Below, piece after piece: positions 1 to 64,000 of a DNA stretch of 64,000 nt. A program made the translations under genes and the position numbers. Numbering within the stretch: the stretch's first letter is position 1; each line of letters begins with the position of its first letter. This DNA comes from an uncultured Gammaproteobacteria bacterium (GTDB lineage: Bacteria; Patescibacteriota; Microgenomatia; CAYQLK01), in assembly GCA_964445355.1 (NCBI GenBank), contig CAYUKQ010000001.1, positions 12,277-76,276 of the forward strand. Direction: 5' to 3'. The notes beneath the pieces are model-generated. The model was not told the origin of the DNA and did not search any database. It worked only from the letters and a program-made list of their open reading frames with translations.

Positions 1-1429
1 AAAAGTTTCTCCCGATACAAATTCGGATAAGGTAAAACGTGCATACGACTTTGCATTTCTGGCTCACGATGGACAAAAACGTGCGTCAGGAGACCCATAT
101 ATAGTTCACCCGCTAAATGTGGCTTCAATACTAATTGACTTCAATATGTATGACACCACAGCTTTAGTTGCAGCGTTGCTACACGATACTCTCGAGGATA
201 CAGCTGTAACTCATCAAGACATTATCAAAGAATTTGGAGCTAAAGTCGATGAGCTGGTTGAGGGGGTTACTAATCTAAAATCAATCCGACTTACCTCAGA
301 TAAGGAGGAGTTTGTTGAGAATCTCAGGAAAATGTTCCTAGCTGCGTCTAATGATATTAGAGTGGCGATTATCCGTTTGGCAGATCGAACCCATAATATG
401 CAAACACTCGAATTTCTGCCTGCACACAAGCAAGAAAGAATTGCCCGAGAAACCCTTGAGGTATTCGCGCCACTTGCTGAACGGCTAGGCATTGGTGAGA
501 TGAAAGGCCTCTTAGAAGATTTAAGTTTCCCATATCTTTTCCCAGAAGAATATAAAAATACACTCAAAATCGCCACAGCAGGATTTGAAAAACTGGATAA
601 ATCATTGCTAATTGCAGAAAAAAAAATTGCTCAAACCCTCACAGAGGAAAATATTATTCACAATATTCAATCAAGAAAAAAACACATTTACTCGCTTTAT
701 CGCAAACTTAACCGAGCTGATATTTCCGGAGACATTTCCAAAATTTATGATCTTCTTGCAATGAGAATTATCGTGAAAAACGTTGAGGATTGTTACAAGG
801 TTCTTGGCCTTGTTCACAAAACATATAGACCGCTACCTGGTTATCTCAAAGACTATATTGCCAATCCTAAAAATAACGGCTATCAATCACTTCACACTGC
901 GATATTTGGTCCAGGCGGGAATATTATTGAAGTTCAAATTCGAGACGAAACAATGCACAAAGAAGCAGAGCATGGAGTGGCGTCCCATTGGCATTATTCA
1001 GAAAAAAAACATCACTCATCGAGTGATCAGATAGATGCAGGATTTGTGGCAGACGAGCGAAAGGTTGAAATTATGCGCCGACTTTCTTCTTGGCAAAATG
1101 AGGTCAAATCAAATGAGGAGTTGCTAGAAAGATTAAAAATTGATCTCTTCAGCGAGAGAATTTTTGTTTTCACCCCAGCCGGTGATGTTCAAGATTTGCC
1201 TATTGGTTCAACGCCTGTTGATTTTGCTTATTCTGTACATACTAACATTGGTAATAATTGTATTGGTGCGACAGTTAATGGTAAGCAGGTTCCTCTTAAC
1301 CACAAATTAAAAAGCCATGATGTTGTTGCTATTATTACCAGCAAAAACGATAAGATACCCAATAGAGACTGGTTGGATTTTGTTGTGACTTCACATGCTA
1401 AGTCTCAAATAAAAAAATTAAATAAATAA
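1..1429 (+). CDS. rel: (p)ppGpp synthetase/hydrolase, RelA/SpoT homolog (5' end cut by window edge; short form ending after TGS domain)
   Basis: Reading frame is open from position 1 (KVSPDTNSDKVKRAYDFAFLAHDGQKR...). HD hydrolase motif HDTLEDT, synthetase-domain motifs (YSLYRKL, DLLAMRIIV, GYQSLHTAI) and a TGS-like region (FTPAGDVQDLPIGSTPVDFAY) are present. Total about 480 aa, shorter than canonical 700+ aa RSH. Confidence 0.85.
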   Translation, partial: KVSPDTNSDKVKRAYDFAFLAHDGQKRASGDPYIVHPLNVASILIDFNMYDTTALVAALLHDTLEDTAVTHQDIIKEFGAKVDELVEGVTNLKSIRLTSDKEEFVENLRKMFLAASNDIRVAIIRLADRTHNMQTLEFLPAHKQERIARETLEVFAPLAERLGIGEMKGLLEDLSFPYLFPEEYKNTLKIATAGFEKLDKSLLIAEKKIAQTLTEENIIHNIQSRKKHIYSLYRKLNRADISGDISKIYDLLAMRIIVKNVEDCYKVLGLVHKTYRPLPGYLKDYIANPKNNGYQSLHTAIFGPGGNIIEVQIRDETMHKEAEHGVASHWHYSEKKHHSSSDQIDAGFVADERKVEIMRRLSSWQNEVKSNEELLERLKIDLFSERIFVFTPAGDVQDLPIGSTPVDFAYSVHTNIGNNCIGATVNGKQVPLNHKLKSHDVVAIITSKNDKIPNRDWLDFVVTSHAKSQIKKLNK

Positions 1430-1470
1430 GATCATTTACAATTTCTTCCACTCAAACTAGAATCACAAAT

Positions 1471-2763
1471 ATGACAATTATCGAAGCAGCAAAAAAAGTA
1501 TCAGAAAATATTACTGTTTCCGGCAGAATCATTTCTGTTCGTGACCACGGCAAAATTAGATTCCTGGATTTGCAGGATCACAGTGGAGTTATTCAGGTCA
1601 TTGTTAAAGACGATATTGAACTTGCACAACAATATACGGCCGAGATCGTCGGAGAAGTCAAATCCCGACCAGAGAATCTTATCAATCCTGAGCTCGAGAC
1701 TGGCAAAGTTGAATTATTAGCTAGTTCAATCAAAGTATTAAGCCGCGCCCAGGAATTGCCGTTCGATTTGTCTGCTCGGGACCTTGATCTAGCCATCGAC
1801 ACCTTACTTGATCATCGTCCGTTAACCCTCAGAAATTCCAAACAGCAATCAATTTTCAAAGTTCAATCTCTAATTGCCAAAACCTTTGGATCAACACTAA
1901 GTGGCCTTGGTTTCACGCAAATATTTACCCCAAAAATAGTCTCGACCTCAACCGAGGGAGGAGCTAATCTTTTTTCGTTAGATTATTTTGGCAAAAAAGC
2001 GTATCTTGCACAGAGTCCACAATTTTATAAACAAATTATGGCTGGGGTTCTTGATCGTGTTTACGAAATATCACCTGTTTTTCGAGCGGAAGAACATGAT
2101 ACCTCAAGACATATCAATGAATACACCAGTCTTGATTTTGAAATGGCTTATATTAAATCTTTTGATGAGATAATGGCAGTTGAGGAAATTTTTCTTAATA
2201 ATCTGATTACTGAACTTTCCCAAAATTGTGGCAAAATATTTAAGGATTATGAAGTTGATTTACCCAAGCTTCCCAAAAAAATTCCTGCTATTACATTAAA
2301 AGATGCACAGATATTGATAAAAAAAGAATTCGGACGGGACAATACTTCCGAACCCGATTTGGAACCCCAGGATGAAAAAGACCTAAGTGTCTATTTTCTT
2401 GAAAAACACCAATCAGATTTTGTTTTTGTCACCCATTTTCCAACAAGTAAACGGCCGTTTTATGCTTTTCCAACAGCCTCTGATCCGGAAGTAACAGATA
2501 GCTTCGACCTCATTTTTCGAGGTGTCGAAGTCACGACCGGCGGACAACGGATACATATTTATGAAGATCTAATAGAAAAAATTAAAGGTCGTAGTTTGGA
2601 TCCGAAAAATTTCGAATCTTATCTAGAGGCTTTTCGCTACGGTATGCCACCACACGGAGGTCTGGCAATTGGTCTTGAAAGGTTGACTGCAAAGTTCTTA
2701 AATTTAGACAATGTCAAAAAAGCCACACTCTTCCCGAGGGATATCAAACGGATTACTCCATAA
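1471..2763 (+). CDS. aspS: Aspartyl-tRNA synthetase, archaeal/eukaryal-type class IIb (AsnRS not fully excluded)
   Basis: 430 aa. N-terminal OB fold (GRIISVRDHGKIRFLDLQDHSGVIQV). Class II motif 2 FRAEEHDTSRHINEYTSLDFEMAY. C-terminal GLERL...FPRDIKRITP. Confidence 0.75.
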   Translation: MTIIEAAKKVSENITVSGRIISVRDHGKIRFLDLQDHSGVIQVIVKDDIELAQQYTAEIVGEVKSRPENLINPELETGKVELLASSIKVLSRAQELPFDLSARDLDLAIDTLLDHRPLTLRNSKQQSIFKVQSLIAKTFGSTLSGLGFTQIFTPKIVSTSTEGGANLFSLDYFGKKAYLAQSPQFYKQIMAGVLDRVYEISPVFRAEEHDTSRHINEYTSLDFEMAYIKSFDEIMAVEEIFLNNLITELSQNCGKIFKDYEVDLPKLPKKIPAITLKDAQILIKKEFGRDNTSEPDLEPQDEKDLSVYFLEKHQSDFVFVTHFPTSKRPFYAFPTASDPEVTDSFDLIFRGVEVTTGGQRIHIYEDLIEKIKGRSLDPKNFESYLEAFRYGMPPHGGLAIGLERLTAKFLNLDNVKKATLFPRDIKRITP

Positions 2764-3715
2764 ACGTTTTGTGTTCCTCAATCTCTTAATTCAAAGATCT
2801 CATGCCTGGTTCTTTCTGGCGTTAATTATTGTTCTGCTCATCAATTCCAAATATCCCAATTTTTATTCCGAAGGCTTGTACCAAAATCTTAAGAGTTATT
2901 CTTCGCCAAAAAATCTTGAATCAAAGTTCCTTACATCTCCTAGCTTATACCCTCAAAAAATTACTAGTTCACCACCACCGGCAACAACTGCCAAGTCACT
3001 ATTTATTGTAGATCCACTTTCAAGCGTGGTTCTCTATTCAAAAAATGAGACAAGTAAACTGCTGCCTGCGTCAACAACCAAACTAATGACCGCAGTTGTC
3101 GCCCTCGAGAATTGTAATATCGATCAGGTTGTTACAGTTAAGCGCGAAAAGGTGGACGGAACGGTTATTGGTCTCTCTGCTGGTGAACAAATCACAATCA
3201 AGGATTTACTTTCTGCAACACTTATCGCCTCAGCTAATGACGCAGCTTTCGCTTTGGCTGATAATTGTTCAGAAAATTACAATTCATTTATGTTCAGAAT
3301 GAACCAAAAAGCATCAGAGCTGAATATGAAAGACACCCATTTTTCGAATCCGGCTGGTCTTGACTCAGTCGATCTTTACTCTACATCACAAGATCTTTCA
3401 AAACTAGCTCGGGTGGCATTTCTCGAATCGCCAATTATTGAACAAATCTCAAACACTAGAACGCTCACACTTAACAATACTCTTTCCAATAAGACCTATC
3501 CGTTAACCAATCTCAACGAACTGTTATTCAGCCTGCCTGGCGTCATTGCGGGTAAAACTGGTACCACAGACGGCGCCGGTCAAAACTTGATTACTCTTAC
3601 AAACAGGCAAGATAAAGAACTCATTGTTGTTGTACTGGGATCACAAAATCGCTTTGAAGAAGCTGGATTGTTGATCGAATGGGCGTATGCTAATTTTGAT
3701 TGGGTTGAATACTAA
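2711..3715 (+). CDS. dacA: D-alanyl-D-alanine carboxypeptidase (PBP5/S11 family serine peptidase)
   Basis: SxxK active site ASTTKLMTAVVALE and downstream SAND-like ASANDAAFALA. N-terminal TM/signal segment. ORF-track start overlaps aspS by 53 nt; an in-frame GTG at 2771 just after the aspS stop is a more plausible start. Confidence 0.75.
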   Translation: MSKKPHSSRGISNGLLHKRFVFLNLLIQRSHAWFFLALIIVLLINSKYPNFYSEGLYQNLKSYSSPKNLESKFLTSPSLYPQKITSSPPPATTAKSLFIVDPLSSVVLYSKNETSKLLPASTTKLMTAVVALENCNIDQVVTVKREKVDGTVIGLSAGEQITIKDLLSATLIASANDAAFALADNCSENYNSFMFRMNQKASELNMKDTHFSNPAGLDSVDLYSTSQDLSKLARVAFLESPIIEQISNTRTLTLNNTLSNKTYPLTNLNELLFSLPGVIAGKTGTTDGAGQNLITLTNRQDKELIVVVLGSQNRFEEAGLLIEWAYANFDWVEY

Positions 3716-3784
3716 ATCTTTACCTTTTTACAAATAAATACTCTAACTCAGGGTCATACCTTAACATCCAAAAATACTCTTACT

Positions 3785-4840
3785 CTATTTCTTTTCGCTA
3801 AGCTGATCCTCTTTGATGATTGGTGAGACACCCACAAAACCATCTAAGCTGTCAAAAACCAAAACCGGCTGAAGATATTCATCATCAAAATCAGAGAGGT
3901 AATAAGCAATATAGACTTTGCGGATAAAAACTGTCCCAGAAACAACTGGCGAAGTAATAATTCGACCTTCCCCGTTCTTCAACTTGGCAAATGCCTCCTC
4001 ACTGGTGGTTAGTGGATAGAATGAACTACTGTCTGTATCGATTTGGTTGTAGCGATAATTTACTTGTGCAATTGATTCTTTTCCGCCGACACCAGTCACC
4101 AAGATTGATACCAGTCCAGATGACTCAGACTCAATTAGTGGAATTTTTTCCAGATCTTTTCTGTGAAAACTAACTTCAACATAGTTTGCTTCTGATAGTG
4201 ATAATGCTTCTTTTAATTGAGTCACCTCCACCTTAATTGGCTTTGCAATAATCTTACTGTCATCGAAGTCTTTTTTGTATAGACTATTCTGATTAAGCCA
4301 CCCTTTAGCTATTCTGATTGCTTCTTCGTTACCTGGCGGAGACACTGAAACATATTCGGGCGAAAATATTCTCTCTGATTCTATATTAAAATTTTTGCTG
4401 ACCGTGTTGTATGTCAGTACTCGACCAGTCACTTCATCGATCCATTGGTAAACATCCCCTTCAACCAGTTGAGGTTCAGAAACAAACCCCATTCTCTCTG
4501 CCGCCACTCTCGCATTTTCCAAGGCAAGAATAGCAGGTGATTGTGTAATGAATTTATACACTTTCTCGTGGGGAGGTAAAAATCCCAAGTCACCTGATAC
4601 CGTTTCTATCTGAAAGTCGAGCTTGGAAGCATCAATATTCTTGTTTGAGAGAAAATTAACCTTTGGTATTTTACCGAACTGGCTCAATACGACATTGTCA
4701 TTTTTTGCAGGAAAATATTTATTTTTGATTGATATTGCCGCGAAAATACTAATTACAGTAACAGCAATAACAATCAGTCCGATTGTTCCAAATACTCCGA
4801 TTCTTTTGACCGCAGCTGCGGTGTCAGTTAGGCTAGACAT
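3785..4840 (-). CDS. Hypothetical membrane-anchored protein (N-terminal TM helix, large extracytoplasmic domain)
   Basis: 351-aa ORF with one N-terminal hydrophobic helix (IGVFGTIGLIVIAVTVISIFAAI). No recognisable catalytic motif. Confidence 0.55.
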   Translation of the reverse strand: MSSLTDTAAAVKRIGVFGTIGLIVIAVTVISIFAAISIKNKYFPAKNDNVVLSQFGKIPKVNFLSNKNIDASKLDFQIETVSGDLGFLPPHEKVYKFITQSPAILALENARVAAERMGFVSEPQLVEGDVYQWIDEVTGRVLTYNTVSKNFNIESERIFSPEYVSVSPPGNEEAIRIAKGWLNQNSLYKKDFDDSKIIAKPIKVEVTQLKEALSLSEANYVEVSFHRKDLEKIPLIESESSGLVSILVTGVGGKESIAQVNYRYNQIDTDSSSFYPLTTSEEAFAKLKNGEGRIITSPVVSGTVFIRKVYIAYYLSDFDDEYLQPVLVFDSLDGFVGVSPIIKEDQLSEKK

Positions 4841-4926
4841 TACTTAGAAATTACTCGCAGTTAATTAATAAACGTTGTAGAATTACTCAGCTTTAGATAA
4901 AGTATATAACAATTCAATCCTAAGTT

Positions 4927-6240
4927 ATGGAAGTCAGAGTAAGAGTTGCGCCGTCACCCACAGGCACACCGCACATAGGTTTTAGCAGAACTGCAGTTTT
5001 TAACTGGTTATTTGCCAAAGCGAACAAGGGAAAATTTATTCTCCGTATCGAAGACACGGATCAGGTGCGATTGGTACCAGGCTCTGAAGAAAAAATTATC
5101 GAGGGACTTAAGTGGCTTGAAATTGAACCCGATGAAAGCCCAATTCTTGGTGGTGAATATGGCCCATATATTCAATCACAAAGACTGGATATTTATCACA
5201 AATACGCCGACGAATTACTTAGTTCAGGTAAGGCATACAAAGAAGATGGGGCTATTCGTTTCAAAACTAAGACAAACGGTGTAACTTCTTGGGAAGATCT
5301 AATTCACGGCAAAATTGAGTTTGCTAACGACACATTTGGCGATTTCGTAATTATCAAATCAGACGGGTATCCTACTTACCATTTTGCTCATGTTATTGAC
5401 GATCATTTAATGCGGATTAGTCATGTTTTTCGTGGCGATGAGTGGATATCTTCAACCCCCAAACATATTCAAATATTTGAAGCACTCGGATGGGGCAGTG
5501 AAATACCTTTTTATGTCCACCTGCCATTAATTGTCGGTCCAGATAAGGCAAAACTCAGTAAGCGTCACGGAGCTGAGTCAGCGATGATTTATCGCGACAA
5601 CGGTTACTTACCAGAAGCGATTTTTAATTTTTTAGCATTACTGGGATGGTCACCAAAAACAGATCAGGAAATATTCTCCAGAGAAGAACTAATTGCAAAA
5701 TTTGACCTAAAAGGTGTCAATCCTACGATGCCAACTTTCAATATTGATAAACTTAATTGGTACAATGGTCAGTATATTCGTGCACTTAGCGACTCAGATC
5801 TGGCTGACAGAATAATAAATGGCAATTTTATTGACACAAAAATTGTCACAAAGGATCAGATCCTCAAAATAATTCCATTGATCAAAGAAAGAATGGTGAC
5901 TTTGAAAGACTTTGAAAAATTCTCTACATTTTTCTTTGGAGAATTCGCACCCAACATTACTGAGTTATCCAAAAAACATTCCGAAAAAGAAATCACAACC
6001 ATTTTAAACGACGCGCTAAATATTTTAGATCACCAGGACACCCTTGACACTTTAAATCTTGAGGAATCATTCAGGAGCTATGTACAAAAAACGCAACAAA
6101 AACCCTCCAATGTTTTTATGGTCCTTCGCGTAGCTGTCACGGGATCCATAGCTACTCCGCCATTGTTTCAAACAATGGAAGTAATTGGAAAAGATGAGTG
6201 TATTAGTAGGATCAAACAAAACCTCTCTCAAATCAAATGA
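4927..6240 (+). CDS. gltX: Glutamyl-tRNA synthetase
   Basis: Class I HIGH-type motif (PSPTGTPHIGFSRTAVFNW) and KMSKS-like KLSKRHG. 437 aa. Confidence 0.9.
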   Translation: MEVRVRVAPSPTGTPHIGFSRTAVFNWLFAKANKGKFILRIEDTDQVRLVPGSEEKIIEGLKWLEIEPDESPILGGEYGPYIQSQRLDIYHKYADELLSSGKAYKEDGAIRFKTKTNGVTSWEDLIHGKIEFANDTFGDFVIIKSDGYPTYHFAHVIDDHLMRISHVFRGDEWISSTPKHIQIFEALGWGSEIPFYVHLPLIVGPDKAKLSKRHGAESAMIYRDNGYLPEAIFNFLALLGWSPKTDQEIFSREELIAKFDLKGVNPTMPTFNIDKLNWYNGQYIRALSDSDLADRIINGNFIDTKIVTKDQILKIIPLIKERMVTLKDFEKFSTFFFGEFAPNITELSKKHSEKEITTILNDALNILDHQDTLDTLNLEESFRSYVQKTQQKPSNVFMVLRVAVTGSIATPPLFQTMEVIGKDECISRIKQNLSQIK

Positions 6241-7028
6241 AGCCCGGACTGTTTATTTTAATTTTAATATTATCTGTAACAGCCTTGGTTTTAGCGGTAA
6301 TTCGATTTAATAATTCACAATCCCAAACATCCACATCAAACACTACTTTACTTCCATCCCCAACACCGGCTGATAATATTTTCGGTAACGAAATTGCCTT
6401 TTCCGCTAGTGATAAGTCTACAATCTCAGCAACACTATATACTCCACTTAATACTCGACCACCGTTTAAATCACTAATTTTGGTGCACGAGTTTGACTCT
6501 GATCGGTCTGATTGGTCAAGCATAATACCTATTCTTTTAGAAAGCGGTTATCGTGTTCTTGCTTATGATCTAAGAGGTATGGGTAGATCCACATCTCAAA
6601 CACCAAAAAGCTCTCAAGAGAAATACTTTGATACCTTAGTTAGTGATCTTTCTGATGGAATTGAATATCTAAGAAATTTACCTGATACTGACAAAGAACA
6701 CGTTGGGGTGATTGGGTCAAGTATTGGTGCAAACATAGTCTATATTCACTCCGGACTGGATCAAAATACTGTCTCGGCAAGCGTTGCGATTTCGCCGGTC
6801 AATACGACGAGTTTTTTGACAGGGAAAAATCTCCCAAAGTTTCGCCCCTCAAATATTTTTTTCGTAACCGACCAAAAAGACTCTATTGCTTCTCAGGATT
6901 TTTTTAGCAAATCAAGTAATCCGAAATCTATCAAAATATATCCTGACATTCAAGCTCACGGAATTGAGCTTCTCAAAGACCGTCAAAAAATTGACGATAT
7001 CTTAAGCTGGCTTAGTACTAATATTTAG
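6237..7028 (+). CDS. Alpha/beta-hydrolase fold protein (dienelactone hydrolase/S9-like), secreted or membrane-anchored
   Basis: N-terminal TM/signal segment. GxSxG nucleophile elbow GSSIGAN. HEFDSDRSDW and LAYDLRGMGRS segments typical of alpha/beta hydrolases. 4-nt overlap with gltX stop. Confidence 0.65.
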   Translation: MKPGLFILILILSVTALVLAVIRFNNSQSQTSTSNTTLLPSPTPADNIFGNEIAFSASDKSTISATLYTPLNTRPPFKSLILVHEFDSDRSDWSSIIPILLESGYRVLAYDLRGMGRSTSQTPKSSQEKYFDTLVSDLSDGIEYLRNLPDTDKEHVGVIGSSIGANIVYIHSGLDQNTVSASVAISPVNTTSFLTGKNLPKFRPSNIFFVTDQKDSIASQDFFSKSSNPKSIKIYPDIQAHGIELLKDRQKIDDILSWLSTNI

Positions 7029-8060
7029 GATATTTTTAACCACTTCACCAACATCTCTTGCAGAATTAGTTTGCATTAATGCAATTCTGGCATCAACTGC
7101 GTTGTCAAAACCTTTACAGTACCAGGCAAGGTGTTTCCTGACTGATAAAAAATTTAACTCAGGTGTTAATATTTCAAATGCCTTTGAGTGTTCGATTGCG
7201 ATATTTAATTTTTTGTCAAAAGAGAAATTCTCACCGGTAAATATTTCCGGTGTACCAAAAGCTGCTCTGCCGATCAGGACACCGTCTATTTCGTAATCAT
7301 CAATTTTTTTCAAAGCCTCTGATCTGGACTTAACATCACCATTACCAATTAGCGTCGTTGTAGTTTTATGAGCAATTTTTGCTGCTTTAGCGATTTCGTT
7401 CCAGTCAGCAGATCCGGTATACATTTGTTTCAATGTTCTTCCGTGCAAAGTTATATTGGCAGGTTCAGCCTCTAACAAGTTTTCGATCCAGGACTCGGTA
7501 ACGACACTGTCGTAACCAATTCTTGTTTTTACCGAGACCGGTAATGGCGTTTTTTTAGGCTTTATATTATTCGTTTCGACAAAGCATTTAACCCAATTAA
7601 TAATATTTTCATTAAGTCCAATTTCCGTAATACTGACTCCTCCCGCCCAGTCGGCTGCTGCTTGTTTGGTTGTGATAATAATTTCTTTAGCCACAGACGG
7701 GTTAAGTATTAACGCTGCGCCACCACCTTTTTTCGCTACATGTGGATCTGGACAGCCCATATTTATATCGATCCCGTCAAATCCCATTTCTGATAATACA
7801 AATGTAGCCTTATAAAAATCATCTGGCGTCGAGCCGAATATCTGTCCGACAACAGGTGTAGCTGTTTTGTGATACACGAAAGCATTCAATAGTTTCTCAG
7901 CCCCAGCAGCAATTCCCTCGACCGAAGTGAATTCGGTAAACAATATATCTGACTTGCCATATTTGTCCACGATATACCTAAAAGCCGCGTCTGTTACCCC
8001 ATCCATGGGCGACATTGCAATAACCGGTTTAGATAATTTATCCCAAAATCCTCTATTCAT
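7002..8060 (-). CDS. dus: tRNA-dihydrouridine synthase (Dus family, FMN-dependent)
   Basis: N-terminal MSPMDGVTDAAFRYIV. TIM-barrel Dus motifs (DINMGCP, catalytic Cys context). Confidence 0.85.
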   Translation of the reverse strand: MNRGFWDKLSKPVIAMSPMDGVTDAAFRYIVDKYGKSDILFTEFTSVEGIAAGAEKLLNAFVYHKTATPVVGQIFGSTPDDFYKATFVLSEMGFDGIDINMGCPDPHVAKKGGGAALILNPSVAKEIIITTKQAAADWAGGVSITEIGLNENIINWVKCFVETNNIKPKKTPLPVSVKTRIGYDSVVTESWIENLLEAEPANITLHGRTLKQMYTGSADWNEIAKAAKIAHKTTTTLIGNGDVKSRSEALKKIDDYEIDGVLIGRAAFGTPEIFTGENFSFDKKLNIAIEHSKAFEILTPELNFLSVRKHLAWYCKGFDNAVDARIALMQTNSARDVGEVVKNILNISTKPA

Positions 8061-8173
8061 TTTCGTAATTATATATTATAGGATTAAATAATCGTTGTAC
8101 GAACAATGCTCTAGACTAATACTCTATTAATAATAAACTCAAATAGCTTACAATAAATATCACTGCTCAAATA

Positions 8174-9829
8174 ATGGAAAACATTTTTTCACAATTGGCT
8201 GTCGCGCTCAGTTTATCTTCATTAATTGGATTCGTTGTACTAAAATTCAAACTTCCTCTCGTAGTCGCTTACCTGCTTGCGGGAGTTGTTATTTCGATCT
8301 TGAGTATAATTGACCCCGGTCATTCCCCGGCATTTGAAGCCCTGCCAGAGATCGGTATTGCCTTTGTTCTTTTTTTGATCGGTATGGAATTAGATTTAAG
8401 AGAGGTCAGGTCTCTCGGTATACCGGTTATTGTTTCAGCGGTTGGGCAGGTTTTTATTACAACCCTTGCCGGATTTGTAATTGCGACTTCTTTAGGTTTT
8501 GAACCGGGAGTAAGTCTTTACCTTGGTCTTGGGCTGGCATTTTCTTCGACGGTGGTTGTGGTTAAGATGTTACTGGAAAAGCGTGAATTAACCTCACTGC
8601 ACGGCAAACTATCGATCGGTATTTTGCTCATCGAAGACATGATTGCAATTGTTGTATTAATGCTGATTTCCGTCAGCGACTCCGCACTTGGTCTGGGACT
8701 TCAGCAGAGCCTGCCGATTCTAACTCTCATACTTAAGGCAATTGGTCTGTTTGTACTTACATTCCTTCTTTCGAGGTTTGTACTTGAGCGCATTTTTGAC
8801 GCTGTGGCAAAATCGGTTGAACTTCTTTTTCTCACAGCCATTACCTGGTGTTTTGTCTTTACTACACTTGCAGTGGTGTCGGGGTTTTCAGTCGTTATTG
8901 GTGCTTTTTTGGCAGGCGTTGCGCTGGCTTCATCGCCGTATCATTTGCAGATCCAGGGGAAAATCAAACCACTTAGAGACTTTTTCTTAACATTATTCTT
9001 TGTTTACCTTGGTTTGCAGGCCAATATTACCGATGTGTTTAATTATTGGCCAACAATTCTTATTTTTACGGTGTTCGCTTTAGTTATTAAGCCAATTATT
9101 TATATTTTTCTCCTTGGTGCTTTTGGTTTTAGAAAACACACAATGTTTCAGTCGGGCCTCAGTCTTTCTCAAATCTCTGAATTTTCTCTGGTTGTACTTC
9201 TTGTGGGAGTCCAAGCCGGTATTGCCTCACAGGAATCACTTTCCGTTATGGCAGCAGTTGCCATTCTGTCAATAATATTTTCATCAACACTAATTAGTAA
9301 TTCCAAACTGATCTACCGTCTTGTTGGCAAGTTTGTTGTTATTTTTGAGCATCATTCAAAGACGCATATTTTTGAATCTCACACCGATCAAGAGCTAGAG
9401 GATCATGTGGTTATTATCGGCGCTGATCAGGTCGGCGGTCCAGTCGTTAATTATCTTCATCGCGAAAAAATCCCCATAATCGTTCTAGATTTTAATCCTC
9501 ACATTGTTCAGGAATACCGCCAGAGAGGTGTTAATATAATTTATGGTGACGCTGGCGATCCTGAAATACTCGAAGGATTGCAGCTTAACAAATCACGGTT
9601 GATCATATCCACGGCCAATGATTTGACCGATAACGAAATGATTATTCTTGAAGCAAAAAAGAAAAAATCACAAGCAGCGATCGTCGTCAGAGCAAGCGAC
9701 AAAGAACACGCACAAATTTTAACGGAGCTCGGTGCCGATTATGTTATCCTGCCGGAACAGGTTTCCGGGGATTTTTTGCTAACACACCTTAAGACCCACT
9801 GGCCAAAAGTGAAATTTCCGAAGATTTAA
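8174..9829 (+). CDS. CPA2-family monovalent cation:proton antiporter with C-terminal RCK/TrkA-N domain (KefB-like)
   Basis: About 12 TM helices followed by a Rossmann segment VVIIGADQVGGPVVNYL. 551 aa. Confidence 0.8.
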   Translation: MENIFSQLAVALSLSSLIGFVVLKFKLPLVVAYLLAGVVISILSIIDPGHSPAFEALPEIGIAFVLFLIGMELDLREVRSLGIPVIVSAVGQVFITTLAGFVIATSLGFEPGVSLYLGLGLAFSSTVVVVKMLLEKRELTSLHGKLSIGILLIEDMIAIVVLMLISVSDSALGLGLQQSLPILTLILKAIGLFVLTFLLSRFVLERIFDAVAKSVELLFLTAITWCFVFTTLAVVSGFSVVIGAFLAGVALASSPYHLQIQGKIKPLRDFFLTLFFVYLGLQANITDVFNYWPTILIFTVFALVIKPIIYIFLLGAFGFRKHTMFQSGLSLSQISEFSLVVLLVGVQAGIASQESLSVMAAVAILSIIFSSTLISNSKLIYRLVGKFVVIFEHHSKTHIFESHTDQELEDHVVIIGADQVGGPVVNYLHREKIPIIVLDFNPHIVQEYRQRGVNIIYGDAGDPEILEGLQLNKSRLIISTANDLTDNEMIILEAKKKKSQAAIVVRASDKEHAQILTELGADYVILPEQVSGDFLLTHLKTHWPKVKFPKI

Positions 9830-9831
9830 TT

Positions 9832-10413
9832 ATGTCCAAAAAAAAACTAGCGATACTGACACTTATTTTATTTGCCTTACTGGTAGGAGCAGCATTTTAT
9901 TTCCGCCTTAAAGAAGCTCGTCTTGATATCAATGAGCCGGATTCTAATCAAAACACTGCAACGGCAACTGATCCAAGTGAAAAAGATGTCTCGGTTCAGA
10001 CATCTACCGATACAAGCGGGAAAAATATTTTTTCATCAATCGACAGTAAGCTTCAGGTGATCTATCCCGCCTCATGGCAGCTTACTAACCTACCCAGATC
10101 TAATCCCGATATTCTTCAGTCAATTACTCTTCAATCAGCAGGAATATTGGCAACCGTTGATATTTCAGAGCAGTATGACAGGATCATTGATAATTTCATT
10201 AACTGTCAGATAAATACCTGTGAAGAAAAAATTATCAACACTAAGCCGGTTATTATTGAGAATTCTCCGCAGGATACACCCAAGATTATTTCACTAACAA
10301 CTATTTTTAATCGCAAGGTCTACAGAGTCACCTTCAATATTGAAAGCGGTACCAATCAAGCGCAAAATACCCAAGCCGTTCAGGACGTAATTTCCACGAT
10401 CAAGTATTTTTAG
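9832..10413 (+). CDS. Hypothetical secreted/membrane-anchored protein
   Basis: N-terminal TM/signal (LAILTLILFALLVGAAFY). No recognisable domain. Start 3 nt after upstream stop. Confidence 0.5.
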   Translation: MSKKKLAILTLILFALLVGAAFYFRLKEARLDINEPDSNQNTATATDPSEKDVSVQTSTDTSGKNIFSSIDSKLQVIYPASWQLTNLPRSNPDILQSITLQSAGILATVDISEQYDRIIDNFINCQINTCEEKIINTKPVIIENSPQDTPKIISLTTIFNRKVYRVTFNIESGTNQAQNTQAVQDVISTIKYF

Positions 10414-10652
10414 CTGTTGATTAATAACTCCTTCTGTAACTTAGATAATGACTTAATTCTTGCTTCTTCTTTTAGTGCTTCTGACCGGCCTGCCATCCTC
10501 AATGAGTAAGCAATCCTCACAGGTCTTCTTGTTCTGGTGTATTTTGAATCAGAATTTATGGAGTTATGTTCTGATAGTCTCCGACTAAGATTGGTTGTGA
10601 TACCAGTGTATAAGCTTCCATCTGCACATCTAAGAATATAAACAAAATACAT
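10410..10652 (-). CDS. GIY-YIG domain protein (UPF0213/YazA-like small nuclease)
   Basis: MYFVYILRCADGSLYTGITTNLSRRLSEHN is a textbook GIY-YIG motif. The ORF track extends to 10763, but the internal ATG at 10652 gives the canonical about 80-aa protein and removes the overlap with the divergent gene. Confidence 0.7.
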   Translation of the reverse strand: MYFVYILRCADGSLYTGITTNLSRRLSEHNSINSDSKYTRTRRPVRIAYSLRMAGRSEALKEEARIKSLSKLQKELLINS

Positions 10653-10695
10653 TTTTCTCACCTGCGTTATTATGATGCTGATATAATTTTGCCAG

Positions 10696-11880
10696 ATGTC
10701 GCCAGAAAAAAAAGATTTCGTTTCCGAATGGGTCAAAACCCCCAGATCTGCAGAGGAATTCACTCAAAATTTTGAAAAGTCGCGTGTGGTTCATGGTCGA
10801 CCGTTAGCACACGCATACCAAAAACTCGTCGAAATTGAAGGTTTAAATAAAACCGACCTTCTTTGTCTGGGGATCGGGACCGCCAAGGTCGAAGAGATGA
10901 TGAGGCTTGATTCCGCTCGTATAACCGCGATCGAATTTAATGAGTCCTATATTGCTAAAGCCAAAACTCGTCTTCCCAGGGCGAAATTTTTACAGGGAAG
11001 AATGGAAGATTTAATTCAGTCCGTCGATCCGTCATCAATTTGCCTCAGTCAGGAATCGCTTGATTGTATTCCTCCTGCTCAACTTCCCGAGCTGGTCGGC
11101 AGGATCAAACAAAAGACCGGTAAGCTGGTTGCTATTCAGACTTACAGTCCTGATCCGGAATTTTACGGATCCTCCTGGTCTGGAGCAGATCACGCCATTG
11201 GTGGTCTGGGTCTTGAAGGTGCAACAATACAACAGCAAAAAGTTTTAGAAACCAAATTGAACAATCAAGGTGTTCAATCGACGCTAGATAACCCTCGAAG
11301 AATGCTTAGTGAATTACAAAAATATGTTGAAAATATTATTGGAGCAAGATTCAGTATCGATATTGTAGAGGCACTTGAACACATTGGTTACCCATTTACT
11401 GATCTTCCCAAAGAGGCAGGGCTTCGCAGTCTGCCAGCTCAAGCCTCGCTTTTACTCAATCACACTGAATTACAAGTTGAACACCTTAAAAACGTTTTAG
11501 GTAGACATCTAGCGAATCGCCATCGAGAGGCTGGTCTTTATATTGGTATTGACACCACTCATCGCTTCCTCCAATTGTTATTAGGAACATTTCGAATTGA
11601 TCTGTTTCAACAGCTTTTAGTCCGAGCTTGCCAAGAAGCAGGTTACTGCGACATACGCTTAAAATCTATCAATGCTTCTGAAAAAAGGACCCTAGAACCT
11701 TCTGAATTAGTTGCTCAGTTTAACCGTTCATTGGATGTAATTAAGAAAAAACCAGTTTTCCGACGGATCAGGCCTGACGATAAGTATAGTCGTGCCTTTG
11801 TTGGCTCGCCAATTATTCTCATGGAACCATCTGACAATACTTACTCAATAGCCAGAGTACCTTACTTATCGGCGGCGTGA
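10696..11880 (+). CDS. Hypothetical protein (possible Rossmann/methyltransferase-like N-terminal region)
   Basis: 394-aa ORF. Weak glycine-rich segment LLCLGIGTAKVEE. No confident domain assignment. Confidence 0.45.
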   Translation: MSPEKKDFVSEWVKTPRSAEEFTQNFEKSRVVHGRPLAHAYQKLVEIEGLNKTDLLCLGIGTAKVEEMMRLDSARITAIEFNESYIAKAKTRLPRAKFLQGRMEDLIQSVDPSSICLSQESLDCIPPAQLPELVGRIKQKTGKLVAIQTYSPDPEFYGSSWSGADHAIGGLGLEGATIQQQKVLETKLNNQGVQSTLDNPRRMLSELQKYVENIIGARFSIDIVEALEHIGYPFTDLPKEAGLRSLPAQASLLLNHTELQVEHLKNVLGRHLANRHREAGLYIGIDTTHRFLQLLLGTFRIDLFQQLLVRACQEAGYCDIRLKSINASEKRTLEPSELVAQFNRSLDVIKKKPVFRRIRPDDKYSRAFVGSPIILMEPSDNTYSIARVPYLSAA

Positions 11881-13431
11881 TTTTTTTGATACGACATCGG
11901 TACCAATTGCTTGAGTGATATTCGCATATCCATCGCTTTTGATTAATTCACTAAGTCCATAATTAATCTGCATAATTAATTGTGGGCCAACAAACACCAT
12001 TCCCGTGATCAGCTGAACTAAGCTGGCACCATTTTTTATTTTTGTATAAGCATCTTCAGCCGAAAAAACGCCTCCACATCCGACAATAATAAAACGCGTG
12101 CCGTAATTTTTGTAAGCAAGTTTAATTAGCTTATTGGAGTCATCAAACGTTGGTCTCCCGCTGAAATAACCCTGTTTGAACTTAGCTACCTCACTTTTGT
12201 CAAGCAGAGGGTGTTTTTTGTTTTTTTGTAAATTTCCAAAAATTACACCGACAGGGGAGTGTTTAGCAATAACCTTTAACATCTCCAGTGTTTCTTTCTC
12301 TGTTTTCTCGATCGGCATTTTGACAAAGACGGGTTTAGATAATTTTAAGCTGTCAATTGCAGTAAGTAATGCTGAAAGATTTTTCGATGAATAAAATTCC
12401 ACATTTCCCGACAAATTCGGACAGCTGATATTTAATTCATAATAAGCGTGTTTAACTTTTGATTTTTCTACTACGCTAAAGGCCGCAACAATATCCTCAA
12501 CACTTTGTTTTTGCGTCAATTTATCCGTGTTTGTTCTACCAATGCTAATACCAACCGGGATACCAAATACCTCACCTTTAAGTTTTTTACTAACTACTTC
12601 AACACCCTGATTCTTAAATCCTTTATTGACCATTAGTGATCTCGACTTAATCAATCGACCCAGCATCGGTCGGGGATTCCCGTCATACGCTCCATTTGTC
12701 AATGTTCCCATCGATTGGAAACCAAAACCCCAAGGTGCCAGTGACTTGCCAAGCTTAGCTTCATAGTCGAACCCCGCTGCCAGTCCAATTGGGTAATTAA
12801 AATTAAGTCCAGCGACTTTTTGTTTTAATTCCGGCAAATCGGACCTGATCAGGGAAGCAACAAGCCATCTTGAAACACTCATTCTGCCCACGCTTGCACC
12901 CAGTCCGGTCACAACTATGTGCACCATTTCTGGGTCAAAAGCAAAAAATATTCGTTTAATTACATATCGATAAGTCAGTCTGAATACATCTAAGATCAAT
13001 AATTTTCTTTCTCTTCCAAAATAAGCTTGCATGAATGCAAAAATAAAAGTCGAAACGAACGCGGAAACCATGCAATAGATACAAATCCCTTTTATGACTG
13101 CGAACTGCAGATAAACAAAATACATTGAGAATCCAAAACCTACCAAGGATTGAGCTACCGCCAACTTACCAGCTATTATTCGATATTTTGTTAAGCTAAA
13201 TAATAGCAATACTGTCAGCGCCAAGTACTGAATAATTCCCCAGACAGGCAAGGGAACTCCAAGCATTACCGAATACTGGCTTCGCAAAACTCTTCCACAA
13301 TCGACAAACAAAAAAGAACTGGTCGTGCACGGTGGCAAGGTTCCAGCAAAATGTTCATGTGCCAGATAAATTGCGTCTCCAAGCCCAAATATTGTAAGTG
13401 CCAGCAAAGTTACCAATACAAACTTCCTCAT
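11866..13431 (-). CDS. pyrD: Fusion protein: N-terminal VKOR (vitamin K epoxide reductase-like, DsbB analogue) domain + C-terminal dihydroorotate dehydrogenase (class 2, quinone-dependent, PyrD)
   Basis: N-terminus has loop cysteines (PPCTTSSFLFVDC), SxxxxGxP (SQYSVMLGVPLPVWG) and the active-site CxxC in a TM helix (KGICIYCMVSAF), as in bacterial VKOR. C-terminal part aligns by eye with E. coli PyrD (FNYPIGLAAGFDYEAK..., NKGFKNQGVE, GISIGRTN). Confidence 0.7.
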   Translation of the reverse strand: MRKFVLVTLLALTIFGLGDAIYLAHEHFAGTLPPCTTSSFLFVDCGRVLRSQYSVMLGVPLPVWGIIQYLALTVLLLFSLTKYRIIAGKLAVAQSLVGFGFSMYFVYLQFAVIKGICIYCMVSAFVSTFIFAFMQAYFGRERKLLILDVFRLTYRYVIKRIFFAFDPEMVHIVVTGLGASVGRMSVSRWLVASLIRSDLPELKQKVAGLNFNYPIGLAAGFDYEAKLGKSLAPWGFGFQSMGTLTNGAYDGNPRPMLGRLIKSRSLMVNKGFKNQGVEVVSKKLKGEVFGIPVGISIGRTNTDKLTQKQSVEDIVAAFSVVEKSKVKHAYYELNISCPNLSGNVEFYSSKNLSALLTAIDSLKLSKPVFVKMPIEKTEKETLEMLKVIAKHSPVGVIFGNLQKNKKHPLLDKSEVAKFKQGYFSGRPTFDDSNKLIKLAYKNYGTRFIIVGCGGVFSAEDAYTKIKNGASLVQLITGMVFVGPQLIMQINYGLSELIKSDGYANITQAIGTDVVSKKSRRR

Positions 13432-13533
13432 ACTTTTATCTATTTAATTTCAACAGAAAATATTCTACCAGACCACACTCAAAAACAACCTTAATAGGCA
13501 TTACGGTTACACTTTACCTGATTAAGACAAAGA

Positions 13534-14046
13534 TTATTTTACTTTTTTACTCTCTCCGATAGTCGGCTTGATCAATTTGAGATATCCGAGTAGCAGCGAA
13601 ACAACCAGCCCGACTGTTACAATTAAGAATAAGAATTTCATATTTTCTGCCCCAAAACCCCTGATCGTTCCATACAATAGTGTCAGTACACCACCCAACA
13701 GAATCCCGTCAGCAATTAGTAATATTGTTCTGAACAAAGTCAGGCTCGTTATCACCATTATTACTGCTGCGACTACTGCAATTGTCGATACATTTCGGGA
13801 GTAGTTCTGCTCTGTGGTCCTGTATTCCCTCTCGACCTTGTCAAATTCTTCTGATTGTCTCTTGTAGTCGGCACAACCCTCAGCATCCTTGAGGTCAACC
13901 GAACAATACTTCAACATCGCCGGCATCTCCGGATATTTTGGACTGGGATAAAAAGCCGCGATACCGACACCCACAAAAACCGCTAAAAATATTCCGACAA
14001 AAAAAGTATAAACAACTCTTAAGATCATAGCTGTATCTAACAGCAA
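13534..14046 (-). CDS. Hypothetical small membrane protein
   Basis: 170 aa with about 4 predicted TM helices. No known motif. Confidence 0.5.
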   Translation of the reverse strand: MLLDTAMILRVVYTFFVGIFLAVFVGVGIAAFYPSPKYPEMPAMLKYCSVDLKDAEGCADYKRQSEEFDKVEREYRTTEQNYSRNVSTIAVVAAVIMVITSLTLFRTILLIADGILLGGVLTLLYGTIRGFGAENMKFLFLIVTVGLVVSLLLGYLKLIKPTIGESKKVK

Positions 14047-14112
14047 TTATACATCCAGACATTGTTCAATAACTTTCTGAACTGACCACTTTGCAGTCAG
14101 TCAGACAATTTT

Positions 14113-14183
14113 GCTGCGGGACAGGGATTCGAACCCCAATACCACCCTCCAGAGGGGCGTGTCCTACCATTAGACGATCCCGC
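14113..14183 (-). tRNA. tRNA-Gln (anticodon CUG)
   Basis: Reverse complement folds as a tRNA: acceptor UGCGGGA/UCCCGCA (7 bp), D-arm GUC...GAC, anticodon stem CGCCC/GGGUG with loop CUCUGGA (anticodon CUG), T-loop GGUUCGAAUCC, discriminator G. D-arm layout parallels E. coli tRNA-Gln. Confidence 0.75.
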
Positions 14184-14238
14184 AAAAATTTTTTTTATAA
14201 CTTCTGTCTAATAGGAAGGTTCTGACTTTAGTCAGGTT

Positions 14239-14260
14239 CTTACCATTAGACGATCCCGCA
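14239..14260 (-). repeat. 22-bp direct repeat duplicating the 5' end (acceptor + D-arm) of tRNA-Gln, one mismatch. Possible att-site remnant or tRNA pseudogene fragment.
   Basis: cttaccattagacgatcccgca (14239-14260) versus cctaccattagacgatcccgca (14162-14183). The downstream sequence lacks a T-arm, so it is not a second complete tRNA. Confidence 0.6.
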
Positions 14261-14352
14261 TTGTGCTTAAATTTTATATTTCATCACAGGCTCGGCAATT
14301 ATACCCGAAACCACCCGTCTTTTGAATTAAGGCTATTTGAAGCTAAGGGTCC

Positions 14353-14381
14353 TTGACAATTATACTATCCTATAGTATAAT
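14353..14381 (+). promoter_or_regulatory. Consensus sigma70-like promoter TTGACA-17-TATAAT in front of the GC-rich ORF
   Basis: TTGACA at 14353-14358, 17-nt spacer, TATAAT at 14376-14381, in AT-rich sequence. SD AAGGAAGG at 14401-14408. Confidence 0.5.
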
Positions 14382-14418
14382 TACCAACAGTTCTTTAAAA
14401 AAGGAAGGTCTGAACAAG

Positions 14419-14853
14419 TTGATCGAAACCCTCAGGAAGCCGCCCCGTGCGCTCAAGATCTACTACCTCGTCCTCGCCGCCTTCTTCGCGGTCTGGGCGG
14501 GCACAATTGCCGGGCAAGCCCCGGACAGCAACACGACCGCCGGCATCATCGCCGTCTGGTTCGGCTACGCCTTCGTTCCGGTCATCGCTCTGGCGTTCGC
14601 GACCGAGTCGCGCCGACCCGTCCTCACCCAGGTCATTCTCTGCTCGAGCGGGAGTGTACTGATCCTGGCAGGGTGGGTGATCGGATACGATTCGGTCAAC
14701 GATCCAGCGCCAATGGTCTGGTACGAGCCGATCATCTTTGTCGCAATCGCGGCGTTGATGGTCTTCCCGATGATGGTCTTCACCCTCATCTACCTCGGCA
14801 TCAGCAAGCTCGCCGGCCACTTCGGCCTCATCCCTACCTTCCTCAGAGCCTAG
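14419..14853 (+). CDS. Small 4-TM membrane protein encoded by an anomalously GC-rich (about 60%) ORF. Function unknown.
   Basis: ORF track gives 14353..14853 using a TTG inside the -35 box. The in-frame TTG at 14419, 10 nt after AAGGAAGG, coincides exactly with the jump in GC content. Four hydrophobic helices. Codon usage is GC3-rich, unlike neighbours. Confidence 0.6.
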   Translation: MIETLRKPPRALKIYYLVLAAFFAVWAGTIAGQAPDSNTTAGIIAVWFGYAFVPVIALAFATESRRPVLTQVILCSSGSVLILAGWVIGYDSVNDPAPMVWYEPIIFVAIAALMVFPMMVFTLIYLGISKLAGHFGLIPTFLRA

Positions 14854-14930
14854 GCAGCCTCACCAGGAGACTGCCAAAGCTCAAAGATCGACTAGGTCGG
14901 GAGCTAAACAAGCTCCCACCTCCCGCTTCA

Positions 14931-14968
14931 GCCCCCGCTCCAAAACCAGTTGGACGGGGGCCTTTTTT
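14931..14968 (+). terminator. Rho-independent terminator after the GC-rich ORF
   Basis: gcccccg(c)tccaa-aaccag-ttggacgggggc hairpin followed by TTTTTT. Confidence 0.7.
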
Positions 14969-14989
14969 GCTAAAATACCTAAAAAACAT

Positions 14990-15499
14990 ATGTCTGCACA
15001 AAAAATTTCTCTCGACCAAGCCAAAAAAGACAAGTTGTTCTATGTCGTGGCCAACGTTGTCGTCTATCGACCTTCAGACCGACGGTGTCTGCTACTCAAA
15101 CGTTCAGACAATGAAAAGGTCCATCCCAGCAAGTACGCAGTTTGCGGAGGTAAGCTTGAATGGTCAGACCTAGATATTACTCACCCCACGAGAGTCAATG
15201 GAGAAGTGCTTGATTATCAAGACGCGCTAGAAAAACTACTCAACCGTGAAGTTTTCGAAGAGGCAGGTATTAAGATCAAACAAGAATTGAAATACATCAA
15301 TAATGTAGCCTACATTCGCCCCGACGGAATACCTGTCGTGCTACTCAAATTTGCTGCTGAATATCTGTCCGGCGAGGTGGTATTAGAAAAGGGGAGTTTT
15401 AGCGATTATATTTGGGTCAATACCCAAGAGCTTAAAGATCTGGATTGTATTAGCGGAATCAAAGAAGAAGTAATACAAACCATCGATATTTTTGCATAA
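14990..15499 (+). CDS. NUDIX-family hydrolase (non-canonical Nudix box)
   Basis: REVFEEAGI matches the REUxEExGU core of the Nudix box. 169 aa. GC content intermediate (about 45%). Confidence 0.55.
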   Translation: MSAQKISLDQAKKDKLFYVVANVVVYRPSDRRCLLLKRSDNEKVHPSKYAVCGGKLEWSDLDITHPTRVNGEVLDYQDALEKLLNREVFEEAGIKIKQELKYINNVAYIRPDGIPVVLLKFAAEYLSGEVVLEKGSFSDYIWVNTQELKDLDCISGIKEEVIQTIDIFA

Positions 15500-15645
15500 A
15501 AAACCCTCACAGCTTGTCATTTCTTGCGGGCATGTTTGTTCATCGAGATACAACTCTCATGTCGGGTTTGGTGTCGGTTGGGCAGCGAGTTTGGTAAGAA
15601 GTTTTTAACTATAGGATAAGTATCTGTCTCTGATAGAATTAAACG

Positions 15646-16218
15646 ATGACAGATTTGAATCGCTGCAAGTGGTGTCTAAGTTCAGACATTATGACGAAAT
15701 ATCACGATTTTGAGTGGGGAGTACCGCTTCACGATGATACTAAGCTTTTCGAATTCCTAGTTCTTGAGGGTGCGCAAGCTGGACTTAGTTGGAACACAAT
15801 ATTGAACAGGCGAGTAGGCTACAGAAAAGCTTTTGACAACTTCAATATTCCAAAAATCGCAAAATATACAGACACAGATTTTCAGCGACTCATTGGGGAC
15901 GCAGGGATCATTAGAAATAGACTGAAAATAAAGTCCGCAATTAATAACGCAAGTAGATTCCTTGAAGTACAACAAGAGTTCGGAAGCTTTGATCGATATA
16001 TTTGGGCTTTTACCAATTTTCAGTCCATTAATAATAAGTTCAAAAACGACTCTGATATTCCCCCATCCTCTCCCCTGTCTGACCAGATTTCAAAGGACTT
16101 AAAAAATAGGGGATTTACCTTCGTCGGAACCACGATTATTTATGCACATCTTCAAGCCACAGGCATGGTCAACGACCATCTGACTTCCTGTTTTCGTTAC
16201 GATCAGTTGATCAAATAA
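15646..16218 (+). CDS. tag: DNA-3-methyladenine glycosylase I
   Basis: CKWCLSSDIMTKYHDFEWGVPLHDDTKLFEFLVLEGAQAGLSWNTILNRR matches the Tag family signature (Zn-binding Cys/His, QAGLSW). Confidence 0.85.
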   Translation: MTDLNRCKWCLSSDIMTKYHDFEWGVPLHDDTKLFEFLVLEGAQAGLSWNTILNRRVGYRKAFDNFNIPKIAKYTDTDFQRLIGDAGIIRNRLKIKSAINNASRFLEVQQEFGSFDRYIWAFTNFQSINNKFKNDSDIPPSSPLSDQISKDLKNRGFTFVGTTIIYAHLQATGMVNDHLTSCFRYDQLIK

Positions 16219-16339
16219 AACTCAGAAAACACAATTACAAGATTGGCAAATAATTCAGCATTTCTTAAGTATTGATTCTTAATATCCACTTAAGCCGCCA
16301 TATATTTGACGGTTAACCATCTTAGATAACCAACAAAAT

Positions 16340-17200
16340 ATGTGTAGTAAGCGTAAACCGCTTAGTTTTGGATTTAGTTTCATCGAACTTATTGTCTCTA
16401 TAGGCATTTTTGGGGTATTAATTTCACTGATCATTGTCGCTGTCAATCCTGTAAGTCAATTTAAAAGAACTCGCGACGTGCAAAGAGCGTCTGATCTCAA
16501 AGCGATCCAAGTCGGGTTGGAGGCTTATAGGATAGCTAATAACTCTTACCCGTTATCCACACAAGATTTTAAAATTACCGGCACCGATTGGGGAGACAAA
16601 TGGGAGACCTATATGCAGCTTCCAGCCGACCCTTTGGAGGAATATAGTTATGCTTATGTTTCCCAGCTTGGAGACAGCTATCAAATTTATGCTCGGTTTG
16701 AAACCACTCCACCTCAGGAATTAGTCTGCACCCCAAACTGCGGACCGAACGGGCTGTACAATGCCGGTTTAGCCAGTGCAAATAGTTCACTTGCGGCAAT
16801 CATGTTCGTACCTTCACCGACACCAACCGCCACACCCACACCTACAGATCTTCCGCAAGGCAAAGTCTCGTATTTTGGAACTTCAGCAACTTACCCGAAG
16901 ATCATTCAGGTCGATTTTGATCCTCTCGATGTGCCGCTCAACCAGACACAATTACTGACTGCCAAAGTTTGGTCAGAAAATCCCGTTGAGACGGTTACGC
17001 TGCGCCTTGAATTGGATAACACGATTACCGAGACCTACCAGCTTGCCCAAACTTCAACAGTGATCATTAATGGAATATATCGCGATCTCTGGTCGATCAG
17101 TATTCCCCATACCGACAGTCATAATTCTCGGTATTCAGTGTATCTATCTGCCACAGACTCGCAAAGTAATAGTATAAATCCAGAAATAATTATCAGATAA
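16340..17200 (+). CDS. Type IV pilin-like protein (class III prepilin signal)
   Basis: G|FSFIELIVSIGIFGVLISLIIVAV has the prepilin peptidase site with Glu at +5. 286 aa with a Thr/Pro linker (PSPTPTATPTPT). Confidence 0.7.
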   Translation: MCSKRKPLSFGFSFIELIVSIGIFGVLISLIIVAVNPVSQFKRTRDVQRASDLKAIQVGLEAYRIANNSYPLSTQDFKITGTDWGDKWETYMQLPADPLEEYSYAYVSQLGDSYQIYARFETTPPQELVCTPNCGPNGLYNAGLASANSSLAAIMFVPSPTPTATPTPTDLPQGKVSYFGTSATYPKIIQVDFDPLDVPLNQTQLLTAKVWSENPVETVTLRLELDNTITETYQLAQTSTVIINGIYRDLWSISIPHTDSHNSRYSVYLSATDSQSNSINPEIIIR

Positions 17201-17202
17201 AA

Positions 17203-19317
17203 ATGTCTACCCAAAAAATCCTCACCATCAAACAATTAACCAAACACTTAACCAAAATATTGTTTGTGTTTGTCTTTTTAATGTTAGGTAGCATTGCAGT
17301 TGCAAAACTCAATTCTGTTTATGCGGTTTATAGTATTAATTCTGTAACTCCAACTTGTGTTGGAACGACTTCCTCGGTCTCGGTTAATTACAGTGTTGAC
17401 GGCCCAAACGGTGCCGCAGGCACAACAGACAATCCATACAATCAATACTCGACCATGTATGATTTTAGTCAATTCTTGTCTGGTACTTATTCCAGCACTT
17501 GGAACAAAGGCGGATTAGGATTTTCTGCCGGAGTAAGTTACACAATTCTTCTTCAGGACCGCAATTTAGGCTGGCCGTCAATGAACAAAGCATCCCAGGT
17601 GTTTACAGCCCTGAATTGTCAGACACCTCCTACTATTACCTCGCCTACCAAAACATCGTTCACCACCACCGGAGCCACACTTGGGGGAAATGTTACCTCA
17701 GCCGGCAATGGTACTTGGTCAAGCAGGGGAGTATGTGTCGGACTTTCAGCTAATCCTACGACTGGTTGTACCAGCACCAGTGGAACGACTGGAGTGTTTA
17801 CTGTCGCTGTCAGTGGTCTGAGCAGCAATACTCTCTATCACTACCGAGCCTACGCAGCCAGTTCGGCTGGCACGGTTTACACTACAGACGACACCTTTAC
17901 CACGCTCAATCCAAACACCCAACCGACCGTTGTCTCCGGGCCAACACTCAGCTATCAGAACAGTCGTTTCCGAACAGGTCCTAATACAACCTGGTCTCTT
18001 ACTTTGCGAGCTGATGATGCTGAGCAAACAGGTGCGAATGCCTTATCTTGGCAGTTACGTACAGCATCCGGCGGCGGCGGCACACTTATTACCAGCGGAA
18101 CGACGACTAGCGGCCAGACCAACAATTTCGGTAGCTTTGCCTATACACAAACAGGGGTCGTTGAAGGCAGTAATACCGTCTACTTAAGAATCTATGATGG
18201 GACCGCTTGGTCAAACGATTGGTTCAGTTGGTTGTACCGCGATACCGTCAATCCGACCAGTGCAACTTCTATTTCACACTCCCCTGCTAATGTTTCCACG
18301 GATAATAACTACACTGTGACCTTCACACCCAACGATGCTGCAAGTACTAATAGCAATGAGCTTATTGGGTATGTCTACACCGGACCCAACGGTACTGGTA
18401 CATATCTTACAGGCACGTCCGCAACCAGCGGACAATCCAAGACCACCTCAACGATTACAGATACCGCTCTGGTTCAAGGAAACAATACTCGTTATCTCAG
18501 GACCTGTGATGGGGCGAATAACTGCAGTGACACAAGTTTCACAGTTATCAAAAGTAGTACGGCTTCAATATCTTCACCGACCAAGAATTCGATCACGGTT
18601 TACGGAGCAAATCTCGGTGGTAACATCACTACTGACAATGGTAATACCATAACCGGTAGGGGTGTTTGTGTCGGAGCAAGCGCCGACCCTGCTATAGGTG
18701 GAAACTGTATAGGTACAACCGGAACTACTGGAATATTTAGCGTACTTTTTACCAATCTCACCGGCGCAACGACCTACCACTACCGTGCTTACGCTACCAA
18801 CTCCGCCGGTACGGTGTATACAACAGATGACACTTTTATAACAATCACTCCGGCCACAGGATGTACATTCCCGATCTCCGGTGATGTCTCAATCAACTCC
18901 ACCTGCAACATCCCTACCAACGGACTTACCGTATCAACAACACAGTTAAGGCTTGTTGGTTCAGACACAGGCAGTATTCAAATGCTGGCTGATATGACGG
19001 TTAATCCGGGCAGCATTCTTGTTTGGGGTCCGGGAAAACAAATTGTCCGAGCTCCTGGTGTAACAATGTTTAACGCTACCGGAACACAAATTACCCAAAA
19101 ATATATCTGCCTCTATGATCCGGATTCCGATGGTGTGCCTAATGACTACATCGTCAACACTCAAGGCGGGACCGCAGTACTGCAAGACAGCTCAAGCTGT
19201 GGAACGAACTACATTCGTCCAAACTCATTGAATGCGGCATTTTTAGAATTCAATAGTGCGGTCAAAGACCTCGCTCCAGACGATGGATTGTGTTTTGACA
19301 GTGCAACATGTAATTAG
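17203..19317 (+). CDS. Large Ser/Thr/Gly-rich cell-surface protein with two internal repeats of about 90 aa (putative adhesin)
   Basis: N-terminal signal/TM (ILFVFVFLMLGSIAVA). Repeat 1 nt 17638-17907 (TSPTKTSFTTTGATLGGNVTSAGNGTWSSRGVCVGLSANP...YHYRAYAASSAGTVYTTDDTFTTL). Repeat 2 nt 18571-18846 (SSPTKNSITVYGANLGGNITTDNGNTITGRGVCVGASADP...YHYRAYATNSAGTVYTTDDTFITI). Starts 3 nt after the pilin gene. Confidence 0.65.
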   Translation: MSTQKILTIKQLTKHLTKILFVFVFLMLGSIAVAKLNSVYAVYSINSVTPTCVGTTSSVSVNYSVDGPNGAAGTTDNPYNQYSTMYDFSQFLSGTYSSTWNKGGLGFSAGVSYTILLQDRNLGWPSMNKASQVFTALNCQTPPTITSPTKTSFTTTGATLGGNVTSAGNGTWSSRGVCVGLSANPTTGCTSTSGTTGVFTVAVSGLSSNTLYHYRAYAASSAGTVYTTDDTFTTLNPNTQPTVVSGPTLSYQNSRFRTGPNTTWSLTLRADDAEQTGANALSWQLRTASGGGGTLITSGTTTSGQTNNFGSFAYTQTGVVEGSNTVYLRIYDGTAWSNDWFSWLYRDTVNPTSATSISHSPANVSTDNNYTVTFTPNDAASTNSNELIGYVYTGPNGTGTYLTGTSATSGQSKTTSTITDTALVQGNNTRYLRTCDGANNCSDTSFTVIKSSTASISSPTKNSITVYGANLGGNITTDNGNTITGRGVCVGASADPAIGGNCIGTTGTTGIFSVLFTNLTGATTYHYRAYATNSAGTVYTTDDTFITITPATGCTFPISGDVSINSTCNIPTNGLTVSTTQLRLVGSDTGSIQMLADMTVNPGSILVWGPGKQIVRAPGVTMFNATGTQITQKYICLYDPDSDGVPNDYIVNTQGGTAVLQDSSSCGTNYIRPNSLNAAFLEFNSAVKDLAPDDGLCFDSATCN

Positions 19318-19366
19318 AAACAATCATTGACAATCCGTAGCTTTTTGCTACAATCCTATCTCAACA

Positions 19367-19618
19367 ATGAAAGACAAACCAAGGTTGTGTTTGTTAAATA
19401 TTCATAAGTCCACGGGTTCCCGAGCAGTCGCTCGGGTTTTTTTTGATCAAATTTCCCTTCAATCGCTCAAAAACAGCAAAGAGTTTGAGCCGTTTAACCC
19501 CCAGGAACTGCAGTCAATTTTGAGTCTTAATTTCCAAAACCTATCTGCCTTTAGTAGTTCCAACTCATCCAGTTGCGCAGCTTGTTCTCACAGTGGCTGT
19601 CACGGTAATTGCAGATAA
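19367..19618 (+). CDS. Putative RiPP (TOMM/LAP-type) precursor peptide A1. C-terminal core SAFSSSNSSSCAACSHSGCHGNCR. True start uncertain.
   Basis: ORF ends in a Cys/Ser-rich tail typical of azol(in)e precursor cores. Leader shares an N[SA]KEF[ED] motif with the downstream peptide. The terminator hairpin at 19419-19444 lies inside this ORF and no ATG/GTG follows it in frame (only a TTG 32 codons from the end). Start may be internal, or expression may depend on read-through. Confidence 0.4.
   Translation: MKDKPRLCLLNIHKSTGSRAVARVFFDQISLQSLKNSKEFEPFNPQELQSILSLNFQNLSAFSSSNSSSCAACSHSGCHGNCR
19419..19444 (+). terminator. Rho-independent terminator (downstream of surface-protein gene, upstream of or within the RiPP precursor region)
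   Basis: cccgagc-agtc-gctcggg perfect 7-bp stem followed by T8. Confidence 0.75.
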
Positions 19619-19645
19619 ATATTTGAAAGGAGGTGAAAATAAAAA

Positions 19646-19789
19646 GTGAACAAGACTAATAATAACGCTAAAGAATTCGACGAAGTCGTTTCTGAGGTTA
19701 AACTGTCCCAAGAAGAGATTAGTGATGCTACCAGTAGTGCATCTGCACAAGGATCATGTGGTCACACAGGTTCGAATTCAGGTAGATAA
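19646..19789 (+). CDS. Putative RiPP (TOMM/LAP-type) precursor peptide A2 (47 aa): VNKTNNNAKEFDEVVSEVKLSQEEISDATSSASAQGSCGHTGSNSGR
   Basis: Missed by the 60-aa ORF track. GTG start 8 nt after a strong SD (AAGGAGGTG). Acidic leader followed by a Ser/Thr/Cys/Gly-rich core. Lies immediately upstream of YcaO and SagB-type genes. Confidence 0.6.
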   Translation: MNKTNNNAKEFDEVVSEVKLSQEEISDATSSASAQGSCGHTGSNSGR

Positions 19790-19858
19790 AACTCCTTCTC
19801 TCATAGCTAGCTGAGTAATCAAGTGTGAGCTCACACAAATAAAAACAGGATAGTATTT

Positions 19859-21151
19859 ATGTCAAAACAAAGCTTGATCGAAAGCAACTTAGAGTTGCTA
19901 TATCAAAAATGCGTTTCTGCCCACGAAAAAACAAAATTTATATCAACCGTTCATCGGAGCTTTTTCTACAACGATGAACCCAAGCTGTATACGTTCATTT
20001 TGAACAGTAAAAACTCGTCCAAAAAATTCCGTACCAACGCCAGCGGCTCGGCCTGGGATGAAAAACTCGCTTTTATTAAAGGCTATATTGAAATGATAGA
20101 AAGATACGCACTGATCCCTTCAGATCAAGACCTCGATCATTTAGTTCTCTCGTCCGAGACTGGATTGCCTAAGGCAATAAAACTTAGCAAATTCATGAAA
20201 TTCTCACATAGCCAAATGATCGACAAGTTTTTTGCCCGAAAAGTCGCGACCGAGAATGACCCTTTATACTGGACTGAAGCTATTGATTTATGTGCCCGCA
20301 AAACCGTATATATTCCGGCTCAAACTGTTTTTTGTCCGTTCGGAAAAAAAGAAAAAATCATTCGCACGCCAATTTCAACGGGCGCATCAGCGGGTTTGGA
20401 CAAAAATTCAACAATAACCAGGGCAATTTTTGAAGTTCTTGAAAGAGACACGTTTATTTCATCCTATTTGGGTCGCCTTTCAGGTACGATAATTAAGATA
20501 AAAAACCCAAAAGGAGTGATCAAAGATTTACTGGACGAATTTAGCTTTTATTTACTCGAACCAACAATTATCAGATTGGACAACGATTATCATATTCCCG
20601 TCATACTGACAATTCTTACGGATCTGACTAAAAACAAGCCGGTCATTACCTTCGGACTCAAGTGTCATCCTGATCTGAACAGGGCGATTCAGGGTAGTTT
20701 GGAGGAATCATTTCATACTCGCGGATGGATGCGTGACGAATTGGCAAAATCCGATACTGTCTACATTAATTCACTAATCAAAAATATCGAACACACTTAC
20801 GAGCTCAAAGATCGCGGACTTATCTGGTCTCAACCTTTCGTTCTCAAAAACGTTGATTTTTGGCTTAATAACAAAAAAACATTTAATCTATCTCTCAAAG
20901 CAAGTTATCCAAAAATTCCATTAAATACTCTCCTTAAAAAGTTACAAGCAATCGGATTTGATATTTATCTCAAAGAACTAACTGATCCGGAGATCGCCAA
21001 ACTTGGTTTTTACGCCTGTAAGGTCATCATACCCCAAGCACAACCTCTTTACCTGGAAGAGGATTTTCAATATTTGGACACCAGCCGTATTGAAAAGATC
21101 GCAAAACATAAGATCACCAAGCTTAATACATTTTTACAACCCTTCCTATGA
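19859..21151 (+). CDS. YcaO-domain cyclodehydratase (SagD/TOMM D-protein-like), stand-alone
   Basis: N-terminal NASGSAWDEKLAFIKGYIEMIERYA and central PISTGASAGLDKNSTITRAIFEVLERDTF match the YcaO signatures (ASGxG...ERY and SNG-AxG...E--ERD). 430 aa. No fused E1-like domain. Confidence 0.75.
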   Translation: MSKQSLIESNLELLYQKCVSAHEKTKFISTVHRSFFYNDEPKLYTFILNSKNSSKKFRTNASGSAWDEKLAFIKGYIEMIERYALIPSDQDLDHLVLSSETGLPKAIKLSKFMKFSHSQMIDKFFARKVATENDPLYWTEAIDLCARKTVYIPAQTVFCPFGKKEKIIRTPISTGASAGLDKNSTITRAIFEVLERDTFISSYLGRLSGTIIKIKNPKGVIKDLLDEFSFYLLEPTIIRLDNDYHIPVILTILTDLTKNKPVITFGLKCHPDLNRAIQGSLEESFHTRGWMRDELAKSDTVYINSLIKNIEHTYELKDRGLIWSQPFVLKNVDFWLNNKKTFNLSLKASYPKIPLNTLLKKLQAIGFDIYLKELTDPEIAKLGFYACKVIIPQAQPLYLEEDFQYLDTSRIEKIAKHKITKLNTFLQPFL

Positions 21152-21861
21152 AAGATTATATTTCTGAGTTTTTTATCCAAACCGGGACTCAGTCCGATAA
21201 TGCACCCAAGCCTATCCCATATGATAAATGGCCGATTGCCTGGAAAACAATTCATTACAAGAACTACCCCAGATTTCCGCGTATCGGAATTACAAAATTC
21301 AAACCAGTCTCAGAGATCGAAAAAATCATTTCCAGAAGACGAAGTAATCGAAATACCAATAGGATATTATCCGCTGGCAAATTAAAGAAAATCTTGCATT
21401 TTGCAAACTATGGCGTATCAATTGATGGGCGAAGCTATCGTGCGTACCCCTCAGGGGGAGCCAGATATCCGCTGGAAATTTATCTATTTATTAATAATGT
21501 AAAAGGCCTAAAAAAGGGTCTTTATCATTATGCTTTCGAAACAAATTGCTTAGAATTACTTCAGGATAAAGACATGACAGCAGAATTAAAAGACTTGCTG
21601 GTAGATGGCTGGGTTGCCGACTCAGCTGTTTTTTTGGTCATTACCGCCGTTCCCGGCCGAAGTGCGATTAAATATGCAAACAAGTCATTAAGATATCTCT
21701 TTATTGAAGCAGGCCACTTAGGTCAAAATATATTATTGCTGGCAGAAAAATACAAAGTTAATACCTGTCCGATCGGTGGTTTTTATGAAGATAAGCTCAA
21801 TAAACTCCTTCGAATTGACAGGACCAGCGAGAAAGCAATATATTCAATTGCTATAGGTTGA
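21148..21861 (+). CDS. SagB/McbC-type FMN-dependent dehydrogenase (nitroreductase superfamily) of TOMM pathways
   Basis: RSYRAYPSGGARYPLEIYLFI matches the SagB-family R-x-Y-P-S-x-G-A-x-YP-x-E-x-Y motif. 4-nt overlap (ATGA) with the ycaO stop. Confidence 0.75.
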   Translation: MKDYISEFFIQTGTQSDNAPKPIPYDKWPIAWKTIHYKNYPRFPRIGITKFKPVSEIEKIISRRRSNRNTNRILSAGKLKKILHFANYGVSIDGRSYRAYPSGGARYPLEIYLFINNVKGLKKGLYHYAFETNCLELLQDKDMTAELKDLLVDGWVADSAVFLVITAVPGRSAIKYANKSLRYLFIEAGHLGQNILLLAEKYKVNTCPIGGFYEDKLNKLLRIDRTSEKAIYSIAIG

Positions 21862-23609
21862 TTATGAGTAATGAAAAATTAAGGCAAAATTCACCAGAAA
21901 CGAAAATGCTCGAAAAAGAACCATCAAAAGCCAGACTGACAGCAACCGATCTGAGTATTAGTGTCGGCACCAGAGACTTAATAGTTGATGGCAACTTCTC
22001 AATTGGCACATCAGAAAGACTAGCCTTGATTGGTCGTAATGGCAGCGGAAAAACTTCGCTTCTCGACTTGGTTGCCGCTGTTTCCACGGGCGATCAGCCC
22101 CCTGAATATCTCGACGTAAAGGGGGACATTTCTCTGACCCAAGCCAAGGTAGGCTATCTAAGACAAGATATTCAAGTCGCCTATGATGGTACGGTCAAGG
22201 GGTACATAGATCAGTGTGCACAAGATGTAGCTGCAGTCATCGCAAACTACGATGCTCTTACCGCTAGACTGGCTGACGGCGAGACCGGCGACGAGCTAAT
22301 GGATGAATACGGCAAGGCCTTGGATGAGATGTCGCAGCTGGACGCTTGGGACTTCCCTCGCAAAAGAGAAATGATTCTGCAAGGCCTTGGTCTGACAGCA
22401 GATTACTTGGATCGGGATATGACCGAGGTAAGCGGGGGAGAAGCGACAAAAGTATCTTTAGCGGGAATTTTGGTTGCTTCACCTAATCTAATTTTACTCG
22501 ACGAACCGACCAATAATCTCGATCCTGAGAGCGTGAAATTTTTTGAAGAATGGGTCAAAACTACACAAACTTCACTGCTGTTAGTTTCCCACGATCGGGA
22601 ATTTTTAGACGAAACTGTAACAGAAATACTTGAAATAGATGAAGATACAAAACACCTGATCAGATTCGGAGGTAACTATTCTTTTTATAAACAGAAAAAA
22701 CAAGAGATGTTTGACGCACAGATGCGGTCGTATGAAGAACAACAAAAAAAACGTAAACAACTAGAAGATTCAGCAAAGCAGCTGAAACAAGAGGCGCAAA
22801 GATTTGAAGGTATGTCCAACGATTCTTTTTATCGGGCAAAGGGGGGAGGGCTTGCAAAAAGAGCAAAATCTCAACTGGAGCGAATCGAGCGCGAGTTAAA
22901 TGACATTCCCGAGCCAGTACTCCCTAAACGGCCATCCTTTGAGGTAAAAGAACCACAAATTTCAGACGGGACAGTCATGGTGGCTCAAGATCTTTCGTAT
23001 CGTTATCCAAACAACTCCGTTGATACTTTTTCTAAGGTCAATTTTTCTATTCGTGGAGGTGAAAGGGTTGGAATTGTGGGCGCAAACGGTGCCGGTAAAA
23101 GTACACTCCTTCGAGTTTTAATCGGCAACCTTCCTTCTACAGGCGGGAAAGTAGAGCAATTCAAAGGACTCAAAGTCGGATATTTACCTCAAACAACTGA
23201 CAGGCTTAAACCTGATCAGAACATCATCGACTACATTCGCCGAAAAGCCTCTGTCTCCGTCGAAGACGCATATAAAGCGCTTTCCAGAATGCTACTTGAT
23301 GATTCGGCGCACAAATCCGTATCTGATTTTAGTTTTGGAGAGTTTCGCCGTATCGAGCTAGTAGCACTTTTTGCCTCTAATCCTGACGTATTAGTTCTTG
23401 ATGAGCCGACTAATCATTTAGATATTTATACGATCGAAACTCTTGAAGATGCGCTCACTAGATATCACGGGACGGTTATAACTGTTACACACGATGAAAG
23501 ATTCTTAAAAGATCTAAACATCGACAAAATCATTGTTGTCGGAAAAGGCGGGTTAGTCGGCATGCACAAAGTAGAAGATTCAAAAGATGTCGCTGGATAC
23601 TTTACTTAA
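21858..23609 (+). CDS. ABC-F family ATPase (two tandem NBDs, no TMD), translationally coupled to the RiPP enzymes
   Basis: Walker A GRNGSGKTSLL and GANGAGKSTLL. Signature VSGGEATKVSLA. Walker B LLDEPTNNLD / VLDEPTNHLD. Lys/Gln/Glu-rich inter-domain linker (KKQEMFDAQMRSYEEQQKKRKQLEDSAKQLKQEAQRFEG). ATGA overlap with sagB-like stop. Confidence 0.75.
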   Translation: MIMSNEKLRQNSPETKMLEKEPSKARLTATDLSISVGTRDLIVDGNFSIGTSERLALIGRNGSGKTSLLDLVAAVSTGDQPPEYLDVKGDISLTQAKVGYLRQDIQVAYDGTVKGYIDQCAQDVAAVIANYDALTARLADGETGDELMDEYGKALDEMSQLDAWDFPRKREMILQGLGLTADYLDRDMTEVSGGEATKVSLAGILVASPNLILLDEPTNNLDPESVKFFEEWVKTTQTSLLLVSHDREFLDETVTEILEIDEDTKHLIRFGGNYSFYKQKKQEMFDAQMRSYEEQQKKRKQLEDSAKQLKQEAQRFEGMSNDSFYRAKGGGLAKRAKSQLERIERELNDIPEPVLPKRPSFEVKEPQISDGTVMVAQDLSYRYPNNSVDTFSKVNFSIRGGERVGIVGANGAGKSTLLRVLIGNLPSTGGKVEQFKGLKVGYLPQTTDRLKPDQNIIDYIRRKASVSVEDAYKALSRMLLDDSAHKSVSDFSFGEFRRIELVALFASNPDVLVLDEPTNHLDIYTIETLEDALTRYHGTVITVTHDERFLKDLNIDKIIVVGKGGLVGMHKVEDSKDVAGYFT

Positions 23610-24183
23610 AATTAACGAACAGTTTCAAAAAAGTTAATAATTTTTCGTAGTTATAATAAATTAGCATCCCGTTAGCTATTATTAACCCCGGGAAGATCAA
23701 TGTTTTCTCAAACAAGCCTCCCGTCTTTGGCCGCATTGATTTTAGAGGAGGAATGCCAAATTTAACCGGAATTGGAAAAAACAGTGGAATTCCATCCCTG
23801 GTCAGCATATCCATGATCAGGTGCGAGATAAATCCGATCATGAATCCCCACCACACAATATTCATATCAACCAGAAGCACACTGTGCAGAACTTCCAGAA
23901 CCCATCTCAGTAGATAACCGGTTAGAACAAGACCAAGTACTGAATGTGTTATCAGTCTGTGCCCCCCAAGTAATGGAGAAATAAGCTTACCCAAAAAACC
24001 GCCACCCCTTAATCTGTTCCACAGCGCCCCGGTAGATTGATCGATGTCCGGAAATAATCCGCCGATAAAATTAGCCGCAAGCATTGTTATTAGTGTGGCC
24101 AGCGACATATCGATTAAGGGAAATATTACAAAATATACGCTGAGTCCGGTAAATGCTGCAAGGTCGTGTGTTCTGCCTGTCAT
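23602..24183 (-). CDS. Membrane-bound metal-dependent hydrolase-like protein (YdjM/DUF457-like)
   Basis: Multiple TM helices with His/Asp motifs (GRTHDLAAF, GHRLITHS, SHLIMDMLTRDGIP) resembling the YdjM family. Confidence 0.5.
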   Translation of the reverse strand: MTGRTHDLAAFTGLSVYFVIFPLIDMSLATLITMLAANFIGGLFPDIDQSTGALWNRLRGGGFLGKLISPLLGGHRLITHSVLGLVLTGYLLRWVLEVLHSVLLVDMNIVWWGFMIGFISHLIMDMLTRDGIPLFFPIPVKFGIPPLKSMRPKTGGLFEKTLIFPGLIIANGMLIYYNYEKLLTFLKLFVNFK

Positions 24184-24270
24184 TATTTTTAATACTACTT
24201 AATTGTATATGGTCAAACACCAAAAATAGCCCTTTATTTTTTACCCATAATTTTTATATAGTTAACTCCT

Positions 24271-24804
24271 ATGGCAAATAATGATCCATTACCAGTTGAA
24301 CCTGATTTTTCAATTACCCCATCTGCTGATTCGTTAATTCAATCAAACACCATTGCTGATACTGATCATCCAGCCCAAGCCGCCCAGCCGGTTATTTCAG
24401 ATACCGACGCTCAAACATTAATCGCTGTTGAGTCTATGCTCAAAAATGTTCTTTCAAGGCTAGAATTACTAAAAAACGAACTTAAAGAAGACGCTGACAT
24501 GTTAAAAAGCGCATTTGAGTCAGACCCGGTTTATCGTGAATTTGACGAAAACGCCAAAGCCGCAGCCAAAGACAAGCTTGCCGCCAAAAAAGAGATACTC
24601 AAAAAAACAGACGTTGCCGAACTTAATTTGAAAGTACAAAGCAAACGTTCAGAAATAAAAGAACTTAAAGAAAAGATGTCTGATTATCTGACACAGTTTC
24701 AGCAACTATCAGGTCTTAATGAAATTGAATCAAATGACGGTGAACTGTTAAAAATCGTCTACTCAGCTAGACTAATCCGTCAGAATAGTAAATTCGGCAA
24801 CTAA
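24271..24804 (+). CDS. Hypothetical protein with coiled-coil region
   Basis: 177-aa ORF. Lys/Glu-rich heptad-like segment (KDKLAAKKEILKKTDVAELNLKVQSKRSEIKELKEKM). Confidence 0.5.
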   Translation: MANNDPLPVEPDFSITPSADSLIQSNTIADTDHPAQAAQPVISDTDAQTLIAVESMLKNVLSRLELLKNELKEDADMLKSAFESDPVYREFDENAKAAAKDKLAAKKEILKKTDVAELNLKVQSKRSEIKELKEKMSDYLTQFQQLSGLNEIESNDGELLKIVYSARLIRQNSKFGN

Positions 24805-24838
24805 AACTCCTATTACTTTCACAGTTTTATTTCTGCTG

Positions 24839-25189
24839 TTAAAATTGACTCCTCAGTTTCCTAATATCAGCGATCAATATCACCACAATAGTAATAAAGA
24901 CCACAAAGGATAATGGGTTATAGTTCCAGGCCTGTTCAAAATTACCATGAAGTATCGCAGAAAGACCTCTTGTCATACCACTTGAATAGGTAACCACTCC
25001 AAACACAGATTGATAAATCGACCGAACAGGCAGGTAATACAGCTTGTCGGTCGGCAAGACTGAAAGAATCACTAGAACCAAACTAAATGCAACAAACCTT
25101 CCGCCGGGTGACGCAAGGCTTGCTGACTCTCTGACTATTTGCCAGAATTTAAAATTATGATTTTGTGTTAAGTTTTTTGCCTTCGGCAT
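24839..25189 (-). CDS. Hypothetical small membrane protein
   Basis: 116 aa with 2-3 hydrophobic helices. Confidence 0.45.
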   Translation of the reverse strand: MPKAKNLTQNHNFKFWQIVRESASLASPGGRFVAFSLVLVILSVLPTDKLYYLPVRSIYQSVFGVVTYSSGMTRGLSAILHGNFEQAWNYNPLSFVVFITIVVILIADIRKLRSQF

Positions 25190-25412
25190 CAGGTAAATTA
25201 CCTGTCACGATCAGGATGATGTCGATGATCGTCCAAACCCCGCATCCTCCCAGAGTCAAGAGTTTTAATACTCCCAGTCCAACATATCCCAGATAAAAAC
25301 GGTCAATACCGAGCCCGCCAACTAATACTGATAATAAAACAGCGACCAAAAAACTCTTGTCGCTATAAGCCTCACCTTTCGGTGCCGGCTTTGCTACTGC
25401 TTTCTTTGCCAT
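25155..25412 (-). CDS. TM2-domain membrane protein
   Basis: KSFLVAVLLSVLVGGLGIDRFYLGYVGLGVLKLLTLGGCGVWTIIDIILI matches the TM2-domain pattern (GxxGxDRFYLG...GxxWxxxD). Confidence 0.6.
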   Translation of the reverse strand: MAKKAVAKPAPKGEAYSDKSFLVAVLLSVLVGGLGIDRFYLGYVGLGVLKLLTLGGCGVWTIIDIILIVTGNLPDAEGKKLNTKS

Positions 25413-25495
25413 ATTTTTTTAATAAAACTTATAACTATCACAATTATACTCAAACAATTCGTGATTTGTGTGAAATTTGTACTAGAATAATCTTA

Positions 25496-25888
25496 ATGGG
25501 TAATCCGCGCAAAATAATTTCCAGCCATCATCCCAAGAAACACCTAAATAGTTTCAGCTATGCCTTTTTGGGACTTAAGCATGTTTTCATGCAGGAAAGA
25601 AACTTCCGTCTTCATTTGTTTATCGCTATTTGTGTCATTACATTGGGGTATTTTTACAAATTAAGCCCTGTTGAGTGGGGTGTGGTGGTTATTTCAATTG
25701 CTATTGTTCTAATATGTGAATCGATTAATACGATTATCGAAGATTTGATGGATTTTATATCTCCCGCATATTCTGAGGAGGTAAAAAATATTAAAGACCT
25801 TTCTGCCGGTTTTGTTCTTATTTCAGCGTTGTCCGCAGTCCTGGTTGGAATCGTGATCTTTGTGCCGAAAATACTCGCTTCTTTGTAA
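25496..25888 (+). CDS. dgkA: Diacylglycerol kinase (prokaryotic DgkA family)
   Basis: MGNPRKI start (ORF track begins earlier at 25382, which overlaps the convergent gene). Conserved EExNTAIE-like ESINTIIEDLMD and KDxSAG-like KDLSAGFVL segments. Confidence 0.75.
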   Translation: MGNPRKIISSHHPKKHLNSFSYAFLGLKHVFMQERNFRLHLFIAICVITLGYFYKLSPVEWGVVVISIAIVLICESINTIIEDLMDFISPAYSEEVKNIKDLSAGFVLISALSAVLVGIVIFVPKILASL

Positions 25889-26571
25889 TGAACAAATTTT
25901 TCAAAAAACTTTCAATAACCTTGGAAAAGAGCGATATATTCCATTATTTCTACTCATCAATTGGGTTAATTATCGCCATCGTTTTAATTTTGGTTTTCAG
26001 AAAAATTGCAGGCAACCTAACCGAGCCAAGGCTGGTTTATTTTGACGAAGGAATGTATCAGATTTTTCGCTTCGTAGCCTCACCCACAACTGATTTTATT
26101 GCCGAGATCGCTTCTTTTTTTGGATCGACAATTTTTATTACTCCGATACTTGTCGTTTCAGTTATTTTTTTAATCAAAAACCATTTTCGTCGCGGCGCCT
26201 TCATATTATTTTTTAGTACCGTTTCGGCGATCTTGATTAACAGTTTGTTAAAATCTGTCTTTGTTCGTCACAGACCTACAGACACCGACTACAATTTGCT
26301 TTGGCAAGATTACTCGTTTCCCTCAGGCCATAGTATGCACGCAATGGTTTTTTACACAATACTCGGATACTTAATTGTCAGGTTTGAAAAAAACCCTACT
26401 CTAAAAATCCTATACTCCTTCTTCTTTTTTATATTAATAATTTCTGTTTCCTTTTCGCGTGTAGCATTAGGGCTCCACTACTTCTCTGATGTTATCGCTG
26501 CTATGGCCATTGGCGGATTTTGGGCCATTTGGAATATTTACATAATCAAAATTATTTATCGTAACAAATGA
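25888..26571 (+). CDS. PAP2-superfamily phosphatase (undecaprenyl-diphosphatase/lipid phosphatase-like)
   Basis: KSVFVRHRP (KX6RP), PSGHS and SRVALGLHYFSDV (SRX5HX3D) motifs. Start overlaps dgkA stop. Confidence 0.8.
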   Translation: MNKFFKKLSITLEKSDIFHYFYSSIGLIIAIVLILVFRKIAGNLTEPRLVYFDEGMYQIFRFVASPTTDFIAEIASFFGSTIFITPILVVSVIFLIKNHFRRGAFILFFSTVSAILINSLLKSVFVRHRPTDTDYNLLWQDYSFPSGHSMHAMVFYTILGYLIVRFEKNPTLKILYSFFFFILIISVSFSRVALGLHYFSDVIAAMAIGGFWAIWNIYIIKIIYRNK

Positions 26572-27101
26572 ATTTTTTCAATATTTTTTCCAAACCAAGC
26601 AAACCCATTTCCAGACCGGACTTCATCTATCGGCTCAGTGGAAATTCGCTGACCAAAATTAATTTATTAACAAACACGACCCAAGGAACCTACGCTGTTA
26701 GTAATTTTGTAACTCACGCCGATAATTCAAAAAAAGAAGTCGCTAACAAGAATTCACTTAATATTATCGATCGACTCTTTGGCACCAAGAAATATCAGGA
26801 ATACGCAAAGAGCGTTAAAGGCTTCTATAACGAAGAAAAAGTCTGGAAAATACTCTCAAAAAAATACTACATACTTTTTTCTCAGGCATTAGATCACCAT
26901 GGTGTTGATATTTTGTTATCAAAGGACAATCAGAATTTTTTTGGTTTTCAAATAAAATCCTCTGATTTTTATGCCGAACATTTTCGCCAATCCCACAAAT
27001 ACCAAAATGTTCACGGCATAATCGTCGTTGGCAAAGAGCTGGACTCCAATTCAATTACATTACAAGTAAAAAAAATTATCGACAATTTTTACTTTTCTTG
27101 A
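26568..27101 (+). CDS. Hypothetical protein
   Basis: 177-aa ORF, 4-nt overlap with upstream gene. No recognised domain. Confidence 0.45.
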   Translation: MNFFNIFSKPSKPISRPDFIYRLSGNSLTKINLLTNTTQGTYAVSNFVTHADNSKKEVANKNSLNIIDRLFGTKKYQEYAKSVKGFYNEEKVWKILSKKYYILFSQALDHHGVDILLSKDNQNFFGFQIKSSDFYAEHFRQSHKYQNVHGIIVVGKELDSNSITLQVKKIIDNFYFS

Positions 27102-27144
27102 TTTCTGCTGTTTTAAGTTTTATGATTATTTCAACTAGATTTTA

Positions 27145-27741
27145 TTGATGATAACTATCACTGATACCAAAAGACTCGTACTGTCGACCGTTTTTATTCT
27201 GGCAATATTCCTAGTTAGCTGTAACAAAAATTCCTCAACTCAGACCTCGAATTCACAATCAAATTCCGATACCAATGTAATTGAAGGTCTTGCATCAGCA
27301 ATTATTTCTGGAGACAGTTTCCGATGTGAATACACTAATCAGACAGCGAATTCTAAGGGGGAATATCTAGTCAAGAATAAAAAGTTCAAACTCTTAGGTC
27401 AAGAAATTGAGGGTAAAAAAAGCACAATTATTGTTAATGATTTAGGAATGTATATGTGGTCAGAGGATCAGAACCAGGGATTTTTCTATCCAGCCAGTGC
27501 TACCTCGGGTCAAAATAAAAACTCTCAGTTTGATGATTTTATTAATCCAGAGATCGTTGATCAAAAAGAAAAAGTCAGTTGTCGAAACGCTTCGATCGAT
27601 GACTCAGAGTTTGTTCCACCAGCCAGTGTTAATTTCCAAGACTTTTCAAAATTAATGGATACTTTCTCTAACCCGGCCAGTAATCCTGATATCAACCTTC
27701 CAAACATAGATTTGAACAATCTTCCTTCAATCGATCAGTAA
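27145..27741 (+). CDS. Hypothetical lipoprotein (signal peptide + lipobox-like LVSC)
   Basis: LSTVFILAIFLVSCNKN indicates a lipoprotein signal. Remainder Ser/Asn/Gln-rich. Confidence 0.55.
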   Translation: MMITITDTKRLVLSTVFILAIFLVSCNKNSSTQTSNSQSNSDTNVIEGLASAIISGDSFRCEYTNQTANSKGEYLVKNKKFKLLGQEIEGKKSTIIVNDLGMYMWSEDQNQGFFYPASATSGQNKNSQFDDFINPEIVDQKEKVSCRNASIDDSEFVPPASVNFQDFSKLMDTFSNPASNPDINLPNIDLNNLPSIDQ

Positions 27742-27865
27742 GATCATACCTCTTAATGTATCCATACGTATTGATTCGGGGCTTTATTTGACACTCACAA
27801 TAATATTTTTTTATATTTAAAACAGTAACCAGATATATTTATAAGTCTATTAAGTATCAGTAATT

Positions 27866-28348
27866 ATGGAAAAAAGATTATTTGTTGGTAATTTACCATT
27901 TTCAATGACTGGTGATGATCTAAGATCATTATTTTCAGAGTTTGGAGAAATTGTCTCTGCGGAAGTCGTGATCAATCGAATGTCTAACCGTTCGAAAGGG
28001 TTTGGTTTTGTTGAATTTGCAACCAATCAAGAAGCTCAAAGTGCGATTGATAAGCTGCATGAGACAGAACAAGGCGGAAGAAAGATAATCGTGGCTTTTG
28101 CTAAACCAAGACCTGAAGAGTCTCAGTCGGCCAATAATAACTCCGGTGCAAGTAATCTTCCTGCATCAGATGAAACTAATTACGAACCTGCTGCTCCGGT
28201 TGTCCCTGAAGAGGTTGTTGCTGACACTGCCGCTTCAAATGAGGAATCAGTAGTAAATGCCCAGAGTGCTATCGATTTAGACACTGACCCAGATGTCCAG
28301 CACGAAGATGCACCAGCGGACGATAACCAAACGACCCAAGAGTCTTAA
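27866..28348 (+). CDS. RNA-binding protein with RRM domain and acidic C-terminal tail
   Basis: RNP2 LFVGNL and RNP1 KGFGFVEF motifs. Confidence 0.85.
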   Translation: MEKRLFVGNLPFSMTGDDLRSLFSEFGEIVSAEVVINRMSNRSKGFGFVEFATNQEAQSAIDKLHETEQGGRKIIVAFAKPRPEESQSANNNSGASNLPASDETNYEPAAPVVPEEVVADTAASNEESVVNAQSAIDLDTDPDVQHEDAPADDNQTTQES

Positions 28349-28356
28349 AAAATAGT

Positions 28357-28968
28357 TTGAACTCTAATATCAAACCAAATAGCCAGCTCAGAACTAAATT
28401 AACTAAACATCATGGTGTTTTGGTTTTTGGAGTTATATTGGTTATTATTTCGTTGATTTTGACAATCTTAACTATTCGTTCCCGCAGAGTCTCAGAGGCC
28501 GTAATAGATGACACCAGCCAGTCTCAGACCACTGATTCGACCACTCCACCCACCTCGCCAGTTCGAAAAATCAACACTAGTCTTAGTCCACTTCAGTCAA
28601 AAAACTACAATGACTATGGACTGACTTTTTCCATCCCGAATACTTGGTTTGAAAGTGAAAATACAGTTACTCCCAACCTTTATGTCTCATTCAAAAAAAC
28701 TGATGAAGCAGATATTGTCATTTCTACAGCCAAAAGCTATGTTGGTCATGGAGTCGAAGGTGAATTTGTCTCTAAAGAAAAAATCAGCGTTTCCGACTTG
28801 GAAGGGGATATTCAAATATGGGAAGAGCCACAAAAAGTACGCACAATAATCGTTAATAATTTGGAAAAAGGCGGGTTATTCTATACATTCGAAATATATA
28901 TTTATCAGAATTTTGAAACAAACGAAACAGATTTTCGCGACCTGGTCAAATCAATTAAATTCCACTGA
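28357..28968 (+). CDS. Hypothetical membrane-anchored protein
   Basis: N-terminal TM (VLVFGVILVIISLILTILTI). No recognised domain. Confidence 0.5.
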   Translation: MNSNIKPNSQLRTKLTKHHGVLVFGVILVIISLILTILTIRSRRVSEAVIDDTSQSQTTDSTTPPTSPVRKINTSLSPLQSKNYNDYGLTFSIPNTWFESENTVTPNLYVSFKKTDEADIVISTAKSYVGHGVEGEFVSKEKISVSDLEGDIQIWEEPQKVRTIIVNNLEKGGLFYTFEIYIYQNFETNETDFRDLVKSIKFH

Positions 28969-28976
28969 TAAAAAAT

Positions 28977-29204
28977 TTATCTCCGAAACACCTTTACACC
29001 CATGGCCGCAAGCAGGATCCAAACAATAATTGCAATAATCCAAAAGAAAAAAACAAAGCCAAAATTATACTTAGTAAAAAAAAGCAGAGCCGGTGTTAAA
29101 ATACCAACGATCAACAAATATAATATTAACGAATACAATTGATCGTATCGCTTTACATAAAACCACGCTTTTTCGTAAAACAGTGACCAAAAACTACTAA
29201 ACAT
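28977..29204 (-). CDS. Hypothetical small membrane protein
   Basis: 75 aa, two hydrophobic helices. Confidence 0.4.
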   Translation of the reverse strand: MFSSFWSLFYEKAWFYVKRYDQLYSLILYLLIVGILTPALLFFTKYNFGFVFFFWIIAIIVWILLAAMGVKVFRR

Positions 29205-29230
29205 ATCTCAAACTCAACTATACTTAACTC

Positions 29231-30307
29231 ATGACTTTTATTCAAAACTACAATCAGTTCCTCGGTGAGTTTAACCCTTTCTTGGAAAGATATCTCTCAA
29301 CGCTTCAAAAAACTTCCGACAGTATGCACGATAGTGCACAATTATTGATTGATATTTCCTCACAAGCAGTCAATAGTTCCGGTAAACGGCTTCGCCCGTT
29401 TCTGGTTGCTCTTGGCTATCAAATTGCTTCAAGTCAAACTGAAGTTTCGAATGAAGTTTTAAAAGCCGGGCTTATTTCTGAGATATTTCACTCATTTGCC
29501 TTGGTTCATGATGACATCATTGATCAGTCTGATACTCGTCGAGGGCAAAAAACTTCGCAAGTTCTATTCTCAGAGGAACACAAGGCCAAAAATTTTAAGG
29601 GAACTGATCAGCACTTTGGTACTTCGATGGCAATTTTAACCGGTGATCTGTTGATCGCTTATGCGACTAAGATACTTACAGATCTTAAATTTAGTCGATC
29701 GATTAAGGAAAAAGCTAGTCAGTGTTTTGCTGATATGTTTATTAACCTAATTATCGGACAGTACCAAGACGTTTATCAGTCATTTAATACCGATCGCCCG
29801 TCCAAAGAAATGATTTTATCAACATTAAGATGGAAGTCTGGCGAATATTCGATCGAATTCCCATTAAAATTTGGAGGCATACTCGGCGAGGCTGGTGATG
29901 GCTTGCTAGATTTCTATGCTAAGTTCGCTCAGCCCGTTGGAATCGCCTTTCAACTAAAAGATGATTTGCTTGGAGTTTTTGGTGATAGTACGTCAATTGG
30001 GAAATCCAATCTTTCTGATATTCGTGAGGGTAAAAATACACTATTAATTAATTATGCTCTGTCTGCTGCCAGTAATCAGCAGAAAAACACCCTTGACCAG
30101 ATCCTTGGTAATGTAAATGCTCAAGAAGAGGATCTCGAAAAGATAAAAACAATTCTCATTGAGACTGGCACAAAAAATAAAGTAGAGGAAGAGATTTCTG
30201 CAATGGTTCTTTCTGCACAAAGTTTAATAGAGCGATCCAAAATATCAAAAGATCATCAAGAAATTTTAAGCGGATTTGCAGACTTTATTATTAATCGTAA
30301 TCGTTGA
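29231..30307 (+). CDS. Polyprenyl diphosphate synthase (trans-isoprenyl diphosphate synthase; GGPP/FPP synthase-like)
   Basis: First Asp-rich motif LVHDDIIDQSDTRRG and second motif FQLKDDLLGVFGD. Confidence 0.85.
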   Translation: MTFIQNYNQFLGEFNPFLERYLSTLQKTSDSMHDSAQLLIDISSQAVNSSGKRLRPFLVALGYQIASSQTEVSNEVLKAGLISEIFHSFALVHDDIIDQSDTRRGQKTSQVLFSEEHKAKNFKGTDQHFGTSMAILTGDLLIAYATKILTDLKFSRSIKEKASQCFADMFINLIIGQYQDVYQSFNTDRPSKEMILSTLRWKSGEYSIEFPLKFGGILGEAGDGLLDFYAKFAQPVGIAFQLKDDLLGVFGDSTSIGKSNLSDIREGKNTLLINYALSAASNQQKNTLDQILGNVNAQEEDLEKIKTILIETGTKNKVEEEISAMVLSAQSLIERSKISKDHQEILSGFADFIINRNR

Positions 30308-30330
30308 AATAAGCTATAATTAACCCGAAT

Positions 30331-30549
30331 TTGATTATGAAAATTACAGAAAATAAAAAAAGAAGATTCCAAAAAACAGATATTTACTGCGCTTTCTTGC
30401 TTTTAGCAAGCGGAATAATGAATGCTTTTCCCGGCCTGTTTACGCCAATTGTTCAAAGTATTGGCCTGGGCACAATTAACCTTCAGATCATTCTAGGTGT
30501 GGTTTCTGTTGTTTTGGCACTCTATCTGCTTTTAGAAAAGAGTCGGTAA
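30331..30549 (+). CDS. Hypothetical small membrane protein
   Basis: 72 aa, two TM helices. Confidence 0.4.
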   Translation: MIMKITENKKRRFQKTDIYCAFLLLASGIMNAFPGLFTPIVQSIGLGTINLQIILGVVSVVLALYLLLEKSR

Positions 30550-30555
30550 TTTTTT

Positions 30556-30867
30556 ATGAGTACTGTTTCTAAAAAAGATGTTGAGAAAATATTAACCGAG
30601 GTTATCGATCCGGAATTAGGGATCAACATGGTCGACCTTGGCCTATTATATGATATTAAGATTTCTTCCCAAAATCACGTTGATATTACAATGACACTAA
30701 CTACGCCAGGTTGCCCTTTGGGTAGTTTTTTTCGTAAAGATATTCGTGATAGGCTAGCACAATTAGAAGGAGTAAAAAGCAGTGATGTATTGATTGTTTT
30801 TGACCCTCCTTGGGATTTTAGCCGGGTTACAGATTCTGCCAAGGCTCAATTAGGATTCGTATCCTGA
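30556..30867 (+). CDS. DUF59/MIP18-family Fe-S cluster assembly protein (SufT-like)
   Basis: VIDPELGINMVDLGLLYDI...TLTTPGCPL is characteristic of DUF59. Confidence 0.75.
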   Translation: MSTVSKKDVEKILTEVIDPELGINMVDLGLLYDIKISSQNHVDITMTLTTPGCPLGSFFRKDIRDRLAQLEGVKSSDVLIVFDPPWDFSRVTDSAKAQLGFVS

Positions 30868-30868
30868 C

Positions 30869-31336
30869 CTAATCTTGTCCTAGCTTATCGTGCCACAAAA
30901 GCATCGATATTTTCCTGTACTTATCACTGTTCTTATCTCCGTACGTCCAGTGGTGAATTTTAGGTGATTTTTCGTCCGGACTATTACTGATTGCCAATCC
31001 ATTATCCAAATAGAATCCAATATGCTTATGCTCCATGCCGTCTGGGTAGATGATACCTTCCCAGACAATCACACAACCTTCTTTCGGCTCAGTTATTTGA
31101 TACCAGCCACCAGCTTCCAAATCCCTTATTGTTCCGTCCACTGTAGCATGGCGGTCATTAATCAATTTATGTAAATACAAAATTCCTGACACAAACTGCG
31201 CACAGCTTAGGTCTCCGTCGTCCAAAATATCTTTTTTGACTCCGTCTACTTCTGCCCAAAGATTCTTAAAAATTTTACTGCCTTCTGAGTTTTTGATTGC
31301 TGTAAGGTAGCTGAGTTTGTTTAGTATTTTTATCAT
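30869..31336 (-). CDS. Hypothetical protein, possible papain-like/NlpC-P60 or CHAP-like hydrolase fold
   Basis: Candidate Cys (GDLSCAQFV) and His (EHKHIGFYL) in the order expected for a Cys-His peptidase. Weak assignment. Confidence 0.35.
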   Translation of the reverse strand: MIKILNKLSYLTAIKNSEGSKIFKNLWAEVDGVKKDILDDGDLSCAQFVSGILYLHKLINDRHATVDGTIRDLEAGGWYQITEPKEGCVIVWEGIIYPDGMEHKHIGFYLDNGLAISNSPDEKSPKIHHWTYGDKNSDKYRKISMLLWHDKLGQD

Positions 31337-31568
31337 AAAGACATTTTATCAATTAATTCGTTAACTGGATTAGTTTCCACTCAAATTTATTCAAAAAATT
31401 ATAAGATAATTCATTATTTACGCCTTATTTTTTTTCTGATTTCAGCAATTTAGACTTGTAGTGTCAAGGAATTGTATTTATAGGTTATTAATTTTCACGC
31501 AATTTTATTTTCGGGTTAATTTCGTGTATAATACTTCTAAGGCTAGAACCAATTTTAACCCTTGACAC

Positions 31569-31615
31569 TTAACATATCTTGTAAATAAACTGGTCATATA
31601 CACAAGATATTGTAT
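31569..31615 (+). promoter_or_regulatory. Two tandem NrdR-box-like palindromes upstream of nrdR-nrdJ
   Basis: Box 1 acacaagatattgtat (31600-31615) fits the NrdR box consensus acaCwAtATaTwGtgt. Box 2 ttaacatatcttgtaa (31569-31584) shares the core atatcttgt with the reverse complement of box 1. Centres are about 30 bp apart, as usual for paired NrdR boxes. A TGTATAAT extended -10 lies at 31536-31543. Confidence 0.5.
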
Positions 31616-31704
31616 ATCTTGCTGAAAATACATCGAGGTGTTTAAAGCAACTTAAAAAACAAAATAAGCTTTTTTAATCACCTTGTTTTCACGCTTACAA
31701 ACTC

Positions 31705-32190
31705 ATGAAATGTCCGTTCTGTTACTCAAGTTCCAGCAAGGTCATCGATAAAAGAGAGTCGGATGATAAAAGAACAACTAGAAGACGTCGGCAGTGTCTT
31801 AAGTGTTCCAAAAGATTCACGACTTTTGAACGTGTCGAGACCATTGACTTGCTTGTTGTCAAAAAAGACGGCCGACGAGAACACTTTGACCGAAATAAAC
31901 TCAGATCAGGTATCGTCAAAAGTTGCGAAAAAAGACCCGTACCTGCAGAGATGATCGAATCAACAGTCGACAAAATCGAAACAGAGCTTCGCAAGCTCAC
32001 TGGCAATGAGATCCACTCCAAGAAACTAGGCGATTTGGTAATGAAACACCTCAAAAAAGTCGATGAAGTTGCCTATATTCGTTTTGCTTCGGTCTACCGG
32101 CAATTTACTGATCTTAATGATTTTGAAAAAGAACTCGCGTCTTTAACCAATAATCTAAGAGCTCGTAAAGCCTCGACTACCAAGAACTAA
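31705..32190 (+). CDS. nrdR: Transcriptional repressor NrdR
   Basis: MKCPFCYSSSSKVIDKRESDDKRTTRRRRQCLKCSKRFTTFERVE: Zn ribbon plus ATP-cone, canonical NrdR. Confidence 0.9.
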   Translation: MKCPFCYSSSSKVIDKRESDDKRTTRRRRQCLKCSKRFTTFERVETIDLLVVKKDGRREHFDRNKLRSGIVKSCEKRPVPAEMIESTVDKIETELRKLTGNEIHSKKLGDLVMKHLKKVDEVAYIRFASVYRQFTDLNDFEKELASLTNNLRARKASTTKN

Positions 32191-32282
32191 AAAGCTGATT
32201 TTGTTTCCTGCTTAGGATAATTTTTCTACGCAGAACAAGTTGTGTCTATAAAAATAAAAGTCAAAAAAGAAAGGAAATCGAA

Positions 32283-34949
32283 ATGGCGTTGCCAAAATCA
32301 AAACTGAAGGTTAAGGATCTGCAAAAATTTGGTAAAGAAATACCCGCACCTCCAGCTGATCTTCCCGAGCCAGGCCTTTCAGAGAATGCTGCCTATATTG
32401 CCAAGACCAGATACGCTTTTCGTGACGAAAACGGTACTCCGATTGAAGGTCCTAAAGAAATGTTCTGGCGCGTAGCTTACAACATCGCCACCGCAGACCG
32501 TAATTACAATGGTAATTCCACCAGTAAAACCCTAGAAACCGCGCGCAAATTCTACAACATGATGGCCTCCCAAGAGTATATTCCCAACACTCCAACCATG
32601 GTTAATGCTGGTAAACCCAATCAGCAGCTTTCAGCCTGTTTCGTTTTGCCGGTTGAGGATAGTATGACTGCTATTCTCAAGACCATGAGTGATATGGCGA
32701 TGATTCACAAGAGTGGTGGCGGAACCGGATTCTCTTTCTCACGCCTCAGGCCGTACGGAGATGTCATCGGTTCGTCGCGTGGTACCACCGTTGGTCCGGT
32801 ATCGTTTATGCAAGCTTACAATGATGTAACCACCCAAATTAAACAAGGCGGTGTCAGGCGGGGAGCAAATATGGGTATCCTTCACATTACCCACCCTGAT
32901 ATTTTGAGATTTGCAGTTCACAAAGTTGATGAATTTTCTTTAACCAATTTCAATATTTCGGTCACTGTTACCGAAGATTTTATGGAGACCGTTCGTTCCG
33001 ACAGTCGCTTCATCGAAGGCGATGAAAGCCTTAATGTTGAAGAGTTAGAAGAGATCGTTTCAGAAATTAGGGCCGCACAAGCTATCAGAGATGTTGATCT
33101 GAAACTTGTTAAGGTCGAAGAGGGTGTCAAAAAACTTTACGAACTTACCAAGGCTACCCAGGAGGGTGAGGGATACGAGCTTATTAATCCGCGCACCAAT
33201 CAAGTCGCCGGCAAACTAAACGCCAAAAAAGTCTTTGACCTCATTACACGTCTTGCTTGGCAGTACGGTGATCCGGGTATGATCCTCATCGATCGGATCA
33301 ACAATTCACGCGCCAATCCCGTGCCCCGATTCGGCATGATTGAAGCAACCAATCCTTGTGGTGAACAGCCGCTCCATCCTTACGACGCGTGTACACTAGG
33401 CTCGATCAATCTTAATAAATTCCGCAAAGGCAAAACAATTGATTGGGATAGGCTAAAAGATGCGATCCATGAAAGTATTCACTTCCTGGATAATGTTTTG
33501 GATATGAATGAATATCCGCTCCCCGAGATCCATAGAACTACCAGAGCAATCAGGCGCGTAGGTTTAGGGGTGATGGGTTTTGCTGATCTGTTAGCAGGGC
33601 TCGGAATCGGTTATAACACCGATGAGGCTTTTAAAAAGGCTGAAGAGATCATGAAATTTTTCCAGGAAGAGAGTGATAATGCCTCAGAAGATCTTGCTAA
33701 GATCCGTGGCAACTTTGGTGCTTACGAAGGATCGATCTATGATGGTGTTCGCCCAATGCGCAACGGCGCAAGAACCACAATTGCTCCCACCGGTACTATC
33801 TCAATGCTGGCCGACTGTTCCAGTGGAATTGAGCCTCATTTTGCTTTAACTTATGCAAAAAATACTGTTGAAGGCAAAAGACTCTTCAATACCATTGAGG
33901 AATTTGTTAAGGCAGCCAAAAAAGAAAACATTTATTCTGACGAATTACTGGAAAAGATTCAGGACAACAAAGGTTCGGTTCAGGGGCTCAAAGAAGTGCC
34001 TGAGAGTTTGCAAAAGGTTTTTGTTGTTGCCGGGGATATTAGTCCGGAACAGCACGTCAAAATGCAGGCAGCTTTCCAGCACTATACTGACAATGCTATT
34101 AGCAAAACCATCAACTTCAATAACGACGCAACAGTAGAAGATGTGCGTAACGCTTATTGGCTAGCCTACGAACAGGGATGTAAGGGGATCACGATCTACC
34201 GCGACGGGTCACGCGACAAGCAGGTTTTGGAAACCAAAAAAGAGGATTCTTACTATGATCAATTAGCCGGTAAGAAAAAATCCGCAAACAATAGTGCTGA
34301 ACAACCGCATTTCCCGATCTTGCCGATTCGCAAACCCACGCCATCCGAAGCTTGGGGAATGCGTATCAGAAAACCTTCCGATGTCGGAAATGTTTATACA
34401 TCAGTATTCCGTAACGCCCAAAACGAACCGGTTGAAGTCTTTGTTAATATCGGAAAATCCGGCGCTTATGTTTCAGGCGCTGCAGAGGTTACGGGAAGAT
34501 TAGGGTCTCTTGCTTTGAAATACGGTGCAAGTTTGGAAGAAGTGGCTTCTGAACTGGTTGGTATCAGCTGTGGAACGCAATACGGCGTAGGCCCGAACGC
34601 AATTTATTCAGCTTTTGACGCAGTCGGTAAGTCCCTTATTGAGATTGCTACTGCCAAACAGCTTAATTTGCTTTCTCAGGATCTGATTTCTCAAGACGAA
34701 AAACCCGTTTCTGCAGACGACAATCTTTCTTCGTCCAACAGCCACACACGACCCAGCTCTGGTACGGTTGTACAAGAGTCTTTGATCAAAGAAGAGCCGT
34801 TGGCACTGGAAATTAAATCGCCTCTGGAGCACAAGGTTGTCACTCTCGATATCAACAACTCGTGTCCACAGTGTGGTAGTCCGCTCGCCTTCAAAGAAGG
34901 ATGCAAAAGCTGTATTAATCCGCTTTGCGGCTGGTCCAAATGTAGCTAA
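32283..34949 (+). CDS. nrdJ: Ribonucleoside-diphosphate reductase, class II (adenosylcobalamin-dependent), with C-terminal Zn-ribbon
   Basis: Active-site NPCGEQPL, 888 aa. C-terminal CPQCGSPLAFKEGCKSCINPLCGWSKC. Confidence 0.85.
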   Translation: MALPKSKLKVKDLQKFGKEIPAPPADLPEPGLSENAAYIAKTRYAFRDENGTPIEGPKEMFWRVAYNIATADRNYNGNSTSKTLETARKFYNMMASQEYIPNTPTMVNAGKPNQQLSACFVLPVEDSMTAILKTMSDMAMIHKSGGGTGFSFSRLRPYGDVIGSSRGTTVGPVSFMQAYNDVTTQIKQGGVRRGANMGILHITHPDILRFAVHKVDEFSLTNFNISVTVTEDFMETVRSDSRFIEGDESLNVEELEEIVSEIRAAQAIRDVDLKLVKVEEGVKKLYELTKATQEGEGYELINPRTNQVAGKLNAKKVFDLITRLAWQYGDPGMILIDRINNSRANPVPRFGMIEATNPCGEQPLHPYDACTLGSINLNKFRKGKTIDWDRLKDAIHESIHFLDNVLDMNEYPLPEIHRTTRAIRRVGLGVMGFADLLAGLGIGYNTDEAFKKAEEIMKFFQEESDNASEDLAKIRGNFGAYEGSIYDGVRPMRNGARTTIAPTGTISMLADCSSGIEPHFALTYAKNTVEGKRLFNTIEEFVKAAKKENIYSDELLEKIQDNKGSVQGLKEVPESLQKVFVVAGDISPEQHVKMQAAFQHYTDNAISKTINFNNDATVEDVRNAYWLAYEQGCKGITIYRDGSRDKQVLETKKEDSYYDQLAGKKKSANNSAEQPHFPILPIRKPTPSEAWGMRIRKPSDVGNVYTSVFRNAQNEPVEVFVNIGKSGAYVSGAAEVTGRLGSLALKYGASLEEVASELVGISCGTQYGVGPNAIYSAFDAVGKSLIEIATAKQLNLLSQDLISQDEKPVSADDNLSSSNSHTRPSSGTVVQESLIKEEPLALEIKSPLEHKVVTLDINNSCPQCGSPLAFKEGCKSCINPLCGWSKCS

Positions 34950-34966
34950 TAATTAGCCTGTAGTAT

Positions 34967-34995
34967 TTGACTTTTAGCTTCAAATCTGGTATAAT
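34967..34995 (+). promoter_or_regulatory. Consensus-like sigma70 promoter TTGACT-17-TATAAT in AT-rich DNA immediately upstream of a GC-rich ORF
   Basis: TTGACT 34967-34972, 17-nt spacer, TATAAT 34990-34995. SD GGAGG 35021-35025. TTG start 35032. Confidence 0.5.
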
Positions 34996-35031
34996 TACCC
35001 TTAAGAAAATTAACATTTCTGGAGGTTAGTT

Positions 35032-35370
35032 TTGCCTGCTCATACACTCCCAATCTATCAGGTTCAGTGTCTTTCGGGACACGTATACAACGCCGCAGTT
35101 GGTTCTCAGCTCGAGGCTGACTGCAAGCAGCGCGAGGAGGACGGCTTCATTGACGCCTTAATTCTGCCTCATGACGATTGCGAATATTGTCTCCAAATCG
35201 CAATCAAGAGCGCAATTCAAAACTACCGCGCACTTTGCGGAGATTGGGGTTGCGTTGGCGACTGTGGTGCCAAGTCTCCCGATCAATGTCGGGGAGCAGA
35301 CGACATCGATAAATATCGATCTTTGCTCACGGCCGCCGACAAGCGCAATCGTCTTCCCGAGACCGCCTAA
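35032..35370 (+). CDS. Small acidic Cys-rich protein (8 Cys), GC-rich ORF, unknown function
   Basis: 112 aa. Cys at CxxC (DDCEYC) and CGDWGCVGDCG clusters. About 60% GC versus 35-40% background. TTG start 7 nt after GGAGG. Confidence 0.55.
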   Translation: MPAHTLPIYQVQCLSGHVYNAAVGSQLEADCKQREEDGFIDALILPHDDCEYCLQIAIKSAIQNYRALCGDWGCVGDCGAKSPDQCRGADDIDKYRSLLTAADKRNRLPETA

Positions 35371-35383
35371 AAAGTTCGCACAT

Positions 35384-35420
35384 CTCCCCGCCTTAAAAAA
35401 GCGGGGAATTTTTTTTAAAA
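35384..35420 (+). terminator. Rho-independent terminator
   Basis: ccccgc-cttaaaaaa-gcgggg hairpin followed by a T-run (aattttttttt). Confidence 0.65.
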
Positions 35421-35494
35421 AATTTGACAATATTTACAAATATCCTATAATCCGAGACGGACTTTGTACCTTCACAAGGAGACAGTTTACGTCA

Positions 35495-36496
35495 ATGGCA
35501 AACACCTCAAGAGATTTGTGGGCAACTGCCCGCGCCATGGTCGAGCGACCCAAGGTCATCCTTGCGGCCGATGAATCGACCGGAACAATGGGCGACCGGC
35601 TCAGCTCGATCGGAGTGGAGAACACTCTCGAAGCCCGAACTGCATTCCGTCGCCTTCTCTTCTCAGCCCTGGGAATCGAAGGATACGTCGGGGCAACCAT
35701 CCTCTTCGAGGAAACGCTCGCCGATCCCGAACTGGTCGAACTTTTGACCAGCAAGGGTATCATTCCGGTGGTTAAGATCGACCGGGGGCTGGTCGAGTAT
35801 GGGGCTAAGGGCGAAAAGATCGTCCGCGGCTTCGACACATCGGAACTGATCCCGCGTCTCGAGCAGTACGCCAGGCAGGGTGCGAGAGCAACCAAATTCC
35901 GCAGCCTTTTCGGTATCACTGACGATGCTGATCAGCTACCGACACGCGAGTGCATCGCACTCAATGCCTTCGCTCAGGCTCAGTTTGCCAAGCTGAGCCA
36001 GGAGTTCGGCATGGTACCGATGGTCGAGCCCGAACTCGATTTCAAAGGTGCTCATGACATCCGGGTTTGCGAGGAGGCCTCGGACGAAGTGCTCGAGGCT
36101 GTTTTCGAGCAGCTCATGATCTTTGGGGTCGATCCGTCCGGCATGATCCTCAAGCCGTCAATGATCACCTCCGGCCAGAGCGCCCAGAGCCGCGCTTCAG
36201 CAAGCGAAGTTGCGACTCGGACCTTAAGCACGATGCTTCGATGGGTCCCGAATGTGATCCCAGGCATTGCTTTCTTGTCTGGCGGTCAGTCGGACGAGGA
36301 AGCCGATGAGAATTTGGCCGCCATCGCCCGGCATGGTCGCGAACAGATGTCGCCGTACAGGTTCACTGCCTCCTTCGGCCGTGGACTTCAACGCCGCGCA
36401 CTCAAAGCGTGGGGAGGCCAAGAGGCAAACACCGAAACGGCCCAGCAGGTGTTCATCGACAAGTGCCGCGAAACCAGCGAAGCTAGCGTCGCCTAA
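35495..36496 (+). CDS. fba: Fructose-bisphosphate aldolase, class I (Schiff-base type), GC-rich ORF
   Basis: ILAADESTGTMGDRL, KIDRG (Lys-containing strand), ILKPSMI and FLSGGQS motifs of class I FBA. ATG 35495 preceded by AAGGAG. The ORF-track ORF 35171..36496 begins upstream, inside the previous gene, terminator and promoter. Own near-consensus promoter TTGACA-16-TATAAT at 35424-35451. Confidence 0.75.
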   Translation: MANTSRDLWATARAMVERPKVILAADESTGTMGDRLSSIGVENTLEARTAFRRLLFSALGIEGYVGATILFEETLADPELVELLTSKGIIPVVKIDRGLVEYGAKGEKIVRGFDTSELIPRLEQYARQGARATKFRSLFGITDDADQLPTRECIALNAFAQAQFAKLSQEFGMVPMVEPELDFKGAHDIRVCEEASDEVLEAVFEQLMIFGVDPSGMILKPSMITSGQSAQSRASASEVATRTLSTMLRWVPNVIPGIAFLSGGQSDEEADENLAAIARHGREQMSPYRFTASFGRGLQRRALKAWGGQEANTETAQQVFIDKCRETSEASVA

Positions 36497-36510
36497 CACA
36501 AGTACCAGCT

Positions 36511-36548
36511 ACCCGTCCCGGATTTTATCCAGGGCGGGTTTTTTTTAT
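36511..36548 (+). terminator. Probable rho-independent terminator after fba
   Basis: Imperfect GC hairpin (acccgtcccgg...ccagggcgggt) followed by T9. Confidence 0.5.
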
Positions 36549-36635
36549 AACCAAAAATCAATCAGATTAAGAATTACACCACACGCTTACAAGCCGCACC
36601 GATTACCCAACAAAACCAAATTCATTTGAAGAACT

Positions 36636-37406
36636 CTAGTCGTTAGTTGCGTTCTGAGTTTTTGCTATCCTTTTTTTGGTCAACTCAACATGAACAAAAA
36701 CAACAATCCTCACAACAATTGCAAACACTCCAAACCCCATCGCGAATCTGCCCATAAATCGCTTAATAACCAATACACCATCCTTAGTCTCCGCCAAGTA
36801 GAAGTGAAGCAGTACAAACGCTAATGCTAAATAAGACATCGTTTGCAATAGTTTCCATTTTTTCGCCCCCATTATTTCCATTGATTTTTTATTCGAAGTA
36901 ATAGTGATCAAAAAAAGCAGTATTGTTGCGACCATACCTGCCCAAACCGGCGCGACTTTAGGGTTGCTAAAACTCAAAGCTGCCACAAAATCCCATTGAT
37001 AATATTTGTAGATAACCAAGATAAAATGTGTCAGTGCAATAAAAAATGACGAAATCCCCCAAAATTTTCGATGCACCTTAACGAAGTTAAAAAATTTGAT
37101 GTATTTTGCCAAAGGTCCGACCAGAAGTGTGATTGATAATAGTGTTATTGACCACAACCCAGTGGTTTTTATCATTTCACTGGTAGTGAATTTAAATTTG
37201 TTATAAGTTACAAAATACAACACAAAAACAGCTAACGGAATCAAAAAATGATAGAACCAAATATCAATTCTTCTTCTTGTTGTCTGGTTGTCAAAATCTG
37301 GGTGAGGCAGATGTTCCACTGGGTTAATATTCTGAATCGTTTGAGGTTGAGAGGGTAGTGACTGAGCGACCGGACTTGATTGTGACTCTACTTCCATTGA
37401 AATCAA
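36636..37406 (-). CDS. Polytopic membrane protein, possibly ferric-reductase-like TM domain (YedZ/MsrQ-like heme-binding)
   Basis: 6 TM helices with conserved His in TM segments (VHRKFWGISSFFIALTHF, LLHFYLAE). Assignment tentative. Confidence 0.45.
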   Translation of the reverse strand: MISMEVESQSSPVAQSLPSQPQTIQNINPVEHLPHPDFDNQTTRRRIDIWFYHFLIPLAVFVLYFVTYNKFKFTTSEMIKTTGLWSITLLSITLLVGPLAKYIKFFNFVKVHRKFWGISSFFIALTHFILVIYKYYQWDFVAALSFSNPKVAPVWAGMVATILLFLITITSNKKSMEIMGAKKWKLLQTMSYLALAFVLLHFYLAETKDGVLVIKRFMGRFAMGFGVFAIVVRIVVFVHVELTKKRIAKTQNATND

Positions 37407-37559
37407 ACAACTTATAAATAATTATCTAAAGTAACTTACCATAATAATTACATACTCTTCTGTTTTTTTACAATATTTCACTCAATAGTCCGAATAAAAT
37501 TGATAATTTTAATATATCTAAGCAAAGTAAGTTTATAAGTCACTGTATAATTATTCATT

Positions 37560-38198
37560 ATGAGATTTTCACTAATCGGGGTAATTTTATTAAATACTGG
37601 AATATTTTTATCTTTACTCATTTATCCAATTTTATTTACTTCGCAAAATAAGTCTTTTTATCAGTATCATTTTAATAATTTACCGCTTAACACAGGTTTT
37701 GATTATCAGACCAACCTTGAAATCTCAAACAAGATCACAAACTACCTGATTACAGGTCAAGGTTTACCTGTTGAATTAATGAGTTCTCGTGCCGTTGTTC
37801 ATATGCTTGACGTGCGGGATATTTTTTACAGAGCAATATTTTTGCCAGTTTTATTAATTATCTCAGCTATGTTTTTCTTAATTATGTCTGGGAAACAGAT
37901 TAAATACCGACACATCATACCTGCTCCACTGATAATTTTGTCATTTTTATTAACATTACTTCTTGGACAGCAAAAAGTTTTTAATTTTATATTTCTCAAA
38001 TTTCATTTACTTTTCTACACTAACGATCTGTGGATGCTTGATGACAATGATTTGCTATTAAAACTCTACCCCGAGGAATTTTTCTTTCGACTAACGTATT
38101 TTAGTGGTGCAATTACGCTATTAGTATCGTTCATTCTTCTTGCTGTTCTTATTTATAATCAAAATAAAGAAAAAAATAATGCAGTTAGAAATCGGTAA
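37560..38198 (+). CDS. Hypothetical integral membrane protein (about 4 TM). Position next to lgt suggests a possible DUF1461/Lit-like lipoprotein-processing role (speculative).
   Basis: 212 aa, hydrophobic helices at both ends. Overlaps the lgt start region. No motif-level support for function. Confidence 0.45.
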   Translation: MRFSLIGVILLNTGIFLSLLIYPILFTSQNKSFYQYHFNNLPLNTGFDYQTNLEISNKITNYLITGQGLPVELMSSRAVVHMLDVRDIFYRAIFLPVLLIISAMFFLIMSGKQIKYRHIIPAPLIILSFLLTLLLGQQKVFNFIFLKFHLLFYTNDLWMLDDNDLLLKLYPEEFFFRLTYFSGAITLLVSFILLAVLIYNQNKEKNNAVRNR

Positions 38199-38937
38199 TT
38201 TTTCAATCAGAGTATATGGGATTATTTTTGCTCTTAGTGTTTTAGTTGCATACTACACAATCCAGAAACTTTTTAAGCTTTCACAGCCGGGATTTAAAAA
38301 TATTGATAGTTTACTATTCACCGTTTTATTAACTGGTTTGTTAGGTGCGCGTCTTTATCACGTCGTTGATATTTGGCAATACTATTCTGTAAATCCTTTG
38401 GAGATCATTGCAATTTGGAATGGGGGAATTGGTATTTATGGCGGTCTAATAGGAGGATTTATTGGATTGTTTGTCTACACAAAAGTAAAAAAACTTCCGG
38501 TTTTGTCGATATTAGACATATTGACTCCCGGCGTAGCGCTCGCACAGTCTATTGGTCGATGGGGAAACTACTTTAATCAGGAGGCCTACGGATATCCGAC
38601 AAATGTTTTTTGGGCGATAAAAATCGACCCGGTCAACAGGTTGCCGGGGTTTGAGAAATATCAGTATTTCCACCCCACTTTTCTGTATGAATCCCTTTTA
38701 TTAATGCTGGCCTTTTTACTGTTGGTTTTTATTTTTAAAAAATTTTACCAATCAACTGGATTGGTTTTTGCTTCGTATCTAATTTTGTACGGTATTACTC
38801 GTTCAATAACAGAGCAATTCAGAATTGATACCTGGCAACATGATGGAGTCAAGATCGCTCAAGTGATTTCTTTGTCCTTTATCCTGGTTGGCTCATTTCT
38901 GCTTTGGCATTTCAAAAGACTCTCTATGAGTCGTTGA
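38179..38937 (+). CDS. lgt: Prolipoprotein diacylglyceryl transferase
   Basis: Lgt signature GRWGNYFNQE, Y-rich N-terminal helix, and the conserved motif order. Start taken at MQLEIG (the ORF track begins at 38140). Confidence 0.85.
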   Translation: MQLEIGNFSIRVYGIIFALSVLVAYYTIQKLFKLSQPGFKNIDSLLFTVLLTGLLGARLYHVVDIWQYYSVNPLEIIAIWNGGIGIYGGLIGGFIGLFVYTKVKKLPVLSILDILTPGVALAQSIGRWGNYFNQEAYGYPTNVFWAIKIDPVNRLPGFEKYQYFHPTFLYESLLLMLAFLLLVFIFKKFYQSTGLVFASYLILYGITRSITEQFRIDTWQHDGVKIAQVISLSFILVGSFLLWHFKRLSMSR

Positions 38938-38964
38938 CAAAATTTGGCACTCCAGTTATTATAA

Positions 38965-41403
38965 GTGCTAATTAATAACATGGCTGAAGTAACTCTTACA
39001 CAGACAAAAATTAAAATTCCGGACGAGCTGGTTGTATTACCGTTAAGGAAAGACGTCGTCTTTCCTAACTCAATAATTCCATTACTGCAATTCTCACGTC
39101 CAAAAATTAAAAAAGCAATTGATGAAGCCACGACAACTTCAGGATTGGCTATCTTTGTTGCGCAAAAAAGTGAATCTGTAGAAAATCCCGGTCCTAATGA
39201 TATTTATCAAGTTGGAACTGTTTGTGCGATCCGTCGTATTTGGAAATCCGACAATGAGTATCATACTGCCGTTGAAGGCTTGAGTAGGGTTTATCTAAAG
39301 GAGTTTATTCAAGTCGATCCTTACATGAAAGTAAGAGTTGAAGAAATACCACAATTTGCTGAAAGCGCCGAAGATGTTGACGCATTAGTGCGCAATATTC
39401 AAAACAAAATTAGAACCTATGCTGAGCTTGGTGGCCCGATTTCGATCGAAGCATCAATCTCTGCTTTTTCTAGTGAAGATCCTAATCAAATAGTTAACAT
39501 TATAACGGCCAATCTTGCTGACCTAAAAACAGGAGAGAAACAGCAAATTTTGGAAATGGTCGATATTCGTAAGCGTCTCGAAAGACTTTCAGAAATTTTA
39601 CAAAAAGAGATCAGGATTCTTGAGATCAACCAAAAAATCGATTCTGAAACTCAGGAGAGGGTTGGTAAGGTCACCAAAGAGGCGATTTTGCGAGAAAAAA
39701 TGCGTTCGATTGAAAAAGAGCTGGGAGAAGACGAAGACCAGCGTGAAATTGATGAGCTTGAGTCGCAAATAAAAAACGCGCAGATGCCTAAAGATGTTGA
39801 AAAAAAGGCCAAAAAAGAATTGGCCAGACTGGCAAAAATGTCCTCGTATAATCCAGAGTCAGCTTATATCAGAACCTATCTTGAGACTCTGATTGAAATG
39901 CCTTGGAAACCCAAAAAAACTAAGCAAATTGATATCAAAGAATCTGAACGTATACTAGAAGCTGATCACTATGGATTACCCAAAGCCAAAGAGCGCATCT
40001 TGGAGTATCTAGCAGTTAACAAATTAGTCGGGAGGATAAAAGGCCCAATACTTTGTTTTTATGGACCTCCGGGGGTTGGTAAAACCTCGATCGGTAAATC
40101 GATCGCCAAATCTCTGGGTAGAGAATTCGTTCGAATTTCATTGGGCGGTGTACACGATGAGGCTGAAATTCGAGGGCATCGAAGAACGTATGTTGGTGCA
40201 ATGCCTGGCCGGATTATCCAGGGCATTAAAAACAGCGGAAGCACAAATCCAATTTTTATGCTCGATGAGATCGACAAAATCACCTCAAATTACAGAGGGG
40301 ACCCCTCTGCAGCATTATTAGAAGCACTTGATCCGGAACAAAACAACAGTTTTTCGGATCATTATCTCGAGGTTCCATACGATCTTTCCGACGTGATGTT
40401 TATAGCGACCGCCAATCAACTAAACACAATACCGGATGCATTATTAGACAGAATGGAAGTCATTGATTTCCCTGGTTATACCGACGAGGAAAAATTCAAC
40501 ATCGCCAAAAACTTCTTACTTCCTAAACAATTAAAAAACCACGGTCTTGACTCTGGAAAAATCAAATTTGAGGACGACTCGATCAAAGAAATCATTGCAA
40601 AATATACCCGTGAAGCCGGCGTTCGCAATCTTGAAAGAGAAATTGGTACCGTATGTCGAAAGATCGCAAAATCTGTTGCAATCGGTGAGACAAAATCACT
40701 CAAAGTAACTACTAATAATTTGGAAAAATTTTTAGGGATCCCCAAATACAAACACACTCTCGCCGAAAGTCACGACGATATCGGAATTTCAACCGGATTG
40801 TCTGTTACTAACGTTGGTGGGGAGATACTATTCATTGAAGTATCAATCATTCCCGGCAAAGGTCAGCTAATTTTGACCGGACAGCTGGGCGACGTGATGA
40901 AAGAATCGGCACACGCCGCGATGTCTTATATTCGCTCTCGATGGAAAACTCTGGGGCTCAAAAAGAATTTTAATCAAGAAATTGATGTTCATATTCATGT
41001 TCCTGAGGGTGCTATGCCCAAAGAGGGGCCATCTGCAGGTACTGCGATTGCCACAGCTTTAATTTCTGCACTTACAAAAAGAAAAAGCATAAGCTCTGTG
41101 GGTATGACCGGAGAAATAACCCTCAGAGGTAGGGTTCTGCCGGTTGGCGGTGTTAAAGAAAAAGTACTAGCGGCTCATCGAGCTGGCCTCAAGACCGTAG
41201 TCTTGCCTGTGGACAACAAAAAAGATGTTGAGGAAATTGCGGTCAATGTTAAAAAGGACCTAACTTTTGTATTTGTAAAACATTTGGATGAAGTTCTTAA
41301 AGTTGCATTCTCACCTCGTCGTGGCGGTGGATCTGGCAGACAAACGAATAAAAAAATTAGCAAAAAATCTTTAGTCTCCGATACACCCAATTTAACTATT
41401 TGA
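38965..41403 (+). CDS. lon: ATP-dependent Lon protease
   Basis: Walker A GPPGVGKTS. Lon proteolytic Ser-Lys dyad region PKEGPSAGTAIATALIS...MTGEITLRGRVLPVGGVKEK. 812 aa. Confidence 0.9.
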   Translation: MLINNMAEVTLTQTKIKIPDELVVLPLRKDVVFPNSIIPLLQFSRPKIKKAIDEATTTSGLAIFVAQKSESVENPGPNDIYQVGTVCAIRRIWKSDNEYHTAVEGLSRVYLKEFIQVDPYMKVRVEEIPQFAESAEDVDALVRNIQNKIRTYAELGGPISIEASISAFSSEDPNQIVNIITANLADLKTGEKQQILEMVDIRKRLERLSEILQKEIRILEINQKIDSETQERVGKVTKEAILREKMRSIEKELGEDEDQREIDELESQIKNAQMPKDVEKKAKKELARLAKMSSYNPESAYIRTYLETLIEMPWKPKKTKQIDIKESERILEADHYGLPKAKERILEYLAVNKLVGRIKGPILCFYGPPGVGKTSIGKSIAKSLGREFVRISLGGVHDEAEIRGHRRTYVGAMPGRIIQGIKNSGSTNPIFMLDEIDKITSNYRGDPSAALLEALDPEQNNSFSDHYLEVPYDLSDVMFIATANQLNTIPDALLDRMEVIDFPGYTDEEKFNIAKNFLLPKQLKNHGLDSGKIKFEDDSIKEIIAKYTREAGVRNLEREIGTVCRKIAKSVAIGETKSLKVTTNNLEKFLGIPKYKHTLAESHDDIGISTGLSVTNVGGEILFIEVSIIPGKGQLILTGQLGDVMKESAHAAMSYIRSRWKTLGLKKNFNQEIDVHIHVPEGAMPKEGPSAGTAIATALISALTKRKSISSVGMTGEITLRGRVLPVGGVKEKVLAAHRAGLKTVVLPVDNKKDVEEIAVNVKKDLTFVFVKHLDEVLKVAFSPRRGGGSGRQTNKKISKKSLVSDTPNLTI

Positions 41404-41529
41404 TCTATCTAAGTTAGTATTGCTCCGACTTATAAGCTCTAAGAAGTTTACTTACTCAAATACATTCGCACTAAAATTGGTATCATCTTAATTAATAAGC
41501 CAACCTCTAAATACACATATACAAACACT

Positions 41530-43719
41530 ATGTCAGAGAGTAGTTTTCGGACTAATCAAATTCCAAACATGACCATGCTGGAGCTTCGTGTTCCACGAGA
41601 TTCAGAAGTTTCTTGGGAAGCTACTGTACAAATGTTGACGAATCTTAAAGGAAACTTTGGTTTTGATAAATACGCAAAACTCTTTCGCCGCCACATCCCG
41701 TCAATGTCGCTCGAAATCGCAACAATTAATCAATCAATTAAGTTTTTTGTTATCGTTCCTACCAACTTGCGATCTTTTTTCGAAAGTCAGCTAATTTCTC
41801 AATACCCTTTAGCGGTTGCGGTTGAAGCAGAGAATTATTTAACAGATTGGTTTTCTCAAGGCTACATCATGTCCGGCGAGTTGGTTTTGGGTAAGCCGGC
41901 ATATTTTCCCATCCGCACAATGAAAGATTTTGATGCATCAGTTGATCCGCTTTCCTCGGTACTTGGTGTAATGTCCAAAACACTACCTGAGGAGAAAATT
42001 CTGATCCAAATTAACTTATCTGGAGCAAGCGGTAGCTGGTCAAGTACCGCCAAGGCAATATTAAATCCGCCAAAAGTTGAGGGGCAGACCCCATCAAAAG
42101 TCACAGGGGCAAATTTTATCGAGGAAAAAATCTCACTTCCGGGATTCAATACAGGCATACGGATAGTTGTCGGCGCGCCAACTGAATCGCAGGCAAAAGG
42201 ACTTTTGGACTCCGTTGCCGGATCATTCGGAAGTTATGCAAATGGCGAAGGCAATTCTCTCCGACTTTCCAAACCCAGCAATAGAAAAAAGAAAAAATTT
42301 ATTCAAGCGATCTATGACCGTAGTGCTGATCAAATACCATCAGCACAAGTTCTGAGTACCAAAGAAGTGGCCTCTCTCTGGCATCTGCCGTCAAAAAGTC
42401 TCACTACGATCCAAAATTTATCATGGGGAACATCTGTACTTTCTGAATCACCGGAAAATCTTCCGACCGCCGAAAATATCGAGCGGGATACTATTAATTA
42501 CTTCGCTAGAACCGAACACAAAAACCAGATCAAAACATTTGGGATCAAGCATAATGACAGACGAAGACACTTCTATGTTGTCGGAAAATCCGGTACTGGT
42601 AAATCTACCTTAATTGCAAATATGGCAATTAACGATATTCGCAATCGTCAGGGGCTTGCGATCGTTGATCCGCACGGCGACCTTTGCGACATTCTTCTTG
42701 ATTACATCCCTTCATATCGCGTCAACGATGTAATCTATTTTGACCCTTCCGATCAATCTCGAACTTTTGTTATTAATCCACTTGAAGTAAAAAATGAAGC
42801 TCAAAAAGAACTGGTTGCTTCAGGTATTGTCGGAATATTTAAAAAACTCTTTGCTTTTTCCTGGGGACCCAGATTGGAGCATATCCTTCGTAACACGATT
42901 CTAACTTTAGTCAATGTACCTGACTCATCTTTTATGGATGTTCCGCGAATACTCACTGACAGGGAATTTCGTGCCGAAAAACTCAAATATATAGATGATC
43001 CTGTCTTGCTTCGTTTTTGGAGAGATGAAATTGACAATGTCCAGCCAAGACAATTGGAAGAGGCCGTCGCGCCGATTTTGAACAAAGTTGGACAGTTCTT
43101 ATCAAGCAAGACCATTAGAAATGTCGTTGGTAGGCCCAAGTCGACGATCGATATTGAAGAAGTTATGAATTCTGGAAAAATTCTTTTACTCAATTTGTCT
43201 CAGGGTTATCTTGGTGAAGACTCTGCGGCACTACTTGGTGCGATGATTATCACAAAATTTCAAATTGCAGCCATGAACAGAGTTTCGCTTAAAGAAGCTG
43301 ACAGAAAAGATTTTTTCCTTTACGTTGATGAGTTCCAGAACTTTGCAACTGAATCTTTTGCCAAAATTCTTTCAGAGGCGAGAAAATATCGTCTGTGTTT
43401 GATCATGGCCAACCAGTTCATGTCGCAAGTGCCGGAAGATATTCGCAATGCAATTTTGGGTAATGTTGGATCGCTGGTTACTTTTTTGGTCTCTGCTCAA
43501 GATGCACCCATACTTTCCAGGGAGTTCTCCGATATTTATAAAGAACCAGAGTTCACTTCGCTAGCTAATTTTCAAATCTTACTAAGACTACTTATTGATG
43601 GGCACGCATCTAGACCATTTTTTGCAAACACTCTTCCGTTACCGCGGTCAAAAACTGAGCGAAGAGAAAAAGTGCTTGAACAATCAAGAGCAAAATACAC
43701 CAGAGAAATTACGGTCTAG
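41530..43719 (+). CDS. P-loop ATPase of the TraG/TraD/VirD4 (T4SS coupling protein) / HerA-FtsK-like class
   Basis: Walker A VVGKSGTGKST followed by IVDPHGDL. Walker B FFLYVDEFQNF. 729 aa. N-terminal about 340 aa of unknown fold, with no obvious TM helices. Confidence 0.5.
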   Translation: MSESSFRTNQIPNMTMLELRVPRDSEVSWEATVQMLTNLKGNFGFDKYAKLFRRHIPSMSLEIATINQSIKFFVIVPTNLRSFFESQLISQYPLAVAVEAENYLTDWFSQGYIMSGELVLGKPAYFPIRTMKDFDASVDPLSSVLGVMSKTLPEEKILIQINLSGASGSWSSTAKAILNPPKVEGQTPSKVTGANFIEEKISLPGFNTGIRIVVGAPTESQAKGLLDSVAGSFGSYANGEGNSLRLSKPSNRKKKKFIQAIYDRSADQIPSAQVLSTKEVASLWHLPSKSLTTIQNLSWGTSVLSESPENLPTAENIERDTINYFARTEHKNQIKTFGIKHNDRRRHFYVVGKSGTGKSTLIANMAINDIRNRQGLAIVDPHGDLCDILLDYIPSYRVNDVIYFDPSDQSRTFVINPLEVKNEAQKELVASGIVGIFKKLFAFSWGPRLEHILRNTILTLVNVPDSSFMDVPRILTDREFRAEKLKYIDDPVLLRFWRDEIDNVQPRQLEEAVAPILNKVGQFLSSKTIRNVVGRPKSTIDIEEVMNSGKILLLNLSQGYLGEDSAALLGAMIITKFQIAAMNRVSLKEADRKDFFLYVDEFQNFATESFAKILSEARKYRLCLIMANQFMSQVPEDIRNAILGNVGSLVTFLVSAQDAPILSREFSDIYKEPEFTSLANFQILLRLLIDGHASRPFFANTLPLPRSKTERREKVLEQSRAKYTREITV

Positions 43720-43831
43720 ATCACTCAATAATAAATCCTATCAGAATAGTCTAATTGACAGTCATTCCAATATTGTTTATATTTGACGTAGCGACTTAAC
43801 CCTCGCGGTCACTTCTATAAACTTAAAAAAT

Positions 43832-45853
43832 ATGGAATTTTTAAAAGAACTTATCAATAATTTTTCCTTGCCCATTGCTATTTTTACCGGACTTGCAGCA
43901 CTTGCATACGGACTTTATTTAATTCGTTGGATTCTTGCTCTTCCTACCGGAAGTGAAAAAATGAACGAGATCGCAAAAGCAATTCAGATCGGTGCTAACG
44001 CTTTTATGACTAGGCAGTACACAATAATCGGAGTACTTGCTGTTGTTATTTCAATTGCAATTGGTGTACTGCTTGATATCGAAACCTCAATCGGTTTCTT
44101 GGTTGGTGCTATCGCTTCTGCAGCAGCCGGTTTTATTGGCATGTCGATTAGTGTCCGTGCAAACGTAAGAACCGCTCAAGCCGCCAGAACATCTCTAGGT
44201 AAGGCTCTGGACGTATCTTTTAAGGGGGGATCGGTTACTGGATTAATGGTTGTTGGTCTTGCAATGATATCTGTTGCTGGCTTTTATTTGGCCGTCCAGG
44301 ACGTTAAGCCGCTTGTCGGGTTAGCTTTTGGTGGAAGTCTGATCTCAGTATTTGCCAGACTTGGAGGCGGAATATTTACCAAAGGAGCAGATGTTGGCGC
44401 AGACTTAGTTGGCAAGGTCGAAGCAGGAATTCCAGAAGATGATCCGAGAAATCCGGCTGTTATCGCAGATAACGTTGGTGATAATGTAGGCGACGATGCT
44501 GGAATGGCGGCTGATCTATTTGAAACTTACGTTGTAACCGCGGTTGCGGCTATGTTCCTTGGCCATCTAACCTTTACTTCAGATACTAATGCAATTGTAT
44601 TTCCGCTCCTATTAGGCGGTGTTTCAATAATTGGTTCAATCATTGGGACACTCTTCGTCAAACTACCTAAAAACAAAAGTATCATGGGGGCTTTGTACAT
44701 GGGATTATTCAGCTCAGCAATAATTTCAGCGATTCTCTTTTATCCTGTTACTTTGTTGGCGATGGACTCAAACGGACTATTTTCTTCGCTGAATTTGTAC
44801 CTTGCTGCACTGATCGGAATTGTAGTTACCATTGGAATGGTCATCATTACCGAATTCTACACTTCAACGAAATATTCACCAGTTAAAGGTGTTGCACTTG
44901 CTTCTACTACTGGTCACGGAACCAACGTTATTGCCGGTCTTGCGTTAGGCATGAAGTCAACATTTGCTCCAATACTATTAATCGCATTAGCTATTTTTGC
45001 CAGCTTTTATCTTGCTGGATTGTATGGAATTGCAATCGCTGCAATTGCCATGCTTTCTATGAGCGGAATTGTGGTTGCAATCGATGCTTACGGTCCGATC
45101 ACTGACAATGCTGGAGGCATTGCCGAGATGTCTGCACTACCAGAAAAAGTCCGTAAAGTCACCGATGCTCTTGATGCGGTGGGTAACACGACCAAAGCGG
45201 TCACAAAAGGTTACGCGATCGCTTCGGCCGGATTGGCGTCACTTGTTCTTTTTGCTAGCTATTCACTTGAATTTGTCTCATTGGGTGTGAATGTTCAATT
45301 CTTGTTATCTGATCCAAACGTCGTGATCGGATTGTTTATTGGCGCAGCTCTGCCGTTCATTTTTTCTGCTTTTGCTATGGAGGCCGTTGGTAAGGCTGGT
45401 GGCGCAGTGGTTGTGGAAGTTCGCAGGCAATTCGCGGAAATAAAAGGCATCATGCAAGGCACAGCCAAACCTGATTACGCTAAGTGTGTGGACATAGTCA
45501 CAAAAACTGCATTAAAGGAAATGATATTTCCTGCTTTAATTCCAGTTGTAGTGCCGATCGTAATTGGAATGGTATTAGGTGTTGAAGCACTTGGTGGAGT
45601 ATTGATTGGTTCAATAATTTCAGGCTTATTCCTAGCCCTTTCTATGACTTCTGGTGGTGCAGCATGGGATAATGCTAAAAAATACATTGAAGCAGGTAAC
45701 CACGGAGGAAAAGGATCTGATGCCCACAAGGCAGCAGTTACTGGAGATACGGTTGGCGATCCTTACAAGGATACGGCTGGTCCAGCGATCAATCCAATGA
45801 TTAAAATTGTCAACATCGTTGCAATTCTAATCATTCCATTTCTTCCACTCTAA
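43832..45853 (+). CDS. hppA: Membrane-bound proton/sodium-translocating pyrophosphatase
   Basis: GADLVGKVE...[22 protein letters not shown] and DTxGDPxKD ([17 protein letters not shown]) signatures. About 15 TM helices. 673 aa. Confidence 0.9.
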
Positions 45854-45981
45854 AACCTGCTGATCCGCTAAAGACACTACTGTAAAGCCCAAGAGAAAAA
45901 TATTTTCTCACTACTTTAGAAATCACTAATATTAATATTAGTGATTAAACCAATCTATAAATTGGGTGTGGGGTGAATAAT

Positions 45982-46527
45982 TCAGTCTAAATTTTTAACT
46001 TCGTTAATTAATTCGACGTTCGATTTAAGTGCGTTAGAACTCGACATTTCCATCCCCCGATTATAAAAAGTTGCTAAGATCTTCTGTTGTGTTGTCAGAT
46101 TATTCTCTAAGTCGATAACAGGTACAGGCATATCACCTCTCGTTTTTAATTTGTTGATCGAATCCTTGATCGCCTCTAAGCTACTAATATAAGCCAATAT
46201 ATTGTTTGAAGCCGATTCTATTTTATTTTGTTCAACTAGCAAATAAGCTTCCTTAAGTCGCTTATTCGATATAACTAGCTTCCATTTAATCTTCTCAAGC
46301 TGGTTTGGCTTGAGCGCTTCTTCAAAATCTTCCTTAATTAATATTAACGGATATAGTACTGAATCCGGAAGATGTGATACAGGTGCGAACGAATCGACGA
46401 TCATTTTAACCTCGTCCGTGTTGATATCCAAATTCACCTCATAAATCGAACCCTCCATTGCGTTAGTCTGAACTGATGATAATGCAAGAAACAAAAAGGT
46501 CAAAAAAAGTTTGATAATGTTGTTCAT
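45982..46527 (-). CDS. Hypothetical secreted protein
   Basis: Signal peptide (LFLTFLFLALSSVQTNA). No known domain. Confidence 0.5.
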   Translation of the reverse strand: MNNIIKLFLTFLFLALSSVQTNAMEGSIYEVNLDINTDEVKMIVDSFAPVSHLPDSVLYPLILIKEDFEEALKPNQLEKIKWKLVISNKRLKEAYLLVEQNKIESASNNILAYISSLEAIKDSINKLKTRGDMPVPVIDLENNLTTQQKILATFYNRGMEMSSSNALKSNVELINEVKNLD

Positions 46528-46600
46528 TTGGGGAAATTCAATATCCCTCGATTATACCAAAAAAATACAAACCCATTTCGCATACCCCTAACTAAATAGT

Positions 46601-46674
46601 ACCGCCTAGGGGATTCGAACCCCTGATCTCTCGGATGAGAACCGAGTGTCCTAGACCAACTAGACCAAGGCGGC
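46601..46674 (-). tRNA. tRNA-Glu (anticodon CUC)
   Basis: Reverse complement GCCGCCUUGGUCUAGUUGGUCUAGGACACUCGGUUCUCAUCCGAGAGAUCAGGGGUUCGAAUCCCCUAGGCGGUA folds into a cloverleaf with anticodon loop UUCUCAU. Confidence 0.75.
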
Positions 46675-46827
46675 TAAGTGATTCATCTGTCGAGGTCGAA
46701 TTATATACAATTTCTTATCGATAACCAATACGTCTTCGAAGCTGATTGACAAATTTTATTTTTTAAACTATGATTCAAAGCCTAATATAAGTTTTGCCAC
46801 AGCTAAGATTAATTAATCATACAGCTA

Positions 46828-47316
46828 GTGGTTTTTTTTATTATGACAAAAGCAAAAGAAATCCTATTGACCAAAGATTTTCTCGAGAATCTTCAAAAAG
46901 AACACGCCAAACTTGTTGGTCCTGAGCGAAATCGGGTAACTGCAAGAATACAAGCCGCTAGAGAAATGGGGGATCTATCAGAAAATTCAGAATACGACGC
47001 CGCACAAGATGAGCTGTCAGCGCTTGAGGCAAAAATTACAGAGATCGAAGAAACTCTAAAACACGCCAAAGCTTTGCCTGAGCATCTGGGTGATGATCAT
47101 AAGGTGCGTGTCGGGTCAATAGTGACCGTCAAGGTAGGAAACAGTCAGCAGATTTTTAATATTGTTGCCAGTCCCCAGGCTGATCCGATGAACAATCTTT
47201 TATCTGAAGATTCCCCTGTCGGAAAATCCTTAATGGGTGCAAAAGTTGGGGACGAAGTCACTCCGCCGATACCCTCCAAGCCTGTCTACAAAATTATTTC
47301 AATTGAGTCAAAATAA
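46828..47316 (+). CDS. greA: Transcription elongation factor GreA
   Basis: LTKDFLENLQKEHAKLVGPERNRVTARIQAAREMGDLSENSEYDAAQDE coiled-coil N-domain with the conserved acidic tip. C-terminal FKBP-like domain. Confidence 0.85.
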   Translation: MVFFIMTKAKEILLTKDFLENLQKEHAKLVGPERNRVTARIQAAREMGDLSENSEYDAAQDELSALEAKITEIEETLKHAKALPEHLGDDHKVRVGSIVTVKVGNSQQIFNIVASPQADPMNNLLSEDSPVGKSLMGAKVGDEVTPPIPSKPVYKIISIESK

Positions 47317-47396
47317 ATTTGACCGCAAGTATCTCTTGATTGGTCAAGACTCATAGAATATACTCACTGCAAATAAAGACAGTTAGTATTTAATAT

Positions 47397-48860
47397 ATGG
47401 CAAGTCCACTAGCAGAATTACGAAAAATTAGATTAGAAAAATTAAATACCCTTCAATCAAAAGGTATTGACACGTTCCCTTCGTCAACAGATCGCACTCA
47501 CACTACCAAGGAAGCACTTGAATCCCTTGATAAGGATGTTGTTGTAGCAGGCAGATTATCATCTTTAAGATCACATGGAAAAATCGTTTTTGGTGACATT
47601 ACAGATCAGTCAGGACAAATTCAAATTCTCTTTAAGTCAGATTCACTTTCAAAGGACTTATTTGATCAAGTTTCGTTACTAGATATAGGTGATTTCATTG
47701 AAGCAGAAGGAATAGTGTTTGTTACAAAGGCGGGCCAAACTACTGTGGATGTAAAAAAATATAAGCTTTTAGCAAAATCACTTCTCCCAATACCCGGCGA
47801 ATACTATGGACTCAGTGATATTGAAACAAGACTCAGGAAAAGATATTTAGATATTCTGACCAATCAAGCAGTTAAAGAAATTTTTATTAAAAAAAACAAG
47901 TTTTGGTATGCAATTAGAGAATATTTAGTCAAAAATGATTTTTTAGAATTAGAAATGCCAATCTTGGAAAACGTTCCCGGTGGTGCAGAGGCAGAGCCGT
48001 TTATTACTCACCATAATGCACTTGATCGCGATTTCTATCTCAGAATCTCTCTTGAATTACCCCTAAAAAAAATGTTAGTCGCAGGTTATGAAAGAGTATT
48101 CGAAATAGGTAGAATTTTTCGAAATGAAGGAATTGATTCCGAACACCTCCAGGATTACACTCAAATGGAATTTTATTGGGCATACGCAGACTTTGATACT
48201 CTGATGGATTTTGTTACCAAAATGTATCAAGAGATTATAGAAAAGACGTTTGGAACCCTTCAATTTGAACGGAATGGTCAGATCGTTGACTGGTCCGGTG
48301 AATGGAAAAAACTTGATTACCTGGATTTATTTTTACAGCATACCGATCTCGACCTAAATACCGTTAGTGACGAACAATTATTTGATTATGCAAAACAAAA
48401 CAAAATTGTTTACGAAAAATCAGCTGGTCGAGGCAGAATAATTGATTTGATTTTTAAGAAAAAAATTCGACCCTTACCTGAAGTTTCGCTCCAGCCGGCG
48501 TTTTTAGTTAATCCGCCAATCGAAATAGAGCCGTTAGCTAAAAAAAATCCTGACAATCCCAAGACAGTTCAACGAATGCAGATAATTGCTTTTGGATCAG
48601 AATTAGGTAAAGGATTCGGAGAATTAAATGACCCGATTGATCAAAGGGGGAGATTCGAGAGCCAGATGCGCTTGAGAGAAAACGGCGACAAGGAGGCGCA
48701 AATGATCGATGAGGATTACATTGAGGCAATGGAATATGGGATGCCGCCCTCAGCCGGATTTGGCGTTTCCGAAAGGCTGTTTTCTGTGCTTATGGGGCTG
48801 CCTATCCGGGAAACTGTTATTTTTCCATTAATGAAAGATCAGAAGAATGAAACAGACTAG
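47397..48860 (+). CDS. lysS: Lysyl-tRNA synthetase (class II)
   Basis: N-terminal OB anticodon-binding domain. Motif 2 FRNEGIDSEHLQDYTQMEFYWAY. Motif 3 region GFGVSERL. Confidence 0.9.
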   Translation: MASPLAELRKIRLEKLNTLQSKGIDTFPSSTDRTHTTKEALESLDKDVVVAGRLSSLRSHGKIVFGDITDQSGQIQILFKSDSLSKDLFDQVSLLDIGDFIEAEGIVFVTKAGQTTVDVKKYKLLAKSLLPIPGEYYGLSDIETRLRKRYLDILTNQAVKEIFIKKNKFWYAIREYLVKNDFLELEMPILENVPGGAEAEPFITHHNALDRDFYLRISLELPLKKMLVAGYERVFEIGRIFRNEGIDSEHLQDYTQMEFYWAYADFDTLMDFVTKMYQEIIEKTFGTLQFERNGQIVDWSGEWKKLDYLDLFLQHTDLDLNTVSDEQLFDYAKQNKIVYEKSAGRGRIIDLIFKKKIRPLPEVSLQPAFLVNPPIEIEPLAKKNPDNPKTVQRMQIIAFGSELGKGFGELNDPIDQRGRFESQMRLRENGDKEAQMIDEDYIEAMEYGMPPSAGFGVSERLFSVLMGLPIRETVIFPLMKDQKNETD

Positions 48861-49449
48861 TCTGATTGAGATAATCAAATTTTTTCTTAGGGTTCAATGG
48901 ACCAAAGAGTTGCCAAGGCAGGGGTTTGTAACTTTAGGTTTTAAAAGAAACGAAGCAGACTCGGTTGCTGCTCATTCATTTGCTACTGCTATTCTAGCTT
49001 ATGAACTCGCCATAATTCATAATTCTGAAGGAAAAAAACCCAAAGTGGATGAAAATAAAGTACTTAAAATGGCCTTGTTTCACGATCTGGCCGAAACCAT
49101 CGTTGGAGACGTTGGTTCATTCGTAAAATATCTAGACAAGGGGAAATTTCGAGATATCGAGGACAAGGGAATGGAGATTTTAGTCGAGAACCTAATTAAT
49201 AAAAATGAGATTTTAGAACTTTACAAAGAGTATTCTGAAAGAAAAACACTTGAAGCTAGGTTTGCAAAAGCCGCTGATCACATTGATGCGATAGCCCAGA
49301 TCCAAGGTGTTCCAGCGGCCAAACATGAGTTGGAAAAAAAGACCCATGATATATTAAAAATTACCAAGTTTGACTGGCACAAAAAAGCAATAGAAATTAT
49401 TGCCTCAGGTAAAATAAAAAATATTGGTGAAATAAAAGACACTAGATGA
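48847..49449 (+). CDS. HD-domain phosphohydrolase (YfbR-like 5'-deoxynucleotidase family)
   Basis: HSFATAILAYEL...FHDLAETIVGDV contains the H...HD...D metal-binding residues. Confidence 0.7.
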   Translation: MKQTSLIEIIKFFLRVQWTKELPRQGFVTLGFKRNEADSVAAHSFATAILAYELAIIHNSEGKKPKVDENKVLKMALFHDLAETIVGDVGSFVKYLDKGKFRDIEDKGMEILVENLINKNEILELYKEYSERKTLEARFAKAADHIDAIAQIQGVPAAKHELEKKTHDILKITKFDWHKKAIEIIASGKIKNIGEIKDTR

Positions 49450-50675
49450 TAGATATTAAAAAAATCAAGCAAAACCCTTCTTGGTACCAGCAAAAATTTG
49501 ATCAAAAAGGTGTAAATATTTTAGTCAACGACCTGTTGCAAAAAGAAGCAAACAAAAATCAACTTGTCACACAAATTGAACATCTAAATCAAAGAAAAAA
49601 GTCCGCCTCAATGTCGAAATCCTACTCTCAAGAAGGTGTAGAAATTAAAGCGCGGCTAAAGTCACTTGAAGAGGAATTAAAAAAAGTTGAATTAGAGTAC
49701 TCAAAACTATTGCGCGAACTTCCCAATCCAGCTTTTGATGATGTCCCGATCGGTGGGGAAGAAAATAGTTTGGTTGTCGAGAAAAAACACACACCAATCA
49801 AGTTTGATTTTTCACCCAAAAGTCACGAGGATCTAGGCAAGACGCTGGATATTATTGATTTGGAGTCTGCAGCAAAAGTAAGTGGTTCAAGATTTTATTA
49901 TTTGAAAGGAAAAGGAGCTGATTTAGAGCTTGCTCTGCTTCGTTATGCGATCGATATCATCAAAGAGCATAATTTTGAATTAGTACTTCCACCTGTTTTA
50001 ATTACCTCCGATTCCATGAGTGGTATGGGGTATCTTGAGCATGGCGGGAGAGACGAAACATATTATCTGGAGAAAGATGATCTTTATTTGGTTGGAACTG
50101 CAGAGCAATCAATTGGTCCGATGTACAAAGACAATATACTCGACTCAACTAAGTTGCCAATCAGATATGTTGGATATTCACCGTCATTTAGAAGAGAATC
50201 GGGGAGTTACGGTAAGGATACTAAAGGGATAATTAGAGTTCATCAATTCAATAAGTTGGAAATGTTTATTTTCTGTAGACCTGAACAGTCAGTCAATGAA
50301 CACAACCTAATATTAGAAATTGAAAAGAAACTAGTAGACGGACTTGGTTTACCATACCAAATCCTTAATATTGCCTCTGGAGATTTAGGATTGCCAGCTG
50401 CAAAAAAATACGACATCGAAGTTTGGTTCCCGACTCAAGGGAGATATCGTGAGACTCATTCGACTTCTAATACCACTGATTTCCAATCCCGACGGCTCAA
50501 TATTAAATATGTTAATGAAAAAAATGAGAAAGAATATATTCACACGGTCAACGGTACGGGATTCGCTTTTGGAAGGATTATTGCGGCAATTATTGAAAAT
50601 TTTCAAACATCCGATTCAACAATACTTATTCCAGAAAAACTTCAAAAGTATACAGGTTTTAGCTCAATCGAATAG
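49446..50675 (+). CDS. serS: Seryl-tRNA synthetase
   Basis: N-terminal coiled-coil arm. Class II motif 2 FRRESGSYGKDTKGIIRVHQF. Motif 3 NGTGFAFGR. Confidence 0.9.
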   Translation: MIDIKKIKQNPSWYQQKFDQKGVNILVNDLLQKEANKNQLVTQIEHLNQRKKSASMSKSYSQEGVEIKARLKSLEEELKKVELEYSKLLRELPNPAFDDVPIGGEENSLVVEKKHTPIKFDFSPKSHEDLGKTLDIIDLESAAKVSGSRFYYLKGKGADLELALLRYAIDIIKEHNFELVLPPVLITSDSMSGMGYLEHGGRDETYYLEKDDLYLVGTAEQSIGPMYKDNILDSTKLPIRYVGYSPSFRRESGSYGKDTKGIIRVHQFNKLEMFIFCRPEQSVNEHNLILEIEKKLVDGLGLPYQILNIASGDLGLPAAKKYDIEVWFPTQGRYRETHSTSNTTDFQSRRLNIKYVNEKNEKEYIHTVNGTGFAFGRIIAAIIENFQTSDSTILIPEKLQKYTGFSSIE

Positions 50676-50749
50676 CAGTCAGTCCTTTGGACTGTTATTT
50701 TAACTACAGCTAATCTATAATATCTTTTCGTATATCAACCACAATATAT

Positions 50750-53314
50750 ATGCTTGGAAGGATAGGAAAACTATTAAATTCGAACGAAAAAGAAGTAAAA
50801 AAAATCCAGCCGATCATTTATCGGATCAATGAATTAGAAAAACAATTTCAAAAATTATCTGATTCAAAGCTTAGAAGCAAAACCCAAGAGTTCAAAAAAC
50901 GTATCAGTAACGGTCAAAGTTTGGATGATTTACTTCCAGAAGCCTTTGCGGCTGTCAGAGAAGCATCGGTACGAACCACAAAGATGCGACATTACGATGT
51001 CCAATTAATCTCAGGCGTGGTCCTGCATCAGGGCAAAATTTCTGAACAAAAAACAGGGGAGGGAAAAACACTTTCAGCAACTTTACCTTCTTATTTAAAT
51101 GCACTTACCGAAAAAGGGGTGCATGTTGTGACGGTTAATGACTATTTGGCTAAGCGTGATGCTGAATGGATGGGTCCAATTTATCAAGCCTTAGGCTTAA
51201 AGGTTGGCTACATAGTTCACGAAATTCCGCCAGGGTCAAGTATTCGTAGAGAGATGTATAGCGCCGATATAACCTATGGTACCAACAATGAATTTGGGTT
51301 TGATTATCTCAGAGATAATATGGTCTGGGATCTGAAAAACATGGTACAACGGGGTCACAATTTTGCAATTGTAGATGAGGTTGATTCTATTCTTATCGAC
51401 GAAGCAAGGACTCCACTAATAATTTCCGCACCATCAGGGGAAGCAACGGACAAATATTACACTTTTGCCAAAATTGTAAATGGTTTGGATTCTCAAACAG
51501 ACTTTGTGGTTGACGAAAAGCTAAGATCAGCCAGTTTGTCTGAAGCAGGTATTCAAAAAGTCGAAAAAATTCTCGGAATTGAGAATTTATACGAAACCAA
51601 CTTTTCTACAATTCATCATGTTGAACAAGCAATAAGTGCCAGAACTTTATTTAATAAGGATCGTGATTATGTCATCCGGGGAAACGAAGTGGTGATTGTT
51701 GATGAATTTACAGGTAGGTTAATGGAAGGACGTCGTTACTCGGAGGGTTTACATCAAGCAATTGAAGCGAAAGAAAATGTTCCAATTCAGGAGGAAAGTC
51801 GTACACTTGCCACTATTACTTTTCAAAACTATTTCAGAATGTATGAAAAACTTTCTGGTATGACCGGAACTGCTGAAACCGAAGCGGAAGAATTTTTCAA
51901 AATATATAAGCTTGAAGTTGTAGTAGTTCCACCAAACAGAATCAATATTAGAAAAGATTTTTCCGATGTTGTTTACAAAACCGCAAAAGCCAAGTTTATG
52001 GCAGTCGCTGAAGAAGTCAAAGAAATAAACAAGTCTGGAAGACCTGTCCTTATCGGCACCACATCAATTGAAAAAAATGAGCTTTTATCAGATATTCTTA
52101 AAAAAAATGGAGTTAAGCATGAAGTCCTAAATGCAAAAAATCACACTAAAGAAGCAGAAATAATTTCCCAAGCCGGTCAGAAAAAATCAGTTACTTTAGC
52201 CACTAATATTGCCGGTCGTGGTGTTGATATTAAATTGGGCAAAAGTGTAGATGGTTTGGGTGGTCTGCATATTATTGGCACTGAAAGACACGAATCGAGG
52301 AGGATCGATAATCAGTTAAGAGGTAGGGCTGGCCGACAGGGGGATCCCGGTTCCACGAGATTTTATGTATCGCTTGAGGATGACATTATGAGGTTATTTG
52401 GCGGGGAGTCAATCTCAAGAATAATGACTGCACTAAAACTTCCCGAGGACACTCCGATTGAGAACGCGATGGTTAGCAAAGCAATTGAAAATGCACAGAA
52501 AAAAGTTGAAGGTCACCATTTCGACAGTCGAAAAAGAGTTGTCGAATATGATGATGTGATAAATGTTCAAAGAGAAATTATTTACAAGAAACGTCGGCAA
52601 ATTCTTGAAGCTCAACAAGGTGATTCTAACTCAGAACAAGATTTTAAATCTGATTTTCATCAAAAACTAGAATCCTTCATTCACACTATTGTCAATAATA
52701 ATATAAATCTTTCAGAATCTCCGGATTATGAATTATTGTCAAAAGAGTTTTTTAACATTCTTCCTTTTGATCCTAACTCGCAAAAGGTCATCGCTCAAGA
52801 AATTTCAAACCTCAAAACATCCGATAAAATTTTCGATTTTTTGACAAAAATTGTAACTGATATTAATTCTGAACGGATTAAAAAATATTCACAGGAATCT
52901 GTAGATAAGGCAGAGTTAATCGTTTCACTGAGCGTAATTGATACTTTGTGGATGGAACATATTGATACGCTTGATGATCTTAGGTCTGGTGTGGGGATGC
53001 GCGCATATGCACAAAGAGATCCGTTGGTTGAGTACAAAGCAGAAGCATACAAATTATTTGAAAAATTAATTAGTGACATTGACAATGAAGTTATTAACCG
53101 AGTATTTAAGTTTCCCATAGAATCAATAGGTCAATCGGTTAATGAGCCAGAGATCGATCCGTTAACCGCTCAGGCTTCCGGTGCAATCGAGGCAACCGAT
53201 GATACAATGAAATCTCTAAAAACACCCAGTCCTTCTAAAATTGGAAGAAATGATCCTTGTCCATGTGGTAGTGGAAAAAAATATAAAAAATGTCACCTAG
53301 TTACAAAAAAATAA
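50750..53314 (+). CDS. secA: Preprotein translocase ATPase SecA (with C-terminal Zn-binding tail)
   Basis: DEAD-like motor motifs (GEGKTL, DEVDSILIDEARTPLIIS). 854 aa. C-terminal CPCGSGKKYKKCH. Confidence 0.9.
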   Translation: MLGRIGKLLNSNEKEVKKIQPIIYRINELEKQFQKLSDSKLRSKTQEFKKRISNGQSLDDLLPEAFAAVREASVRTTKMRHYDVQLISGVVLHQGKISEQKTGEGKTLSATLPSYLNALTEKGVHVVTVNDYLAKRDAEWMGPIYQALGLKVGYIVHEIPPGSSIRREMYSADITYGTNNEFGFDYLRDNMVWDLKNMVQRGHNFAIVDEVDSILIDEARTPLIISAPSGEATDKYYTFAKIVNGLDSQTDFVVDEKLRSASLSEAGIQKVEKILGIENLYETNFSTIHHVEQAISARTLFNKDRDYVIRGNEVVIVDEFTGRLMEGRRYSEGLHQAIEAKENVPIQEESRTLATITFQNYFRMYEKLSGMTGTAETEAEEFFKIYKLEVVVVPPNRINIRKDFSDVVYKTAKAKFMAVAEEVKEINKSGRPVLIGTTSIEKNELLSDILKKNGVKHEVLNAKNHTKEAEIISQAGQKKSVTLATNIAGRGVDIKLGKSVDGLGGLHIIGTERHESRRIDNQLRGRAGRQGDPGSTRFYVSLEDDIMRLFGGESISRIMTALKLPEDTPIENAMVSKAIENAQKKVEGHHFDSRKRVVEYDDVINVQREIIYKKRRQILEAQQGDSNSEQDFKSDFHQKLESFIHTIVNNNINLSESPDYELLSKEFFNILPFDPNSQKVIAQEISNLKTSDKIFDFLTKIVTDINSERIKKYSQESVDKAELIVSLSVIDTLWMEHIDTLDDLRSGVGMRAYAQRDPLVEYKAEAYKLFEKLISDIDNEVINRVFKFPIESIGQSVNEPEIDPLTAQASGAIEATDDTMKSLKTPSPSKIGRNDPCPCGSGKKYKKCHLVTKK

Positions 53315-53359
53315 ATCTATTAATTTAAGTTTTACCTTGTCAAACCGCTGCCAGATAAT

Positions 53360-54457
53360 ATGGTTTTTAAAAAAATCCTAATATCTAAATATCTGATTTT
53401 TTTGCTTTTACTCCTGATCGTATCTTTATTTCTAATAATTATCTTTAGAAGTAACTATCTCGACTTTCTAAGATCAAATCAGTCACTCAATAATTCTTTG
53501 ATCCAGTGTCAGGAAAATAAAAATTATATTAAAAACACCTCTTGTATTAAAAAGAATTTGGAATCATTAGTAATAAATTATGGTCCTTCCCACACATTAA
53601 AATTTGCCAAAGATAATAACTTACAAGTCTCTTACAACTTAAATAATAACATTGAATGTCATGATTTTGCTCATTTGCTTGGAACAATCGCTGGAGAAGT
53701 CACCAAAGATATTGGTGAATCTATAGATCGATGCGGGGAGGATTGCTCAAGTGGTTGTTATCATGGTTTTTTTGAAGGAATAAAGAAAAATCCACTGATC
53801 CCAGATTTGGATTATGAAAATATCTGTCTCAGACAGGTTGCTAAAGAGGAATTAGTTTCCGGATGTCTTCATGCTCAAGGACACTATTTTATGGAATTAA
53901 ATCAAAATATTCTCTCCGACGGTTTTAAAAAATGTCTTGCATTAAAAACAACGGACAAAAATAAAAAATCTTGTCTTTCTGGAGGATTTATGGAGGCTCA
54001 AACACTCAGAGACAATAAAATAATGACCCCATCTACTCCTAATATGCCTGCTCCGGAAGATTATTTCCAATTTTGCCAAAAATTTAGTGGTCTCGTACTT
54101 GATTATTGTTTACAGGACGGTGGCTCATACGTTTATCGATTCACCCTTAACCCTAAAATGGCGACCAATTTCTGTATTGATTATGTCAGTAAATCAAATC
54201 AAGAAGGGTGTTTATCTTCGGTTGGGGGATTTTTTCACCGTAAGAACCCAAATATTTATTTAGAATACATCTCAAAATACTGTCGTTTAGCAAAAAACGA
54301 TTTTACATTTAGTTGTTTTGCAGGCGGAGTAGAGAGTATTCATCTTGGGGGTCAAGATATTCAGCCGTTAATTACCATTTGCATCGAACAAAAAATTCTT
54401 CCAGAACAAGATTGTCAAAAACTCTTAACCATAAAAAATAACAAGACAAGCAATTAA
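53360..54457 (+). CDS. Hypothetical Cys-rich (about 20 Cys) membrane-anchored extracytoplasmic protein
   Basis: N-terminal TM (IFLLLLLIVSLFLIIIF) followed by Cys spaced throughout (e.g. DRCGEDCSSGCYHGF). Confidence 0.5.
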   Translation: MVFKKILISKYLIFLLLLLIVSLFLIIIFRSNYLDFLRSNQSLNNSLIQCQENKNYIKNTSCIKKNLESLVINYGPSHTLKFAKDNNLQVSYNLNNNIECHDFAHLLGTIAGEVTKDIGESIDRCGEDCSSGCYHGFFEGIKKNPLIPDLDYENICLRQVAKEELVSGCLHAQGHYFMELNQNILSDGFKKCLALKTTDKNKKSCLSGGFMEAQTLRDNKIMTPSTPNMPAPEDYFQFCQKFSGLVLDYCLQDGGSYVYRFTLNPKMATNFCIDYVSKSNQEGCLSSVGGFFHRKNPNIYLEYISKYCRLAKNDFTFSCFAGGVESIHLGGQDIQPLITICIEQKILPEQDCQKLLTIKNNKTSN

Positions 54458-54551
54458 TTAATGGTAAAAACTTTTAATTACAGCGATAATGATAACAAGC
54501 ATATCAAATCGCTATAAGCATATTGGAAGCATAACTAACTCATAAATATTA

Positions 54552-56627
54552 ATGTTCGCTGCCCAAAAATTTTTACCGACCAATATAAGATCGATTATTC
54601 TACTGATCGCCCTGATTCTCTTTACTTTTGCAAATATCTCTGCTCATCTTTTTATTAAAAACGCATTAACCTCAAGTCTTGATCGAGAATTGGGAAAATC
54701 TAATCGTTCTCAAGCCGAAATCGTAGCATCAAGATTTAGTTCAGAAATTGAGAAGCATTTTGACAGTTTGGCCAGCTTAGAGAACTACTATTTAAACAAT
54801 CAGTCTAGTGTTGATATTGATAATCAAAAAAATTATGCCCAAAGTTTAATTAGTTCCAAAAGCTCTTTCAATCAAATCGGATTATTGAATTCAAATCTGG
54901 AACCAGTTGTCGTTTCAGATAGTTCTATACCAGATAAGGATTTTGTAAAAGACTTTCTGACAATTCCTAACATTCAAGATTCTATAAAAGCGAACACAAT
55001 TTATAAGGAAGAGTTTGTTGGCGGGCCGCTCGAACTACCCAGTAAAAGAACACTCTTTGTTCTTTTTCATCCAATTAGTATAAGTGGCACATTTGAAGGA
55101 CTGTCGTTTGGAGTAATCGATATTAACAGATTATCACGCAATGTATTTTCATCCAGCAATGCCGAGAAATTTAACGTAGCAATTCTTGTAAATAATAATA
55201 ATCTTTTAATTTATGACGCAAGCGAAGTGCAGAAAACACATCAAATTGATATTGTTTCTGAATTTGGCAAAACAGTATTTGATTTAAAATTTTATCCAAA
55301 AAACTTTATTACAGAATCGGGGCAAATTGCCATCCAAATAGTGTATGCCTCGATCATTGCGATTCAAACACTCGCGGTTGCGATATTGTTGATCTTTATG
55401 ACACAAACTCACGAATTAGAAAAAAAGGTTTCTGAGCGCACAGCTGAGATCTTACAAAAAAACAAATTAATTACCGAAGAAGAAGAAAAAATTAAGAAAA
55501 TTATCAATAATACCCCCGTCGGAATAATGGCGATTAGGAATTCTGATAAAAAATTAATTTTTTACAATCAAAAAATTACAGATTTTTTAGGTAACGACTT
55601 AGACTCTATTACGACGCTCGACGAAGTCATCGTTTCGCTTTCACCAACTAATAAACAAGGCGAAGCATTTAATGTTCGCCTCCTCCCTTACAATCAAACA
55701 GACTTAACTAAAAAAACATCCATGACCGACGAACTAATACTACAAATTAACGGTGAGCAAAAACAAGTAAAAATGGTAGCCGTGCCAATCCGTCATGAAG
55801 ATGGACAAAATGAAACATTGGTGGTTATAACGGACTTAACTGAAGAGGCAAAACTGGCTGAAAATCTAAAAAAAGTAAACACTGAACTATTAAATATGGA
55901 TAAGCAAAAGGACGAATTTTTATCTGTCACTTCACACGAGTTAAGAACCCCAATGACAACTATAAAAGGATATGTTGATATGATTCTTAATGGTGATGCA
56001 GGTGAAATTAATTCTGAGATTAAACAGTATCTGACTGAAGTCTATAAAAGCGTGAATAGACTAACCTCACTTGTAAACAATATTCTGACCGTCTCTAGAC
56101 TTCAAAACAAAGCACTTCAATTCAACCTCAAAGCTGTAAATATTAATCAAATCATTTCCGACAATCTGGAATCTTGGAGAGTACTTGGGGGTGGAAAACC
56201 TATCGAATTTAGTTTTATTCAACCCAATACTCCACTTCCGGCAGTCATGGCAGATCCTGATAAAATCATCGAAATATTAAACAATTTTATTTCTAATGCA
56301 TTTAAATACACCGAAAAGGGCAAAGTTTCGATATTTTTGAAAAACGACGAAAATTATGTTTATGTTTCAATTCAAGATACTGGTATCGGGATAGAGAGTA
56401 ATGAAGTCGAAAAAATATTCCAAAGGTTTTACAGAATTGATAATACGAAGGCCAGAAACCAAGAAGGCACAGGATTAGGGTTGTATATTGCAAAAGATTT
56501 AGTTGAAAAAATGCACGGCAAAGTATTTGTTCATTCATCAGTCGGATCTGGGTCAACGTTTTCATTCTCATTACCAATTTTTAAAGAAGACAAGGTTCCA
56601 CTGCGTCGCGATACGCTATATCAGTAA
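54552..56627 (+). CDS. Sensor histidine kinase (periplasmic sensor domain, TM, PAS-like, HisKA, HATPase_c)
   Basis: H-box LSVTSHELRTPMTTIKGY. N/G boxes (NAFKYTEKGKV, QDTGIGIE, GTGLGLYIAK). Two TM segments flank a roughly 250-aa extracytoplasmic region. Confidence 0.85.
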   Translation: MFAAQKFLPTNIRSIILLIALILFTFANISAHLFIKNALTSSLDRELGKSNRSQAEIVASRFSSEIEKHFDSLASLENYYLNNQSSVDIDNQKNYAQSLISSKSSFNQIGLLNSNLEPVVVSDSSIPDKDFVKDFLTIPNIQDSIKANTIYKEEFVGGPLELPSKRTLFVLFHPISISGTFEGLSFGVIDINRLSRNVFSSSNAEKFNVAILVNNNNLLIYDASEVQKTHQIDIVSEFGKTVFDLKFYPKNFITESGQIAIQIVYASIIAIQTLAVAILLIFMTQTHELEKKVSERTAEILQKNKLITEEEEKIKKIINNTPVGIMAIRNSDKKLIFYNQKITDFLGNDLDSITTLDEVIVSLSPTNKQGEAFNVRLLPYNQTDLTKKTSMTDELILQINGEQKQVKMVAVPIRHEDGQNETLVVITDLTEEAKLAENLKKVNTELLNMDKQKDEFLSVTSHELRTPMTTIKGYVDMILNGDAGEINSEIKQYLTEVYKSVNRLTSLVNNILTVSRLQNKALQFNLKAVNINQIISDNLESWRVLGGGKPIEFSFIQPNTPLPAVMADPDKIIEILNNFISNAFKYTEKGKVSIFLKNDENYVYVSIQDTGIGIESNEVEKIFQRFYRIDNTKARNQEGTGLGLYIAKDLVEKMHGKVFVHSSVGSGSTFSFSLPIFKEDKVPLRRDTLYQ

Positions 56628-56680
56628 ATAAACACATTCTGGTGTTTATATGGTAGCTTTAATTACGTATAATTTAATCT

Positions 56681-57208
56681 ATGACTAACCCACCCGATCA
56701 AAGCAACCAAACTCAACCAGCAAATACTTTGATTACACCACAGCCGGTCAACACCACTCCTGTTAAAGCGGTTAACGATCAGGCTACCGTCACTGCATCT
56801 AATTCCGCTACCCTAATTCAAGATAATCAATCAGGGCAAGGTGTCAAAACCGTGAAAAATATTCTTTTGATCGAAGATGATCCTGTCATTATTCGCATGT
56901 ATAGTACGAAGCTTACAAACTCTGGCTATTTGGTCAAGGAAGCATCTAATGGTGAGGAGGCCATTAATATCCTCGGTAACTACAAACCAGACATCATCCT
57001 ACTAGATCTAATGCTTCCCAAAATCGACGGATTCGGGTTTTTACAGCAAGCCCGTGAGAAAATTACTAATGTTCCGGTTATCATATTAACTAACCTAAGT
57101 CAGGACACTGACAAATCAAGAGCCAAAGATTTGGGTGCGGTAGATTTTTTAGTCAAGGCTGATATTACTCCACAAGATGTCGTGAACACGATCCAAAAGT
57201 ACATTTAA
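56681..57208 (+). CDS. Response regulator, receiver domain only (CheY-like), with low-complexity N-terminal extension
   Basis: ILLIEDDPVII...DIILLDLMLPKIDG contains the phospho-acceptor Asp context. No output domain. Confidence 0.8.
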   Translation: MTNPPDQSNQTQPANTLITPQPVNTTPVKAVNDQATVTASNSATLIQDNQSGQGVKTVKNILLIEDDPVIIRMYSTKLTNSGYLVKEASNGEEAINILGNYKPDIILLDLMLPKIDGFGFLQQAREKITNVPVIILTNLSQDTDKSRAKDLGAVDFLVKADITPQDVVNTIQKYI

Positions 57209-57212
57209 TGCA

Positions 57213-58931
57213 ATGCTCCTGCCCAATGAAGATCTAAAAAAATCACTACTAGAATCAGGTTATGTCAACGAATCCCAATATGCTGATGCACTAAATGCGT
57301 CAAGAATGTTTAAGCAGCCGGTAATAGAAATTATTCTTTCGCGCGGGTTAATTCAAGAAGAGACGCTGGGTGAAGTTCTTTCAAAAACTTCAGGATTTCC
57401 CTTTGCTCCCTTAAAAACCAAAATTGATCCCAAAATTCTTAACATTATCCCCCCGGGGTTCGCTAACAAAAACCGTTGCATCATATTCGATATCAAAGAT
57501 AACGAATTGCAAATCGCTACATCCGATCCGGAAAATCATACAGCGTTTAATCAAATTCAGCTTAAAACCGGCAAAAGTATTAGGTTGTTTTTTACTTTGC
57601 CTTCGATTCTCAACAAGGCTATGGGTCAATACAGGCAGGATATTGCTGAAGGTTTCAAATCCGAAATTACCAAAACCGCTTCACTTGCGGCAAGCTCAGC
57701 CGGTCCCAAAATAGGAGAAAATATTAATGTTGTTAGAACTTTTGACAAAATTTTGCAATTCGCTGCAGCCAAAAATGCTTCAGATATTCACATTGTCGGC
57801 TATCAATCAAGGGTGATTATTAGGTTTAGGATCAATGGTAGACTAAAAGATATCTTAGAGCTACCAAAAAGTATCCAATCAGGTTTGATCGCCAGAATTA
57901 AAATCCTTTCTTCACTCAAGATCGATGAACACCGTGTTCCTCAAGACGGGCGATTCAGATTCGACTACTTAACAGAACAGTACTCAGTTCGTGTTTCAAT
58001 TTTACCTTTATCCACTGGGGAGGATGCAGTCCTTCGTCTACTTTCTGACTCATCCGCCCCAAAAAGCCTTGAAGAAATTGGTCTCCGGGGCAAAAATTTA
58101 GAATTAATGAAAATTGAATTAGAGAAACCTCAAGGTATGATTCTATCAACCGGACCGACCGGCTCAGGTAAAACGACCACGCTATACAATCTCTTAAAAA
58201 TTCTTAATAAAGAAGATGTAAATATTATTACGATTGAAGATCCAGTTGAGTACACGATCGATCGTGTTAATCAGATTCAGGTTAATTCGACCACTGGTCT
58301 TACATTTGCATCCGGACTAAGATCAATACTCCGTCATGATCCGGATATTATTTTGGTGGGTGAAATTAGAGATGCTGAAACTGCTGATATCGCCATTCAC
58401 TCAGCTCTAACCGGGCACTTGGTATTGTCAACGTTACACACCAACGACGCGCCCACAGCTATTCCCAGATTTGAAGATCTTGGAATTGAACCATTCTTAT
58501 TAGCATCAACATTATCAGTAATTATTGCTCAGCGACTTGTAAGAAGATTAGACCCCAACAAAATAGAAAGTTATCAGGTTCCACAGAGTATTATCGATCG
58601 TTTTAGTCAATATCTCGGTTCAGAGGCGTCAACACAATTATTAACCAAAACCAGCTTTTATAAACCAAGAGAAGATGTCGATCCGGAAGAAGTGTTTATT
58701 GGTAGAATTGCTGTATTCGAAATCCTTAAAATAACTCCTAAAATCCGTGAACTTATTCAAAACAAAGCATCGTTAGAAGAGTTAACTGCTCAAGCCAGAA
58801 TTGAAGGCTTTACTACAATGTTAGAAGATGGGATCGATAAAGCCGCCGCTGGTTTAACAACTTTAGAGGAAGTTCTTGACGCAGTATCAGAAAGCGTTGA
58901 TTATGACGATCAATCTGAAAAAAAATCATAA
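57213..58931 (+). CDS. pilB: Type IV pilus assembly / type II secretion ATPase (PilB/GspE family)
   Basis: N-terminal T2SSE_N-like domain. Walker A GPTGSGKTTT. Asp box, Walker B ILVGEIRD, His box HTNDAPTAIPR. Confidence 0.9.
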   Translation: MLLPNEDLKKSLLESGYVNESQYADALNASRMFKQPVIEIILSRGLIQEETLGEVLSKTSGFPFAPLKTKIDPKILNIIPPGFANKNRCIIFDIKDNELQIATSDPENHTAFNQIQLKTGKSIRLFFTLPSILNKAMGQYRQDIAEGFKSEITKTASLAASSAGPKIGENINVVRTFDKILQFAAAKNASDIHIVGYQSRVIIRFRINGRLKDILELPKSIQSGLIARIKILSSLKIDEHRVPQDGRFRFDYLTEQYSVRVSILPLSTGEDAVLRLLSDSSAPKSLEEIGLRGKNLELMKIELEKPQGMILSTGPTGSGKTTTLYNLLKILNKEDVNIITIEDPVEYTIDRVNQIQVNSTTGLTFASGLRSILRHDPDIILVGEIRDAETADIAIHSALTGHLVLSTLHTNDAPTAIPRFEDLGIEPFLLASTLSVIIAQRLVRRLDPNKIESYQVPQSIIDRFSQYLGSEASTQLLTKTSFYKPREDVDPEEVFIGRIAVFEILKITPKIRELIQNKASLEELTAQARIEGFTTMLEDGIDKAAAGLTTLEEVLDAVSESVDYDDQSEKKS

Positions 58932-58938
58932 ATAAAAA

Positions 58939-60018
58939 ATGAATTTCTCAATACCGCTCTTTAACCCGAATCCTATACCGACAAAAACTAAAATTGAATT
59001 TTTTCAGAATCTAGCAACCATGATTGATGCTGGCATCCCAATTGATCAAGCAATCAGATCAATTGTTGAGGATAATGAAAAATCATCAAAAAATATAGTA
59101 TTTAACACTCTTGTTAAAAACCTTGAATCCGGCAAGTCACTTAATGAGGGTATGGCGAATTTCCCAATGTACTTCAGTAGATCTGAAGTATCCGTTGTCA
59201 AAGCTGGTGAAGTTGGTGGTACACTGACCGACTCACTAAGAATTTTAGTTAGAACCCTAAAAGAACAGGAATTTATTAAAAAATCAATTAAATCCGCCAT
59301 GACATACCCAGGTATGGTCATGGGGGTGATGGCAGTGGTAAGTACAGTTCTGGTATTGTTTGTGATTCCCAGACTGGGTGAAACGTTTCTAAGATTAAAT
59401 GTCAAAATTCCATTACCGACCCAGATTCTAATACATGTATCTCTTTTTCTTCAAAAAAACCAAATACTTTCGATTCTTGGAATCATATTGATTACTGTAC
59501 TGTTGATACTATACGCTCGAAGCAATCTTGGTAGGAAATCGCTTATTTGGATTTTATCCAAAATACCTGTAACAAAACGTATTATGCTTGAAATCGATCT
59601 GGCTCGAGTTTCAACCATTTTTTCTTCTCTACTAACTTCAGGAATTCCAATTCTTGAAGTTTTAGATCTTACCAGGGAGACATTAATTTTACCCGAGGTC
59701 AAACGGAGTATTACTCAAATATCACGAGATTTAGCCTCTGGTTCTACTTTAGAAGCGGCATTCGACAAACACCGCAAAATATATCCTTCGACCTTTCGGC
59801 GGATATTGGCAACAGGAGAAAAATCAGGAACTCTGGAAACATCGATGTCGCAAGTATTTGAATATTATTCAACTTCGGTAACAGATAAGCTGAAAAACAT
59901 TTCAGTAATTATTGAGCCTGTTATTTTGATAGTGATCGCACTCGGAGTAGGTGGGTTGATTATTTCTTTTATTGGTCCAGTTTATGAACTTATCGGATCG
60001 TTAAACAAAGCAGTATGA
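58939..60018 (+). CDS. pilC: Type IV pilus / T2SS platform protein (PilC/GspF family, single-repeat form)
   Basis: GspF-domain hallmarks (MIDAGIPIDQAIRSI) and 3 TM helices. 359 aa. Confidence 0.8.
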   Translation: MNFSIPLFNPNPIPTKTKIEFFQNLATMIDAGIPIDQAIRSIVEDNEKSSKNIVFNTLVKNLESGKSLNEGMANFPMYFSRSEVSVVKAGEVGGTLTDSLRILVRTLKEQEFIKKSIKSAMTYPGMVMGVMAVVSTVLVLFVIPRLGETFLRLNVKIPLPTQILIHVSLFLQKNQILSILGIILITVLLILYARSNLGRKSLIWILSKIPVTKRIMLEIDLARVSTIFSSLLTSGIPILEVLDLTRETLILPEVKRSITQISRDLASGSTLEAAFDKHRKIYPSTFRRILATGEKSGTLETSMSQVFEYYSTSVTDKLKNISVIIEPVILIVIALGVGGLIISFIGPVYELIGSLNKAV

Positions 60019-60503
60019 TGCCTAATATAAGTAGGATTAAGACCGGATTTACACTGGTAGAGGTTGTTCTGGTTGTGACAATTTTAGGTCTTGTCGTTGT
60101 ATTTAGCTCAGTTGTATTTAGTAATCAGCAAAACCAAACTAGTTTGGAAAGCACGATACTTGAAGTGAATTCATCAATCAGAGAGGTGCAAAATAAATCC
60201 TTGTCTCAATCTCAGGATATTTCCAGTGACGAAAATTTTGGCATATATTTTTCAACTAATTCATATACTACTTTTAAGGGAAACAGCTATTCAGTCAATA
60301 ACCCAACGAATTTTACGGTTAATTTTGGATCAGGTATCATACTTTCTTCAATCAATTTTCCCAACTCACAACTTATCTTCGATCGGCTTACGGGCAAGCT
60401 AACATCCTATTCAGATTCACAAAACACAATAGTATTCTCAACATTTGATAATGCAACAAAGACACTAACAATCAATCCATATGGCGCAATTACGATTGAA
60501 TAA
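60015..60503 (+). CDS. Prepilin-type (pseudo)pilin
   Basis: G|FTLVEVVLVVTILGLVVV N-terminal methylation motif with Glu+5. Confidence 0.75.
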   Translation: MMPNISRIKTGFTLVEVVLVVTILGLVVVFSSVVFSNQQNQTSLESTILEVNSSIREVQNKSLSQSQDISSDENFGIYFSTNSYTTFKGNSYSVNNPTNFTVNFGSGIILSSINFPNSQLIFDRLTGKLTSYSDSQNTIVFSTFDNATKTLTINPYGAITIE

Positions 60504-62337
60504 AGGAATTGCCCTAATAGAATTATTAATTGCGATTGCAATATCATCGATCATTATCGGTTTAGCGATTCAAGTCATGACTCTGGTTAGGTCTACTTTT
60601 TTATCATCAAATATCCGATATACATCTAGGGATTTACTTGATAGTACTGTTGATATTATCCGATCGATCAAAGAGTCTGATTGGGATATTCTCACAATTG
60701 ACGGAGTTTATCACCCGGTGATATCCGGAGAGCAATGGACTCTTACTCCTGGCGACGAACAGATCTCGGGAACCCAGTTTAATAGATCAGTTGAAATACT
60801 CAGTGTTTGTCGAGATGAATCACTTGCTGTGGTTACATGTCCAGCGGGCACGAACGACCCAGATTCCAGGACGGTAAATATTGATATTTCCTGGACTAGC
60901 CCAATTCCAGGATCAATCAGCAGTAGTCAGTTATTAACCAGGTACGCAGGCAATGGTTTTTGGAATCAGTCCACTACGACAGATTATAATTCAGGTGAAA
61001 AAAAGAACCTTCTTACCACCACTGTCGATGATGGGGAGTTGGCACTGGAATCAAACAACGGGCCGGGGTGGTCATCATCAAGTCGGGTAGGCAACATTAA
61101 TATTACTAACTCCCAAGTTGTGAATAGTCATTATATTTACGATAGTAAGCTTTTTCTTGTCAAAGACAATGATCCTGGTGGTCAAGAACTATTAATTTAC
61201 AGTCTGTCTAATCCGGCAAGTCCAGGACTTATTTCTGCAACCGAGCTTGGTGCAAACGGCAAAAAAATTATTGTTCAAAACGGTTATGCATATGTCGCCA
61301 CATCGGATGATAGCCAAGAATTAAAAATATTTAACATTTCCGACCCAACTTCACCTTTACCAATTGGTAATCTCAACTTAAGTGGTTCAACGGATGCCAC
61401 GAATCTCGCACTTTCTGGTTCTAGACTATATCTAATTAGAGCGCTTGATGTAACCGAGAACGAATTTTACACAATAAACATATCCAACCCCGCTCTTCCA
61501 TCACTTGTCTCCTCCCAAAATTTTACCGATACCATAAGTGATATTGCTGTCGACGGAAAATATGCTTATATATCAACATACATTAATAACGCCGAAGTAA
61601 CCGTGATCGATCTTACGATAAATTATCCTACAGACAATAATATTGTTGAAGAATACGACATCAGTGGCAATGAAGATACCAGAGCAATTAATTTTCTCTA
61701 CCCTAATATTTATGTTGCTTCATCGCAAAACAAGATCTACATTCTCAACGCCCAAAACCCCCAAGCTATTTCAGAGCTTACCCAGTTTAATCTTAATAAT
61801 ATCGGCGATATCTATATAGCAGACAATAAAGCATTTTTTACAGACTTAACTTCGGGCACAGGACTCTATATTTATGATATTTCAACACCTTCATCGCCCT
61901 CAAGTGTTGGTAATCATGCTGTAGGTGCTAACGCATATACAGTTATTACAAACGGCTCATATGCTTACGTACTTAACCAATCGAACTCTCGCGAGTTAAT
62001 CGTGGTTAATGGCGGCGGTACCGCAAACGTGACATATGGAGAATTTATTTCCCAAACTTTTGATACTGGTAATGGTTTGACTACAATTCAATCAGTTTCT
62101 TGGAATGCTGACTTGCCCGTCGGTACACAAATTGAATTTCAGATCGGCGTTAACTCACTCGGTTATGCGTTTGAGTTTGTTGGCCCGGACGGGACACCGG
62201 ACACCTATTTCACCTCCACAGGTTCTTACCCACTATCATCTTCCGATGGTCAATATATTAAGGTCAAGGCCATTCTGTCTGGTGACGGAACAGCCACACC
62301 AACCATTGAAGATATTAGATTAACTTATATACAGTGA
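60481..62337 (+). CDS. Prepilin-type N-terminus fused to an LVIVD-repeat beta-propeller domain (putative tip/minor pilin adhesin)
   Basis: N-terminal KGIALIELLIAIAISSIIIGLA prepilin-like helix. At least 5 LVIVD-type repeats (NGYAYVATSDDSQELKIFNISDPTSP; SRLYLIRALDVTENEFYTINISNPALP; GKYAYISTYINNAEVTVIDLT; LYIYDISTPSSPS; SYAYVLNQSNSRELIVVNGG). 618 aa. Confidence 0.7.
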   Translation: MAQLRLNKGIALIELLIAIAISSIIIGLAIQVMTLVRSTFLSSNIRYTSRDLLDSTVDIIRSIKESDWDILTIDGVYHPVISGEQWTLTPGDEQISGTQFNRSVEILSVCRDESLAVVTCPAGTNDPDSRTVNIDISWTSPIPGSISSSQLLTRYAGNGFWNQSTTTDYNSGEKKNLLTTTVDDGELALESNNGPGWSSSSRVGNINITNSQVVNSHYIYDSKLFLVKDNDPGGQELLIYSLSNPASPGLISATELGANGKKIIVQNGYAYVATSDDSQELKIFNISDPTSPLPIGNLNLSGSTDATNLALSGSRLYLIRALDVTENEFYTINISNPALPSLVSSQNFTDTISDIAVDGKYAYISTYINNAEVTVIDLTINYPTDNNIVEEYDISGNEDTRAINFLYPNIYVASSQNKIYILNAQNPQAISELTQFNLNNIGDIYIADNKAFFTDLTSGTGLYIYDISTPSSPSSVGNHAVGANAYTVITNGSYAYVLNQSNSRELIVVNGGGTANVTYGEFISQTFDTGNGLTTIQSVSWNADLPVGTQIEFQIGVNSLGYAFEFVGPDGTPDTYFTSTGSYPLSSSDGQYIKVKAILSGDGTATPTIEDIRLTYIQ

Positions 62338-62855
62338 TGAAAAATATAATAAACAGATTACGATTTTTTAAGGTTACCAGTCGCCAAGGCACAACATTTG
62401 TCGAGGTATTGCTATACATTGCATTGCTTTCAATCGTTATTGTTTTTATAACTGACATTATTCTACAAACGCTTAACTTTATGATTGAATCTCGGAATAT
62501 CTCCTATTTAGATTCGGACGCTCGATTTATTAGCACGAAGTTAAGAAACGATCTACGAAAAGCCGATACGATTTCAGTACCTACAACAATTGGAGAGACC
62601 TCCAATAGTATTACTTTTGAATATGAGAGCGATAACTATACTTATAGCCTTAGTGATGGAATTTTACAGATCACCGATCCGAATGGCACATACCGTATTA
62701 ATTCTGACCAAACTACGGTTAGCAGTTTTTCAGTTACAAATAGGAGTTATGCTCTTGGTGCCACTACGCTCGATTTTGATATAGTCTTAAATTCCAGAAC
62801 TGTTTCAAGCAGTATAGATCAAATTAACCTTAATTTTACTGTCAATAATCGATAA
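62334..62855 (+). CDS. Prepilin-type pseudopilin
   Basis: QG|TTFVEVLLYIALLSIVIV with Glu+5. ATGA overlap with the upstream gene. Confidence 0.65.
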   Translation: MMKNIINRLRFFKVTSRQGTTFVEVLLYIALLSIVIVFITDIILQTLNFMIESRNISYLDSDARFISTKLRNDLRKADTISVPTTIGETSNSITFEYESDNYTYSLSDGILQITDPNGTYRINSDQTTVSSFSVTNRSYALGATTLDFDIVLNSRTVSSSIDQINLNFTVNNR

Positions 62856-62860
62856 ATATA

Positions 62861-63238
62861 ATGAATAACAAAAATAATCTTGGATCAGCATTACTTGCAG
62901 TTATTATTGTTTCGGCCATAGCCACGGTAATTTTTACCTCCGCGTCAACCACCTTAATTGGACAGATGCTACAGTCGCAAACATCAATTAACAGTACTAG
63001 ATCATATCTACTCACAGAATCAGGGATCGAAGAAGCGATTCTTAACCTATTACGTAATCAAAATTATGCTGGTGGAACTTTTAATTTAGACAATAATGAG
63101 ATTACAATTAACGTAAGTGGATCAAACCCAAAAACTATTACATCGACAACGGGGTTTGGTAATACTAAAAGAACAATTGAGGTTGTTGTCTCATACTCTG
63201 AGAACAATTTGTCGGTAATTTCCTGGAAAGAAATATAA
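62861..63238 (+). CDS. Pilin-like protein with N-terminal hydrophobic helix (non-canonical: no Glu+5)
   Basis: LGSALLAVIIVSAIATVIF N-terminus. Sits inside the pilus operon. Confidence 0.5.
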   Translation: MNNKNNLGSALLAVIIVSAIATVIFTSASTTLIGQMLQSQTSINSTRSYLLTESGIEEAILNLLRNQNYAGGTFNLDNNEITINVSGSNPKTITSTTGFGNTKRTIEVVVSYSENNLSVISWKEI

Positions 63239-63241
63239 TCT

Positions 63242-64000
63242 ATGTCCATACTGCCCAATAGTCAAATATCACTCCTTATCAATAAACAGAAACTGACCAT
63301 TTTTGAAAAAATTGGTGAAAACGGTAAGGTTATAGATTTTAATCAATCTAAAGAAAAAATTGTCAGTGAAATCAGCGCTGCAATCAATTCAAAACAATCT
63401 CCCAATAAACAAATTAATCTTAACCTAATTTTTGGTTCAGATTTAACCTTCATCTATTCATCAAAAAAGTCCCCGAGTGAGCTTTTTGTACTCTCTGATC
63501 AAGTTTTACCCTACACAACAGATGAAGCGGAATACTTTGTTTCACTTGGAAAAGCAGTGAATACATTATTTGCATGTCCTAATCCAGTCAAAAATCTGCT
63601 CTACGAATCACTGGGTAAGAATCTAATAATTATTAAGAATTATCCGTTAATTTTTTTATTTTCACCAAAATATTTAATTAAAATTCCTAATCAGTCCAGG
63701 TTTGTATTAACAGTCTTAGAAGTGAGTAATCAAATTTTTACAATGGTTAACTTCAAAGACGAGTTGGTGGATTTTCAAATTTATTCCAAATCAGACATTA
63801 ATTTATTGATTAATAATTTAGTTAAATATTACAATTCTGACCCTGACTTTAATATTCAAATAGATACTATCGTCGTTAACTCAGAAACTAATATTCAATT
63901 CGACAACATTCGAACTATAAGACTTACTCAAAACATTGAATCAATTGATAGTGTAATAATTTCAAATTTTCATAAGGCTAAGCACCCAACGCTGATTACA
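63242..64000 (+). CDS. Hypothetical protein, 3'-truncated by window end. Operon position suggests a pilus-assembly (PilM-like?) role.
   Basis: Open reading frame from ATG 63242 to the end of the window with no stop. N-terminal ISLLINKQKLTIFEKIG loosely resembles the PilM start. Confidence 0.5.
   Translation, partial: MSILPNSQISLLINKQKLTIFEKIGENGKVIDFNQSKEKIVSEISAAINSKQSPNKQINLNLIFGSDLTFIYSSKKSPSELFVLSDQVLPYTTDEAEYFVSLGKAVNTLFACPNPVKNLLYESLGKNLIIIKNYPLIFLFSPKYLIKIPNQSRFVLTVLEVSNQIFTMVNFKDELVDFQIYSKSDINLLINNLVKYYNSDPDFNIQIDTIVVNSETNIQFDNIRTIRLTQNIESIDSVIISNFHKAKHPTLIT

Follow-up and report, generated by a model that had tools for sequence, protein, structure and literature searches.

A type IV minor pilin with an LVIVD propeller head in a patescibacterial pilus operon

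The window, the whole 64,000-nucleotide stretch of DNA that we analysed, contains a type IV pilus operon in which genes for an assembly ATPase (pilB) and a platform protein (pilC) are followed by a set of minor-pilin genes, one of which encodes a long, propeller-bearing protein that we refer to as the LVIVD pilin (Table 1). PilB and PilC stand directly upstream of this gene and prepilin-like ORFs lie on both of its flanks, in agreement with the pilus-operon setting described in an earlier note on this DNA. The genes are closely packed: the first minor-pilin gene overlaps the LVIVD gene by 23 nt, the stop of the LVIVD gene overlaps the start of the next ORF, and the packing is equal in an 86%-identical orthologue (Logan contig L001). 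Of the four minor-pilin genes behind pilB-pilC, that of the LVIVD pilin takes second place, an order that appears to match the canonical H-I-J-K layout of the core minor-pilin complex that primes assembly and caps the filament (PMC9934059).

Table 1 Features of the pilus operon and of the LVIVD pilin gene, with positions in the window
Feature	Coordinates	Strand	Basis
Histidine kinase and response regulator directly 5′ of pilB; possible regulators (candidate link)	54552..57208	+	ORFs; HisKA/HATPase_c and Response_reg on the L001 orthologues
PilB-type assembly ATPase	57213..58931	+	PF00437 (T2SSE), E=2.5e-117, plus MshEN domain
PilC-type platform protein	58939..60018	+	PF00482 (T2SSF), E=4.6e-46
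First minor pilin, 162 aa, GspH/ComGD-like (GFTLVE)	60015..60503	+	N_methyl 22.5 bits; ComGD (E=6e-7) and GspH (E=2e-5) each short of the cut-off
LVIVD pilin, complete gene for a modular type IV minor pilin of 618 aa (pilin module, seven-bladed LVIVD propeller, C-terminal β-sandwich); stop codon within coordinates	60481..62337	+	ORF, Pfam, AlphaFold2 model, family
Leader peptide of class III signal, aa 1–9 (MAQLRLNKG), predicted cleavage after Gly9	60481..60507	+	Sequence; G-x-x-L-[IV]-E motif in homologues
α1 helix of mature pilin, aa 10–66, with Glu5 (= E14) and hydrophobic α1N	60508..60678	+	Model helix 7–66; E14 conservation; profile match to solved pilin N-termini
Globular pilin β-sheet module, aa 67–163; Cys110/Cys120 pair; invariant R111 and D126	60679..60969	+	
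Linker, aa 164–198, lower model confidence	60970..61074	+	pLDDT 66–88 (full model), 52–64 (N-terminal model)
Seven-bladed LVIVD β-propeller, aa 199–512	61075..62016	+	
C-terminal β-sandwich module, aa 513–618, conserved GPDGT...TP.L.D....Y, without Pfam family	62017..62334	+	Strands 519–617 in model
Third minor pilin, 173 aa (GTTFVE), J position	62334..62855	+	Sequence; family matches weak
Fourth minor pilin, 125 aa, without Glu5 (G/SALLA): GspK/PilX-like cap	62861..63238	+	Sequence; weak GspK match, E=0.002
Gene at PilM position, running past window end	63242..64000	+	No family match; placed by position

The best named relatives of the SecA protein encoded in the window belong to Ca. Woykebacteria, Curtissbacteria and Daviesbacteria (55–61% identity). 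On these relatives we assign the window to Patescibacteria, nearest the Microgenomates-type candidate phyla, an origin that the earlier note had also favoured; assignment to Gammaproteobacteria, the label on the closest genomes, was dropped as an artefact in view of these SecA relatives. The lipoprotein enzymes Lgt and Lit are encoded in the window and the operon contains no gene for a secretin, the outer-membrane pilus channel, a combination that suggests a cell without an outer membrane.

The N-terminus of the LVIVD pilin carries the features of a class III signal, with a 9-aa basic leader, Gly-1, Glu+5 and then a hydrophobic stretch (MAQLRLNKG/IALIELLIAIAISSIIIGLA, with the same site also given as MAQLRLNKG/IALIELLIAIAISSIIIGLAI), and the predicted mature N-terminus is IALIE-LLIAIAISSIIIGLAI. 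Three homologue alignments (A1, A2 and A4), which extend down to about 22% identity, keep Glu14 in 90% or more of their sequences, and orthologues share the G-x-x-L-[IV]-E motif together with the same type of leader, as do 78 of the 144 top cluster representatives newly listed by an exhaustive search. A profile of the family matches solved pilins in their N-terminal segments (Geobacter pilin, E=2e-4; PilA, 0.017). In an AlphaFold2 model of the whole protein (mean pLDDT 87, pTM 0.71; residues 1–200 modelled alone, mean pLDDT 79.6), a 60-residue α1 helix (7–66) is followed by an antiparallel sheet (75–153) in the lollipop fold of pilins, and the nearest fold to the β-sheet module is GspI. The prepilin-like N-terminus proposed earlier is upheld by these observations, and the structure prediction that had been suggested as a check recovers both the pilin stalk and the propeller. 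Prepilin peptidase (Peptidase_A24) was absent from the ten candidate membrane ORFs scanned in the window.

A reading in which this N-terminus serves as a common Sec signal or as a membrane anchor, and in which the protein is no pilin but a surface LVIVD protein that happens to adjoin pilus genes, is very improbable. The reading gains something from the Pfam N_methyl score (PF07963; 20.3 bits against a cut-off of 21.2, E=3.9e-4) and the NCBIfam TIGR02532 score (15.0 against 16.3), both of which fall slightly short, and from the many LVIVD proteins that are ordinary Sec-signal surface proteins (PMC2447325). Against it stand Gly-1 and Glu+5 within a conserved motif, the 60-residue helix leading into a pilin-fold sheet, the match of the family profile to solved pilins, the fixed slot of the gene between other prepilins, and the near-complete lack of the C-terminal module in LVIVD proteins that have no pilin module. 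A Sec signal in place of the pilin helix had been named beforehand as the observation that would overturn the proposal; on inspection this does not hold, because the N-terminus of the LVIVD pilin behaves as a pilin. We dropped the Sec-signal reading on the combined weight of signal motif, Glu conservation, fold, profile match and synteny.

Downstream of the linker, the Pfam LVIVD family (PF08309) matches at 42.8 bits (cut-off 20.2; E=3.2e-11), and three stretches pass; of the two Pfam scans recommended earlier, the LVIVD scan thus clears its cut-off and the N_methyl scan stays below. Seven mutually alignable repeats of 42–48 residues (about 43 aa) follow the pattern ..P..[IV]....L.G....[IV].[IV].G.YAY[VI]A......EL.[IV].[ND][IV]S[ND]P, and the AlphaFold2 model places 28 strands between residues 201 and 510, equivalent to seven blades of four strands. 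Pfam score, repeat alignment and model together bear out the LVIVD β-propeller claimed in the earlier note. Its count of 'at least five' repeats is true as a minimum but is an undercount, because seven repeats align and the model has seven blades. With a pilin module (1–163), a linker and then an LVIVD propeller (199–512), the protein is a modular pilin as defined by Raynaud et al. 2021, and the product of the 618-aa ORF is a type IV pilus minor subunit with a propeller head. The propeller is followed by a β-sandwich of about 100 residues (strands 519–617) with a conserved GPDGT...TP.L.D....Y motif, a module absent from the earlier note. This module has no Pfam family match in the scan of the 618-aa protein, and a search of a large protein database with the module alone (62017–62334) gave one candidate and no match.

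Fold searches with the full model returned generic propellers and no pointer to function. We weighed an enzymatic role for the propeller, such as that of a metal-dependent hydrolase which the pilus would deliver to act on the host envelope, and regard this as extremely improbable. The propeller's matches do not exceed those to propellers that are not enzymes, the homologue alignments contain no conserved His/Asp/Glu cluster in the propeller, and the positions that are invariant or nearly so (A270, Y271, P340, Y411 and E505) are structural repeat residues; the enzyme reading was dropped because catalytic-type residues are not conserved. A propeller that serves as the DNA receptor of a competence-type pilus, binding extracellular DNA for uptake, is improbable. 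Its sole basis is a fold match to YncE, to which identity is just 12% and which WD40 propellers approximately equal in score; no ComEA or ComEC is found among the operon ORFs, and T4P-2 pilin mutants of TM7x have no competence defect (PMC11623550).

The position of the gene is shared well beyond close relatives. Three distant relatives share the order PilB-(PilT)-PilC-pilin-[LVIVD pilin]-pilin-pilin-(PilM)-major pilin(s): a contig of 1.12 Mb (L002, 31% identity), a Patescibacteria metagenome-assembled genome (L003, 28%) and the locus of a 965-aa two-propeller relative (P0024). A positional equivalent of the third minor pilin is present in all three and in L001. The fourth minor pilin likewise lacks Glu5 in L002 and L003, the two lineages with readable sequence. 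At the PilM position, the equivalent gene in the P0024 locus bears PF11104 (PilM_2), and in L001 a GspG-like major pilin of 154 aa (L001 13918–14382) comes next after the corresponding gene. The nearest fold for the pilin module of the LVIVD pilin is GspI/XcpV/EpsI, which is the I subunit in the HIJK complex of minor (pseudo)pilins. The predicted GspI-like fold is in line with the I slot that the gene occupies, an assignment that sequence models do not confirm.

A word-indexed search recovered 133 homologues, nearly all of them annotated with LVIVD, and HMMER, run exhaustively on 1.84 billion cluster representatives, recovered 679 at E<1e-30. Source names of the homologues include 'Patescibacteria group bacterium', and a single-protein locus scan found close relatives plus one Nomurabacteria locus. 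We built domain HMMs from the family alignment and scored them on 266 fetched proteins. Among these, the pilin module and C-terminal module enclose one propeller in 44 proteins, two in 45, three in 14 and four in 2, with one further protein each carrying five and seven. The C-terminal module is paired with the pilin module in 108 of its 110 carriers, and LVIVD proteins that have no pilin module possess it in only two exceptions. Near confinement of the C-terminal module to pilin-module proteins indicates that the unit running from pilin module to end module is constant and that propeller number is the variable.

We compared the operon genes with those of relatives whose LVIVD pilin is about 68% identical. 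Identity is 88% for PilB, 86% for PilC, 83% for SecA, 79% for the first minor pilin, 71–75% for the third, 68% for the LVIVD pilin, 67% for the fourth and 40% for the gene at the PilM position. The variability comparison suggested in the earlier note thus sets 68% for the LVIVD pilin beside 67–79% for the other minor pilins and 86–88% for PilB and PilC, a difference in rate that falls short of hypervariability. Against the 86% orthologue, dN of the LVIVD gene is 0.089 compared with 0.035–0.058 for neighbouring genes; dS is saturated in this comparison (>2 or undefined), so dN/dS is unusable and we rely on the dN values alone. The LVIVD gene evolves moderately faster than its neighbours and is the fastest pilin at short range. 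Its modules diverge evenly (62–75% identity in close relatives, 21–30% in distant ones), with the exception of the N-terminal helix, which is more conserved (86% among close relatives). With dN far below the saturated dS, the gene clearly appears to be under purifying selection, without a hypervariable patch. The earlier proposal of a host-recognition determinant is therefore weakened: the rate is only moderately raised, the domains diverge evenly and dN is low. Together with a three-module design that is kept in distant lineages, these features would agree better with a structural role or a conserved ligand than with a host key that differs between strains.

The combination of a pilin N-terminus with LVIVD repeats has been recorded before. 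In Raynaud et al. 2021 (PMC8179133), Dataset S1 contains at least 8 + 8 + 7 proteins in which IPR012902 is followed by 1, 2, 5 ... 12 copies of IPR013211, the LVIVD repeat (PMC10210494), and the paper singles out an 860-aa pilin of Ca. Falkowbacteria that has 12 copies of IPR013211, a motif 'of unknown function'. The architecture is the same as here, a class III signal/pilin motif and then LVIVD repeats, and the named example is likewise from Patescibacteria. That catalogue lists the architecture alone, without structure, operon position or C-terminal module (PMC8179133), and a search of its type could have missed the LVIVD pilin of this window, which scores slightly under the N_methyl cut-off. 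Our literature search found no paper on LVIVD pilins as such.

The closest tested analogue is PilX2 of the saccharibacterium TM7x (Nanosynbacter lyticus), a minor pilin with a heptabladed propeller (PMC11623550). When PilX2 is deleted, binding falls from about 10.6% of host cells to 4.6%, and pili still form (PMC11623550). The PilX2 propeller is built from RCC1 repeats, unlike the LVIVD propeller here, a distinction drawn from its published description (PMC11623550); RCC1 has no family match on the 618-aa protein, in which the Pfam scan finds LVIVD and N_methyl only. PilX2 also lacks a predicted PilD signal (PMC11623550), whereas the LVIVD pilin has the canonical Gly-1/Glu5 motif. Pilin plus LVIVD is thus an architecture known since the 2021 catalogue, with a tested analogue of another repeat type in Saccharibacteria. 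What we add is the GspI-like module and its place at the I slot, an end domain that is conserved, propeller numbers that range from one to seven, and the wide extent of the family, a refinement of a known kind that reveals no new principle.

Two other systems present comparable modules by different means. In Streptococcus sanguinis, PilB (vWA) and PilC (lectin) are modular pilins whose adhesive modules are exposed at the tip and which work with a GspI-like PilA (PMC8179133, PMC9934059). The S. sanguinis proteins graft vWA or lectin modules onto a pilin, whereas the modules here are an LVIVD propeller and a β-sandwich, and the GspI-like module of the LVIVD pilin itself bears the appendage, unlike in S. 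sanguinis, where the GspI-like PilA is separate. In Pseudomonas, Neisseria and Myxococcus, the tip propeller of PilY1/PilC is presented by four core minor pilins and has roles in adhesion and assembly (PMC8179133, PMC9934059). PilY1 is a non-pilin propeller adhesin of diderms, said to be missing from monoderms (PMC9934059). The likeness to PilY1/PilC lies in a β-propeller gene inside a minor-pilin operon. The propeller of PilY1/PilC is C-terminal on a protein that is not a pilin, which the LVIVD pilin is; Pfam scan and fold searches give no PilY1-type domain, and membership of the PilY1 family was dropped on that ground.

Among the organs by which ultrasmall episymbionts may attach to their hosts, type IV pili have the best support. 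We propose, with a probability of about 60%, that the LVIVD pilin is a modular minor pilin of the tip complex whose propeller and end domain are exposed for putative ligand binding. Prepilin peptidase would remove the 9-residue leader, after which the α1 helix would allow the protein to associate with the remaining three minor pilins within the membrane, at the platform. The resulting complex would prime pilus growth and remain at the tip, where we place the LVIVD pilin because an appendage of about 450 residues fits nowhere else. The propeller and terminal β-sandwich would then be held out from the cell towards a ligand that most likely belongs to the surface of a host bacterium. Such a protein would do the job of PilY1 in diderms or of the modular pilins in S. 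sanguinis, a parallel that we draw because the operon suggests neither an outer-membrane pilus channel nor PilY1. The description 'tip adhesin' in the earlier note is a reasonable inference as to binding, given a bulky protein, a set of four minor-pilin genes of which the last lacks Glu5, and published analogues (PMC8179133, PMC9934059, PMC11623550). The end domain, at the far end of a propeller chain of variable length, could be the binding unit, with the propellers as spacers.

The serious rival is a mainly structural or priming subunit with no specific host ligand, whose head would form a bulky plug or cap to start assembly, to prevent complete retraction or to help the filament through wall and S-layer. 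We consider this possible, if on the unlikely side. It resembles the assembly role of PilY1 with minor pilins, and would account for a slot in the minor-pilin set that is fixed across distant lineages, for even conservation of all domains with dN far below dS, and for the tie between C-terminal module and pilin module. However, TM7x cells that lack the propeller-bearing PilX2 still form pili and host binding falls (PMC11623550), and a range from one to seven propellers suits adjustable reach or avidity more than a plug of fixed geometry.

A wider extension of the tip-complex reading is doubtful at present. The LVIVD-pilin family may be a Patescibacteria-wide replacement for PilY1 in which an I-type minor pilin bears the tip effector, the end domain is the receptor-binding unit and propeller number sets reach; if so, the LVIVD-pilin gene would be a primary determinant of the hosts to which an episymbiont can attach. 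Independently of this extension, an LVIVD propeller is built into a canonical, predicted-cleavable minor pilin at a fixed operon slot in uncultured Microgenomates-like lineages. Residues 199–618 form a defined fragment for ligand tests, and the gene offers an easy marker in genomes by which pilus tips can be compared throughout the phylum.

Separately, kinase- and response-regulator-like genes also lie upstream in L002 and in the P0024 locus.

Pilins of the tip set other than the LVIVD pilin itself can also be modular. In each of three lineages, the window and the distant relative loci L002 and L003, the fourth minor pilin after pilB and pilC has a mature N-terminus without Glu5 (G|SALLA in the window, G|QTLVA in L002 and G|AAALI in L003), resembling in this respect the GspK/PilX-type caps. 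In L003 this protein reaches 320 amino acids and includes a PA14 carbohydrate-binding domain, showing that modularity is also possible for other members of the tip set. Among the fetched LVIVD homologues, P0084, P0089, P0093, P0102 and P0105 form a separate group of proteins of about 730–750 amino acids, one of which is named Ca. Parcubacteria. Their hydrophobic N-terminus lacks Glu5 (for example, ...MLTAVMFFLFATSIIVLGTSSSVLREMQ), raising the possibility of an LVIVD fusion to K-type minor pilins, which may thus be carriers of LVIVD propellers as well.

Features of the window and of the relative loci (L002 and L003 positions are those of each locus)
Feature	Position	Strand	Remarks
521-aa single ORF	11866-13431	-	VKOR (vitamin K epoxide reductase) domain at the N-terminus, combined with a dihydroorotate dehydrogenase domain
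tRNA-Gln	14113-14184		
Second GspG-like prepilin, orphan, 286 aa	in 16340-19317	+	GFSFIE; Pfam T2SSG E=5.5e-5, TIGR01710 3e-9
704-aa ORF	in 16340-19317	+	Follows the orphan prepilin; a weak arabinanase-like stretch only
Lit (lipoprotein intramolecular transacylase) and Lgt	37560-38937	+	Adjacent, ORFs overlapping
729-aa protein	41530-43719	+	TrwB/TraG-type coupling-protein and HerA/DUF87 ATPase signatures
Cys-rich 365-aa membrane-anchored ORF	53360-54457	+	Between secA and histidine kinase
Histidine kinase (691 aa) and response regulator (175 aa)	54552-57208	+	Immediately upstream of pilB
Fourth minor pilin, window	62861-63238		Glu5 absent
Fourth minor pilin, L002	10404-10787		Glu5 absent
Fourth minor pilin, L003	10430-11392		Glu5 absent

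In L002 and at the P0024 locus, which is the pilus operon of a 965-aa two-propeller relative, pilB is likewise preceded by response regulators or kinases, and this recurrence suggests that the pilus is under dedicated regulation. The response regulator of the window has a long N-terminal extension rich in Thr, Gln, Pro and Asn. The neighbouring Cys-rich ORF had no family match in Pfam or NCBIfam, and is only 66% identical to its counterpart in the close relative locus L001, where the surrounding genes exceed 90% identity.

Within positions 14000-20000, the orphan prepilin and the 704-aa ORF both fall in a stretch with a GC content of 0.44–0.46, compared with about 0.38, and this higher-GC stretch starts beside the tRNA-Gln gene. 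The region may represent either an island gained by acquisition or a further locus connected with pili. Elsewhere in the window, the 729-aa protein is possibly an ATPase that translocates DNA, with potential relevance to DNA uptake or to a transfer process resembling conjugation, and the 521-aa ORF looks like the dehydrogenase fused to a quinone-linked membrane module. The Lit and Lgt lipoprotein-modification pair is typical of monoderms.

The best named relatives of the SecA encoded in the window are Patescibacteria. The closest genome records found with the LVIVD pilin as query (L004–L007; 63–69% identity to this protein) bear the title ‘uncultured Gammaproteobacteria bacterium’, and are probably mislabelled TPA assemblies.
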